A stretch of 63,032 nt of DNA, counting the filler, from Folioceros fuciformis (lineage: Eukaryota): the NCBI GenBank assembly GCA_049999805.1. It is 6 parts of 6 records of this genome, joined end to end, with 100 filler letters (N's around TTAATTAATTAA, not from the genome) between each part and the next. Parts side by side here need not be neighbours in the genome. Positions count along the whole stretch, not along the records: positions 59,423 to 63,032 come from JBNGIO010004614.1; 5 more parts are not named here. One strand, written 5' to 3'. The notes below the pieces were generated by a model that saw only the letters and a list, made by a program, of their open reading frames with translations, did no database searches and was not told the origin of the DNA. Positions 1 to 63,032 of this stretch are shown piece by piece (the first letter of the stretch is position 1; each line of letters opens with the position of its first letter). The translations under genes and the position numbers were made by a program.

Positions 1-2
1 GC

Positions 3-806
3 ATCAACGCCCATGGTGGGACTGATGAAAACGGAAGGCAGTACGTTCGCTTAGGTGTGAAAGACAAGGCCGGGAAGCTTTATGTTGAAGATGATATTTT
101 GAAGCCCATCGCTGAATGCACGCTTTTGGCAAACAAACCTAAGGTAATTCTCATAAATGCATGCCGAGGCACTGGCACCCTTGTCGGAAGCACTGGCAAT
201 CTTGTCACAAGCAAGAAATCGCAGGTGTCAAGCACCGCCAACCCTGCAACCAGCAGCAAAGCCAAGGTGTCAGCCGTTGAGGGAAGCCAAGTTGTGAGCA
301 ACAGAGTTCGACAAATGTCTTCTGCAGAAGACCGCCTAATCGTTTTCTCCACCAGTCCTGGAGATGGATCTTTGAGATATGTCGAGGAAGGCACAAACTT
401 CATCATAGCTTTGATGGAAGCCATCGTGGAGGGCTCTGAAACAGAAGATGTCTTGTCTATTCTGACAAGCGTGATTGGCAAGGTGATGGACAAGGACGTC
501 CAACACAAAACCAAAGACGGGGACTATGAGAAGAAATGTGAGAGTCCTGAGCTCCGCAGCACATTGACCAAAAAGCTATACTGGTCTCGACCACCCAAGA
601 CTCCTGTCATGCCTGGCTCGAGTGAGTACCATGCGGCCAGGGCTTGTAATGCCTTCAATCAAGTGTCAGGTATTCTCTTCAGCTGCATGTTGTTGGTCTA
701 TTACATACTGCTTCTGATAAATCTTGTCACTTCTCCCTTGCCCGGGGGACTTTCCTGTTTGGTAGGAGAGACCTCTCACAGCGTCCTGATGGAGATGAAC
801 AGATGA
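3..806 (+). CDS. Caspase-like cysteine protease (peptidase C14, animal caspase-type p20/p10 motifs); 5'-partial. Probable intron 670-765
   Basis: The frame is open from the window edge: INAHG (His codon 12-14), LANKPKVILINACRG (Cys codon 162-164), p10-like AEDRLIVFSTSPGDGSLRYVEEGTNFIIALMEAI, and SPELRSTLTKKLYW (ends 584). G|GTATTC at 670 and TTGGTAG| at 765 would remove the hydrophobic in-frame stretch. Confidence 0.8.
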   Translation: MNAHGGTDENGRQYVRLGVKDKAGKLYVEDDILKPIAECTLLANKPKVILINACRGTGTLVGSTGNLVTSKKSQVSSTANPATSSKAKVSAVEGSQVVSNRVRQMSSAEDRLIVFSTSPGDGSLRYVEEGTNFIIALMEAIVEGSETEDVLSILTSVIGKVMDKDVQHKTKDGDYEKKCESPELRSTLTKKLYWSRPPKTPVMPGSSEYHAARACNAFNQVSGILFSCMLLVYYILLLINLVTSPLPGGLSCLVGETSHSVLMEMNR

Positions 807-1504
807 TGCCCCGTGGAGGCTACGCGTAGGGAGGGAAGACCGTGTCCGCTTGTACACGCACAGTTACAGCTCTTGGTTTTCACAGACAAGTGAGTGATCC
901 AGATTTGCGGCCTTTGTGGCTTTCACATCACTTGCACACTGTTAGGATGTATCTTTTATCTTCCCGACCAGCCGAAGCTTGGTCCCTGAGTGAAATCGCG
1001 TGTGGAGCTTCTGCCTTCAAGTCACAGTGACACCAGGCAGAAGGAGGTGCAGTCCATCACTTGTGTTAACTGGATTACCTTTGCTAGCGCATCAGCTGTA
1101 GCACATGCACAGGCATAGCTTTTAATGATCCAATCGACGAGCACACGTGCGCCATGTGTGCCTCACTTCCTGTAGCCGGCCATAAGAGAAAGATCACGGA
1201 GATGAGAAACAATTAGCCGCTACAGAAGCATGGCAGAAGGACATGCTGAAGCTTCGCCCCTCGTCACCATCTGTTCCCTGCTCGGTTTGCCAAATCGTTC
1301 TTCGGATGATGGATAATCATATCACATTCCAGTTTCTACAGCGTTACGATGACAAGCACAGCCTGAGCACACTTATGTCGTCTTTGCCTTTAAATGTAGC
1401 TTACATCTTGCATGTCTGTACTTCCAGTCCCAACTAGGGAAGGAGAGCTTTCAGCCCTTGCTCGCCGGCACGTCTGGAGTCACAGGGTTTAGGGTTCACG
1501 TCTC

Positions 1505-1716
1505 CACGCCTCCACGTCTGGAATCACAGANNNNNNNNNNNNNNNNNNNNNNNNNNNNNNNNNNNNNNNNNNNNNNNNNNNNNNNNNNNNNNNNNNNNNN
1601 NNNNNNNNNNNNNNNNNNNNNNNNNNNNNNCTTCCTTCGGCTGGAATCCCAGAGCTTCCTTCGGCTGGAATCCCAGACCTTCCTTCGGTTGGAATCCCAG
1701 ACCTTCCTTCGGTTGG
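1505..1716. repeat. 24-bp minisatellite spanning an assembly gap
   Basis: cttccttcggctggaatcccagaN units at 1631-1716 (FLRLESQT periodicity), with a similar unit before the gap. Confidence 0.85.
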
Positions 1717-2430
1717 ATGTTTGGGAGGAGAGAGGATATCTCGATTTGTACAGATGTCTGGAGGAGGGAGGGTATCTCCTTTTGTACTGCGCCTTTTCTT
1801 CCACTCGAGTTTCTAACAAAGGTCTACCTATCAAAAGGCCTCAACTACCATCGTGGAAACCGGAAAACCGGAAATCTCTTGGCACAAGTTTTCATAGGGG
1901 AAGACTTATTATGTTTCCCAACACCTGGACTCATCCTTCCATTTATAATATATAGGTTCTTTTTGTTTCAATTAACTAAATTTTATCCTTAAATCAATAT
2001 ATATATATATTTCCAGAAAAAAAAATATATGATTTACATTATATATAGGCACAGGCTTAACAAGCTGCACTTTTAAAATTACTCTATTTATAATTCTTAA
2101 CTTTGAGCTGACAATATGTAACATATCTAAAACATGTTAACTGGTCAAAATTATATTCAATTAGTACAACCAAGCATGTCCATATTTCATTTGACATGAA
2201 CCTGTGCTAATTTCACCCCCTTGTGCATTATTACAACTATCATCCTCATTATATGCAGCACCCTTTGAATCATATGCATGTTTACAATAGAAATGATAGT
2301 AGATTATATTTTTGGATTGTATACACCAAAACTAATTGGATAAGTGCAAGAGATCATATTCATGAATGTGGATAACATGCACTCCTAGATAGACCCTATG
2401 TTAGTGGCCATGGTGAGAAGCCTAATGTAC

Positions 2431-2630
2431 ATTACCCATTTCCGTATGAACTTAAATAAGTGCTAGGAATGGATATGTTGCTCGATCGGACGCGCAGTCT
2501 GCATCTGCCCAGCCTCAAAGTTGAGCTTGCCGCCGGTGGATCTCTTCTGGATGATTCCAGTGTGAGTGGTGCCCTTCAAGTACCGGTAGATCTCTTTACG
2601 CACATCGGGTGTGCCCTGCCAGGGTTGAAC
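2431..2630 (-). mobile_element. Ty1/Copia RT remnant, duplicate of ~4091-4295
   Basis: Near-identical to 4091-4295. The minus strand reads VRKEIYRYLKGT, an RT C-terminal motif. Confidence 0.65.
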
Positions 2631-3630
2631 TCCTCGATTGCAAGTCACTTCAACTCCTCTTCCTCGATCCTCAGGTCACGGTCACTGGTAAGTGTCGGTG
2701 ACTCTCTCAACCCTTCTTGAGTCCCTGCTGTGAGTGTTGCCTGCGACAGGCTGCTGTTCCGAAGCTGAGTACTATGTGCCATCGATGGAGGTCGCAGGGC
2801 GACGGGCACCTTCAGGCTGGGGCGCTAGTGGGCTGGGTGTGGGAGGTAGTGACTGCTCTCAGGACTGGAGCACTCCGTTGAGCTGTCTCTCCCCGCGAGC
2901 TTGTCCCTCCCCCAATTGCGTCTCGACCCGAGCCAGCGACGACTCCACCTTTCCCAGCTGCTGGTCCTGTGCGGCTTCCCTATGTTCGCCAGCTGATCTG
3001 CTTGCCTTTAACGTGGTTGCAGGTCGCGATCCGGTGTGGGCGCCTCGTTTCCTCGGTCGACCCTCTTCCAGACCACTGGCTCGCTGGCGTAGTCTGCTGC
3101 ACCCGCGTCCTGCTCTGGCACACCTCCTCCTGTGGCCAGGTGAGCTTCCTCCGTTTCTCCCTGCAGTTGCAACCTCCTGGACAGTTCTTGGCACCGTATC
3201 CTCTGACCAGCGCTGTCCTCAGCGGGCTCCATCCCCAGCACTTGGATGTGCGTGATGTGCCCGTCCTGCTGCCTTGTCCTCGAGCGCAGTCGGTCCTCGA
3301 CCCCTCCTCGCAAGCGATCTTTATCACTCTCGCTGGAGATGGCACGTAAGACACCTCGGGGTGGCAGGTAACTGGCTCATGGCTCACGATTTCCCTGGGT
3401 AGCCTGGTCCACAAAGCCGTGGAGAAAATGTTGCAAGAGTTCATTAATCCAAAGGGTGGGTTTATAAAAGCCTTGATTTTGTGGCTGATCCTGCAGCGAT
3501 CTCCTGTGGCTTGCCTGATGCTTTCTCCCCTTCACGCTGTGAACGTGTTTGATGCGCCAACGCGTTGGGCATGGGGATTCTAGCCGATCTACACATTCCG
3601 ATCTCTTGATCCAGCAACGGCAGATTACAG

Positions 3631-4089
3631 TTGGCTCTGATACCACAGATACAGCTATACAGGTTCTAGGCTGCAAGCCGCATCGCGTGCCCGCTTTCAG
3701 GCGTAGGACGTGTGTTTCAGTTCATGTGCGGATACCCCATAGGAGCGGGTGCCTTCCTTCTTGAGACGGTCCAGAAAGGTGCCCGCGGCTGCAACTACTC
3801 TGTGTCTTGGCAAGCTGGGTGAGCTTAACCTACGGTCTAGGACTGGTTAGATTTGGGGTTAGGATTGGCGTTTCATAATTATCCCAGTTCATCTATGTAT
3901 TATCCCTAATTTTCCTTATTTATATATTAGCTGGATACCGTGTATGGATAAGGTATTCCTGTGTACACATACATGCATTGTACCTCGTGTGGTTCCCCTG
4001 GTCATGCCTGCTGTGGCTAAGGGCAGCTTCGTGTCCGTGTTCCTTCTTTGCTGATGGACGTGAGGGGCCGGCTCGTCGTCTCCTGTCGC
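3631..4089 (-). mobile_element. Degenerate LTR with tRNA-iMet primer-binding site
   Basis: ttggctctgatacca at 3631-3645 is TGGTATCAGAGCCAA on the minus strand. A TG-like start lies at 4089, next to the Copia remnant. Confidence 0.5.
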
Positions 4090-4090
4090 A

Positions 4091-4420
4091 ATTACCCATT
4101 TCGATATGAACTTAAATGTGTGCTAGGAATGGATATGCTGCTCGATCGGATGCCCAGTCCACATCAGCCCAGCCTTCAAAGTTGAGCTTGCCGTCGGTGG
4201 ATCTCTTGTAAATGATTCCAGAGTGAGTAGTGCCCTTTCTAAGTACCAGTAGATCCTCCTTACGCACATCCAGTGTGCCCTGTCAGGGTTGAACATAAAT
4301 TGTGCAACAGTGGACGTGGCATAGGAGATGTCAAAGCGTGTCCAACCATGGACGTAGATGAGGCTAGCAACGGCACTCAGGTATGGCACCTTGGACATAT
4401 CCCCTTTTTCGACTTCAGGT
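4091..4420 (-). mobile_element. Ty1/Copia reverse transcriptase remnant
   Basis: MSKVPYLSAVASLIYVHGWTRFDISYATSTVAQFMFNPDRAHWMCVRRIYWYL matches the Copia PY..AVGSL.Y...TRPDI..A motif. Confidence 0.85.
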
Positions 4421-5569
4421 GTCAGATTTGATGGAGGCAGGTAACAGCGGCATCACCTTTTTTGATGCACACACAGCTTGATTCCTGTTGGGCAAGAGGG
4501 TCCTCTCACAACGTCTCATTGTGTATGAACAGATCGTGGGTCATGGAGGCTACGGGTGGGGAGGGAAGAACGTGCTGTGTTTGTACACAACTGGAGCTCT
4601 TGCTGTGAAGAGGCAACTCCAGGTTTGGGGTATTGTGGTTTTTACAATGGTATTGTACACCAGCGTGAGGATGTATTCTTCATCGTCCCTTCCGGAGCAG
4701 CCAAAAGCTGTGACGGGATGTGCCTCACCATAATCGCGTTTGAAGCTCCTGCCTTCACGTCACAGTGACACCAGACAGAACGGAGCGGTAGCTCACGGAT
4801 TGTGATAACTGGATTACAGTTGCTAGCATATGAAGGGGCCTTGTCCCCTGTTTTGGGTTTGGTGTTCCCGGCGTCCCGTTTCCTGCTGGTGTGGAGCACG
4901 ACGTTTTCCCTCTTCCTTGGTCAACAAAGCCGGGGTTCTTGTCCCAATCAGCAGTAGGCAAGAATGTTGAGAATCGCGCAGGAAACGTGTGGGCCAGGCA
5001 AGCTCCAAATCGACCAACCACCTGTGGAATAGGTACGGTGTTGCATCTTACGGGGAGTTGCTTGTGGTGACATATCTGACATCTCTCGGTCGATTCAGAT
5101 TCAAGAAATAGTACATCGACCTGGTGTGTGCTGTGTTAAGAGCTGCTTCCGTTTGTGTACGTACCGTGGGAATCGGCAGGAACTCCAAAAGCAGATTTCA
5201 AGTAAATTGTCGTCGATGAATTTCTAGTTGCCTAATGCACAGGCACACGTTGATTTCAAGTAAGTTGTGTGTGAGGAAGACGGGGTCAAGCTGTGAAATG
5301 ATCGGCAATGCGATGGTATGTGCTGTTCTTGGGATTGGAGTGAATTGGAGGCCACATTGGTGGCCACACCAGTGAACGAGCAAGCTGCAAATGCAAATGC
5401 ACTCATTCTTACCGCGTGTCTAAAGCAAGAATGGTGAGAGGTTCATTGCGAGATGTGCTTTTGGCCGCCACACAAGCTTCTGGCCGCAATTTATTGCAAA
5501 AAATAGATTTTAGTTTTAATAACTAAAACTAATTCTTGTGAATATAATGTGGCATGATAGAGTACATTC

Positions 5570-5800
5570 CTGGTTGCTCAGGAAGGGGGTGTCCGATCCA
5601 CATCCCGCCTGCATGATAAGAGCGTGAGTGCACGTACGTAACGCAAGGCAATGCTTGCTCCATAAAAAGTCCTTTAGAAGAGTGCAGAAGAGAGATTTGG
5701 AAATGTAGCAATGTGTGAGCACAAGAATACCCACAGTCTCAACAGCCTGATTGAGCTGGCCCTCATGACAAAGCTTCCCACAGGTTTCAGCCGTCACGTC
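5570..5800 (-). pseudogene. Degenerate N-terminal fragment of a PLS-PPR gene
   Basis: TAETCGKLCHEGQLNQAVETVGILV...SKSLFCTLLK aligns to TAATVSMLCHQGKLSEAVGALESLV...SQSLFYTVLK of the PPR gene in piece 6. Confidence 0.7.
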
Positions 5801-6015
5801 ACTTTGGCATCCTGCAGACTCACAGATAGTCGCAGTAGTAGGCCAGCTTCAGTTGCTTTACTATTCCACAAATGTGTGGGCTCTCGAGGAGGATGTGACC
5901 TCAAAACTGTTGGCGGCTAATAGATCCCTAAAAGATCAAGCTTCTCCAAGAATAAGCTAACACTGCAATAGTACAGTTGTGGACTGGTGGCACCCACTTT
6001 CTCGTCTGGTTCTAC

Positions 6016-6321
6016 CTGGTCAGGATCAACTGCGAGCCAGCTGCTTCACACAATTTGTACAACTGATTAGCTACCATGTACCGCACACGCTGTGGTCTAT
6101 CCTAAGTACAGGAAGACACATTACAGCACCTCGTCAGCCAACATCCACTCAATGGTAACCAAGTTTTAAATTTGATTGGCCAAAATGGGACAACCTTGCG
6201 CACAAACCTGTACGAAGCCTTAGTGCAATAGGGAGGATATGGACAACACAATCATGAGGCTCAAGTAGTTTGCCCAGAGCTGCACACCCTTCCACAGCCA
6301 ATAGTCTTACAGAATTTTGTT
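6016..6321 (-). pseudogene. PP2AA: Two-exon fragment of PP2A scaffold subunit A (HEAT repeats)
   Basis: Exon 6321-6208 gives QNSVRLLAVEGCAALGKLLEPHDCVVHILPI. Exon 6101-6016 gives DRPQRVRYMVANQLYKLCEA. The plant PP2A-A sequence is QDSVRLLAVEGCAALGKLLEPQDCVAHILP...DKSWRVRYMVANQLYELCEA. GT-AG boundaries are retained, there is a frameshift near 6220, and no other exons are visible. Confidence 0.85.
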
Positions 6322-8659
6322 CTGCACATAAAAAAGGTGTGCAGTCAAAATGACTTAAATGACAGTGAATACCGCTCGCAAGCCTCACTTGACACTCCAG
6401 CAAAACGCAGCGATGCGTTTTGCTGTTTTGGTGTCACACTCCATTGAAAATGGTTGCTGCTATGCTATGCAAGTGCAAAGTGGAAAAGAATGGTATGTGC
6501 TTAGAGGGGGAACAACCCAATCATCACTTCGATCTCCTCTAAAGCAAAAAGCTGATCACCCTCCCTTTGATCATTGCACAAAGCTTGCTTGGGCTCCACT
6601 TCTTGCTTGATTTGTGAATATATGCATTAGGTAGGCCTATAGCTCCAGGGCATGACTTGGTGTGACTTATGAATCCACCGTGCGTGCAACCAAACCCACA
6701 TGAGAACAACCCTTGCCACTGTGGGAGGTCGGCGTATTGGTAGCTAATGAGGTGCCAGGTGCGGCTTCACAGCCCAAGCTTCGTGAACTGGGGACTTCTA
6801 ACCCAGCCGAAACCAATTGAAGCCTTCTCAGTCTGAGCGTTTGCTAGATGTAAGTATGGATTCCCAAGGGCGCCAGTGAACTGATGCAAAGTGTGGAAAC
6901 TTATTGGATGCCGCTGTCATTCATGTCTGTCTCACACAATTTCTAGTTTCTAGTCTAGTCCATCACTATCGCTACACCCAATTTTTTGCACGGTAATATT
7001 GCTCCTTGGAGAAGCTAGGCCAATTTCTCTTGTCAAATTGAGGCTTTTCAGTTGCCAAAGGCTTCTTTGGTTGCTCCTTCTTCCTCGATAAAAGGAGGAG
7101 GTACCATTTACAGTGGCTACTAAGTTTAGTTAGAGGATTTTATGGTACGCTTACTATAGCTCTAACCCCTATTATAAATATTTTAAACATTTACAACAGG
7201 ATTGCTATCTAATATGAAGTGGTATAAATTTTACAACAGGGGATTGTTGACATGGCAAGTTTAGCATAGATTTTATAAGAGGGGTTTGATGACATAGTGT
7301 GCTTGTTGTAAATGATGTTGTTCATTTTGCATAATCTCTTTTTGATTTAGGAAACTAGGGGAGTTATTTATTGTTAAATTACAAGATTTTCAATATATAA
7401 TGATGTGGCATGGAGGACATTGCACGCAATAAGTGTAAAAGGCTCTTAAATTAAGCATGGTATGGATGTGGGTTTAGTTGTGAGACTTGATTTTTTGGAA
7501 TAATGCTATATAAAGAAATGATATGTAGAGATGTGGAAAGTCCATTGCGAATGATGTTGTAAATGCGTTTATTTAGATTATTTTTAGAATGTAATTCTAA
7601 AATTTATTTACTATTTATTATTATATCTTAAATATTTTAATAATAATTAAAAAAATACAAAAATCATATTATAGGAATATTCATATATATGTAACTATGA
7701 TTCACTAAGATGACAGATTGTTTCCAAATAGTTTTTTAAAATGGTCTCTTAAAAGGTTTTTGACATTACTTGATTACCAAGATTTATTATAGTTACTTAC
7801 ACGGNNNNNNNNNNNNNNNNNNNNNNNNNNNNNNNNNNNNNNNNNNNNNNNNNNNNNNNNNNNNNNNNNNNNNNNNNNNNNNNNNNNNNNNNNNNNNNNN
7901 NNNNATTTATTGATTTGCATTTGCTCATAATTGGTGAAACGAAGTCCTTAGCATACCAAAGTGTTGAGGAGTGAGGACTTTCTTGGAATCCTTCCACTTT
8001 TCTTATTGGCCCACTGTGGAGGAGTGCATTTTTGGTTTTAAAAGAATTGTGAAATGCTGCTCCTAGTCATAGGCTTGCTCTACTCTATAGCTAGTCATTT
8101 AAGGCCTTTGTCAAGCCAAGATAGTCTCCCAAGGCAAAGATTGCTGAGTGAATTAGACACTTTCATTTGCATATTCATGTACTCATGTTACAAGATATGT
8201 TTGCAAGTGCTATTGATTTTCCAAGAGCAAAGTTTCTTAATTTAAAATACGACAACAAATTTGTGATTTAGATTCATGTTATATGTTTATATCAGTCATC
8301 CTGGCGCCATAAGCAAAACGCAAGTTATACTCTCCTGCAAATCCGTTATGGTCTTGGAACATTGATATGGTACACAATAGGTCTTCTAGGAACCTTCTAG
8401 TCCAGAGGACTTTGTCCAAGTCCAAGATTCCGAGCGCAGAATGACAGCAAGTAACATGCAAGTAACATGCTTGCAACAAGCTATTGACTTGTATGTAACC
8501 TCCCATGAAGCATCGTGCCCATGGCCCCACATTTGCAGTCTCGTGTAGCCAGGCAACAAAAAAAGAAGAAAGGTCTTTCTAGCGTGCGTCTTCAAGAACA
8601 CCAAACTGGGCATAAAAGTCCACGACGCAGGTGGTCACCACTATGTCCTAACGTCATTC

Positions 8660-8915
8660 CATTCAAAGGTGCTCTTTCCACGACCCGGGAGTACAGCTGC
8701 CTGCCCATCTGTAAGGCACCAGTGCTTCCACACAAGAGGGCAACCACGAGCAACTTGACGCCCCGCCACCTCCATGCGTTCGGACAAGGCAAGTGCCCCT
8801 TCCCAAACTCGTTCAACTGTCAGCCCATGTCGCGCATCCTTTAAGGCAAAGCATGGCATTAATCCTGGTGGGCATGTACACACTTGAAATGTGTACATGC
8901 CCACCAGGCAGGTCC
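8660..8915 (-). pseudogene. Degenerate PLS-PPR motif fragments
   Basis: TCLVGMYT (S-motif-like) and CGSTGALQMGRQLYSRVV (L-motif-like) match the motifs of the piece-6 PPR gene. Confidence 0.65.
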
Positions 8916-9499
8916 TAGATGTAATTGAGGCAGCAGCGTCCTCGTCTTTCTGATGCACACACAGCTCACAACCACAAACGGACTGTTTTCTCTTTCGCAT
9001 TCAGTACTGTATGCAATTGGATTGTTCTTCCCACGGTAGGCATGATACGTGTATTGAAGTTGGACTGTAATGGCCGACTTGGCGCATTCTCATTCAACGT
9101 GCTTGGTCAGGACCGACCTCGTTTTCTTCGGATGCGTGCAAACTAAGGTCTGTATATGACGGTGCATGGGCTAGGACTCAGGAGCGTACCTGCGCTGAGC
9201 TCAGGTGCTGGGTCCTACCGTCCACAAACCTACCTACCTCCCTACAGTACCTTCTATGTGAAGGAAGGCATCTTTCGTGCAAGTAGCAGAGTCGCAAGAG
9301 TCACGTCGTGTTGTGACAAGTAGTGGGGGGGAAGGAGGGTTGGAACTTGGAAGCAGCAGTTCACAAAAGTTTAGCCTTTCCTGTCCGCCATGCTGGCCCA
9401 CCCAGTCCACAACACCTAGACATGGTTGCATAAAATATGCAAGTATGGAGCACGAATATCTGGTCTCGCGGAGATTTAAGAGTCTTGCATGATGTACCA

Positions 9500-10110
9500 A
9501 GTCTCCTCGATTGTGTGTGCTTTGATGTTGACGTCCCCTAGCCTATCCTTGTCTGGCATCCCAATCCTCCTCGAGTGTGTGTGCCGTGAGGTTGGTGTCC
9601 CCTAGGCTGCCTATCCTTCTCTGGTATGCCAATCCTCCTCGAGTGTGTGCTTGTGAGGGTGCTATCCCGTAGCCTATCCTCGTCTGGTGTCCCAATCCTC
9701 CTCGAGAGTGTTTGCTGTGAAGTTGACTTCCCTACCTAGCCTATCCTCGTCTGGTGTCCCAATCCTCCTCGAGAGTGTGTGCTGTGAAGTTGACGTCCCC
9801 TACCTAGCCTATCCTTGTCTGGTGTCCCAATCCTCCTCGAGTGTGTGCTGTGAGGTTTGTGTCCCCTAGGCTGTCTATTCTTGTGTGGTGTGCTAATCCT
9901 CCTCGAGTGCATGCTTGTGAGGTTGCTGTCCCGTAGCATATCCTTGTGGGGTGTCCCACTCCTCCTCGAGTGTGTGTGCTGTGAGGTTGATGTTGCCTAG
10001 CTTGCCCTTGTTTGGCCTGCCAGTCCTCCTCGACTGTGTGCTTGTGAGGTTGCTGTCCCGTCCGGTAGCCTGCCCGAGTCTGGTCTCCCAATCTTCGAGT
10101 GTGTGATGTG
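9500..10110. repeat. ~63-68-bp degenerate minisatellite, about 10 copies
   Basis: Recurrent cctatcctcgtctggtgtcccaatcctcctcgagtgtgtgctgtgaggttg, with an XhoI-like site in almost every unit. Confidence 0.9.
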
Positions 10111-10196
10111 AGCTTGCTGAGCCTGCTACAAAACGGATGATACATACAATCCATTCGTCATATTTGCTTGCATTGGGAAGCGCAGCTTAGCACAGC

Positions 10197-13100
10197 ATGG
10201 CAGCGGACGGGGACTGTGACTGGCGCGAGTTGCCGGAGAAGTTGCAACAGCTGCTGGTAGATCTGGAAGGCAATGCCGTGTTCTACCTCCCCGACTTGCA
10301 GGGAGAGGAGTACGGCGACTTCTTCAGAAGTGGAGCTTCAAGCAAGAGGGATGGCAGGCACTGGCGAGTGCGGAAGCGGGTATTGACAGCTATTGGCCAG
10401 TGCTGCAGTCTCGTCAACCTGGAAATCTCTGATTGCTGGGAGATCGGCATCGCTCGGGAGGATGAATGCGCGGTTCTGTCGGAGGGCCTGGCATCTAACC
10501 CTTCCCTGGAAGAACTTGATCTCGATGGGTGCGAAGGTTTTGGAAAGCTGGCGGGTTGCAAGACCTGGGCGAGCTTATTACTTCCAGTCGCAGCCTGCGA
10601 CGGCTGAAGGCACCTTGGATCGAGCTTGATGCCACGGGACTTGGTGCACTGGTCGAAGGCTTCTTCAACAAGGATTGTGTCCTGGAGTATTTGAACCTAA
10701 ATGGGAACAATGTGGGAGATGCTGAAGGTGCACGGCACGTGGCTCGCATGCTGGCTACCGCTCCCCGTCTCAATACCCTGGATCTGCGTATGACCGGTCT
10801 GAATGAGGCAGGAGCCCAGTGCATTGCGAACGCTCTTCCGCTCAGTGCCACGCTCAGGGAGCTTTACTTGGATACGCGATTTTATGGCTGGTATACAGAT
10901 TGGGGTTCCGTACAGGGCAGCCTGGGGCCCTTGAGCACTGTGTTGAAACTTGCTTTCACCCGTGCTGAGGCTGATGGTGATACCGCCATATCTGGGGTCA
11001 CCAAGCTGATGTTGAAGCTCGGGAACAGCTCTGAGCCAGGCCTGGCCGACGCGCTGGCCGGAATGTTGCGCACCAACGATCGTATAACGGAGCTTGAGAT
11101 GGACGCTTCTGCTGTCGACTTCGGCCTGGACGCCTGGCGCCACAACTCTACCCTCTCCAAACTTGAGTTGTTTGGCCGTACCTACGGTGACAAGTCTGCG
11201 AGTGAATTTTCTATGTCGTTTGTGGAATGCAAATCATTACGTGTCTTGACTTTGAGGAAGATATACTGGCCCTGTTTCATGAAAACGTTGTTGCGGTCTT
11301 TGGAGAAAAATACATCCTGGAATGAGCTCAACATTGTGAAATGTGGTAAACTCGATGATGCGGTGTCCAGAGAGTTGATGCAGTTTGTCCGAGCCAGCAC
11401 CACTTTATGGAAGATCAACATGTACGGCACAGTGTGGGATTGGAAAGAGAATGTGGCCATCATCCGCGCAACGGTGGCACGAAATGCTAGTCAGAGCCAC
11501 CAGTGGGAGAGCATTGCGGAGGAGGAGAAGGAGGAGAATGACTGGAGCGCGATGCCGGCTAAGCTGCGACAGCTGGTGATACATCTGGAACGGAATGCCT
11601 TGTCCAAACTCCCCTGGTTGGGCGCTGAGGGATACGGTGATTACTTCATTAATCGAGAGATGTGTTGGATGGATGGTCACTACTTCGGAGAGCTTGGTCG
11701 TCGTAGGAGGCACTGGCGAGTACGCGAGCGGGTATTGACAGCTATTGCTCAGTGTCGAGGTCTCGGCGGCGACTTCACGATCTCTCCGGACTGGGAAATC
11801 GGCATCGTTCAGGAGGATGAATGCGCGGTCCTGCTTGGGGCCTTGGCCTCTAACCCTTCCTCGGAAGCTCTTGATCTGGCTGGGTTCAAATGCTTTGGAA
11901 AGCTGCTGGGTTGCGAGGCCTTGGGCCAGCTTATTGCTTCCAGTCGCAGCTTGCGACAGCTGGATGTAGGCTCGATTGGGTTTGATGCTGCGGGACTTGG
12001 TGCCCTTGTCGACGGCTTTAACAAGGACATCGTCCTGGAAAATTTGGACCTAAGTTCGAACAGAGTGGGAGATGCTGAAGGGGCTCGGCACCTGGCTCGC
12101 ATGCTGGCCACCGCTCCCCGTCTCAATACCCTGGATCTGCGTCGGATCGGCATGGATGAGGCGGGTGCCCAGTGTACATCCAACGCTCTTCCGCTCTGTG
12201 CCACGCTCAGGGAGCTTTTCTTGGATAATGGAAATCCGGATGACGGGCCTGGAAGCTCGGGCACCCTGGGGCCCCTGTGCTCTGTGTTGAAACTTGCTTT
12301 CACACGTGCTAATGCTGATGCCGCCATATCTGGGGTCACCAAGCTGATGTTGGATATCCGGAACTTCCCTCCGTATGAGGCACCGGGCTTCTGGAGGCTC
12401 ACCATCCGCCCTCGGCCAAGCCTGGTCGACGCGCTAGTCGGAATCTTGCGCACCAACGATCGTATCACGGAGCTTGGGATCAGCTATTATGTACCCTTGC
12501 CTGGCTTCTTCAGGTCGTTTGAGGACGGGCTTTACTGTCCGACAAGTTCTCTGGAGTGTAAATCATTGCGCATCATGACTTTGAAGGGGCTTCATTGGCC
12601 CCGTTTCTTGGAACTGTTGTTGCAGTCTTTGGAGAGCAACACATCTTTGAATGAGCTCAACATTCTGGACTGTCGTCATCTCGACGATAAGCTCTTCAGA
12701 AAGTTGATGCAGTCCCTCCAAGTCAACACCACCTTGCGGAAGATCGACATACACGGCACAAACTGGGCTGAGGAGGGAAAGCAGGCCATCATCAACGCGA
12801 CGTTGGCACGCAATGTTATTCACAGGGCCTACTAGCCTTTGCTTTCGGAGGGACAAGAGGCTGTGAAGCCCAGGGACGGGCGCCTTTTCCTGTGCGGTGC
12901 ACCTTTCGCAGGCAAGACTACTCTCCGCACCACCATGATTAAAGCATGGCGCGCATCTCAAACACACACAAGTACAGGAGCCGCATCACCCGACCAGACG
13001 AGTACTGTCAACAGAACAGAAGGAATAGAAATCGAGGTGCTGCGCGACGACGATGAGATGGAAGTTACCATCTGGGATCTGGCTGGACAGGCTCACTACC

Positions 13101-14645
13101 GAGCTCTGCAAGACTACTTGTTCCCCAGCTTCAACCAGGCATGTGTTTTCTTGTTCACTTTCAACCCATTTGATACCGATAAGCCTGGTGGTCCCGTCCC
13201 CTCTGGAGAAAAAATTCAGAACAAGTTCACCAAGAGCTTCACCTTTTGGCTCAGATTCATCCACTCTAACTCTCGCAACGTGGGTTCCTTTTTGCCTCGG
13301 TTATGTGTGGTTGTCACACATGAGGATGAAATGAAGGATCTGGAGGCTGAATTACTACTCGATCTGCTGCAACCAGTCGTGGACAAGTTGGCCAAGCATT
13401 TTGCGGAGGTACATCTTATCACGACAACGCCCTTCTTGATGGATGCTCGATGCGGAGAAACTGTTCAGCCCTTGCTGGAGAAGCTATTCCAATCTTTTGA
13501 AGAGCTATTTGCGCTTCCTCTGTTTCGGGTCCCGGAGGCGTGCAACCGATTCAGTGCTGTTTTGACTCAGTGGGCATCTCAAAATCCAGCTCACCCTATT
13601 GTGACGAAGGAGTTCTGCAAAACGTTGTTTGAAGAAAAAGATGAGCAACGCCTTGAAGCAATTCTTACCTATGTGCACAATGCAGGCAGGGTCATCTGGT
13701 TCCAAGATGCAGATGCTGTGGTGGTCAATCCACACTGGATCAGTCATTGGTTTCTGGGACGTTTGATTGATCTCCTACCTGGACCGTCTTCTTTGGGAAG
13801 ATTGCCAGATTGTGGATTTGTTGCTAAAAGGTTCCTGTATAGCACCTTGGCCCAGATCCTCGAGAACCCGAAGGCGGCCGACGAGATTGGTGATGACACG
13901 CCGGCGGCCGACAGGATTGGTGTGGAAGATCTGGTGTCATTGATGATAAAACTAAACTTGTGCTATCCAGATGATACGAATCGGGGTCCTGGATTCTTCG
14001 TTCCCTTCATCTTAGATGACAGTGACGGTAAAGCTCTTCGAGGGGAACGACAGTTGCACTGGGAGGGGGGTACGCCGGGCAAGTACAACTACGTAGGGAG
14101 GCGGCTTCAATGCCGAGATGAAACTAAGACGTTACTCGGTCCAGGCTTCTTTCCAAGATTCCAAGTACTTTACATTGTGATCTGTCTTTCTAGATTTGTT
14201 GTTAGTGATTCATGCTCTCTTGGGTTTCCTGACATCATCGCCAACGGTTGTGCATTGTAGGTCAAGTTACGACAGATCTTGCTCGACGGGCTCCCCGGTA
14301 TGGAATCGTTTCAATATGGGATTGCATGGAACTTGATAAGATTTAAGTATGGTGGTATGGATGTTTTCTTGGAGAGTAGCGGGGATATTGGGGAGGAGAC
14401 CGGGGACATTGTCGATCGTGTTGACATTTTGATGAGGTCACTCAAGAGCAAGGACGAAACGATCCACTTTCTCCAGAAGCTTCTTGTTGCAGAGCTGAGA
14501 GCATTTTGTGCTTCTCCTGAAGGTAGTCCTGGAATTCAGCTTGTAGAAGGGATCATCAGGACGGAGTGTGTGGAGAAGCTCACACCTTGTATTCACCGAC
14601 ACAATCAATCAGTTCTCACACACAGGTTGATGGATTGCTTCTCCC
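10197..14645 (+). pseudogene. TORNADO1-like LRR-ROC-COR (ROCO) gene with a duplicated LRR module; frameshift ~10560, in-frame TAG 12833-12835, intron 14165-14260; 3'-truncated by the linker
   Basis: RI-type LRRs (LEYLNLNGNNVGDAEGARHVARML), ROC P-loop RLFLCGAPFAGKTTL, G2 RTEGIEI, G3 IWDLAGQ and G4 VVTHED. COR motifs VGRRLQC..LGPGFFPRFQ|V and LRAFCASPEGSPGIQLVEGIIRTECV resemble plant TRN1. Confidence 0.85.
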
Positions 14646-14745
14646 NNNNNNNNNNNNNNNNNNNNNNNNNNNNNNNNNNNNNNNNNNNNTTAATTAATTA
14701 ANNNNNNNNNNNNNNNNNNNNNNNNNNNNNNNNNNNNNNNNNNNN
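14646..14745. other. Artificial scaffold-joining linker (N44-TTAATTAATTAA-N44); also at 28804-28903, 43061-43160, 52100-52199 and 59323-59422
   Basis: An identical 100-nt structure with stop codons in all six frames occurs five times. Confidence 0.97.
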
Positions 14746-14994
14746 CCTACTCCCAACAAGGGACCCGCGACAGGGCCTGTCAGCGTTGCTAACGGCGTGG
14801 TGTTCGGAACCGAATTCGACTCCGTCGGCCGCGTCTTCGCCCTGGACGGCAAGACAGGCGAGGTGCTGTGGCATTACGACTCCATGAAGGGATCCTGCCA
14901 AGGCGGGATTGCGATTTCCCAGGGTTGCGCTTACGTCGGATCGGGCTACCTCAGCAGCCCGGGAACATCCCTGTATGCCTTCTGCGTGGAGTGA
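14746..14994 (+). CDS. Last exon of a PQQ beta-propeller (PVA-dehydrogenase-like) paralog, 5'-truncated
   Basis: GPVSVANGVVFGTEFDSVGRVFALDGKTGEVLWHYDSMKGSCQGGIAISQGCAYVGSGY...LYAFCVE* is highly similar to 25672-25940. Confidence 0.85.
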   Translation, partial: PTPNKGPATGPVSVANGVVFGTEFDSVGRVFALDGKTGEVLWHYDSMKGSCQGGIAISQGCAYVGSGYLSSPGTSLYAFCVE

Positions 14995-15759
14995 ACGTGG
15001 TTTCCTCTCCACTCACTCGCCAAGGACCCATCTCGCAAACCCTAGTTGGGCGCAAGTATCAACACTTCCATGATTGCACGGAAAATGTAGTATGCATTGC
15101 GATTGGAGTTGAATTCTAATTTCCACTGGCACATCAAATCAAACTGAAACTGTAAGTGTGAAAACCATCTACCGGTTTCTTTTCGGGGCACAACGGAGTT
15201 GGCGCCCTTAAGACCCCTGAAACTGGGGGGAACTACCCAAACCTCGCCTGTCGAAATTACTAACTGCGCTGATATATCACGCCTGTTGAAATTATTGATT
15301 ATCTGCAGCTCCGTCTAATCGTTATTGATTAGTAATCGTCCCCTATAAAGAAACATTGTTATCTTCATCTGTCAAAACTACTTATGGTCCCAGGTATGTA
15401 AAAATTACCAACCACCTAGATATATGTCAAGATCATCAATTATTCATAAAATTTATCAATTATCAGTAAAATGTGATGCTCAAGTATGTCCGAAGACCTT
15501 CGTGGTCATGGATGTGAAAAAGCCTCCCACCACCAATACATTGTGGTCAAGGATATCAAAGGTGTTACTCTTGAGACTTTGTGGGCAGGACGTGTAAGGT
15601 CCTCCCACCACCAAAACTGTGTGGTCAAGGATGTGAAGGGGCCTATCCACCACTAAAGCCAAAGCCACTTGCAAGACATCGCCCTTTATTGAGTAGTGTC
15701 ATCCCCTTTTGTAAAGTGATGGGCTGCCAAGGCTTCTCAGGTTAGCCATAGATAGACCC

Positions 15760-16290
15760 TAAACCTCTCAAAAGAGCAATGAATAGCCCACGCCTTGTAG
15801 GAGAGCAATGGACAGTCAATAGCCTTTGTACAACAATGGATGGCCAAAGCGCTTAGTAGAGTAACGCATAGCCAATGACCTTTGGACACTTATGGATAGC
15901 CAAAGCCCATAGTAGAGTAATAAATGGCCAATGCCTTCTAGACAACACTGCATAGCCAAAACCCTTAGTAGAGTAATGGACAACCAACACCCTCTATTGA
16001 TAGCTATGGACAGCCAATACCCTTTGTACAATAATGGATAGCCAAAACCCTTAGTAGAATAATGAATAGGCAACACCCTTGTATAGCAATCGAAGCCAAT
16101 GCTCTTTAATAGAGAGATAGATAGCCAACATCCTTTGTAGAGCAGTGGATAGCCAATCCCCTTTATAGAATGATAGCCAATGCTCTTAATACGATGACGA
16201 ATAACCAATACCCTATGTTAAAGATGGATACCCAATGCACTCTCTAGAGAGATAGATAGCCAACACCTTCTGTAGAGGGATGAATAATCT
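15760..16290. repeat. Degenerate ~30-bp tandem repeat
   Basis: More than a dozen copies of an atggatagccaa..ccctt.gtagag-type unit. Confidence 0.8.
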
Positions 16291-18049
16291 AGGGCATGCC
16301 AAAAGGGACACGTTGCCTCTCTCAAGGTTTTGTTTAAACACAAGCTAAACATGTCTGCTTTGGTGACAAGATGAATTATACCCTTCTAGCCAAAGGAGAC
16401 ATGTGTAGCTGTTGTTGTGAAGAAAAATATTTTGCATATCGCATGGTGAAAGAATAATGGATGAAGCAGACAATCATGAAGAGGAAAAACGGCACCCAGA
16501 CTCTCCCCGCTCTGGGTTTGGCTTCCACTCTCCCAAACTATGCACCCCAAAGACAACCAGACAAGCATAGGCATGGATAGGGTACCATACCCCTAATTGG
16601 GCTTTACCTCGCTCTGCCGCTACTACTATCGCTATATGAGTAAGTTAGGGTGGGATCTTAGGGTATTCTACCCTACGTCCATCGCATGGCCTTCAGCTTG
16701 TTTTGGGCTACTTGCCGGGCAAAAATAATCACCATTTAAGCAGGTAGCAACATGCCTGCTTACTGCTGAAACCCACACTACCCACCACGCTCTCATCAAA
16801 GATGGTGAAATCATCCACCCATCTATCTACATTCTAAAACAAGCTGAATGCCAAGCGCATGATTTTACCATCTTACATGTGCCATGCCAAGCTACTACTC
16901 CCCACCACTAAATTAAAGCATGTCTAGCTGTGATGCAAGGGCCTACGTGACCACCTCAAATTTGGAACGGGCTAGTCTAGGCTAGACAGCCAATCTAAGC
17001 ATCAGCCCTGTAAAGTCGAAACTAGCATCGTGGGCATCGCCTTCAAGCCATTGCATGTGTCTTGGTCTGACCTCGCTCACCCAACTTGGCCTTGCGGTTA
17101 GGCAAGGCCTTTTCCTCTTGAAGTATGCTCCAACATTTGCTGGCGAGATGGTAGATGGGAGGGATCTCGATCAAAGGAAAGAAGGCCACGACTTTCCCCA
17201 AGGTTTGGGCTCCACAACTTCCTCCAAGTACTTGCCTCTAGGATTGGGGACACATTCCTCGCGTCATGCATCACATGTGATTCTCGAGGGGACGTTTAGG
17301 TTCACAAAACACAAGTAGATGCATCGCAATTTGTCCAAAGCTTATTCCACTTCTTTCATTCCAAACAACATGTAGAGGGGTGCTCATCGCGAGCACTAGT
17401 TGTTATCCATAGCACCGTCAAGCCCTCATCCAACCACAAAATATTCAAACTCATTCAAACACACATGCCTCTCTGCACAATCTGCTTACGGCATTCCTAC
17501 ACACGATTAGGGGAGCATCCCAAGTCTTCCACATCCACCTCTCCCAATTGTTACTTCTCTCGCGTAGTAGGTTTATTGCATGCCATGTCCATACTGTGCA
17601 CTCCTCCTCGATCCATGTCCACAACATGTTCTCAAGGCGCAAACCCTTGTGCCTACAGTACAAGCACACTATGAACAAGGTCTAATGCAATCAGTAGGCA
17701 TACGGCAAGTAGTCCACACACTCCAAGCCTACATGATAAGCCATGTCCTTTGCGTTCTCCAGCTCATGCAAACACACACTAATTGTGTTTGCAAGCTCAT
17801 TTACTTCTATCTCATATGCACCACCCACCCACTCTGCGATTTTCTCACCTTAGTCAACAATGTGATGCTACGCAACTAAACAACAAACATGGTGATTCAC
17901 TACAACCTTGAAAAAACTTGTCGCTAACACACTTGGCACACCTATCTAGTGTGGCTTGGTGTGGTGTAGTAGAAATTTCTACTCTACAATCCCTTTGGTG
18001 CTAACATGGATGGTATTGAACATGTATAGTAGAAGATGTTAGAGTATAA

Positions 18050-18333
18050 TGGGTTTAGTATAGATGGTACATGGAGCTATGGGCAAGGACTTTTCAAGGT
18101 TTATCAAGGAGTGCGCCAAGGTTTATCAGAGCAATAGGAATGGTGTTCTCCCTCTTTCCTATGTGGTGGCCTTCTTTCGACAACGTGTATCCATTGTTTT
18201 GCAACAAGCATTGGCCAATGTACCTTTTAGAACAGCTACAAGCGCAAGTCAAGCGGCTTCTTCGGCACCGGTGGTAGGTAGGCCTTTTGTTATTCCACAA
18301 TATGACATTTTGGGAGCAGTAGGTAGTTTTTGA
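18050..18333 (+). mobile_element. Possible 3' remnant of an RLE-endonuclease non-LTR retrotransposon (CRE/R2-like C-terminus)
   Basis: HGAMGKDFSRFIKECA...FFRQRVSIVLQQA resembles the G..G..A..F...L...QRLS..LQ terminal motif. Confidence 0.4.
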
Positions 18334-18538
18334 AAATGATATTTGCAGGGGCGAGTACCTCTTTTTGCCTTTGGCCCTAATGGGATTGTTCCTCCAATCT
18401 TTAGAGTAGATGGAACTTTCCATCTCTTTTTCAATCATAGAAAATACCAGATTTAAGAGTATAGTCCAATATAATGTACCCCAAAGCCTCACACCTAGCC
18501 TTACACTGCACAAGATCTCTATTTCATAGATTCTCACT

Positions 18539-18678
18539 AGTTGAGGTTTGTGACATAATCATAATAAGAATTCGTTGAGGTTTGTTACATAATCATAATA
18601 GAGAATTCGTTGAGGTTTGTTACATAATCATAATAGAGAATTCGTTGAGGTTTGTGACATAATCATAATAGAGAATTC
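18539..18678. repeat. 35-bp tandem repeat, 4 copies
   Basis: gaattcgttgaggtttgttacataatcataataga; GAATTC at 18568, 18603, 18638 and 18673. Confidence 0.95.
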
Positions 18679-20682
18679 AATTAGAGACTTCACTTAAGTT
18701 CAATGGACAAAATATAAAAGCATATGATCCTCTAAGACATGAAAAAGTTAAGAGAATCACAAACTTTTCCAAAACCCTTATTTTTTGGGGCTTGTTCCTT
18801 CTTTAGTACCTTTGGAACAAAACTTTTTAAGAACTATTGTTTTTTAGGGCTATTCCCCTTTATTACCTTGGGCACTCTTCTAGTTATCCCTCCTCATTTT
18901 TGAAGTAAATGAGATACATAATCTCTTTTCAATTAAAAAACATAAATATGTTTCATAACAAGTATTGGACAAAGTGTCTTGGACATCCAAAGTACATCCA
19001 CTTGGACCACATAATGTATCTGGACCATCTGGTGGTTGGTGTTGCAAATAAAGTGAGATGGTGGGTGGTTTTCGTTGTTCATGTGCAAAACAACAAGACA
19101 ATTTGGGCATAAAACAACTTGGCTTATTTTATGGTGTAATTTTAACCCCATCCCAAGCTTAGTGTCGGTCCCCATTAGTGTCAAAAAAACCTAGGACTAG
19201 AGGTTCTTTAGGAGTCCCGTACTCAACCTTGGTTCTCTTTCCGTACTGGGTCCTCTTTTTTTTCCGGNNNNNNNNNNNNNNNNNNNNNNNNNNNNNNNNN
19301 NNNNNNNNNNNNNNNNNNNNNNNNNNNNNNNNNNNNNNNNNNNNNNNNNNNNNNNNNNNNNNNNNNNTCCTTACAAGAATATTGTTTAGGTGCGCATGTA
19401 TCATGTTCCATAGCAATATATGCAAAATTTTGGGTGTACAAAAGCAAGTGTACATGATTGAATGTAGTAATCTGGGGATATCAAACTTTCAAGGCATGCC
19501 CCTTTTCTTGTTTATATCTTTGTTTATCTTTTACCATATTTTGCGTTCGTGGACTATTCGTAATAACTAAAGATTAAAAAGATCTCTCGTCTGGTCACTA
19601 AAGAGAGGGACAACATCCTCCACTTCTCGCCGGAAAAGATGTTTTCCCCACTACTCCAGCAGCTACCGGAAGGAAGCACAACTCGGCTAGAAGCATGCAA
19701 GCTTCAAATTCTAAAGCTAGCGAAGTGTCTATTAACCATCTTGCCTTGAATGTGATACACGGTGGTAGTACTAGGGTAGCCAACACTACAACATTCCAAA
19801 TGCCTACAATTCTGTCAAGAGATCGAGGTTGAAGAACTTGAAATACACTTTGGCAAAAAGATATGACACTGATAAAGACTGGTTTCTGATTGTCGAAGAT
19901 AAGCCTGATGACTTCAACTTGCCGTGGGTTGCTCTCGTTGCTCTGTGGCTGAATGGTTTTCAAGGCTTAGAGGACGATAAAGTAGGTAGAGCACGGTGGA
20001 TTCTTTGTGCATCTGTGGATAGTGTGGATGTCGAAATCTATGTGAATTTCATCTTAACCCAACACGCACCTAGCCACATAACGAATGAGTACAACAACCA
20101 TAGTCTGGTTGTGGTGAATGTGATGAAGGCCATTCCTCGACGGTGCAAACTGATATGGTTGAAAAACGCACTAGAAGAATGCCTCAATTTGAAGGATGTA
20201 AGTGTTGTTTTCTACGAAAAAAGAATTAATTTCCATGTGTAAATTGTTGTTAGCCCTAACCTAGATGTTATTTTTCCTGCTACCCAAGGAGGGAAGTAAT
20301 TCTCTAGGATTGTATTGCGTTATGTGGGCATCGCAATGCTGAAGAATCAAGTTCTTGTGGCTAGGCTTGTGGGGAACTACCATCGGCATTCTCTGCAAGC
20401 ACAGTTCCTGCCTTCTGGCTCGTGGCAAGTAGGGTTATTGAACGAGAGGCAGAAAATGCCCCATAGGCCCACACACCCTAGTCCCGACTAAGGTGATGGC
20501 ACCGGTCGACCGATGCACTTCAAATGGCCAGGGTTGGAGTGCGCCGTTCTACATGCGCACTCGGCCAAAGGCGAACTGGAGTNNNNNNNNNNNNNNNNNN
20601 NNNNNNNNNNNNNNNNNNNNNNNNNNNNNNNNNNNNNNNNNNNNNNNNNNNNNNNNNNNNNNNNNNNNNNNNNNNNNNNNNN

Positions 20683-20871
20683 ACACCAACCTTGCCTGAG
20701 CAACTGAAACCTGATAAAATCTGATTATTCGTAGTTTAGGCTACACCAACCTTGCCTGAGCAACTGAAACCTGATAAAATCTGATTATTCGTAGTTTAGG
20801 CTACACCAACCTTGCCTGAGCAACTGAAACCTGATAAAATCTGATTATTCGTAGTTTAGGCTACACCAACC
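20683..20871. repeat. Perfect 60-bp tandem repeat (at least 3 copies, abutting a gap)
   Basis: acaccaaccttgcctgagcaactgaaacctgataaaatctgattattcgtagtttaggct x3. Confidence 0.95.
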
Positions 20872-23496
20872 AACGGCGACTGCAGGTCATTACAACCTTT
20901 TATACCAGTTGAAGGACCAAGCAATGCAGTTAGGTTGAGACCTTTCTTTTCCCCTCCCAAGGGGAAAAGAAAGAAAATCACTTGGAATGTGGGAGGTGGC
21001 AAAGAGAATGCACAGAGGCCAATGGTAGATAATTACATGCCTTGTTTTCCAAGAGAATGGCAGGGTTGTACACCTTGGCCTTTGTGGATTTAGTTTCCAT
21101 TCACTATAGTGTCTTGTTGCCTCCATGACCTTCTTACTTGCAGCCTTCACATCCATGGAGCTCAGGCTCCTGCACTGCAGCCTTCCAATCCATGGGCCTT
21201 AGATTTGTGCAGCTTATAAATCCATAGGGCTCAAACTCCTGCAATTTCAAATCTATGGGGCTCCTGAGTGCAATGGCAAATCCATGACAAACCTTCTTTG
21301 CTCACGAAGAGAGACACACACTTCCATGTCTCTGCCCGTGGAAGACGAGAAGCAAGACTTGGTTCTGCCCGTGGAAGAAGAATTGGGACTGGGTTCCAGG
21401 CAGGCGCAAGTCAATGTAATAGTGTGCGCTATACAACAAGGACAGTAGTTCGCTGGTGATCTGCATTGCCAGCCCGTTTTTCGCGGCCATAACCCAAGGC
21501 TTGCCGTGCCGCTTTATTTCACCGGTTGCCAGTGCCCTGCAAAACGATACGTAGATGCTGACCGTATCCCTATGCACAAGCATGACACGAGTAGATCGGT
21601 GGGGCCCAGGCCTGGCCACGTGATTTTTACGGCTGGCCGCAAAGTTGAATAGAATATTCTTCACGCTACTGGCTTCAATTGGGCCGGATGAGACGTCCAC
21701 GCTCGGTTCAATCCATTTTAGTAAGAAGTCGCAGGTGCCGAGCCTTGCTGCCGGTCTTGGAGAGGCAAGGGAGGTGACAAAGCCCAGCCTGCCCTACTCC
21801 CGCCTGAGTAGGGATCCGACTCACCGACTGTCAGACAGATTCCTACAGCGGAGCTATGAATTGAAGCCCATTGGACAATGTATAGTTACTTTGCAGATGA
21901 CACGATATTTCAATGGCAGCCCATCTGTACGGCTCGACCAATACGAGGGGGAAAGGTGTACAGTGGGTTTGTCTTGTCTGGGTTGCGACGACCTTTGCGT
22001 CATCGATTGTACGCTGCGTCTTATCTCCCAAGCGATAAAATGCTTCACTCGTGTGAAATTGGACGTGGCATGTCATGCCCCGTCCATCCGTCAAAGACCT
22101 TCATACGCTGAAGACTAGCCAGCACACATACGGTTTTGCCGCGACGCATTGTGCCATAACCCTAAGCGCGGGAGGCCTCCCTCTTTCCCCTATCTCTCTT
22201 CCTCTCCTCCCGTCCTCGTCTGTACGTCTACCCGATCAAGAAGCACGGGAGAACGCTGAGATTTCGATTTCCTCACTCCGCGCTGCTGTGCTTTTTGATG
22301 GGAGAGGTTTACTCATATGCATTTGTTTGCGTTTTCATTTCCATTGAAGCTAGAATTCTACACGTTCAGATCAGGTTGCAAACTCCTCTACAGATGCCAA
22401 GGGTAACCCACATTTCCTATCATGTACATACATCGTCTCAGATCAGGCAATGGTGCGCGGGCTCGTAGTTAGTCCTGCCAGCCTCGTTCAAACGATCGAG
22501 CTTTCTCAATTGAAACGGAAGCCCACTACTCCTTGCAGACCGTGCTTCACCCAAGTTCTGCCTGCAAAAGCAAGCGTGCTGCGTTCCATGCACTGTTTGG
22601 GCAATTCTTCATCGACAATCTAAACTGGCAGCACATTTCAGGCCTTCTCCTGAAACAAATTTGCAGTCTTTTCATGCAACATAGGCGATCTTAAAATCCT
22701 CCTCTCCTGTCTATTCATTCAACATAGGCGATCTCAAAATCCTTCCTCTCCAGCCCGACCCCCTTCCCGTCCTTCCTTCCTCTTCCCGGCCTGATCTCGG
22801 CCTCCCTCAAAAGCCTGAAACCCTTTCTCCGCCAATTCCTTCCCCTGCCCAAAACCGGCACTGCCGACCCTTCACGCCTGATCCGAACACACCCCGGTAT
22901 CCTCTCCTTCTCCCCCTTAGATCCCACCTGCCTAGATTGAGACGTAGGCACGGCAGGAGAGACGAGGCGGGGAGTGAAGGTGGACAGACCCTTGAAGGGC
23001 GAGTGAATGTGGGCGTGCTCAAGAGGAATTTGTGGAGGGACGACGGGACGAGGGCGGGATCGAATATGCTTCGTTCAGCCCGCTCGGTCCTATTGCCAGG
23101 GGCGCTTACGCGCATGACGCAATGCGTCGCGGGAAAACCGTATGTGAGCTGGCTAGCCTTAGGTGTATGGAGGTCTTTGGATGGACGGGGCGTGACATGC
23201 CTGCCACGTACGATTTTACACGAGTGAAGTATTCAGCGCTTCGGAGATTGAGACACAGGCTCGATGCTATCTTCTGTGGTCTCAGCTGCGAGTAGTGCGG
23301 CGTGTCAGTGTGCTACACTCTGGGTCCACCTTTTGCGGGGGCACTGAAAACCACAAGGAAGCTGCGGGGCACACTGTTGGCCACCTTTGGTGTCCGCAAT
23401 CTCGCACTACAGAAAGAAACGATTAATGAATACAGTATCGTTCTGCACAGGGGAAGCAGGGGCAGTTGGTGTAGACCGCTCGGGAAGTCACGGAAG

Positions 23497-25940
23497 ATGA
23501 CGAAAATGGAGAGAGCTTGCCTTGTGCTGAAGCTGTTAGTGGTCGTACTTCCGTTGGCAGCCGCTTCGTATGGTGACCAGGTACGTCTGTGCATGGCAGG
23601 GATGACTAGTTTGTTCCTAGGCAAGAACGTTGTGAGGGGGATCCGGAGCAGATTAGTTGGCACTTAACTCGATCGGCCGAGGGTTGACTTGGGGCAGCAT
23701 GTGTTGTGTGGGGGACGCAGTGGCTCAATCATGGAGGTGGGATCAAGAACTGGAGGTTTGCGAAGAAGGAGAGAACGATCAGTGTTCACACAGCGGCGCG
23801 CCTGGCTCTCAAGTGGGAGTTTGTGGCTGGATTTTCCGTTTCAGCCACTCCTGCCATCTACAAGGGTGTGATCTACTTCCCCAGCTGGAACGGCTTGGTG
23901 TTCGCGCTGGAGCAGAAGACGGGGTCGCTGCTCTGGCGCACGAATATCACGGAGGTGACGGGTCTGCTGGGTACTGTTTACCAAGTACAGGGTACGCGGG
24001 GTGCTTTCTTGACGCGCATATCGATCGTGGGATTTCCCCTTCTGTCGTGTGATGATGTATCGTGAGTGAGCTGGGTTGTTTACGGTTTGCTGGGCTTGGA
24101 TGCTGCGCCAGGGCTCCCCTACGCACTCACGAGAGCGACGCCTGTCGTGGCTCATGACACGCTGCTGATCGGACTCGCCGGTCCAGGCTATGTCATCGCT
24201 CTGGATCGACGCACTGGCAAGCTTTTGTGGAAGACTCTCGTTGATGAGCATCCCTGGGCCCTCTTGACGCAGTCGGGCACCGTCCACAAACGGTAGCACC
24301 ATTGCTCATACACAAGAGGCCTGCAGTATGAAGTGTTTGCTGCGTACCGGTTGTTGTACTCCTCGGTTGTTGCCCATGCATGATGCAAGAACGTTGCAAC
24401 AGACTTGCAGACTGGGATGGATTCGCTGATTACACGTAGCAGGTGCTAATCGCGGTAAGCTTGCTTGTTTGCGCAGTTCATACTACTTCGGGGTGTCCTC
24501 GCTTGAGGAATTAGCCAGCATCCTTCCTGACTACATTTGTTGCACCTTCATTGGGAGTTTCCAAAAGCTGGATATCCGAACTGGGAAGGTGGAATGGAAG
24601 ATTCTCACGCTGCCAGACAATGGAGGCAAGCCAGGGCGGTATGCCGGGGCTGCTATCTGGGGCAGCAGTCCTGCCATCGATCTGGCACGGGGTCTGGTGT
24701 ACATTGGCACAGGAAACATCTACACGGCACCTCTAGCCATCCAGGAATGTGAGGCAAAGCAGCAGAACCTCACTAAACCTGAGGTGAGTACAGACTCTGC
24801 TTTTCATCGCTGCTCGTGACATGTTATTGTACGGGACCTCTGGGCGTGGCTATAAGTACTAGTACTGCAATGCCGTCACCCTGCAGCAGGAATGTACTAT
24901 AGACATATGTCGTTCTACACCAATTCTGGCGGGGTGGTGCTTTAATCTGTGTCAGGTTCCTGATCCTTGCCTTGAGCCGGGGAATCTGGAAAATGCAATC
25001 TTGGCTGTGGAGCTGGGCAGCGGGAAGATCAGGTGGGCCAAGAATCTGTTGGGCTTCGATGCTTGGAATGTAGCTTGCGTCCTGCCCGGGAATGTTGCCA
25101 ACTGCCCTAAGACCCCTGGCGGCGACTACGACTTCGGACAAGCCCCGATGCTGTTGACCCTTCGCGTTAATTCCTCCTCCAAGGTCGATGTGGCAGTGGC
25201 CGTGCAGAAGAGCGGCATCGCCTGGGCCTTGGATCGAGACACCGGTGAAATCGTCTGGGACACGGTACGTTTCCAAACATCTCAGATTCGTTGAACACGT
25301 TTCACTGGCTGGCCTGCTTCTGACGGTGACGACTTCAGGTTACGGGACCTGGTGGGTACGCTGGTGGCCCCATATGGGGATCAGCCACAGATGGCAAGAC
25401 AGTGTATGTGAACAATGCCAACATCCTCAACCTCACTTACACGCTGGCTCCTTCGACCAACACCACAACCGGCGGAGCTTGGGCGGGCGTGAATGCTGTC
25501 ACAGGTGGACTCTCCTCTCCTCTCTTCCTTCCTTCCTTCCTTCCTTCCTTCCTTCAGAATGTGCTCCATGGCATCTCCCTCCTCCGATTCAGGTTCCCCT
25601 CACTCCGTCTACCTGGTTGGAGCATTACGATTCAAGTAACAAAGCGGTGACGGTGCCCCAATTGTGTGCAGGCTCCGTTCTGTGGACAACTGCTACTCCC
25701 AACAAGGGATCCGCGTCTGGGCCTGTCAGCGTTGCTAATGGCGTGGTGTTCGGAACTGAATCCGACTCCACCGGCCGCGTCTACGCCCTGGACGGCAAGA
25801 CAGGCCATGTGCTGTGGCATTACGACTCCATGAAGGGATCCTGCCAAGGCGGGATCGCGATTTCGCAGGGTTGCGCTTTCGTGGGATCGGGCTACGGTAC
25901 CAGCCCGGGAACATCGCTGTACGCCTTCTGCGTCGAGTGA
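23497..25940 (+). CDS. Secreted PQQ-binding beta-propeller protein, polyvinyl-alcohol dehydrogenase-like; ~528 aa in 7 exons (23497-23580, 23721-23991, 24112-24292, 24477-24783, 24956-25264, 25339-25504, 25672-25940)
   Basis: All introns are GT-AG with consistent phases, and the CDS totals 1587 nt. Signal peptide MTKMERACLVLKLLVVVLPLAAASYG, then WLNHGG, repeated A(L/V)DxxTGxxxW docking motifs, vicinal CC (ICCTF), AAIWGSSPAID..RGLVYIGTGN and DYDFGQAPML. Confidence 0.9.
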
Positions 25941-26072
25941 TCGTGATTTTCTCCACTTACGCGCCTGGAACCCGTACTGCGGCTGACCATCGCCGGCGCC
26001 TTCTGCGTCGAGTGATCGTGATTTTCTCCACTTAAGCGCCTGGAACTCGTACTGCGGCTGACCATCGCCGGG
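25922..26072. repeat. 75-bp tandem duplication covering the stop codon and 3' UTR start
   Basis: cgccttctgcgtcgagtgatcgtgattttctccactta...ccatcgccgg at 25922 and 25997. Confidence 0.9.
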
Positions 26073-26650
26073 TGCTGTGCTCCGCTATCAACAAACATGT
26101 ATTGCAGTGGGACTTAAGTTATTATTCTATGTTCACATCAAATTAAACAGAAACTACACAATGTTTGTTGTATGTACACATAAGAAATCTTTTTTTATCC
26201 ACAAATGTGTATTTATTGCTTTGCGAAAACAGCACTCGCAAGCGCAGTTTTTAGAACGTAGGTAGACTTCCACCGTTTTTTGTAAATAATAAATAGTTTT
26301 TAAGAATGATTGTTCAAAGAGCTACTACTTTTGGCATGTTCTTATTTTTCGGGTATATGGTTTTTCCATCTCTTTTTTAATAATAGAAAATAACATATTC
26401 AAGATATGATTCAAGTAACTTTGTTTAAGAAAATGAAGTGTTCTACAAAGCATACATAGTCCTGCAAGGAGTAATATTTGAAGAATTTATTATTTGAAGG
26501 TATTATAAATATGAAAAGGTACGAAGAAGATTCTTAATGTAAGGTCGTATTACTACCACTATAGAATATGCTCAAAGTTATTTCCATTGTGTAAGACCTT
26601 CATAACTCCTTGAGTTGAGAAATGACAATGTATCTTGTTGGCGCCCCTCA

Positions 26651-26832
26651 CAAAAGCCAACATATATTCTTTCAACGTGACTATGCGCAAGGTATTTGGT
26701 AGTTGGCTACAAAGCCAACTTATATTCTTTCAGCGTGACTATGCGCAAGGTATTTGGTAGTTGGCTACAAAACCAACATATATTCTTTGAGCGTGACTAT
26801 GCCCAAGGTATTTGGCAGTTGGCTACAAAGCC
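26651..26832. repeat. ~58-bp tandem repeat, 3 copies
   Basis: caaagccaacatatattctttcaacgtgactatgcgcaaggtatttggtagttggcta units. Confidence 0.9.
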
Positions 26833-28529
26833 TTCTCCCAGGGAGAACCATCTTGGTTACAGAGCAAACTGCCCTATTCGGGCTTGATGGGCAGATGAGA
26901 AGGCCACTATTTTAGAACCAATGGTGGGGAGTGGTGTGGTCTTTGTCTCTCTTCTCCTTGTGGCAAAACTGGATAGCAATGGTCTATGGTGAGAGTGACC
27001 CAGTATTAAGAAAAGCTCTGCTATGGCGCATCTGGGAACATGTCCTAGTGTTTGCGGTGAGCATTTGAACTTCCGCCCACACTAAGTTCAGAAGGAAAGA
27101 GTGGAAAATAGCAAGATTCCTCAGGCACAATGGCCAGTAGAATCACTCTTGCCCGTGGGGCAGGTAAGCCACACATAGGCGGGGAATCTCGCACACATAG
27201 GCGGGGAATCTCGCGGCTGCAGGATAGATCAAGTTTGCTCACTTCTGCAGCCTAGGAATTACCTTGTATGCTAACTCCTTATTCACTTGCGTATGTAACT
27301 ACTATACCCGTGCTGCAGCCTGAGCTGTAGATAATTAGTTTTTTTTCTTGGCAAAAAAAATATACCTTGTCGCTACAAGCATGAACAAAGCATGGTCCAA
27401 CATAGATATCTACTATGCACCACTAGCTAAGTTGAGGTGGGAAAGCCATTCCATTGGAAGTTGAGACTGGAAAAAGCATGATTTTAGACATAATAAGTCT
27501 CCAAAGGTTGAGAGTTAGGACACACTTCACGCACCAGTCCAAGTGTGTGAGGAATATTTTAAATGTATTATAGGATCCATAAAGCACTAAAAAGAATGGT
27601 ATATCACAAATATAATACAATGGTATGTAGAAGATACACAAAATATATTTGCCTTGTAAAAAATATCTAAAAAATAAATATAAAATTTGCCTCACAACGA
27701 ACAAGATCTATACTCCACATATATGTGGATTCCCACCATATGAGGCATAGTCAGATCAAAACTAAATGGAAAACAATATTGAGTTGTAGAACTTTTAACA
27801 AAACCCTTGTATTTAAGGACACGTAGTGAATAAAGTAAGTACTGGACAAAGTACATATCAGGACAAGTAGTGGATAAAGTAAGTACAGGACAAAGTACAT
27901 ATGTTGTATGTGCACCATCTTGTTGTACTGCTCGTTCTTGCCTGCACCATTTTGTTGTACTGCTGCAGATGTGAAAAACAAGAGATGTTGTGGACACAAT
28001 AGTAAATTTCTGCAGCACACATTCTCCTGACTGGAGAGAAAGCTGAAGAGAAGATTCCTACAAGTTGGAGATCAATAGGACATGATGGCAAGTCCAACAC
28101 CGGCACACACACAACTGTTTCACACCGTGGGGTGGATGTGCTCGGATGGCATTGCCGAGCGGTTTGGATGAAGTAGCAGGCAGGGCAGGGAGTTGTTTAC
28201 ACGATGTTTTGTCTGACACGGCAAGGTATAGGTGAGGATCTCAGGGGTGTTCTGGTTCCCAGCGCGGTGGTGCGTCACAGTGGTACCAAAGTACCAAAAC
28301 AAGTATTAAACTGACCTGGATGGACTGGTGCCACCATCCTGAGGGGGGCACGAGAACCCACCAGGAAGGTGCGGATGCCAGCAGGCAGCGGGCAGTTAGT
28401 AGTTTCGATCTACACGGCTGCGACCCATGCCAGTGCGCTCTGCTTTTTGCAATCTGCCATGGCAGGTGGGAATCGTTAAATCACGACGGGTTTCTCTAGG
28501 GTACAGGCATCAGGGCCAGACTGCCCGGC

Positions 28530-28803
28530 ATGGCACGGAAGACGATGAAAGTGGAGAAAGCTTGCCTTGTTCTCCATCTCTTGACCGTCATACTCCCTGT
28601 GGCGGTCGCGTCGTATGGTGACCAGGTACGTGGGGAAACGGCACGGCGTGGATAACGAAGAGATTCGTGGAATACGTTCTGACTGCGAGTAGATTAGTGG
28701 GCCCTTAATTCCATCGTGTGGGGTTTGATTTGGGGTCGCAATCGGTGGTTGGTGGATGCAGTGGCTCAATCATGGAGGAGGGATCGAGAATTGGAGGTTC
28801 GCG
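28530..28803 (+). CDS. First two exons of a third PQQ beta-propeller paralog (28530/28545-28625, 28762-28803), 3'-truncated
   Basis: MKVEKACLVLHLLTVILPVAVASYGDQ|WLNHGGGIENWRFA, with the same intron position as the complete copy. Confidence 0.85.
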
Positions 28804-28903
28804 NNNNNNNNNNNNNNNNNNNNNNNNNNNNNNNNNNNNNNNNNNNNTTAATTAATTAANNNNNNNNNNNNNNNNNNNNNNNNNNNNNNNNNNNNNNNNN
28901 NNN

Positions 28904-29386
28904 GTCGCAAGAGCAGGCACTATCTTAGCTTCATCAAAGGTGACAGTGCGGGCGTAGATAGGAATCCGAGAGTCCAAGTCCATGAGCTTGTAGGTTTTGC
29001 GGTCATTGCCATAATCGACAAACACCAACTTGCGAGCATTAGCATCAAGCTTGTCGCAAAGCTGTGATGGGACAAGAGCATAGGCAGGGCAACCAAAAAC
29101 ACGAAGATGTGAAATTAAAGGCTTGCTCCCATGCCAACACTCATATGGAGTACGGCCAAAAATCGACTTGAAGAGGACTCTGTTTTTAATGTACGCCATA
29201 GTTAACACAGCCTCAGCTCAAAAAGGACTTGGGCAGATGGGACTGTGCCAGCATGGCACAAACCATGGACATCAAATCGCCGTTAGCCTTCTCGGCCACA
29301 CCATTCTGCTCAGAGGTGTAAGGTACCATGAACTGCCTCAAGACACCACGTTGCTCGCAGAAGTCGCAAAACTGATGGTCGTTGAG
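28904..29386 (-). mobile_element. Copia integrase C-terminal part of the host element interrupted at 29387
   Basis: LNDHQFCDFCEQRGV.RQFMVPYTSEQNGVAEKAN and TPYECWHGSKPLISHLRVFGCPAYALVP. Confidence 0.9.
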
Positions 29387-32300
29387 TGAAGCTTTGCACA
29401 GGATCGAGAGGGAGGAAGGAGAGGATGCGCGCATAAATCAAAAAGGAAAAAAAACTTGATATATATTTTGGGTCCTGTGTGTCCCTTTTTCATNNNNNNN
29501 NNNNNNNNNNNNNNNNNNNNNNNNNNNNNNNNNNNNNNNNNNNNNNNNNNNNNNNNNNNNNNNNNNNNNNNNNNNNNNNNNNNNNNNNNNNNNTTTCATG
29601 TCCCGAGAGTTAGTTTTTTAGGGCACGTTTCGCGTCCCTTTACATCTGGCTCTTTGAATCTTGTGATCCAAAACGTCCTTAATTTAATTAATATTTTATG
29701 TAATATTTCTATAATACTAGGCTACTTAGATAACCTATCTACTTTTACTCCTGCTTAGCCTGCATTTCTACTTGTTACTGTTAGGGTAAGGTGGCAGTCG
29801 TCGAAGCTTTGGATTACTCCTGTAGTCAAAAAAACTGATCTTCAGTTGGAGCTCACAACCATGCCTATTGTTGTAACGCTGCCTGTGATGTATTCACGGA
29901 TGAAGACAGGCTGATAATCAGAAATGATGTGCTTGACGAGAATTAGCTCCCACTACTGGTGGAGTTCTCTGCAGCAACAAAGAAACTGATTTGCTGTGTG
30001 TTGTTGCAGACCCTTGATGGCACTACACCACCGTGATGCCACTTCAGCGATTCCAAGCTCAATGGCGTTCCTCCTACCTCTGCAATATCTTGTAGTTGTG
30101 CCTTCTAAGTAGAAAAATTATTCTTATGCATCTGGATTTTCAACCATTCCCATTGCCTTGCAGAACCTTTCGTGCTTATCACGAGCTAGGGCTTTAGTAA
30201 GGATATCAGCTACGTTTGCCTCTGTTGGGACATACTGAAGATTGGCTTGCCCTTCAGTGACTACTTGCCTGATAAAATGGTGTTTAATTTCTATGTGTTT
30301 TGTCCTAGCATGCATGATTGGATTTTGAGCAAGGGCAATGGAGGATTGATTGTCACTTAGTAATAGTGTGGGTGCNNNNNNNNNNTGCTAACAACTCTCG
30401 GCCATGTATTATTTCTTGTGCAGCTGTGGTGGTAGCAATGTACTCAGCTTCAGTGGAGGATAAGGCCACTACCTGCTGCTTCTTACTATGCCAGGAAATG
30501 ATGGTGGACTGAAACTCATCTTTGCTGAGCATCAAGCAATGGACCGAGATTGACTTCCTGCTATCTGTATCAACAGCCCAATCTACATCACAAAAGCAAG
30601 TGAGCAGCAAATTCTCTGGTTGCTTGGTGTACAGTAGTCCTCGATTCAGGGTGCCTCCAAGGTATCTAAGGATCCTTTGAACTACATGCCAATCTGCACT
30701 CCCATAATTTGTAAGGAACTGAGATGTAACACCTATAGAGTGTGACAGATCAGGACGAGTCCAGTTTCCGAAGTAAATAAGTACTCCCACTGCAGGTCTG
30801 TATGGTATAGATGCCATTTGCTATCGTTCCTCCTCTGTTTTTGGTGACTGGTCATTTGTTAGCTTCTCCCCAGTTGCCATCGGTGTTGGTGCAGGTTTGG
30901 CATTTTGAAGACGGAACCTAGCAAGAACTTGGTGCACGAATTGTGATTGGTGTATGAAAATACTGTGTCTGGCTAGATTATGATGTATTCGAATACCAAG
31001 GAAGAATGTAAGCTGACCAAGGTCGGTCGTGGATAATTCTGAAGTCAAAATGGCTTTAACCTTTGACATGGCTGCAGGATTGCTAGAAATAAGGACAACA
31101 TCATCTACGTAGAGTGCTAAATACACCAGCCCATCTTTGTCATGTAGTTTGTAGACATTACAATCAGCATTGCTTTGGACAAACCCACAACTCCTAAGGT
31201 ATGTGTCTATTCTCTTGTACCACTCTCGTGGTGATTGCTTAAGCCCATAAATTGTTTTTACAAGTCTACATATCTTGTTAGGATGCTGCGGATCTACATA
31301 CCCCTCTAGTTGCCTCATGTAGATGGTTTCTTCAAGGTTTCCATTGAGGAATGCCGTTTTTACGTCCATATGTTGCAAGTGGTAGTCATGCTGGGCTGCT
31401 ATGGCAAGAAGAGCACGAATGGAAGTTGCTCGAACTACAGGTGAGAATGTTCCTGTATAGTCAAGCCCCTCCACTTGACTGTACCCTCTTGCAACTAGTC
31501 GAGCCTTGTATCGTGCAATAGCCCCGTTGGCGTTCAGCTTTGTTTTAAAGACCCACTTGCATGTTACAGTCTTCCTTCCAGGTGGCAAGTCTTCAAGCAG
31601 CCATGTTTTATTATCTATGAGAGACTGGTATTCAAAATTTATTGCCTCAATCCACTTTTGTGCATCCTTCCCATTTATGGCCTCTTGGTATGACTGAGGA
31701 TCTCCCGTGTCTAGAAGACCACTGTCATCCTGTACCAAGAAGGACTTGTATGTCAAGGGAGGTTGTGCCCACTCTAATGGTGAAGTTGTACGATGACATG
31801 TCCCAATGTCAGTCCCTTTGCGCAGGACAGCAGGTGCAGGTTGTGCAGAAGTTGCAGGAACTTCGACTTCACTTGCATCTGAATCTGGCTGCACACTGCC
31901 GATGTCCTGCAAATTTTCACCCTCACTTGCACCATAGTCGATTGAAGATTCTTGAGAGGAAACTCCTTCTACATCATCCTCACTGTCGAGGTCGGGAAAC
32001 TCACTTGGCTCTTCATCACTTTCAGGGTCTATAGAGGGTTGTGTATTTCCTGATTGAGAGGTACTAGCTGCAGGATGTGAGACTACTGTGGAACCCTCTA
32101 TGTAGCTTGTGTCATCAGTAAGCAGACCTTCGTCAACATCATCAATTAAGGTACAACGGGCAGATGGGTTTAGAAGTAATTGTTCATTGAATATGACACT
32201 ACGTGCATGAACAGTGGTATGAGATGTAGGATCATACAGTTTATAGCCCTTAACTCCCTCGGTGTAACCTATGAAGACATACTTATGTGCTTTATAATCC

Positions 32301-35300
32301 ATCTTAACCTTTGTGCTTCAAAAAGATGTGCATAAGCAGGTGAACCACAAATACGAAGGTGATTGATGCGTGGCCTATGACTAGTCCATCTCTGGAAAGG
32401 GGTAGCACCATCAAAGAATTTGGTAGGGACTTTATTTTTGATATAGACTGCAGTGCCAACAGCTTCTGCCCAGTAAGTTTTAAGCAAACCTGCCAGCTTG
32501 AGCATGGATTTGGCTTGCTCTTGCACATGCTTATTGTGAAGTTCAGCTATGGGATTTTGCGAGGATGTATACGGCACAGTGAGCTGCCGTGCTATCCCCA
32601 GCTCCTTGCAATAATCTTTGAACTCACTGGAATTGTACTCACCACCGCCATCTGTACGTAGAGCCTTGAGGAATTCTCCAGTCTGGCGCTGAGCAAAGGT
32701 AACATACTCTTGGAAACAGCCAAAGGTCTGGCTCTTGTGCTTGATAAGATAGATTATAGCATATCGACTCCAATCATCGATACAAGATAACATATATAGA
32801 GCACCACCAAGTGAAGGAACTGACATAGGGCCACAGAGGTCGGAGTGAACCAGCTCCAAGAGTTTAGTCACCGTTGTGGGATTCTCATCCTTGTATGGGG
32901 CTCGGTGATGCTTGCCAAAAACACATGCTTCACAGAACAGTTTCTCGGCAAACTGAAGCATGAACTTCTCTCGGTATAACACGTCGTTGTTAACCATTTT
33001 CTGAAGTTTGTCGAAGTTGATGTGTGCTAGGCGACAATGCCATAGCATGACTTGGTCCTTGGCTTTAGTGGCTTGATTGACATGTGTCTACTCCTTGAGG
33101 AATTGGTGTCCTAACTTAGATGTGACATTTAGTTGATAGAGGTCATGACGAGGGGTGCCTTTAGCTAGAATTTTGTTCTTATGCTGTGGGTCTGTGATGA
33201 CGCTGTGTAGGCCTGAAAATGACACATCTAAGACATGTTGGACTGTGAGCTTGCGGACAGATACTAAGTTTTTAACCATAGAGGGAACATGAAGGACGTC
33301 TAAGAGATGCAGTGTGCTCCTGTCAGCTAGCTGAATAGGCACTGTCCCAATGCCTTCTATGTGAAGTCCACTATCGTCGCCAAGAAGAACAAACTGACCA
33401 GGTGGAAGATTCTTATACTCAAAAAAGGCATTCTTGTCATGGCAATAATGTGATGAGGCTCCACTATCAATAAACCAGACACTCTTGTCTGAAGAGGTTG
33501 ATATCATGCATACAACAAGGAGTGCATTAGGTTTTCGTTGTACCACATTGATCTCAGATGGAGGAGTCGAACGCCTGGGCTCACCTGATTTCTTCTTGCG
33601 GCACTCTGCCTCCCAATGGCCAGGGATCAAGCACCAATTACATGGTCCCTTCTTCTTTCCTGTTGTAGGTGAGGGACGCTTCTTGAAATGTGTTGAAGTT
33701 TCCACTGTTGGAATTTGCTTGCCAAGGCTGACGAGGCTGTCTCTTCGGGCCTTTGTTCATGTAAAGTGCTCGATTCGATGACTCTCCTCTGTGGGAGGTA
33801 CCTCTGCTTGCCTTCCTTGTGGACTCTTCCTCGAGAAGAGCTCCAATAATGTCAGACAGTGTCACAGATGGCTGTTGACCTGCTGATGCAGCCTGTGTTG
33901 CGTTCCTCAGCATCGAACTCTGATTGTTGGCAAAGGTTCGATAGCTCTCTGGCAAAGACAGTAACAAGGCAACTGCTGCTTGCATCTCTATTGTCTTTGT
34001 GCCACTTGAAGAGAGATTAGATCTCAAAGTTTTGAACTTGATGATGTGATGTTCAACTGAATCTTGCTCTCGCATTTTGCAGTTGTAGAAATCTCTGGTT
34101 GCACTGACCAAGGAAGAACCATTGACTACTTGATATACTTGGGATAGGGAGTCCCACACAGCTTTGGTGGACTTAGCATCATGTGTGTGATGCATCATCG
34201 TGCCATCAAGGGCAAATTGGATGACACTTAAAGCCCGAAGGTCAAGTTTGGCCCAAGCATCTTGCTCAGCAGCTGTTGATGTTGGAGGAGGTTTTGGTAC
34301 AGCCCCAGTGACAACGCCCCAAAGATCATTTTCTTTTTAGATAGTTTGGACTCTAAGAGACCAGATGTCAAAGTGTGTGCTTGTGAACCTGTCTTTCTCT
34401 TTAAAGTCTACCTTAAAATTATGCACTGTGGTGTTGTTTGTGACTATATTTGGATGTGCTTGTGCCATAGTCCCCACTAGTTGTGCTGCTAAGGCTGCCC
34501 TAGTGACTTGTACAACGGATTCAGCCCAAGTATTTTGTGGCCTTAGGGTTGTTTGTGCAAGATCATGAATTTGAGCTGTTTGTAAGTTTGATAGTGACGT
34601 TTATGTGCTACCCTGTGAGGAGTCACTCTGTGCTTCAATCTGATAGAGTGACAGAGGGTCTACAAGTAAGGGAAAACTTGGATCTTGGTCTCCTCTTCCT
34701 TGTACAGCACCCCTGTTCACACCTCTACCACGGCCTCTACCTCGAGGATCACTGTTGCATCGGTTCTTGTTATTATATGACATATACAAAAAATCACAAC
34801 GGGATACCTGCCTCCTCCTCTAAGGCATATAGTTGATGAATATGCCTAGGAAGGAATTCTTGCAGTGCCAGAATCATTTTTCATGTCTGATTGTGGCATG
34901 TGTGAAGGTGTGTCAACGTGTGCTGTGTTATTTAATGACAAATTGTGAACTAGATGTGCAAGGTGGGCAACTTGATTATCTGTGCTCTCAGCCTTGTTTC
35001 TCAATTAAGCAATGTGTTGTCTGGTCTGAACGGCATGGGACTTCACTAACTCATTAATCTCACAAAGCATGTGGTTAAATGGACAGGGAGATGTGTTAAG
35101 ATCACAAGTGCACGTACTGCAGGTGCGTGAACGTGAAGAGATGAAAGCTTGAATAGAAATCGCACATGAGTGCGCTATCTCCCTCCTAATTTGATTGCGC
35201 AGCCCTGCAAGCGGATCAGGTTTAGAGATGTGCCTAACCTGCCCTCTGTTATTTGTGTCGTGCGTACATGCTGGGTGGTTGCAGGGATTTGAGAAGAAGT

Positions 35301-35864
35301 GAGGCAGGTGTCGATGCTGTTCCTCCACAAATTGGCCAGGTCGCCTTGCAAATGGATCACTCACAACGCGATTGCCCCTTCCTCTTGGTCACGGCATGCT
35401 GAAAAAACGTTAGGAGTTGTAGTGCTCAACAACAGCAGCGAGGAAATCCTCCGCCATGCTTCCAAATCTTGCAAGTGCGCCCCCTTGTGCAAAATGCTGT
35501 AGGAACTGATCTCGAGAAAGATTCTGGGTACAATTCGTGCTGTGGCAGGTTGCGCACATGCTGGAGGGAGCGGGCGGTGACATTGAATTAGTCATGGCTC
35601 TGATACCATGAAGCTTTGCACAAGATCGAGAGGGAGGAAGGAGAGGACGCACGCAGAAATCAAAAAGGAAAAAAAAACTTGATATATATTTTGGGTCCTG
35701 TGTGTCCCTTTTTCATGTCCCGAGAGTTAGTTTTTTAGGGCATGTTTCGCGTCCCTTTACATCTGGCGCTTTGAATCTTGTGATCCAAAATGACCTTAAT
35801 TTAATTAATATTTTATGTAATATTTCTATAATGCTAGGCTACTTAGATAACCTATCTACTTTTA
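29387..35864 (-). mobile_element. Full-length but degenerate Ty1/Copia element; LTRs 29387-29747 (contains a gap) and 35609-35864, TSD TTGAG, PBS 35596-35608
   Basis: Near-identical LTRs, and TTGAG at 29382-29386 and 35865-35869. Internal order is gag, zinc knuckle (CNWCLIPGHWEAEC), protease (WFIDSGAS), integrase (LVHSDLCGP, LRTDGGGEY), RT (LYVDDV) and RNase H (ALSSTEAEY, RTKHIEIKHHFIR). Several stops and frameshifts. Confidence 0.93.
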
Positions 35865-38800
35865 TTGAGTTCTCCCGCATTGTCGGAGCGAATACACCAA
35901 AGTTTACAGCCAATATGTAATTCAGCCATAGTAGCAAAGGGTGAGAACACATTAAACGAGTCACTCTTTAGACGGATAGGAAACGCAAACGTATATCGAC
36001 TGAAGTCATCCACAACAGTCATAAAGTGATTTGCTCTGCCTAAAGACGAGACGGGGAGAGGACCACATAGATCTACGTGGACCAAATCAAAAGGTGCCAA
36101 AGATTGACGAGCAAAAAGAGTAGGATAAGGGGAACTTCTCTGTTTAGCAAGGACACAAGCTTTGCAGAGAGGCTGTGTTGACGGAAGCTTAGGAAGTTTA
36201 TCCCGATACAAGTCCTACTGGGAGGTGGCAAGCAGTTGAGCAAGGTTGAGGTGCCCGAGCCGACAATGCTACAAGAGAGCTGCACCTGGATGCAAGCTCC
36301 TATGAGGCTGGTCTCCGTGAGAGGAAACCACTGTAGAGGCAGCCGCTGAAAGCACGGACTTGCCTGAAAAGACATAAATCATGACAAGGACAACCTTTAG
36401 CAACAATGACCCGTGGGTTAGAAGTCCGAGATAATAGACAGTCTCCAAGGCCAAAGTCAAGGCGAAAGGATTTGTCCCGCACGAGCTGTCTAACATAGAT
36501 AATATTCTTGGCCATCTGGGGAACATGTAGCACATTAGTAAGAAACAAAAGGAACCATCATCCAAAGTGAAGGTGACGGAACCATGTCCCGCAATAGAAA
36601 GACTAGAGTCATCCCCAAGCAGTACAAAACGCTGAGTATCAGCAGACGCTGCATACGTAGCGAACATTGACTTGTGGCTACAGATATATGCTGACGCGGC
36701 AGAATCTATTAGCCATGAACTCTTAAACTCAAAGGTCATAAGACAAACAGTGAGAGCAACGCCAAGGTTAGAATGGTTCTTGGCCTTAGTCGAAATCTCC
36801 ACGGTATTTGCTGTGCAAGGTTCGCGCTTGGCCTCACCAGCTTGCTTCTTCCTACACCCCCTTTCCCAGTGACCTGGTGACTGGCACTAGTTGCACGTAC
36901 CTTGCCACTTTGGTGTCTTCGACGAAGAGGGTGCTGAGGAAGCAGGCTTAGGAGTACCTGTAGAGTTATTCCTTCAATTGTTATTATTATTAGAATTCTT
37001 ACGCTGCAATTGCCGTCCTTTGGAGACAAACATGACCCTCTCTCCTCCATGTTTGGAAGTCCAGACGTTGAACCTGGCAGACTCCCCCTGAAGGAGTGCT
37101 CCAGCGATCTCGTACATGGTGATGTTGGGTACCATACCCAACTACGCAGCCTGATGTGCATTTCTCACCGTTTGGTTTTGTGAGGAGACAAATGTCTGGT
37201 AGCTAGCCGGGAGGCTAGCCAATAACTGAACAACAGCTTCAAATTCAATGATGGTTGTCCCAAGAGCAGCAAGTTGGGCTCGCAAATATCGAAACTTGCT
37301 AACGTGCTGAGCAATGCTGTCATTGGGGGCCATGCACAAAGAAGAGAATTCCAGGCATACCATGACCAGCGTCATCACGTTAGTGGACTGATAGATGTCA
37401 GTGATTTGCTTCCAAGCTTCAGCACATGTGGACGCACCGCACCATTCATGTGATGTAAGGTAACCTCATCGAGGCCAGAGATCAACATCTGCATAGCCTA
37501 TTAACCTTGACGAACCCAAGCATCAATGGCAGCCAGATTAGCAGTGGGCTTGGGAATGGTTCCTTCCACGATGGGGAGAAGATCCCTAGTGTTGAGCGTA
37601 GTCTTCATGTGCTTCGACCACACCTCAAACTTCGTACCATTAAATCTATCCTTTTCCTTGAAGTCAGTATTGATATTAACGATGTTGAAGTAAGGTTGAA
37701 GTGGTGAAACTTGGTGGTGGGTTACCGGTTTGCCCACCTAGAGGTAGTGTGGGTGGTGACGGGGGTCCTGATCCTGGTCTTGGAGACCCAAGGAACCCCG
37801 ACCCAAAGGTAGAAGCGTTGACATCTCTTGTGGATTTTAAACCAATGCGTAAGCCGTCAATACGTTATGACACAACGTTGAGAGTACGAGTGAAAGAAGA
37901 ATCACAAGAAATTATGTAATAAAAGTATTACCCTTTGTCTTCTGGGATCCACCCACCACAGTTATTTCCTCCCTTCCTTCAAGTGATCTAAAGGAGAGGA
38001 GGAGAAGGCTTGGTGACTTCAGCGCTCTCAGAGCTGACACTCCCTTGAAATTCTTGAATTTGGGTTGCCAGGTGGAGAAGATCTTCGTTGGCCTTGGCCA
38101 CTAATTGCTAGAGAGCAAGAAGTTTGGCAAGCCGTGTTCGTGGATCGAATGAACCAAGAGAGTCTCCATACGAAGCATAAATTTCTTCAATGGATTTCTA
38201 GTGAGGATGCACCCGCATTGCCAAACCGCGATGAGGAAGAGGCAAAGGATCGGCCTCGATCTTCATGGGTGCAAGGTTGAGTCCTTCTCCAGTTAAAGCC
38301 ATAGGAAAAATAGAGGTAATTCCTTGTTGTGCCGGAAAATTGCCATGAAGGGGTGCCAACAAGTGTGAAGAGGCACAAAAATGGGATTGGTGCCAAAATC
38401 AGCCGCATTCATACTGGTTCATGGATAAAAACAAACCCACCTCCACAAAATAACAAGTCAAAACGTTGTTTTGGGGCTGTCGCACCCATTCAGGGGTCGC
38501 GCACCGGTTTGCAAGTGTGTGCACCTCCCTGTATGCAGGATGAGCGTCCTGGGCGCAGCTCTCCACCGCGACCGCAATGGTCCTGTCCTTCTTATGCTAA
38601 ACTACAATCTCGTCTATTGTTGTAGGAGGCATGGAAGTTGTGGATGGTTGTTTTGGTGTTCCATCTACCACAAACATTAGATTGTGCTCCTCTAGGAGCG
38701 TGGTGATGTGCATTTGCCATGCGTCGAAGTCACTTCCATTGAAGCGATCTCTATCGCAAAACTCAATCTTTGATGTGACTATTGAAGGTGTTGGGGCTAC

Positions 38801-39418
38801 TAGAGTGGTCATTGCTTGCTGCTGGCAAAGCTTATCAATTTTCTTGCCCAAGACATTCTAGGCATGAGTCTTAAGGGGATAGAAAGATAGCATCTACATG
38901 AAGGGGTTTCTAAACTAGGTAAGAGACACCTGCCATACCTACACGTGGAGATACATTGTGATCTTGCTGACTGCAAGGTGCAGCGCTTCTAATTGTGATT
39001 CTATATGGGAGAGTTGGATCATGAGGCAATCTTGTGTGGAAGAAAATCTAGAGGCAAGTGTGTAAGAGAAATCATTAGATTGGGTTGGTACAAGAATTGA
39101 CCAAGTGTATGTGTTTGGATTTCTTGTTGGACGTGATTGAGGACCCCTGCGTCTTTGCACGAGTGGGGGTTGGTTGCGTCTAGCGTGATTGCTCAGGCAT
39201 TCTCCCAGTCCTTGCAGATGCGCTGATACCGTTGGGGCACAATGCTAATGGGTACGTAGCTTGTTGGTGTGCGCCTTCTGGGCATTTTGCTTGTTCTAAG
39301 ATTTCTATTGCTAATTGTTACTGGCATGTTGTGGGGCCATAGCGCAAGATTGTAAGGAACCAGGCACGAGGCACGGAGGTGACGCCGAATAGCGCAAAGT
39401 AGAATGGCTCTAATACCA
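35865..39418 (-). mobile_element. Host Ty1/Copia element (gag, protease, N-part of integrase); PBS-like site at 39406-39418; second gag-like fragment at 38597-38851
   Basis: FKEKDRFNGTKFEVW, WLIDSAASAYIC and LVHVDLCGP...IRSDNAGEL, which continues in frame at 29386. Confidence 0.85.
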
Positions 39419-39857
39419 TAAAGTGGGACATGAGATGCAATTAGAGGAGATGAGGTTTCATTAGACTGATCGTCTCTCATACAATTTGCCTCAATCGTAT
39501 TATGGTTGTAATGCATAACTGTAAGTTTGAGTATAACTACTTAAACCGATTATCGGTTAATGTTATGAGAAACGATTAAGCAGCTCATAACCCAAGCTCG
39601 TTATACCACGTTAGCATTAACATCCTAAATGTTACCTTGAAGGGGTGCACCTTTTCCGAAAGGGTGTCCCCAACACTATTTAAGTGACTCTATTGTTTGT
39701 ACTTATTTTAATGCTCTTAATAGTAAAGATATGGCTTTTGTGCAAAGCTAGCTACTTCCTACTAATAGGAAAATTCACATGGTATCAGAGCTATGATCCA
39801 CATGGCTTTTGATTATGGCTAGAAGAGCAACTTTGTAAAAGAAACCATGCACCATAT

Positions 39858-40719
39858 TGTTGTAGGGTTATTAAAGCCCAATGTACTTAGACTAATGTGT
39901 TTAGTCTAAGATTAGTATCTAGTTAAGTATCATTTATTTAAATTAGCTTAAGCTAATCTGTAGGAAGCTTCTTGCGCAGCTTCCTATACGCTTCTTGTGA
40001 AGCTTCCTTGGGAGCTCCTCTAGAGGGTATAAATACCCCCTTAAGCTTCCTTGCAATTGAGACTTTGAGTGAGAGTGTGAGACCTCTCTTTCTCCTCTCT
40101 TCCTTGCTTCCTCCTCTCCTCCTTCACCATGTGGCTCCTCTAGTGATCCTTCAACTGGTATTAGAGCTTGGATTGTGGAGCAAGAGTGATGGCTCTAGGT
40201 GATGTGGACAAAGGCGCAAAGCAGTGAGGAAGGGCATCTAGGAGGAACGCCGGTGCGCGAGCGCTGGGCGCCAAGGGCGCCAGCCATGGGCGCAGGGCGC
40301 AAGCACAGGCGGAGGCGTTTGCCCCGGTCGTAGCGCCATAGGCGCCAAGCCCCCCAGGCGCCACGGGCGACTGACACGAGCACTGGCGCAGACGCCAGAC
40401 GAGGGCACCGGAGGGCATCGCAGGCCTCGGAGAGCGGGCGCTTGCAAGAGTGCGGGTGCCGAATCAATCCTGCCGTGCGGCGCTGGGATCAATCCAAAGC
40501 CGTGGGCGGCCAGATTTCGTTCAAAGGACTTAGGCCCGTCATGCCGGCCTGAATTGTGGACAACTGATTCAGAACAAGGCGTGAGGGTAACTATCAAAAT
40601 GTATAGTCCATTCCGTCAGTTTCTAACTAGACTTTTGCTTGATTTACATCAATTTTGAATCATGACGTTCTCAGAAAACCTCATGTTCAATATCGAGAAG
40701 TCAGATGGTACTAACTTCC
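39858..40719 (+). mobile_element. Copia 5' LTR (~39858-40153), PBS 40156-40168 and gag start, truncated by a further insertion
   Basis: The LTR is homologous to ~48080-48352 (minus). PBS tggtattagagc; gag start MTFSENLMFNIEKSDGTNF. Confidence 0.75.
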
Positions 40720-43060
40720 TGTATAGGGCTATTATGATTATCATTTTAATACCCCTTCATTAAGAGTCATGTCCCTTAGTGAAAGGTTATGTCTGTTCAT
40801 AACAACTTAAGTTCAGTTAGCCACTTTTGATAAGTGCTGTCATTGTAATATTCTTTTATCAATAATGTAATTGTATAATATAGCAATTGATCTACTCCAA
40901 TTCATTTCAATATTTGTCATGGTATCAGAGCCATGCTTTGGTGTAGATTGCATTCATAAGAATGCACATTAAATTCTGCACAATTTGATGTGCAGATGGA
41001 TCAATTTGGTTGTTGTTTTCTTTTAAGGAAAATGTTTTAAAAACATATCAAAAAAGTATTTTATAGTTTTTCTTTGGATTTTATTTTGAAATTTTGCATT
41101 TCTAGGAGTTTGTTGTAGAGCATCTATTGACAGATTGCATCTTTGCATTCTGACAATAGGCAAGCTAGAACAACTGCCAGAATTGGCAAAAATTCTATTA
41201 TAGAATCATAATACAAAATTTTAAAATGTTTCTTAATACACAATAAAATACAAAATTGGCAAAATGAATGGCCAATTTGGTGGACAGGCAGCGATGGCGG
41301 CCACGCCCTACTGAATGAAATCGACAGAGGGATGTCTACATAAGACAATTGGCACAAGAGGACAAGCTAACAATTGCTAAATCAGTCTACCAACAAACCC
41401 TGGAGTGAATTCTTCAAACTCAAGATCAGCCTAAGCGCACTCGTGTCATAAGGGAGTCGTATAATAATCTTCTTGATGCTATCTTCCCTCAACAACGTCA
41501 CCTGTTGCTTGCTCAACCACTCAGGAATCCTACTAATCTTCCTTTGGTCGGAAATGGTAACCCTAGAGGTTTTCTAACCACACACATATCACCACATATT
41601 GGTGTGTCACAATTGAATGCTAGGATAGAAACACATCAACAGCATGTTGATGAGAGTTTTCAGAGCATCTGTCACAAACTTGCTTTAGTTAGTGTTGACT
41701 TGCAAGAATTGAAGGAACAAATAGTACATTTGGATTTTAAGTTACTAACCTTATTGAAACCTGCCTTGCTTGCAAATCCTGCTCTTAGAGGGATTGCATG
41801 CAAGCGTGCAAATAAGAAATATAACTTACATACCTTCGATGCACCAAATTCCTGTGCTTCGTGCTCTACCTATGCATTTAATATATTAGAGATTAGAAAT
41901 CAAAGTATATCACATTGAGTAGCAAACCAATCTGCCATCTTACCTGTGGTAGATCACTTTGCAAACCCTCTGTAGATAGGGCTGCTGCTGTAGCCTATCT
42001 AAGATGCAACAGTAGCATCTTACTGCTCCCCTGCTTTTTCTATTACCAGGATTGTGTACCTTATCAAGATAGGTCACAGATTTGCACACAGCCAACATCC
42101 TAACAGTTAGGACAGGATTTCCAGAATCCTAAAATGGCTGACACCACTAACTGAGTCGTGATGGGTTTAAAGAGAAAGACCAGTTTGGGGGGGTAGACTA
42201 TGACATTTGGGTCATGCGTATGCGTGGAGCCCTGCAAAATAAAAGACTTTGGAAGATAGCCACTGGAGAGGAAATACTCCCTGGCTCTTCTTCCCCTGAA
42301 GCTACCCCTTCTTCTGCTAAATCAAGATACCAAGAGGCTTGGTACATTAAGGATGAAGCTGCAATGTATTTAATAAGAAGTGGACTAACCTCTGACATGC
42401 TTAGACTGACATCTGGATGCAAAACATCTACTCAAATTTGGTCCAGGTTACAAGATCTGTATGCAGGTGTAAATACCACAAGTCAAATGACTGCCCTTCG
42501 AAATATACAAAATTGCAGAATGAGAGAGGGGGATACAGTTGAAAAACATATTGGGCACTTTAGAACATTTGTTTCTAAATTAGAAAGTGCTTCTCAGGAA
42601 ATTCTTAGTGATGAAATACTTACCTTGTATTTCATGATGTCTCCTCCTGACTCCTGGTCACATTTTGTGACCTCATACAATGCCTTTCAACTTCAGGGTG
42701 CTAAGATTGCTAAGGCTGCAAATGTCACTATACCACAAACAACATTTTCAGAGTTAGTGGGAGCTCTTCTTCAAGAAGAAGCAACAAGAGGTCAAAATAA
42801 GCGTGCTGGCAAGCAGCAGGCTCTTTACACCACAAACAAAAACAAAGGTGCAATGTTCGGGTAGAACCATGGTTAGAGTGCAAAAAGGAAAACAAAGCAA
42901 AGGTCTAATTGAGAACATAAACATAATACCATACAAGTAAAGTAGGTTTGTGTGTTCTAAGTACTTCTATCTAGGCAACCCTACTCAAGGTGTCTTTTGG
43001 ATGTATGACTATAACAATATATTTCTAAACCCTAAGCCGTGCCAGCTTATATATTTAACA
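40720..43060 (+). mobile_element. Copia element: 200-bp LTR 40720-40919 (TG...CA), PBS 40920-40932, gag ~42140-42864
   Basis: tggtatcagagcc directly after the CA. UBN2-type gag MRMRGALQNKRLWKIATG...MREGDTVEKHIGHF. Confidence 0.8.
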
Positions 43061-43160
43061 NNNNNNNNNNNNNNNNNNNNNNNNNNNNNNNNNNNNNNNN
43101 NNNNTTAATTAATTAANNNNNNNNNNNNNNNNNNNNNNNNNNNNNNNNNNNNNNNNNNNN

Positions 43161-45600
43161 GAAATTCCTCTCCTCCCTCCGTTGCCGATTACTGAGGATG
43201 AGGACAAACTCCCATTCAACCCACCCCTGCGACTCCTCCTCCGTCAGTTCCTCCAAGATTGCCTCAGAATAGCAGTGAGGCAGCCCCCATACCCGCCAGC
43301 GGTAGTAGTAGATGCCCTTGCGGGTCTTCAGTTGTAGGCCGTAGCCCCACGTCCCTCCCCTTCCTCCCTTGGGCTACTTCGAGCTGCCTGACCCTTGCTC
43401 TCATGGGGTACCTAAGAGTCCTCCATTCCTCCGGCTGCTACTGCTTCATCCAGCTCTATCCGCCTGGTGCGAGTCGCCCTCCTGGAATGCCTGGGCACAT
43501 GCTCCGGCTACTAGGGTCGTGACTTCGGCTACCAGGGTCGCACCACCCCTTCCAGTAGCCCCTTCAACTACCTCGGGCGGCACGAGACTACCGGTATCCC
43601 CGCTGACTACCGGTTATGATACGCGACTACCGGTAGCCCTTTCGGCTACCAGTTCTGAAATTGGACTTCCGGTAGCCCCTTCGGCTACCAGCGTCACCGT
43701 CAGGCCACAGCGCCCGGCCTTGCCCTTCCCTTTTACTAGCTCCCTGGCCTCATCCCGCTCCCGTTTGTACCTGTCCGCCAGCTTTTGGGCTTGTTCCATC
43801 ATAGCCATCTCCTGCTCCTAAGCCTCAGCCAACTCCTACTGAATTTCCAAATTAGTCTCATGGGCTACCCTCACCTGAGCTAGGAGCGACTCATGTTGCT
43901 CCATCAGCACCTGGATTTCTGCCTTGGCCTAGCGCGCCTCTTCTTCTGCTTGTGCCTTGCCCTCGCTCAGGACCCGCCGCTCTTCTTCCAAGAGCTACCG
44001 TGCCGTTTTAGACTCCGCCACTTGTCTCCAGGCTTCGGAATCCTTTCCTCTTGCCTCTGCCTCCCCACTTCGAGCCTCGGCCTCCTTCTCCACCTGCCTG
44101 CTCAGCCAGGTCAATGCCCTAGCCACCTGGTCCAACATGTCCGCTTGTGCTTGCACCATGGCTGAGGTTAGTCCTGGCAAATCCACCTCCTGCAACCCTA
44201 GTGGAGCCATTCCTCTCTTTGTTATTTGCCTCCCCAGCAGCGCTCGTATCTTCTCCAGCTCCCCTGCCTGCAACCTATCCACCTGAGGAATTTTCCTAAA
44301 AACATCTTGCCATTCTGAGAAGACTCCTTGCTTCGGAGCGTGCCCTAATTCACTCCTTCCCTCAGGAGGGGCAACTTCCATCGCCGGCATCTGCTCCTGG
44401 GGTGCTTCTAGTACCTCTTCGTTCGGTTCCTGCTTTGCCGACTCTTGGTCTGCTGGTTCTTGGACAGCTCCCTGCTCCCCCTCAGCCTGTTCCAGGCCTA
44501 CCTCCTGTGACACTGACCCGCTTCCTTTTCTGACAATCTAACCACTGGCCCGTCTCCTCTTGGCGGGAGCCTTTTTCCCTGACCCTGCCTTTCTCTTCTG
44601 CCTGGCTGGGGTCCCTTCCTCCGAACTATCCGCATCGCCTGACTGCCAACTGCTGGAGTTGGCTCCCGCTGGCTCGGCGGGCTTCCACTTTACATCTTTT
44701 ATTGGCCTCCACATGTGCAGTGAGGCGAGCACCTCCAACTTAGACACGAGATTAGCATAGCAGTAGATATGAATTAGAAAGGGAGAAATCATTGAAGGTC
44801 GGGGAGATGACAGGGTTAGATTCTGCCTGTCCTCGTCCATCCTGGCATACAGGATTTTCCCCCAGTCCACCTTGCTTCCCTTGACCACCTCATGCACAAA
44901 CAGGAGCATCTGGTCGGACAGATAATCCTACTTGCAAACCTGCAGGAAACATAGGAACCACCTGGCCAGACCCATTAGCTGAGGGTTGGCCATGTCGCGG
45001 ACCATCCACCCGTTGGCTTCCTTCTTGGTGCTTGGCTTGAGTAGCCCTTCGGCCTCCGCCGTACCACTTCGTTTCTTCAGGGACTCCAGCACCAGTCCCC
45101 CCTCCTCCTGCTGGTCACGGCCATACACTCGCCTTACCAGCTCCAAGTTCCATGCTTGGGGTCTCTCGCAAATTCCCCCTTCTCGGACAGGCTCTCTCAT
45201 TTTCAGGGCACACTCCCTAACCAGCTGCGGTGCCGCATGATTCCACCTCTAGGTCATGAACCCTAGGCCTAGTTTTCCGACCAATCCTCCGGCTCTAACC
45301 CTCCAATGCTCCATGTTGGGCCACAGGAGCATGTCAATCCTCGGTACAGGGGAGTCTCCCTCCTGCTCATGTACCATTACTCCCCGTAGCAACTTTGGCC
45401 GTGACCTCATCCTGCATAATTCTTCCCCGTAATCCGAACCTTGCTGCCCTCCTGCGCCTGTGGTCGCCGGCGCTCTCCGCCCGCTCTACTATACTGCCTA
45501 AGCTTCCGCCCCCTCCGGTCGTCGTCGCGCTTCGCGGCTACTCCCGCTCCTACTCCAACTCGCGAAAGTTTCTGCTTCAATTACTACCCAAGTCCTCCCC
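43161..45600 (-). mobile_element. Degenerate accessory ORF (with coiled-coil region) of a probable Gypsy-type LTR element
   Basis: A long frame broken by stops: RPQAWNLELVRRVYG...NGWMVRD...KVDWGKIL...ISPFLIHIY, followed by E/A/R-rich coiled coil. It lies next to the LTR-like sequence at 45803-46057. Confidence 0.55.
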
Positions 45601-45802
45601 TGATTCACCCTAGGGTTTTATGTTGCCGTTCCTGTTCCACTACCGCAAGTTGAGCTACCGCCGGTTTCCCTTCCACAACGGTCGCCCAACTGGCTACTGT
45701 CTNNNNNNNNNNNNNNNNNNNNNNNNNNNNNNNNNNNNNNNNNNNNNNNNNNNNNNNNNNNNNNNNNNNNNNNNNNNNNNNNNNNNNNNNNNNNNNNNNN
45801 NN

Positions 45803-46057
45803 GGGGGGGGGGGGTACGTATATAGACACCTGAGTGCCCCCGCACTACCAAGGGCCAAGGACACCCTCGCCCACACTTCTCCTTGGTCCTGTCACTCAAT
45901 TCTATCAAATCACCAAGGGCCAAGGACCCTTTTGGGTATAAATACCCAAGTATTATTTCCATACTAAGCCGATCCATTCGTATCTTCACAAAAAAAAAAC
46001 ACAACCTGTTCATTCTGTTCTTCAAAATGGAAGTCCCGAAAGTTTTTTTCCTCTACA
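45803..46057 (-). mobile_element. LTR end of an element inserted in a Copia integrase; same family as 51803-52099
   Basis: The minus strand starts TGTAGAGGAAAAAAACTTTCGG and aligns to TGTGAACGAAAAAAACTTTCAG at 51803. Confidence 0.75.
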
Positions 46058-48355
46058 ACGTCATTGCTGCAAACAACCTTCTTGGCTTCTAGATCACATA
46101 AACGGTATGCCATCTCACTACAGTCACCATAGCCAAGAAAAATACATTTTCTGGACTTGGGTGCCAACTTGTCCCGAAACTCCTTTGGAACATGGCAATA
46201 TGCCTCGCAGCCAAACACTCGTAGATGCTTGTAAGACAGCTTCTTTCCAGACCACAGCTCCTCTGGAACCTGCTCATCCATAGCCTTATTAGGAGATCTG
46301 TTAATAAGATGCACCGCAGTAGACACTGGTTCTGCCCAAAATCCGTTAGGCAATCTGGAGTTTGACAACAAACTACGTATCCTCTCTTAGATGGTCCTGT
46401 TCATCCGTTCATCCACACCATTCTGGGGAGGAGTATATGGGGCAGTCAATTCTCTCTTGATTCCCTTGGAATCACAGAATGACTGGAAAGCCTTGGAAAC
46501 ATACTCTCCACCATTGTCTGTCCTTAGACATTTTAGTTGGAGGCCAGACTGATTCTCCACAAGGGTAACGAATTTTTGAAACACTATTAGAACATCATCC
46601 TTTTTCCTCAAAGGATATACCCACACCTTGCATGAGAAATCATCTATGAAAGCGACAAAATAGGATGCACCGCCTAATGATACAGTGGGCATAGGTCCAC
46701 AAACGTCACTGTGAACCAATTCAAGAGGTTTACTTTTGTGTTTACCTCTTGCTCCATGTGGTGACTTCGTCTGTTTCCCATCCAAACAGTGCTCACACAC
46801 GGAGAAATCGGAGAAGTCAAAAGCAGGGATCTAACCAAAACGAGATAAGATCTTCATTCCTCTTTGAGACATATGTCCCAATCGACAATGTCACAAGGAA
46901 ACATTTGGCTGTTCCATTACATAAATCACATGATCCTTAACAGTGGTTACCTAAAGTGAGTACAAAGTGCTACACTTCGATCCACGAGATAACACAAGAG
47001 AACCTTTGGAGATCTTCCAAGAATGGTCCCTAAACCAACAGTGGTAGCCAGCGTCATCTAACTGCCCTGCGCTAATCATGCTTTTTGTCAACTTCGGAAC
47101 ATGCCTAACATCCTTCAGTATGAATGAAGATCTGTTGTCAAACTTCAGCTGCACATCACCAACTACTGCAATCTCACATGCGTAGTTATTTCCAAGTCGA
47201 ACACATCCTTTCCTAGTAGCATCATAGGTGCTAAACCACTCCCTATGCGGAGTAACATGGAAAGATGCTCCAGAGTCAATTATCCAATTAGATTATAAGT
47301 GACTATCCATGGCTATCAATTGTGCAAAATCGAAGGAAGAAGAGATAAGAACATCTCCCTCATCAACAGAATTCACCTCATCAGGCTTGATACTCGGAGT
47401 TGCCTTGTTGTCGTTCTACTTCTTCTCCTTTCTTTGTCCTTCTTGAACTTCTTGCAGTCCCTTCTGATGTGACCCTTTTTGTGACAATGGTAACACTCAA
47501 CATTGTTACGACTACGAGATTTGCTACGGGAAAGGCTTCGCTCCTTGTACTTCCCCTTTGAAGTGGACCTTCCTCTCACCATGAGGGCATTGGAACCTTT
47601 TGAAGGTTCCATATTCTTCCTGTTCACCTCTTTTGTTAACAGGGTACCTTCTACATTTACAATGGTGAGACCACTAGCAGGAGTGGAATTACTCAAAGCT
47701 ATACGAAAGGTGTCCCAACTCTCTGGTAATGTGACCAACAGAAACATAGCTCTCACAAAATCTGGGAATGAGATACCTAGATCCTGNNNNNNNNNNNNNN
47801 NNNNNNNNNNNNNNNNNNNNNNNNNNNNNNNNNNNNNNNNNNNNNNNNNNNNNNNNNNNNNNNNNNNNNNNNNNNNNNNNNNNNNNAGTTAGAAATGGCC
47901 GAAATGTAATGTAGATTATGAAATTTACCCTCACACCTCGTTCCGAATCGGCTGTCCACAATTCAGGCCGCCACAATGGGCCTAAGTCCGATTCTGGCCC
48001 ACCTAGCATTGGGAGACTAATTCGACCGTTTGCGGCCGAAATTCGGTCACTCACGACTAGAGTGTCCTGTCCTCTGATACAAGTTGAAGGAACGCTATAG
48101 GAGCCACATGGTGAAGGAGGAGTGGAGGAAGCAAGGAGGAGAGGAGAAAGTGAGGCCTTAGACTCTCACTGTCTGTCAATATTGCAAAAGAGCTCAAGGG
48201 GGTATTTATACCCTCTAGAAGAGCTCCCAAGGAAGCTTCACAAGAAGCACACGGGAAGCTGCACAAGAAGCTTCCTACATATTAGCTTATGCTAATCTAA
48301 ACAAATGATACTTAACTAAACAGTAATCTTAGACTAAACACATTAGTCTAAGCAT
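46058..48355 (-). mobile_element. Tnt1/Tork-like Copia (partial LTR, gag, protease, integrase), degenerate
   Basis: CYHCHKKGHIRRDC, WIIDSGASFHVTP, LELVHSDVCGPM, LRTDNGGEY and TPPQNGV. Confidence 0.9.
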
Positions 48356-50380
48356 TGTGGAGTGGAACTTGCACCCAAGAACCACTAAGGGCCACACTTC
48401 CCCCTTACTATCGTCGTAGTACTAGGATTCGCTCCCAAGGGAGTGAACCAGTGTCAAGGTTTTCTACAATCTCCCCCACTCTGCCCTAATCTGATCCTAT
48501 CGATTAGCCGGCTCCTAGACCTAACCACACTAAAGCAAAAAGATCATAACCTTGTCTTCAATACTAGCTACAACCCCAGTTGAATGACGACTCAACATCA
48601 TCTTCAGCTCCCACTCCTAGCTCCGGGTATTAGCCACCTTAGCAGCTGAGAGGAGGTTCCAACCCTGGCCTCAACCTCCATTCTCAGCCCTAAATGCCAG
48701 CGACCTCAGCAGCTGATTGAGAACTTCAGCACCTAAGCTCCTCACCTTAGCACAACAGCTCTCTACTCCAGCACTTCAAGTCTCTACTCTAGCACTTCTC
48801 TAGCACTTCAAACCTCTACTCCAGCACTCCTCCAGCACTTCAAACCTCTACTCCAGCACTTCTCCAACACTTCAAACCTCTAATCCTTCACCATCATGTC
48901 TCACTCCTGGATTTTGAAACACAGCAGCCCCTCACTTGCAGTCTTTGAGGCAGGGATGTGCAGACCCAGGCTGGATGGCCTCCTCGGCCCACAGCCCTGC
49001 AATCTGTTGCCTTGGAAACCCCTTAGGGACGTCAAGGTACCCCAACCACCCAACCAACATGCAAGGGAGGTCAGCCCCTGCGGATCTGGCCACCCAGATC
49101 TCGGCGATTTTGGGAGCCACCACGTTCCCCTAGTGGCATGGGGAATCAAGACCGAGGCACATCTGCACTCTGGGTTAAACCTCTAACTTAGCAGCCTGCA
49201 CACAAGGTCAAGGGAGCTCTCACCAAAAAAGCTGTCATTGCCTAACCAGGTCAGTGCGCCTCAGACAGAACCCTCCACTCGTCAAAACCCTAAACGTAAC
49301 TCCGACCTAATCCTAACCCGACCTAAGAGGGGTTGCCCGCTGCCCCTTGGACTCTGCTAGTTACCCCTTACCATAATCATTAGTGCCTCACAAGACTTCC
49401 TTCTCCCCCATGCATCTCCACAAGTCCTATGATCGCATCTTCAAAATAAACTACTCCGTCTCCCCCAAGCCGTGTGATCCCAAGCTGGTTCCTCACGACC
49501 TTGCCTCCCACGAGCCCTATATAACCTGACAGATATAAGCTGACAGTAGCTCAGGAGCAGGCCTGTCATCCCTGGAGTGTCACTCAGAACATCCCCCATT
49601 TGTTTCCCCTTAACATCAAGCTTAAGGGCAAGCTATTATCATGGCAATCCGCTCTACCACTATCGGGCTTCTAGCAGCTCCCCAGACTTCTTCGTCCTGG
49701 CAAAGCTCGTAGCGACAGCAGGCCCCCACGCCAGACTCCCCTTTGCTAGTCCCTCCCCTGGAGCCACCTTTTGCGACTCCACCTTCACTAACAGTACTTA
49801 GCAAGACCAACCTCCAATTCTAGCTTCGGCCGCGAGGATGTGACTGGTTTCATTCAGGAGAGGCCGGACGACGAGCCTCTATCCCTTCTCATCGCCACTT
49901 AGCACTCACGATTCTCCTTGCAGCCCTACCCAATGGGAGTCTCCAATCCCCAAGCACCAAGCCGTCAATCCGGTCCAACAATCAAATCGGACGCCTCACC
50001 GCTGGCCATCACCTCCGCCTACTATCCTACCACGATCCAGCCAACCTGCTGTCCAGGTCCAATTCGACTACACCGATTTGATGTGCGGCTGCCTGCTGAT
50101 CCGGCCAGCCCCCACCTTGATTCGCCTCGGAGTCGCCTTTAGCCGCTTGGCTTTGATCTAGCCAAACTGCCTGCCTGTTTAACTCCTTGCAGGATTCTAG
50201 TCAGTCATCTTGCCGTCGGCCAGCGCTGGTCTTTGCCAACCGCCGGATCCAATCTCTCGCTGCCCGCTTAGTTCCGTCCTACCTTCAGCCTGCCTGGGTT
50301 CGCTCCAGCATCATCCGCACCCAACCCGGTGACAGCGCCTACCTGTAGCCTGAATCAGCTTGAGGCCCGCTTGGCCTGAA
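48356..50380 (+). mobile_element. Partial copy of the large LTR family (as 53959-58969), inserted in a Copia LTR
   Basis: Starts TGTGGAGTGGAACTTGCACCCAAGAACCAC and is colinear with the reverse complement of the element ending at 58969. Internal ~32-bp repeats at 48760-48890. Confidence 0.75.
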
Positions 50381-50384
50381 GCAA

Positions 50385-51802
50385 AGTGCAGCTTCTCAGG
50401 TGTACTGGTTGAAACAACTGGTGGACTTGAAGATGAAGGAAGGGACGAGGATGTCCGATCATCTGAACGAGTTCAATACCATTTTCAGCCACCTCTCATC
50501 TTAAGGTATCTCGTTCCCAGATTCCCTGAGAGCTATGTTTCTGTTGGTCACAATACCAAAAAGCTGGGACACCTTTCGTACAGCTCTGAGTAATTCCGCT
50601 CCTGCCAGTGGTCTTACCATTGTAAATGTAGAAGGTAGCCTGTTAACAGAGGAGGTGAACAGGAAGAATATGGAACCTTCGAAAGGTTTCAATGCCCTCA
50701 TGGTGAGAGGAAGGTCCACTTCAAAGGGGAAGTACAAGGAGCGAAGTTCTTCCCGTAGTAAATCTCCTAGTCGTAACAATGTTGAGTGTTACCATTGTCA
50801 CAAGAAGGGGCACATCAGGAAGGACTGCGAGAAGTTTAAGAAGGACAAAGGAAAGGAGAAGAAACAAAGCGACAACAAAGCAAGTCCGAGTACCAAGCCT
50901 AACGAGGTGAATTCTGTTGACGATGGAGATGTTCTTATCTCTTCTTCCTTCGATTCTGCACAATTGACAGCCGTGGAGAGTCACTTATTCTCTAATTGGA
51001 TAATTGACTATGGAGCATCTTTCCATGTTACTCCGCATAGGGAGTAGTTTAGCACGTATGATGCTACTAGGAAAGGATGTGTACGGCTTGGAAATAACTA
51101 CGCATGCGAGATTGCAGGCGTTGGTGATGTGCAATTGAAGTTCGACAACGGATCTTCATTCGTATCAAAGGATGTTAGGCATGTTCCCAAGTTGGCTAAG
51201 AGCATGATTAGTGCAGGGCAGTTGGATGACGCTGGCTACCACTGTTGGTTTGGAGATCGTTCTTGGAAGATCTCCAAAGGTTCTCTTGTGTTAGCTCGTG
51301 GATCGAAGTGTGGCACTTTGTACTCACTTCAGGTAACCACTGTCAAGGATCATGTGATTTGTGCAACGGAACAGCCAAGTGTTTCCTTGTGGCATAGTCG
51401 GTTAGGACATATGTCTCAAAAAGGAATGAAGATACTATCTCATTTTGGTTACGTCTTTGCTTTTGACTTCTCCGATTTCTCCGTGTGTGAGCACTGTCTG
51501 TATGGGAAACAGACGAAGTCACCACATGGAGAAAGAGCTAAACACAAAAGTAAACCTCTTGAGTTGGTTCACAGTGACGTTTGTGGACCTATGCCCACTG
51601 TATTGTTAGGCGGTGCATCCTATTTTGTCACTTTCATTGATGATTTCTTACGCAAGGTGTGGGTTTATCCTTTGAGAAAAAAGGATGATGTTCTGATAGT
51701 GTTTCATAAATTCGTCTCCCTTGTGGAGAATAATTCTGGCCTCCGACTGAAGTGTCTAAGGATTGACAATGGGGGAGAGGATGTTTCGAAGGCTTTCAAG
51801 TC
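50385..51802 (+). mobile_element. Second copy of the same Tnt1-like Copia, inverted relative to 46058-48355
   Basis: KQLVDLKMKEG, CYHCHKKGHIRKDC, LWHSRLGHMS and LELVHSDVCGPM; very similar to the minus-strand copy. Confidence 0.9.
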
Positions 51803-52099
51803 TGTGAACGAAAAAAACTTTCAGAACCCCCATTTTGAGCGACGGAATGAGCAGGTTGTGATTTTTTTTTGTGAACGGACAAGCGAATTGGCTTAGTAGG
51901 TGAATAAGACCAGGGTGTTTATACCCAAAGTCCCCCTTGGGCTTCGGGGTTTGGGTTGTACTGGAGACCGGGACAAGGAGGGGAAATGAGCAAGTGCCTC
52001 CTTGGCCCTCGGGTCATTGAGAACATTAAGCACCAGGTCTGTAGGTAGGTGAGTGGGGTATGTCCTTGGCCTTTGGTGGTCCGGGACCCCTTAGGTCTC
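51803..52099 (+). mobile_element. LTR start inserted in a Copia integrase
   Basis: The TG start breaks the frame after SKAFKS. Homologous to 45803-46057. Confidence 0.75.
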
Positions 52100-52589
52100 N
52101 NNNNNNNNNNNNNNNNNNNNNNNNNNNNNNNNNNNNNNNNNNNTTAATTAATTAANNNNNNNNNNNNNNNNNNNNNNNNNNNNNNNNNNNNNNNNNNNNG
52201 ATGAACGTGGAGAACCTAGCAAACAAACTTAAAGAGCAGAATCTGATGGTAACCCACCCAAATACAACCCTATATTATTGTCGCTATGATTGAAAGGCCA
52301 AAATCTCCATGATTTGAACAATAAGACATTCACAAGATAGGCTACATGCCTGTAAGTAGGCGGGGCACACACTTGTGCGCGCCTTGGTATTGTAGTTTAC
52401 TAGAAAAAAGCTGATTTGGAAATGATGTTTGAAGCATGCGTTATATCAATGTCCGCTTTCCTTAGAAAACAGAAGTGTCTAAATTTGCGTAGCAATAGCT
52501 GTCGGCCTTCTCAAACCCTCGAGTTGTAGTAGATCACATTTTTGGAGGGTGGTGCGTTGCCATATGACTGGAGCAAAAGGCAAAAGAAG

Positions 52590-53180
52590 GGTGTGAGGAT
52601 AGACCCGATTTATTTTAGATGCTGTTATGTTAAGGAGCCGACCGTTGTATCAGCCCTGCGTGCATTTCTAGGGTTATGCAATTATTATCGAGTATATATA
52701 GCCAATTTCAGTAGGATTGCCAAGTTCTTCAATGATTTACTGCTCAAGGATGTAGAGTGGATATGGGCATAGCGGGCGCAACAAGCTTTAAACACCTTGA
52801 AGTTGGAGGTGACCTTTGCAGCAATGCTGGCCAGGCCCAATTTTAGCTAGCCCTTTTTAGTTCACATAGATTGGAGTAGTCTAGGTCTAGGGGCTATGCT
52901 GGCTCATTAGGATGAAGCAAGTTGTGAGCGTGTGGTTGCTTACGCCTAATGTAACAATAATTGAGCTGAAGCCAACTACAGCAGCTACAAGGGCAAATGC
53001 CTCACTGCTATGTGGGCTGTGTGCCACTTCAGACCATATTTATATGGTTAGAAGTTCACACTAGTGATGGACCATTTACCACTCAAGTGGTTGATGACCA
53101 ACACCAACCTTAGTGACAAGGTTGCACGTTGGGCCATGATCCTTTAGATTACGAATTCCATGTTGAACATCGGCCATGAT
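52590..53180 (+). mobile_element. Ty3/Gypsy RT-RNase H remnant
   Basis: LRAFLGLCNYYR, PFLVHIDWSSLGLGAML, AEANYSSYKGKCL and FTLVMDHLPLKWL, with many stops. Confidence 0.9.
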
Positions 53181-53380
53181 GGATGAGCATGGGCCATTTT
53201 AGGGTCAAACGCACCTACAACCCGCTGACCCCTTGTTTCTACTAGCATCGGATGTATGAACAAGTGAAGCAATAGGTAGCATGTTGCGAGCAATGCGATT
53301 GTGTCAAGGCTTCCTTCACCATGCGGCACCCAGAGCTGCACTCTTTGCCCATCATGGGTTTTTTCTTTAGATGGTCATAA

Positions 53381-53958
53381 TTATATTGTGTATTGTAGGT
53401 TGCCATATGAAAAGGCCGTTTTTATATCTAATTGCATCAACTCATAATCATGGTAAAATGCTAATGCTATAAGGCTTCTAAGTGATGTAATTTTGAGTAT
53501 CGGGCTAAAAGTTTCATCATAATCAAACCCATGCTGCTGAGAATAATCCTTAGCTACTAACCTAGCCTTATACCCCTCTATGTTGCCGTCTCCATTTAGC
53601 TTGATCTTAAATGTCCAATTGGAGCCCACTAATTTTCTTTCTAGAGGTAAAGTGGTAAGAGTCCACGTTTCGTTAGCCCTTACTGAGTCCAGTTTTGATT
53701 TAATGGCAATTTTCCAATTTCCCCTTTTCTGTACATATAATAGCCTCATGATAAGTGGCAGGTACGAATTGATTAATAGCCGTACATAAACAATGTGCTA
53801 AATTCATTTTAGGGTCCTTTCAGTTGGATGAAGAATACCTTTGTATAGTATCTGCATACGTATGTCGTGTGTACTTATTGGGCCTAGAATCCACATGCTC
53901 GTTATCCTCATCATATGAGGTATCTAGCCGAGGTTGAGCGCCCAATCCCGCGGAGTAC
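53381..53958 (-). mobile_element. Copia RT remnant, host of the 5-kb insertion; continues at 58970
   Basis: GSNWTFKIKLNGDGNIEGYKARLVAK...FDYDETFSP...QLDIKTAF. Confidence 0.85.
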
Positions 53959-56900
53959 TGTGGACTCCACATGCTGAACAGGTCCCTGGAAAATTGTAGG
54001 ATTTCTTTTTTTGGAATCTCCGAGTGAATCTTGTAGTGAAATAGTTAGAACATTAGGTTAGATTAGTAGCTAGATTAATGGTGAGTCGAAAGGGTCCAGG
54101 CTAGGCGGGTGGTGCAAGATCCAATCAGCGAGGCAGGTCGAGTTGGATTTGGAGGCTGCAAGGCAGGTGGCCAGCGTTAGTAGGGGTCGATTGGTTGCCC
54201 GACTCCGGAGCCGGGTTGGTAGCGGCTGAGATGGGCTGGCATGGGCAGGGACCCTGCAGGAAGATAGCCAGCAGTCCAGCTCGAGCACCATGTGGCAAGC
54301 AGGATAACCAGGCCAGACCCGAGTTGGGGACTTGGCCGGGATCAACGGCAGGTGGGCTGGCCTGCTACTGGGATGGATCCCAACAGGCGGTCGACTACCA
54401 TGAGGGAGACCGGCCAGTCAACAGCAGGGCAGCAGCCCGGGGCCGGTCGGGATGGCAAGCGGATCTGATTGGCAATAGATAGGTAGCCTGGCCGGGGCGG
54501 AAAACAGGCTGGCGGCCGGAAGAGTTAGCCAGGCCCGAGCAGGCCTGGCGGATCGAACGAGATCAGCCAGGAAGCGACCCGGCTGAACTGGGCCATGGCG
54601 GTTTGGCAGGATGGTTGTACCGCTGCGCTGGATCCAAGTTGGTAGGCCTCGGNNNNNNNNNNNNNNNNNNNNNNNNNNNNNNNNNNNNNNNNNNNNNNNN
54701 NNNNNNNNNNNNNNNNNNNNNNNNNNNNNNNNNNNNNNNNNNNNNNNNNNNNCCGACTGGTGGTGATTAGCTAGCCAGGGGCTGGGCCGAAGCAGGTCGG
54801 CGGGCCAGTTTGGCCGGGCTGATCGATCGGGCAGACTGGTCAGGCAAACTGGATACATTTGGGGTTGGGCTGAGGTTCCAGCAACGTCCGTGGCTGGTAG
54901 GTGGATCCAGCCGGGCAGCCAGGCAGCCGGCTAGCCAAGGGAGGATTTGGCAGCCACCAGGTAGGCGACCTGGCTGCTGGCATGGCCAGATCCAGGCCGG
55001 GACGGGCCGGCGCAAGCAGGCTGAGCAGGAGGCATGCAGTGGGAGTCTGGCTGGGCCGGGGGTGGCAAAGCGCGGCCGAACCCAGGCTGGGCAGGGATTC
55101 TGGCTGGGAGGACGGCCCAGTAAGCAGCCTGGTGGCTAGCCGCCTGTCCAGATCCGGGCGGGCGTTCCGGCGGAATCCAGCCAACAGAAGACCGACCAAG
55201 CAGGTGGAAGCAGGCTGGCCGGCTGAGGCGGATCCGAAGGCCAGATTGGTGGCGTGCTGGCTGGCTGACCCTAGAGACAACTGGTGCCTGGCTAAGCAAA
55301 AACTGGTGAGGCTGTTGGATCTGGTTGGGTCGGGGCCAAGCGGCTGGTGGAACGAGGTAGCCCGGCCGAGGCAGAAACTGGGAGGAATGGATTAGGCCGG
55401 GTTGGTGACGGGATGGATCTAGGCGGCTGGCGACTGGCTAAGGAGGCAGACCAGGCACCGGCCCAGACTTCATGGGGCGTGCCAGACTGGCGATGGACGG
55501 CCTAGACGGTAGAGGAGGGAGCCAGGACAAGGGAACCAGCTCAGGTGACGGAGGCCAGATCGGGCCGATAGTAGGAAGGTACCCGGCTTGCAGGAGCTGA
55601 TCGGAGTAGATGAGGCAACGCTAGGCAGGTCGCGGGGACGCTGCTAGACCTGGCCATGGGCTGGCAAACCAGGCGCCATCGGCAAGGCAAGTGCTGGAGG
55701 CTGGCCGGTTTGATGGGGCTACAAGAGGATGAGACAAGGAGGGAGTCCAGGCCGGAAGGGAGCCTGGCTGGTGGCGGCTAGTCGAAGAGCCTAGCCATAG
55801 AAGATCCAGCAAAGTTCGCCATAGCTGGATCGGGACCGGGGTGGTCTCTGGAGGCGTGGGGGCTGCTGGGGGGCCGTGCGCGCTAGCCGCACCCCTCGAT
55901 TGCCTTAGCCAGATCTCGTTTCTTGTTAGGACGGGGTCTCGGTGGTATCTTAGGCTTGTGGTGTCCAAGGAGGGTCGGGATGGAATCATGACGCACCGGG
56001 TTCTGTCCACGGCTGTAAAGCTGGACCGGGCACCTTGCAAGTGCAGGGTCTTCGAGGACAACCCTCGCAGAATCGCTGCCACCCACAACTGCAGTATGAG
56101 GGCCGTGGGCCTTATCGGTTTCCATCCTACCTATGAGCTCAAGCAGGGGACATCACCATGGGGAGCTTCACGGAGCTGTCGGTCATCAACCTGCGTCGCC
56201 TGTTCACCAACAAAGATACTGAGGGCCGGCTGGTAGGGTGGCTGGATGCTGAGGAGACTAACCAGCAGCCCATCCCGACCCAGCCCAGGGAGGCAACAAA
56301 AGGCTACGGACTGGCTACCTAGCCAATCTAGGTTGGGGCACGTCGGGATGGGTTTATGGTGAGCTAACTGGACCCATCAGCTGGGACAGTTGCAGTTTGG
56401 CTAGAAGCAGAGCGAGAGGAGTCACGGCGTGCTGGCCGAATTCAGGCGGTGGCTGAGGATAAGCTGTCGAATTCGAGAGCACCCAGGCATGGATGAACTC
56501 GCACTTAGGCACTGCAAACCAAGGGGAGTGGCTTGTTTCAAATCCCGGTCAAACCAGGTGTAGTGCAGATCAGCTCCCCCCTCATCGGCGGTTCTGTATG
56601 GACATTCGTTCGGGCTGGACAGAAGGGTCTCGACCGGATCTAGCAGCCAAAGACTAGCCAGATGGCTGGTTGGAAAGCCAGCAGGCCCAACAGCCGAGTA
56701 GGTGACTGCCCAGAGGCAAGACAGGGGAGTGTCCCGAGGGACACTCCAAGGATGACAACTTGACCCTGAGGCACTGGTTGTAGGCTACCGTCAAGCATAC
56801 GGCTTTTCATCAGCGGGCAGTGGGTTGGAATAGACTTGCTATCGCAGGCAGAGAGCCTGATGCTAATTACGGCGATGACGGGTGACGGGTCCTATGCTAG

Positions 56901-58969
56901 GACGCATTGCCATCCGCTTAAGGGCACCAGACCAGCAGCTTGGAGGGTGCCCAGCCAAGGACATAGGTGGCACTTGGCTTTCCATCCATTAGTAGCAACC
57001 CTGGTTGCTTGTAGGCAGAAGGTCTAGCATAGGTGTGCTACTAGTGGTGGGAAGCCTAGTGGTGGTTATGTTGACAGGGTGGCGGATGTCGATGCCAGTG
57101 TCCAACTTGCAGGGCCCTTATTTAGGAGCACTTGGTGGACAGGTTGCCGGGACAGGAGTCTTGGCCAGCCATGACCAGCAGGATGGAGGGAAGGGCCTGA
57201 AGGTGGAAGACTTCGAAGAATGCAGGATGATAAGAGGGGAGGAGATGATCTGATCCGGGAGAGGAGAGGGGTGTTGAGAAGCACCCCTGATTTTTGGTAG
57301 ATGGGAGGGGCTGATAATTTTGGATAGAGGGCAGCTAACCGTGACAAGGGGTAACGCGCAATTAGAAGCAGGGGTAGGCTAGAGTTAGGGTTCTTGGTTG
57401 GGATTAAGTCGAGGTCAGACCTAGGTTAGGTCGAGGTCAGACCTAGGTTAGGTCGAGGTCAGACCTAGGTTAGGTCGAGGTCAGACCTAGGTTAGGTNNN
57501 NNNNNNNTAGGTCGAGGTCAGACCTAGGTTAGGTTTAGGTCGAGGTCAGACCTACGTTAGGTTTAGGTCGAGGTCAGACCTAGGTTAGGTTTAGGTCGAG
57601 GTCAGACCTAGGTTAGGTTTAGGTCGAGGTCAGACCTAGGTTAGGTTTAGGTCGAGGCCAGACCTAGGTTAGGTCTAGGTTAGACTTAGGTTAGGTCTAG
57701 GTTAGACTTAGGTTAGGTTTAGGTCTAGGTTAGACTTAGGTTAGGTTTAGGTCTGGGTTAGACTTAGGTTAGGTTTAGGTCTGGGTTAGACTTAGGTTAG
57801 GTCTAGGTCTGCGTTAGACTTAGGTTAGGTCTAGGTCTGGGTTAGACTTAGGTTAGGTCGAGGCCAGACCTAGGTTAGGTTTAGGTCGAGGCCAGACCTA
57901 GGTTAGGTTTAGGTCGAGGCCAGACCTAGGTTAGGTTTAGGTCTGGGTTAGACTTAGATTAGGTCTAGGTCAAACCTAGGTTAGGTTTAGGTCTGGGTTA
58001 GACTTAGGTTAGGTCTAGGTCAAACCTAGGCTAGATTTAGGTCTGGGTTAGACTTAGGTTAGGTTTAGGTCAGCTCCGAGTTAGGTCAGACCTAGATTGG
58101 GTAGGGTAGGTCATACCTAGGTCAGGTTTAGGTCAGAACTGGGTGCAAGATGGTTTAGGGCAGAGAAAGGTGGTTAGGTAGTTGATTCAGGTTAACCCTA
58201 GTAGACAGAGATGGAGGGTTAGGCAGTACAAGAGGGGAGACATGCCATTAAGAGGGGGGGTCTACGGTGTATTTCCCTTGACCTTGTGTGCAAAACTCCC
58301 GGCCTAGGGTGCTGAGCCGGTTTGAGACTGAACCGAGGTTCTGATTCCCCTTGCCATTAGGGGAATGTGGAGGATCCCAAGATTGCCGAGATCCGTGTGG
58401 CCGAATCCATAAGGGCTGAATGTTTTACAGGCTGGTTGAAGTGAAGTGATAGGACCGTGAGCCAGGAGGGCCATCCAGTCCTTGTATCCACACCATGCTT
58501 GAAGGCTGCAAGGAGTGAGGCTGTTGTGTCCCAATTTCCCGAGGATAGCTGAAGCGGCTGTTGTGTCCCAATTTCCCGAGGATAGCTGAAGCAAAGAAAG
58601 GGAGAGCTGGAGTGAAGTGCAGTGAAGTGAAGAGTGAGTTGCTGAGGTGCAGGAGTGTGTGCTGAAGTGAAGGGTGAATGACTGAAGTGGAGAAGGGAGG
58701 ACTGAAGTGGGAATCATGAAGAACTGAAAGACTGAAGAGCTAGAGTGTGAGTTTTGTGGGTTGATCTGAAGATAGGCTAGGATTCTGGCCTTTTTGCTGG
58801 TGTGTGTGGTCAGGCCTAGAGACCGGCTGATAGGTAGAAGTGTGAATAGACAGTCGTAGGTGTTCCTTGACACTAGTTCACTCCCTTGGGAGCGAATCAT
58901 AGGACTACAATGACAATAAGAGAAAGTGTGGCCCTTTGGTGGTTCTTGGGTGCAAGGAATCACTCCACA
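53959..58969. mobile_element. ~5-kb probable solo LTR (TGTGGA...TCCACA, TSD AGTAC)
   Basis: AGTAC at 53954-53958 and 58970-58974, a 6-bp terminal inverted repeat, no recognisable coding domain and no internal terminal direct repeats seen. Confidence 0.8.
57405..58140. repeat. Satellite of 22/28-bp units built from AGGTY(N) subunits
   Basis: aggtcgaggtcagacctaggtt (22-mer), then the same plus aggttt (28-mer), then aggtctgggttagactt variants. Confidence 0.95.
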
Positions 58970-59422
58970 AGTACCTATGTTGAGATAGCGAGAAGATGCG
59001 TCCCATCTCCACGTTGTCGAGCTAAGGGTGAAGGCTGAGATCGCGAGTGCGATAATTTGGTTGATGTGCGCCTTGAGTGGTAGCCCAATGAGGAGCAATC
59101 CGATGGGAGCTGTCGTCATCATCCTCCTCGCCCAGATTGTCTCCTCTAGTAGGCTATGAGCAATGGCGAAGGCTGGAGGGCGCGGGCTGCATGGCTGGTA
59201 AGGAGGCGATCTCCTCCTCGTCGAAGTCGCCAAAGATGTGATGAGAATCATTTCATGCTCTAAGATATGCTTACATTACTTATGTTGCTTGGAGCAAATG
59301 TTTTTATAGTACAAACGGTTATNNNNNNNNNNNNNNNNNNNNNNNNNNNNNNNNNNNNNNNNNNNNTTAATTAATTAANNNNNNNNNNNNNNNNNNNNNN
59401 NNNNNNNNNNNNNNNNNNNNNN

Positions 59423-60739
59423 TCGTCAGGCTGAACACCGGCAGCTAACATCTCCTCAAAACAAGCTAGCGCCTTGCGACCTTCATCACAAGCACCATAC
59501 CCAGCAATCAGAGCTGTCCATGTAACCACATTCTTTGTGTTCATGCTGTCAAAAACCTGGCGGGCATATTCCACCTCACCACATTTTGCATACATGTCCA
59601 CCAGGCAGGTTCCCACCACTACCTCGTCCAGCACACCTCTGTTGACAATCTGTGAGTGCAGCTCCCTTCCCTTCTGCAAGGCACCAGTGCTTCCACACGC
59701 CTTCAGAAGGCACGCAAAAGTAACATCATTAGCCAAAACGAGGCCTGCCTCCTCCATCTGTCCATACACAACAAGCGCCTCTTCGCCGAGTCCTTGCTGT
59801 GCATACCCAGCGATCATGGCTGTCCAAGTCACCACATCCTTCGAGACCATGCCGTCAAAAACCTGGCGGGCACATTCCAGCTCACCACATTTTGCATACA
59901 TATCCAACAGGTGGTTTCCCACCACTATATTATCCAGCAGTTTTCTCTTGACAATCTGTGAGTGAAGCTCCTTGCCCTTCTGCAAGGCACCAGTGCTTCC
60001 ACACGCCTTCAGAATGCAAGCAAAAGTAACATCATCAGCCAAAACGCAACCTGCCTCCTCCATCTGTGCATACACAACAAGCGCCTCTTGCCCGAGCCCT
60101 TGCTGTGCATACCCAGCAATCAGGGCGGTCCATGTCACCACATTCTTTGTGTTCATGCTGTCGAAAACCTGGCGTGCATCTTCCATGTGGCCACATTTTG
60201 CATACATGTCCACCAGGCAGTTTCCCACCACTATATCATCCATCAGCTCCCTCTTGACAATCTGTGAGTGGAGCTCCCTGCCCTTCTGCAAGGAACCAGT
60301 GCTTCCACACGCCTTCAGAAGGCACGCAAAAGTAACACCGTCAGCAAACACGAGGCCCGCCTCCTCCATTTGTGCATACACAACAAGCGCCTCTTGGCCG
60401 AGTCCTTGCTGTGCATACCCAGCGATCAGGGCCGTCCATGTCACCACATCCTTCGTGGCCATGCTGTCAAAAACCTGGCGTGCATATTCCAGCTCACCAC
60501 ATTTTGCATACATGTCCACCAGGCAGTTTCCCACCACTACATCACCCAGCAGTTCTCTCTTCACAATCTGTGAGTGGAGCTCCCTGCCCTTCTGCAAGGC
60601 ACCAGTGCTTCCACACGCCTTCAGAAGGCACGCAAAAGTAACACCGTCAGCAAACACGAGGCCCGCCTCCTCCATTTGTGCATACACAACAAGCGCCTCT
60701 TGGCCGAGTCCTTGCTGTGCATACCCAGCGATCAGGGCC
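59423..60739 (-). CDS. PLS-class PPR array (306-bp P-L-S triplets) ending in a P2-like motif; C-terminus lost at the linker
   Basis: VVTWTALIAGYAQQG / GVTFACLLKACGSTG / VVGNCLVDMYAKCG repeats; final motif ALIAGYGACDEGRKALACFEEMLAAGVQPD. Confidence 0.95.
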
Positions 60740-60839
60740 NNNNNNNNNNNNNNNNNNNNNNNNNNNNNNNNNNNNNNNNNNNNNNNNNNNNNNNNNNNNN
60801 NNNNNNNNNNNNNNNNNNNNNNNNNNNNNNNNNNNNNNN

Positions 60840-61635
60840 ACCAGTGCTTCCACACGCCTTCAGAAGGCACGCAAAAGTAACACGGTTAGCCACCACGAGG
60901 CCCGCCTCCTCCATTTGCCCATACACAACAAGTGCCTCTTCGCCGAGTCCTTGCTGTGCATACCCAGCGATCAGGGAATTCCATGTCACCACATCCTTCG
61001 TGTCCATGATGTCAAAAACCTGGCGTGCATCTTTCATTCGCCCACATTTTGCATACATGTCCACCAAGCAGTTGTTAACAAACAAGTCAGTACGGAAGCC
61101 ACTGTGCAACACGTCGCGGTGCACTGTTCTGCCAGATTCTAAGTCAGCAGCAAATGCACAAGCTTGTAGGGCGGCTACAAAGACATAACCATCCGCCTTC
61201 ACTTCTGACCTACGCATTTCATGGTACAGTTGTATGGCCTCCTTCGGCTTACCGTGCTTGGCATGTGCAGAGATTATGGAAACCCACATGAAGACATCCG
61301 GTTTCCCTACCCTGTTGAACACATCCATCGCCTCCTTTAGCCGACCTCCACATGCATACATGCGCAAGATATGGTTCCCCAAATATGCATTCGACTCGTA
61401 CCCCAGTCTGACTGTGAGATTATGAACTCGTCGCCCCACCACCAAATCCTTCTTAGCTGTACAGAGTTTTAACACTGTGTAAAACAAAGACTGAGAAACG
61501 CCAGAGCCTGACTGCACCAGAGATTCCAGGGCTCCAACGGCCTCAGAAAGCTTCCCCTTATGACATAACATGCTCACGGTTGCAGCAGTTACGACGCCCG
61601 TTTCCAATTCTGCACGCCTGCCAGATCCACGCTTA
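60840..61635 (-). CDS. PLS-PPR N-terminal repeats (second copy of the 61736-62270 segment plus following motifs)
   Basis: An open frame between gaps that differs from the upstream copy by several substitutions (HKG/HQG, VRL/VKL, WVS/WFS, LHS/LRS). Confidence 0.85.
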
Positions 61636-61735
61636 NNNNNNNNNNNNNNNNNNNNNNNNNNNNNNNNNNNNNNNNNNNNNNNNNNNNNNNNNNNNNNNNN
61701 NNNNNNNNNNNNNNNNNNNNNNNNNNNNNNNNNNN

Positions 61736-62847
61736 CCACTGCGCAACACGTCGCGGTGCACTGTTCTGCCAGATTCTAAGTCGGCAGCAAATGCACAAGC
61801 TTGAACGGCGGCTACAAAGACATAACCATCCGCCTTCACTTCTGACCTACGCATTTCATGGTACAGTTGTATGGCCTCCTTCGGCTTCCCGTGCTTAGCA
61901 TGTGCAGAGATTATGGAAAACCACATGAAGACATCCGGTTTCCCTACCCTGTTGAACACATCCATCGCCTCCTTTAGCCTACCTCCACATGCATACATGC
62001 GCAAGATATGGTTCCCCAAATATGCATTCGACTCGTACCCAAGTTTGACTGTGAGATTATGAACTCGTCGCCCCACCACCAAATCCTTCTGAGCTGTACA
62101 GAGTTTTAACACTGTGTAAAACAAAGACTGAGAAACGCCAGAGCCTGACTGCACCAGAGATTCCAGGGCTCCAACGGCCTCAGAAAGCTTCCCCTGATGA
62201 CATAACATGCTCACGGTTGCAGCAGTTACGACGCCCGTTTCCAATTCTGCACGCCTGCCAGATCCACGCTTATACAGAGAGCTGCACTCGAAAGAAGAGA
62301 CTCCATGGCCCATTGGATGTAGAAGTGCTGGGTTTCTTACACTGCTGCCCCTGGAGCCCATTTCACCACCGGTAAGCCTTCCAGGTTCAGGGTTATCTGG
62401 AGAGCTCAATTTGGAAGCAGAGGAACCCAGACCCATCTGCATATCCAACGAGACGAGCTGTTCATCAACCCATGCTGGCTTAAACCTGCTGTCCAACCAT
62501 AGCACCTCGCCGGACCCCTTCCGCCGGAAGTCAGGGGAACGGGAGCTCTTCTTGTCTCGTCTGTTATCCCACCACATGGTAGGGTCCAGAAAAAGTTGTT
62601 GCCACAAGTGCTCCTGCTGCTCCTGGCAACTATCAGCATCGTCGGAAAACCCGTCCCTGCCCACAAACGTTCTCGCTCTCGGAGGTGGAAGTGCTGGGAT
62701 CCTGACACTGCTGCACCTGCAGACTGTGTTTCCAAAGGGTCCACTCCCGAAGCTGAGGTGAGCGGGGGTTCCTGGTAGAGTCCTTGTACACACACCAATT
62801 CCAATTTGTTGGGTCGACGACAGGTCCGGTTGCCATACTGTGGCCAT
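61736..62847 (-). CDS. PLS-PPR protein N-terminus: probable organellar transit peptide, OSB-type PDF motif (62455-62604) and first PPR motifs
   Basis: ATG at 62847 and an S/T/P/R-rich N-terminus. WQQLFLDPTMWWDNRRDKKSSRSPDFRRKGSGEVLWLDSRFKPAWVDEQL is followed by L-S-P-L motifs in the same uninterrupted frame. Confidence 0.88.
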
Positions 62848-63032
62848 CTTTCAGGGACCGCTGTCGGAAGATGACTTGCACAAAAGTCTCGTCTAGGCAG
62901 ATCCCCGGCCGGGTACACTGTACGTACGTATGTATGACCACTGCAACCTGAAGGGCTGAACCGTGAGCCTTCCGGCGTGAAGGGGTGAGCCGTCCTATAA
63001 TACTTGTGGGCGACCTGTCGGACTGGTGCTTC

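Follow-up and report, generated by a model that had tools for sequence, protein, structure and literature searches.

According to textbooks, land plants have metacaspases and no caspases. Animal caspases belong to MEROPS subfamily C14A. Metacaspases cleave after Arg or Lys, and their active-site motifs are YSGHG and D[AS]CHSG. The caspase-like activities of plant cell death have been credited to unrelated proteases. Our literature search found no caspase-type gene in hornworts or other land plants and no plant ROCO–caspase fusion; supplements of genome papers may list such a domain. Bacterial LRR–Roc–COR conflict proteins (AP-GTPases) have variable C-terminal effectors, among them caspase-like or CHAT proteases, according to Kaur et al. 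(2021, eLife, PMC8195603). A nucleotide-switch-plus-effector design has been proposed for these proteins (PMC8195603).

The window analyzed here is the whole stretch of 63,032 nucleotides of DNA from Folioceros fuciformis. At its start, translation gave an open reading frame on the + strand, ORF 3–806, of 267 codons without a stop or frameshift and with its 5' end open at the window start. The frame spans the catalytic His to the C-terminus of a Peptidase_C14 domain. It matched Pfam Peptidase_C14 (PF00656) with an E value of 7.9e-16 and 58.9 bits, against a cut-off of 21.4, a score that chance would not give. Only profile positions 94–233 of 233 were covered, indicating that the first ~93 positions lie upstream of the window. 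The features of this locus and its surroundings are as follows.

3–602, + strand: caspase-type catalytic domain, cut at its 5' end by the window start and extending from the catalytic His through the conserved C-terminal LTKKLYW (PF00656, alignments, AlphaFold2 model)
12–14, + strand: catalytic His codon CAT, residue 4, in INAHG (nearly invariant column H4 of a 64-sequence alignment)
162–164, + strand: catalytic Cys codon TGC, residue 54, in INACRG (aligned to QACRG of caspase-7; nearly invariant column C54)
171–326, + strand: Ser/Thr-rich linker between the large- and small-subunit-like parts (gappy, unconserved columns; pLDDT below 50 at residues 65–81 and 89–104)
327–593, + strand: small-subunit-like part, DRLIVFSTSPG...SLR...GTNFIIAL...LTKKLYW (aligned to the small subunits of caspase-7 and caspase-6; pLDDT 91–98)
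603–806, + strand: unconserved C-terminal tail with the stop codon at 804–806, its last part entering a dispersed repeat
752–1088, + strand: dispersed repeat, directly 3' of the frame and overlapping its end (matches 4482–4827)
4482–4827, + strand: second copy of the repeat, one contig further along the scaffold (E 1e-31; 359 aligned columns, 70% identical)
10191–14645, + strand: TORNADO1-like LRR–Roc–COR (ROCO) gene, context only (Pfam Roc and COR-A; LRR_6 below cut-off)

The catalytic Cys lies in KPKVILINACRG, 50 codons after the His of INAHG. INACRG has Asn where the animal QACRG has Gln. The linker, of ~50 residues, is poorly conserved and predicted to be disordered, and no Asp processing site is evident in it. 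Downstream of the linker come DRLIVFSTSPGDGSLRYVEEGTNFIIAL, which holds the Arg of SLR, and then PELRSTLTKKLYW. SLR is encoded at 369–377, and its Arg, the S1-pocket Arg, is codon 375–377 in a nearly invariant column (R125). A preliminary description of this DNA had reported the INAHG His, the Cys 50 codons on, the small-subunit signature and the SLR Arg; all were found at the positions it gave, and the Peptidase_C14 profile agreed with its reading of the domain. No second caspase copy was found in the window: tblastn at E 1e-3 returned only 3–647, and a relaxed search gave matches at chance level. The sequence past the spacer at 14746 was considered as a caspase remnant and rejected; it is a PQQ-propeller gene.

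Sequence, profile and fold searches were performed. phmmer against all PDB chains yielded 149 sequences at E up to 1, and the best 60 of the 149 were all caspases. Caspase-7 was the best match (2.1e-7), and caspase-3, Spodoptera caspase-1 and an ancestral effector caspase were also matched. The Cys region of ORF 3–806 aligned to QACRG, and the SLR Arg aligned with the S1 Arg in SWR of caspase-7 and SHR of caspase-6, the Arg341 position to which it had been assigned. A profile built from the clade described below matched caspase-6/7/3/8 in the PDB over the whole domain (E 1e-35 to 1e-31). HMMER over 1.84 billion representative proteins gave 225 matches at E up to 1e-3, and the identity of ORF 3–806 to the closest of them was only 34–42%. 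Among the best 150 of the 225, 101 carried QACxG, 17 carried NACxG (10 of them outside the clade of ORF 3–806) and none carried D[AS]CHSG. The AlphaFold2 model, built from a 64-row alignment, had a mean pLDDT of 79.1 and a pTM of 0.71, and only the two linker stretches fell below 50. Each of the Foldseek matches listed (ranks 1–49) was a caspase or CED-3, with a probability of 1.00. No metacaspase was present among the PDB phmmer, clade-profile and Foldseek matches listed. A protein atlas returned only animal caspase clusters (0.87–0.89), which serve as leads only. The protein encoded here thus has a domain of caspase (C14A-like) and not of metacaspase type, as had been proposed from its motifs. 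In both sequence and structure it most closely resembles effector and initiator caspases, more so than metacaspases, paracaspases or bacterial homologues.

ORF 3–806 fell in a clade of 12 together with P0004–P0009, P0013, P0015, P0017, P0020 and P0053. The clade was supported at 96 by FastTree (126 domain rows) and at 98 by the SH-aLRT test of IQ-TREE, run with LG+C20 PMSF on 62 rows after eight long-branched rows had been dropped and the 50 best-ranked others kept. Candidate sister groups had low support (58 and 30), and both trees are unrooted and contain no metacaspase or paracaspase outgroup. The family may have been acquired horizontally or retained from an ancient ancestor, the two origins put forward in the preliminary description. 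Two of the 11 database members of the clade carry an organism name, and both are transcripts of the hornwort Nothoceros aenigmaticus; the other nine are from Logan, JGI or ENA records. Among the 30 matches looked up, the organism-named ones outside the clade were all animals (12 of 12: insects, molluscs, sea urchins, amphioxus and turtles).

The clade is marked by CFV(N/S)AHG, KPK..(I/V)NACRG, an S-x-R motif and a C-terminal KLYW. Eleven members reach the catalytic His, and 10 of these retain it; the catalytic Cys and the S-x-R Arg are each present in 11 of 12. The exceptions for the catalytic pair are P0017, with Tyr in place of His, and P0053, which lacks the Cys. The R-x-G..D Arg (the Arg179 equivalent) is kept in all eight relatives that cover it; for ORF 3–806 this position is upstream of the window. 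A metagenome scan gave five loci, of which L001, L002 and L005 were animal-type ((S/T)HG) or outside the clade, and L003 and L004 were left out. Pattern scans found no relative in 185,579 prokaryote genomes and none among viral contigs; the patterns were narrow, so both results are weak evidence. A word-index protein search with P0001 gave no match at near lengths.

Two of the 11 database members, P0004 (450 aa) and P0053 (427 aa), begin inside a COR-B region. Residues 1–158 of P0004 and 1–120 of P0053 aligned to positions ~930–1070 of TORNADO1-like proteins, with E values down to 1.6e-17 and 8.4e-17, respectively, and identities of 31–36%. These positions are the COR-B region of plant proteins ~1400 residues long. 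P0004 also aligned to the ROCO frame of the window at 14261–14644 (E 2e-10). In both proteins, a full caspase domain directly follows the COR-B segment. In the caspase tree, P0004 and P0053 grouped with P0020 and the hornwort transcripts. The COR-B segment and this grouping indicated that at least part of the clade consists of TORNADO1-type ROCO proteins whose tail was swapped for a caspase domain. This fusion also gives the strongest reason to regard the clade as of plant origin. No Roc domain was seen in the same chain as the caspase domain in any relative, and a word-index protein search with the clade alignment found no protein of 789–2250 residues with the clade's caspase domain. None of 67 TORNADO1-like matches was hit by PF00656 or by the caspase queries. 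The canonical C-terminal domain of TORNADO1 was also considered as a cryptic caspase and rejected (hhalign probability 0.4%).

The surroundings of ORF 3–806 were then mapped. The window has 22 runs of N, five of which are 44N-TTAATTAATTAA-44N. The palindrome TTAATTAATTAA reads as a stop whichever of the six frames is used; by this feature and by common practice, the five runs would be spacers between artificially chained scaffolds. The scaffold at 1–14645 is composed of contigs 1–1530, 1631–7804 and 7905–14645, joined by 100-N gaps, and the caspase contig is 1–1530 only (1.5 kb). Copia fragments lie around this contig. The repeat that the preliminary description had seen in the 3' flank was recovered at approximately the same place, with sub-blocks of 76–90% identity between its copies at 752–1088 and 4482–4827.

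The ROCO gene at 10191–14645 is a pseudogene: two in-frame stops, at 12833–12835 and 14258–14260, interrupt conserved stretches. The scaffold ends within its COR-B region. It gave 67 longer matches; the named ones were all land-plant proteins of ~30% identity, namely angiosperm TORNADO1 and TORNADO1-like proteins of Marchantia, Riccia, Calypogeia and Sphagnum. The link of the caspase contig to this gene rests on 100-N scaffolding gaps. Membership of this gene in the caspase-bearing subfamily was considered and was unsupported: its nearest sequences in the COR-B tree were Riccia and Marchantia paralogues, on long branches, and P0004 and P0053 paired with each other, away from it. Since liverwort paralogues are nearer and the gene has two in-frame stops, it is no proof of ROCO-fused caspases in this genome.

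Sequencing runs were searched for the locus. In three runs of two studies (2017 and 2025) under one organism label, 70–78% of the sampled words of the caspase contig were present. The word depth of exact-match contigs over the caspase contig was 9.05–9.39 in DNA run X2 and 9.88–13.4 in X3, and that of the neighbouring contig at 2071–3000 was 9.77 and 11.4, respectively; contig depths are crude, so this agreement is a hint only. The GC3 of ORF 3–806 was 0.535, inside the range spanned by the ROCO, PPR and PQQ frames of the window (0.52–0.63). Some DNA contigs extend past position 6 as loose ends, and hand translation of these gave ..AQDDCFLFCV before NAHG. This is the strand that precedes the His in the family, hinting that the domain continues upstream in the genome.

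In run X2, 51 of the 86 contigs aligned to 1–3000 were 90–95% alike, non-coding flank included, and such contigs covered the whole of 1–1400 of the caspase contig. So many diverged contigs over both gene and flank indicated that the gene is one of several recent paralogues. Within 3–602, the paralogue differences comprised 11 non-synonymous and 5 synonymous changes (the 16 best supported, with 39 more rows beyond these), a ratio close to neutral that would fit decaying copies. Two variants in paralogous contigs introduce stops, at codons 206 and 209, which is the usual end point of relatives; P0005 and P0013 terminate 10–12 residues past the LYW/LFW motif. ORF 3–806 overruns this usual end and enters the dispersed repeat. 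Exact-match contigs of run X1 covered 120–311, 508–669 and 640–1030. One X1 contig skipped 110 nt with GT..AG ends (2686/2797), and both DNA runs read through. These X1 contigs suggest that transcripts extend past the stop codon and into the repeat; no run is recorded as RNA, the RNA status of X1 is a guess, and contig depths are a poor guide to copy number or expression.

We consider, with moderate confidence, that ORF 3–806 represents the last two-thirds, at the 3' side, of a land-plant nuclear gene encoding a C14A-like cysteine protease, belonging to a recently expanded family in a distinct, non-animal clade. A very different origin would be an animal or another organism living on the plant, whose 1.5-kb contig was wrongly scaffolded into the plant assembly. 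The contig is indeed short and attached via N gaps only; yet it has a repeat in common with the next contig, its depth in two DNA runs matches that of its neighbour, and two studies separated by eight years both contain it in their runs. Bryophyte transcriptomes often include small animals, and of the 30 matches looked up, the 12 that fall outside the clade and carry an organism name all came from animals. Against this, the identity to any animal protein among the 1.84 billion representatives was 34–42% at most, the annotated animal proteomes supplied no clade member, and two clade members have COR-B of the TORNADO1 family, whose named relatives are all from land plants. We regard a foreign contig as very improbable. 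Because only animal sequences come nearest once the clade is set aside, the sequence by itself leaves some room for contamination or a recent transfer; contamination of the caspase contig is unlikely, and the domain is very probably located in land-plant nuclear DNA, as had been claimed, given the plant TORNADO1-like ROCO gene on the scaffold and the COR-B-fused relatives. The preliminary description had likewise argued against contamination. Its conclusion stands on the repeat, depth, recurrence, clade and COR-B fusion, whereas its stated reason, that PPR and PP2A fragments lie on the same contig, fails: the window consists of separate scaffolds, and the PPR genes, at 59.4–62.9 kb, are on others. 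New relative to that description are the multi-copy state of the gene, its distinct clade with hornwort transcripts and the two relatives fused to a TORNADO1-type COR-B segment.

A real plant locus might also hold a dead or dying copy among recent duplicates, transcribed and without a working protease. The 11:5 differences, the paralogue stops at codons 206 or 209 and the overrun of the frame into the repeat make such a decaying duplicate a serious rival. Many 90–95% contigs are drawn by 1–1400, flank included, Copia fragments surround the locus, and the duplicates possibly spread along with neighbouring repeats; two in-frame stops also interrupt the ROCO gene of this scaffold. The frame itself, however, runs for 267 codons without a stop or frameshift, keeps the His, Cys, S1 Arg and every conserved small-subunit motif, and has its folded parts modelled at pLDDT 91–98. 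Exact-match contigs were present in the probable RNA run X1, and expanded immune-type families likewise show fast change at the protein level. On balance we judge a dying copy unlikely, though a good deal less so than a foreign contig. A caspase-fold pseudo-protease or scaffold, signalling by binding without cutting, would account for the two clade members that lack a catalytic residue and for the change of Gln283 to Asn. But ORF 3–806 retains His, Cys and S1 Arg, the His is present in 10 of 11 covering members and the Cys in 11 of 12, and NACxG also occurs in 10 matches outside the clade (among the best 150 of 225), so that we give this explanation little credence.

For a member of a C14A-like plant protease family, the S1-pocket residues would predict an active endopeptidase with a preference for acidic residues at P1. 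The relevant residues are the Arg341 equivalent in ORF 3–806 and the Arg179 equivalent in the eight relatives covering it; Asn in place of Gln283 could alter, widen or relax the pocket. Activation may proceed by induced proximity or dimerisation, by analogy with caspases. For some clade members at least, the switch would be a TORNADO1-type LRR–Roc–COR GTPase module in the same polypeptide. The trigger of such fused forms would be nucleotide-dependent assembly of this module, giving a one-chain sensor–switch–executioner. ORF 3–806 may itself form the effector part of a ROCO switch; any upstream module of this copy would lie before the window, which begins at the His. Tentatively, and with some doubt, we suggest that some non-seed land plants (hornworts, the lineage of the window) may have cell-death or immune receptors in which a TORNADO1-type LRR–Roc–COR switch carries a true caspase-type protease.

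The textbook picture is challenged by a caspase-type family in plant nuclear DNA that is multi-copy, probably expressed and, in two relatives, joined to a plant ROCO GTPase. If confirmed, it would open caspase-type proteolysis in plants to genetic study for the first time and would extend the "NTPase switch plus caspase" design, known from animals and bacteria, to a third kingdom. The timing of the origin of caspases and the routes by which they spread would also come back into question. Should such receptors exist, caspase-based execution would not be limited to animals, and part of the plant "caspase-like activity" in these lineages could stem from real caspase homologues.

Compared with the animal caspases-3/-6/-7/-8 and CED-3, ORF 3–806 has the same fold, the same His-then-Cys order, KPK..I.ACRG around the Cys and the S-x-R S1 Arg. 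The GT.F(I/V).AL helix and the C-terminal LTKKLY(F/W) are likewise common to both. It differs from them in having AHG for SHG, NACRG for QACRG and a ~50-residue Ser/Thr-rich linker. Its host is a plant, it belongs to a separate, well-supported clade, and two relatives have a COR-B segment upstream; unlike animal caspases, none of the scanned relatives has a CARD or DED. Plant metacaspases (C14B) have the Pfam family PF00656, the clan CD fold and the host kingdom in common with ORF 3–806. D[AS]CHSG, however, is absent from ORF 3–806 and from the best 150 of its 225 relatives, and the S1 pocket of ORF 3–806 is predicted to be basic and caspase-like.

TORNADO1 (TRN1) and its expanded bryophyte paralogues have the COR-B region in common with P0004 and P0053, and a TORNADO1-like gene lies on the scaffold of the caspase contig. 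The canonical C-terminal domain of TORNADO1, of ~330 residues, is unrelated to the caspase domain and is replaced in the caspase-bearing relatives. Similar to P0004 and P0053, the bacterial AP-GTPase proteins (PMC8195603) have COR directly followed by a caspase-fold protease. A difference is that the Roc–COR part would here be of the plant TORNADO1 type, and the protease is much nearer to animal caspases. The apoptosome and inflammasome, with caspase-9 and caspase-1, may work alike, an NTP-driven switch with repeats gathering the caspase domains, whereas here the switch and the protease would be in one chain and the switch would be a Roc-type GTPase.

Two database proteins of the caspase-type clade, both from outside the window, have each lost a catalytic residue. 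P0017 reads GYG where the His motif is expected, and P0053 reads VISGHG where NACRG is expected. Given these losses, some members of the caspase-type family may be pseudo-proteases.

Other features of the window were also listed.

14646-14745, 28804-28903, 43061-43160, 52100-52199, 59323-59422: spacer gaps, each 44 N + TTAATTAATTAA + 44 N
30353-34336 (-), 45964-47888 (-), 50505-51896 (+), 2431-2630, 4091-4398: Ty1/copia, one near-complete copy and several degraded copies
10191-14645 (+): TORNADO1-like LRR-Roc-COR gene, LRR part duplicated internally
14746-14990, 25158-25940 (+): two PQQ-type beta-propeller gene ends, motif ..GVVFGTE.DS.GRV.ALDGKTG.VLWHYDS..
59423-62850 (-): several gap-interrupted pieces of PLS-type PPR genes, repeat units ..VVTWTALIAGYAQQGLGQEALVVYAQMEEAG..

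The palindrome TTAATTAATTAA inside each of the five spacers gives a stop in all six frames. With this spacer design, the window is a set of separate scaffolds chained artificially, and gene order or adjacency across the spacers is without meaning.

The single near-complete Ty1/copia element contains gag, integrase, RVT_2, and RNase H. Ty1/copia fragments lie on either side of the second copy of the caspase-adjacent repeat (4482-4827). On the same contig, 110 nt at 2686-2797 with GT..AG ends were missing from one contig of X1, a sequencing run whose RNA status is a guess, and were present in the DNA runs. This hints at a + strand intron, in a gene that is transcribed but lacks annotation. The frame at 2734-3255 had no match in Pfam.

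The TORNADO1-like gene has two in-frame stops (12833-12835 and 14258-14260), both within a stretch that aligned unbroken to relatives including Marchantia. The gene is a probable pseudogene, and its family is expanded in bryophytes. The two PQQ-type gene ends, located about 10 kb apart on one scaffold, are much alike. The genes are paralogous, and the enzyme family to which they belong is an unusual one in plants.

The repeat units of the PPR pieces were almost the same, and the pieces point to a very large PPR family of recent expansion. Very large, recently expanded PPR families are found in hornworts, lycophytes, and ferns.

Follow-up and report, generated by a model that had tools for sequence, protein, structure and literature searches.

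An OSB-type PDF motif precedes the PPR array of a Folioceros fuciformis gene and of an unannotated family of candidate editing factors in seed-free plants

INTRODUCTION

Why would a pentatricopeptide repeat (PPR) protein of the organellar RNA-editing type carry, ahead of its RNA-reading array, a motif known from proteins that bind single-stranded DNA (ssDNA)? In the usual picture, a PLS-class PPR protein consists of a targeting peptide followed by a PPR array and then an E/DYW end, with no extra N-terminal domain. An initial annotation of a stretch of Folioceros fuciformis DNA, made from the sequence alone, had placed the PDF motif of organellar ssDNA-binding (OSB) proteins between a putative transit peptide and a PLS-class array. 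The PDF motif has been described from OSB proteins as about 50 residues with conserved Pro, Asp, and Phe, and the motif of AtOSB1 alone is stated to be enough for ssDNA binding in a review that cites Zaegel 2006 (excerpt of PMC6963530). OSB1 and OSB2 prefer ssDNA over double-stranded DNA or RNA (excerpt of PMC4166229). We report here what the motif is, how widely it is joined to PPR arrays, what condition the locus is in, and which functions the joined module could have.

RESULTS

A PDF motif and PPR repeats in one open reading frame

The stretch of DNA that we analyzed (the window, 63,032 nucleotides) is made up of six small scaffolds with N44-TTAATTAATTAA-N44 linkers between them. It is plant nuclear DNA and includes copia-type reverse transcriptase, integrase, and gag open reading frames (ORFs), one Roc-COR ORF, and one caspase-domain ORF. 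The last scaffold (59423-63032), which follows the scaffold-join linker at 59323-59422, holds the PDF-PPR gene on the minus strand. Two 100-N gaps interrupt this scaffold, and its end falls inside the gene.

The ORF (62847..61633, minus strand) begins with MATVW, has an in-frame stop one codon 5' of the ATG at 62847, and is open from that ATG to the assembly gap at 61735, a total of 370 unbroken codons. The motif string quoted in the initial annotation was recovered exactly and in uninterrupted frame ahead of the PPR array, with residues 82 to 131 (WQQLFLDPTMWWDNRRDKKSSRSPDFRRKGSGEVLWLDSRFKPAWVDEQL) encoded by window positions 62604..62455. That annotation had given no strand; our reading is on the minus strand. 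The parts of the gene, with the evidence for each, are as follows.

62626..62847, minus strand: ATG (62847..62845) and N-terminal presequence, residues 1-74 (ORF list, pLDDT, identities)
62437..62625, minus strand: PDF motif module, residues 75-137, with its core at 62455-62604, residues 82-131 (HMM, alignment, AF2)
62203..62436, minus strand: linker, residues 138-215 (alignment; pLDDT <50 at residues 141-203)
61736..62202, minus strand: first PPR repeats, residues 216-370, up to a 100-N gap (Pfam PPR; pLDDT 85-97)
60840..61635, minus strand: second copy of the linker end and first PPR repeats, running on into further PPR repeats, between the two 100-N gaps (repeat family D3, Pfam)
59423..60739, minus strand: PLS array of 306-nt (P1-L1-S1) tandem units, with a P2-like motif last (repeat families D1 and D2, Pfam, tblastn)
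62681..62722, no strand assigned: 42-nt direct repeat, upstream copy, residues ~42-56 (..CRCSSVRIPALPPP; repeat family D4)
62315..62356, no strand assigned: 42-nt direct repeat, downstream copy, residues ~164-178 (SRGSSVRNPALLHP), in the extra-long linker (repeat family D4)

Identity of the motif

We searched 1.84 billion representative proteins by phmmer with residues 72 to 140 (69 residues, P0001) as the query and obtained 673 matches at an E value of ≤1e-3, 183 at ≤1e-10, and 19 at ≤1e-30, many of them with 2 to 13 matched stretches per protein. A Pfam scan (E ≤1e-5) of the 150 matches listed, out of the 673, found an SSB domain (PF00436) N-terminal to the motif copies, as in OSB proteins, in 33 proteins, PPR repeats in 7, and a kinesin motor in one (P0039); most of the remaining proteins among these 150 had no Pfam family at this threshold. 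A profile built solely from the 57 motif copies of the 33 SSB-domain proteins matched the window ORF at residues 75 to 137 with 81.4 bits (i-Evalue, 3e-18; Z = 1.8e9) and with all signature residues aligned, a score that is partly circular because those copies had themselves been retrieved with the window motif. In a second, separate profile search (A2, built on ten PPR-linked motifs), 32 of the 120 proteins listed bore the names OSB1, OSB2, OSB3, or "organellar single-stranded DNA binding protein" in NCBI or UniRef. The PDF tripeptide itself lies at residues 105 to 107, and a six-frame profile scan of the window found a single motif copy, at 62437-62625 on the minus strand (74.9 bits).

Other searches gave nothing on the motif itself. 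Pfam placed no family on this part of the ORF and found PPR repeats (PF01535, PF13041, and PF12854) downstream in the same frame, a word-indexed search with the motif region against proteins of near length had no match, and ESM Atlas returned no usable match to residues 70 to 140. Taken together, the SSB-domain neighbors, the OSB names, and the profile score bear out the initial annotation on this point, and we consider the identification as a true OSB-type PDF motif secure; the match goes well past what chance would produce.

The protein that carries the motif is not a member of the OSB family and borrows the module only. Common to both is the module of about 60 residues with the signature W..LF..P..WWDNR..K....PDF.HK....LWL....P.WV. 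In OSB proteins, a central OB-fold or SSB-like domain is followed by C-terminal PDF copies, whereas in the window protein the module (residues 75 to 137) is N-terminal and the PPR repeats come after it. The OB folds of OSB proteins are poorly conserved. PF00436 had no match in the 370-residue ORF at an E value of ≤1, the AF2 model of this ORF shows nothing besides disordered segments, the PDF module, and helical repeats, and the interval between the motif and the PPR repeats has no room for an OB fold except in a segment predicted to be disordered.

Conservation of the module within the N-terminal region

We aligned the window ORF with five relatives (alignment A1; P0152, P0154, P0108, P0102, and P0094 were among those compared). 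The motif is the sole conserved N-terminal block in this alignment, and 18 columns from L81 to L134 are invariant. Residues 75 to 137 are identical to the five relatives at 33 to 35 of 63 positions (52 to 56%), and the PPR residues 216 to 370 are identical at 37 to 94 of 155. The presequence (5 to 20 of 74 residues identical) and the linker (2 to 7 of 78, and about 45 residues longer than in the relatives) are not conserved. In P0108, P0102, and P0094, the motif is 56% identical versus 24 to 28% for the PPR part, a more than twofold difference. Purifying selection on a functional domain would be expected to leave such a pattern. The presequence, in which residues 1 to 70 are poor in acidic residues and are predicted to be disordered (pLDDT, ~30 to 42), may be an organellar transit peptide.

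For the motif to lie outside the mature protein, translation would have to start downstream of it, or the motif would have to be lost through splicing or through cleavage together with the presequence. Methionines M91, M136, and M138 do offer downstream starts, but M91 is within the conserved fold, which a start there would destroy, and the relatives have their own start codons 14 to 80 residues 5' of the motif. The motif is better conserved than its flanks in every relative, unlike a discarded segment, and up to three motifs can take up over 250 residues, which is longer than a presequence can be. A recurrent "skip" joint from 62618 to 62801 also occurs in a run guessed to be DNA, and it thus points to paralogue variation and not to splicing. 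We consider the loss of the motif from the mature protein very improbable.

Predicted structure of the module

AF2 modeling of a 67-residue motif segment alone (with A2) gave a pLDDT of 91.5 and a pTM of 0.73, with a helix at residues 2 to 15 of the segment, strands at 20 to 22 and 35 to 37, and a second helix at 53 to 66. In the model of the 370-residue ORF (with A1), residues 1 to 66 and 141 to 203 had a pLDDT of <50, the motif (residues 71 to 137) had values of 74 to 82, and PPR helices began at residue 209 with values of 85 to 97. These models predict that the PDF module is an independently folding helix/beta-hairpin/helix unit on a flexible linker of about 65 residues. Comparison of the module with PDB structures by Foldseek gave 0 matches at an E value of ≤0.001 (best E value, 2.3), VIA-align against 48,161 chains gave a best Z of 3.7 with none at Z ≥5, and a PDB sequence profile search returned solely a spurious match (E = 0.79). 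The modeled fold was therefore unmatched in the PDB searches, but it is not thereby new. Without a solved relative for comparison, the model adds nothing of its own in favor of nucleic acid binding.

The PPR-linked PDF could instead be a protein-protein interaction or oligomerization module and not a nucleic acid binder. Its conserved residues are mostly aromatic or hydrophobic (W82, F86, W92, W93, F107, W117, L118, W126, and V127) and could build a core or an interface, but the basic center of the motif (NRRDKKSSRSPDFRRK) is conserved as well, in a module that is about charge neutral as a whole by a count from the sequence and basic only at this center. AtOSB2 is stated to be a tetramer, but reviews citing Zaegel 2006 state that the OSB1 motif alone suffices for ssDNA binding (excerpt of PMC6963530). 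PDF copies are also fused to unrelated partners, such as the kinesin motor in P0039, and we found no protein interaction in the literature. An interaction module might bring in nucleoid proteins of the OSB, Whirly, or RecA type or might dimerize editing factors. On balance, we regard an interaction module as distinctly unlikely.

A family of PDF-PPR fusions in seed-free plants

At least 27 other proteins among the matches listed combine the PDF motif with PPR repeats. The phmmer search supplied 7 of these, a search that used the window ORF as its query added P0152 and P0154, and 18 new ones came from the 20 PPR-bearing rows among the 120 of the A2 search. The fusion architecture is therefore not an assembly artifact of the window. 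The annotated genome of the lycophyte Diphasiastrum complanatum supplies 17 of the 27, and the fern Adiantum capillus-veneris has one fusion (P0060). P0164 is an ORF in a transcript-style EukProt record (c21901_g1_i1), so the fusion is probably present on a single mRNA in at least one organism. The initial annotation had supposed that similar fusions might exist unannotated in seed-free plants, and this has held up; all 27 are labeled hypothetical, uncharacterized, or plain pentatricopeptide repeat.

The layout of the fusions is uniform. PDF copies are N-terminal to the PPR array in 27 of 27; 6 proteins carry a single copy, 14 carry two, and 7 carry three. The one internal copy among the fusions, in P0186, is explained by the merging of two tandem genes in one annotation. 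In a FastTree phylogeny of 645 distinct motif copies (66 columns), 53 of the 55 PPR-linked copies fell in one clade of 66 tips (support, 0.75), and both outliers belong to Adiantum P0060. Seven SSB-type or OSB-like proteins contribute their last motif to this clade, Ceratopteris P0041 and Adiantum P0226 among them. Its other members are a single copy from the multirepeat Kingdonia protein P0003, the short fragments P0089, P0113, and P0142, and the two copies in a partial Sphagnum protein (P0236). This grouping is weak but is consistent with one or a few old captures of the OSB PDF unit, followed by duplication within PPR genes.

Close relatives of the window gene were also abundant among Logan contigs. 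Three runs placed 796, 1,194, and 6,026 contigs on positions 61736-63032 at ≥85% identity, and position 62595, inside the motif, was covered by 60 to 104 contigs. So many close contigs at the motif and the PPR part indicate a large family of near paralogues in these organisms, which accounts for the fragmented assembly.

The PPR array and the missing C terminus

Matches to the Pfam families PPR, PPR_1, PPR_2, and PPR_3 extend across all three assembled pieces of the gene in a tandem arrangement. The array at 59423..60739 scored 242 bits with Pfam PPR and was 51% identical to P0152 residues 246 to 682 by tblastn. It has a period of 306 nt (102 amino acids), with four or more tandem units that are 87 to 91% identical. 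A P1-L1-S1 triplet is about 102 residues long. The triplet period, together with the E motif and DYW domain of the closest relatives, agrees with the PLS class proposed initially, an assignment that rests on period and homology.

Searching the window by tblastn, we found no DYW sequence, and the scaffold stops within the P2-like motif at 59423. The L2-S2-E1-E2 motifs and any DYW domain would therefore lie outside the window. P0152 (950 amino acids) and P0154 (753 amino acids), the nearest full-length relatives, are 59 to 61% identical to the PPR part in the window; in both, a PLS array is followed by an E motif and a DYW deaminase domain. Compared with three canonical DYW domains, both have KPAxAGIEV for PGxSWIEV, HAE for HSE, a four-residue deletion that takes out xHP, and a C-terminal GRP in place of DYW. 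The class DYW:KP was reportedly defined by Gerke 2020 and Gutmann 2020. Its GRP subgroup, described from hornworts, is characterized by KP where canonical domains have the PG box, by HAE instead of HSE, by the absence of xHP, and by a C-terminal GRP, and it conferred U-to-C editing in designer proteins (excerpt of PMC9478123). All four features are present in P0152 and P0154. By homology, the missing C terminus of the window gene is most likely E1-E2 followed by a GRP-type DYW:KP domain.

The fusions as a group are not restricted to this type of C terminus. In Diphasiastrum P0167 and P0240, two or three PDF copies occur together with canonical PG-box, HSE, and DYW domains, which rules out an exclusive link of the PDF motif to DYW:KP. 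In 22 of the 27 fusions, the last 160 residues contain no DYW signature, these being E-type proteins or truncated models. The association with DYW subtypes, for which the initial annotation had proposed a survey, is thus not an exclusive one, as fusions end in DYW:KP (GRP), DYW:PG, or E-type C termini.

State of the locus

The piece between the two gaps (60840-61635) repeats the 5' PPR part of the first. Compared with positions 61736-62272, it has 12 mismatches in 537 nt (97.8% identity), and it also matches P0152 and P0154 by tblastn. It is either a serially scaffolded allele or paralogue or a true tandem duplication. Such a copy following the first, the two gaps, and a missing 3' end raise the possibility that this particular locus is a fragment, pseudogene, or misjoin. 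With hundreds to thousands of paralogous contigs at 85 to 99% identity in the three runs, misjoins are likely, and no Logan contig in these runs spans the whole stretch 61736-63032. In the single raw-read RNA run searched (X24), 0 reads fell on this stretch, a result that is no measure of expression.

The 42-nt direct repeat has copies on either side of the PDF motif (83% identity; spacing, 366 nt), and the downstream copy sits in the linker segment of about 45 residues that the relatives do not have. We considered this repeat as a trace of the original domain insertion and rejected the idea, as the relatives have the motif without the downstream copy. The repeat therefore looks like a later, lineage-specific duplication in the linker.

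These peculiarities, the repeat and the extra linker segment included, would also fit a real family with a nonfunctional or misassembled window locus, either a pseudogene fragment or alleles or paralogues in series. Several features argue otherwise: all three assembled pieces keep open frames without stops (370, 265, and 438 codons), the mismatches between the two copies leave the frame intact, and the listed paralogue indels near the motif are multiples of three (a 3-nt deletion and a pair of 1 and 2 nt). We judge a defective locus unlikely. Were the copy misassembled, the window motif would be uninformative about a working protein from the locus. Within the PDF-PPR family, the window locus is a single member whose assembly is imperfect.

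DISCUSSION

The reading that we favor, at slightly better than even confidence, is that the PDF module is an accessory nucleic acid-binding module of a PPR editing factor. The window gene would be a nuclear, incompletely assembled gene for a PLS-class PPR protein of the organellar RNA-editing type, and it would belong to a sizeable, unannotated family of seed-free plants with one to three OSB-type PDF modules before the PPR array. The array would read the RNA target sequence specifically, and the tethered PDF module would lend the protein an affinity for single-stranded nucleic acid that does not depend on sequence. Going by OSB biochemistry, the ligand of the module would be the ssDNA that is exposed in transcribing or recombining nucleoids, and binding there could concentrate the factor where transcripts emerge. 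The initial annotation had likewise proposed a dual nucleic acid-binding factor that could tether editing to nucleoids, transcription bubbles, or R-loops, a mechanism that we too treat as a hypothesis. An alternative ligand, equally open, is the RNA that flanks the PPR footprint. The preference of OSB proteins for ssDNA over RNA counts against this RNA-helper variant and not against a DNA tether. Given that the module is an accessory nucleic acid binder, we put the specific nucleoid or ssDNA tether at roughly a quarter to a third. By homology to proteins with a GRP-type DYW:KP end, the window gene would be a candidate U-to-C editing factor.

A broader proposal is that an N-terminal PDF marks a large undescribed clade of PLS editing factors that are anchored to nucleoid ssDNA and whose editing is transcription coupled. 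This clade would include lycophytes, ferns, and probably hornworts (from the GRP-type relatives) and would span both C-to-U (DYW:PG) and U-to-C (DYW:KP) enzymes. We hold this proposal to be speculative and, as a whole, improbable. If it is true, ssDNA-anchored factors would find their targets more easily in lineages with very many editing sites.

Among known systems, the GRP-type DYW:KP PPR proteins have the PLS array, E motif, KPAxA, HAE, lack of xHP, and GRP that are also found in P0152 and P0154. An N-terminal PDF module is unmentioned in the excerpted description of these proteins (PMC9478123), and the likeness runs through P0152 and P0154 and not through the C terminus of the window gene. 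Canonical PLS-E/DYW:PG C-to-U factors have in common with the fusions the overall layout of a PLS triplet array and an E/DYW end. To our knowledge, characterized C-to-U editing factors have not been described with PDF modules. Moss PPR56 and Arabidopsis OTP86 are examples of such factors (excerpt of PMC9478123). Whirly proteins (WHY1) are an earlier example of ssDNA-binding proteins of plant organelles that act in RNA metabolism, and ZmWHY1 is a multifunctional RNA- and DNA-binding protein that was found with a splicing factor (excerpt of PMC2532728). They differ from the fusions in that they belong to an unrelated fold and family and are not fused to PPR arrays.

The initial annotation knew of no functional description of this architecture, and our literature search agrees with it: we found no paper that joins PDF or OSB to PPR or DYW and no report of binding, localization, or editing for any PDF-PPR protein, although the founding DYW:KP or PDF papers may mention the combination. 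A 2026 OSB survey retained proteins with both an OB fold and a PDF motif, and its text contains neither PPR nor pentatricopeptide (PMC13393729); a 2026 kingdom-wide survey of editing factors mentions neither PDF nor OSB in its text (PMC13386178). OSB surveys that require an OB fold would miss the PDF-PPR architecture by design, as would PPR surveys with PPR, E, and DYW profiles alone. What appears to be new, judging from the literature searched, is an undescribed accessory module on a known class of editing factor.

The finding places a conserved homologue of an ssDNA-binding motif in dozens of PLS proteins, exactly in lineages of heavy, bidirectional editing. Designer PPR-DYW:KP editors have modest efficiencies of 22 to 50% (excerpt of PMC9478123), and a natural accessory PDF module is a possible enhancer for them. 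For the biology of these plants, the module offers a testable handle on how editing factors find nascent transcripts and on whether editing may be physically coupled to nucleoids.

Repeats within the PDF-PPR gene

The gene contains four or more tandem 306-nt units in its PPR array, each a P1-L1-S1 triplet, and its 5′ PPR part occurs as two serial copies, which differ at 12 of 537 nt. A shorter direct repeat flanks the PDF motif.

Repeats in the gene
59496-60713, minus strand: tandem 306-nt triplet units, 87-91% nucleotide identity, in one PPR array
61099-61635 and 61736-62272: serial copies of the 5′ PPR part, 100-N gap between them
62315-62356 and 62681-62722: 42-nt direct repeat, 83% identity between copies

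The identity among the 306-nt units suggests either that whole triplets were amplified recently within the gene or that paralogues were collapsed or mis-joined. The serial 5′ PPR copies may represent alleles or paralogues, or they may stem from a tandem duplication. The copies of the 42-nt repeat encode the peptides ..SSVRIPAL.. and ..SSVRNPAL.., and the downstream copy lies within the linker segment that relatives do not have.

Other sequences in the window

The six small scaffolds of the window are strung together with N44-TTAATTAATTAA-N44 spacers and are interrupted internally by 100-N and 10-N gaps. Features on opposite sides of a spacer do not share a genomic neighborhood.

Spacers, related match, and remaining ORFs
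14646-14745, 28804-28903, 43061-43160, 52100-52199, and 59323-59422: scaffold-join spacers
5573-5842, minus strand: weak tblastn match to P0152 residues 130-214 (34% identity, E 2.5e-6)
3-806, plus strand: ORF
12935-14260, plus strand: ORF
30821-33048, minus strand: ORF
42214-42864, plus strand: ORF
51204-51896, plus strand: ORF

P0152 is one of the two closest full-length relatives of the window protein, and its residues 130-214 lead up to the first PPR repeats and reach into them. The match, which is on a different scaffold from the gene under study, may represent a fragment of another PDF-PPR family member. The remaining ORFs include one with a caspase domain, a Roc/COR-A ORF that falls under the Pfam cutoffs, and several fragments of copia-type retrotransposons (RVT_2, integrase, and gag).

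The PDF motif in other proteins and in the family

Three PDF stretches precede the kinesin motor of P0039. P0050 from Striga, which is 1063 aa long and carries the name "Interactor of constitutive active ROPs 2," also has three. P0002 and the Kingdonia uniflora protein P0003 consist of arrays of 9-13 PDF stretches with no other domain.

Within the PDF-PPR family, the lycophyte protein P0186 (Diphasiastrum complanatum), annotated at 1362 aa, corresponds to two nearly identical PDF-PPR genes joined by read-through in a single annotation, which implies that the family occurs in tandem arrays in that genome. The motif of P0154, the other close full-length relative, is partly degenerate, with CWDIR in place of WWDNR and RDF in place of PDF, and scores only 50 bits, versus 73-84 bits in most other family members. 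Some family members may be losing constraint on the PDF module, and the module looks mobile, given its varied protein contexts.
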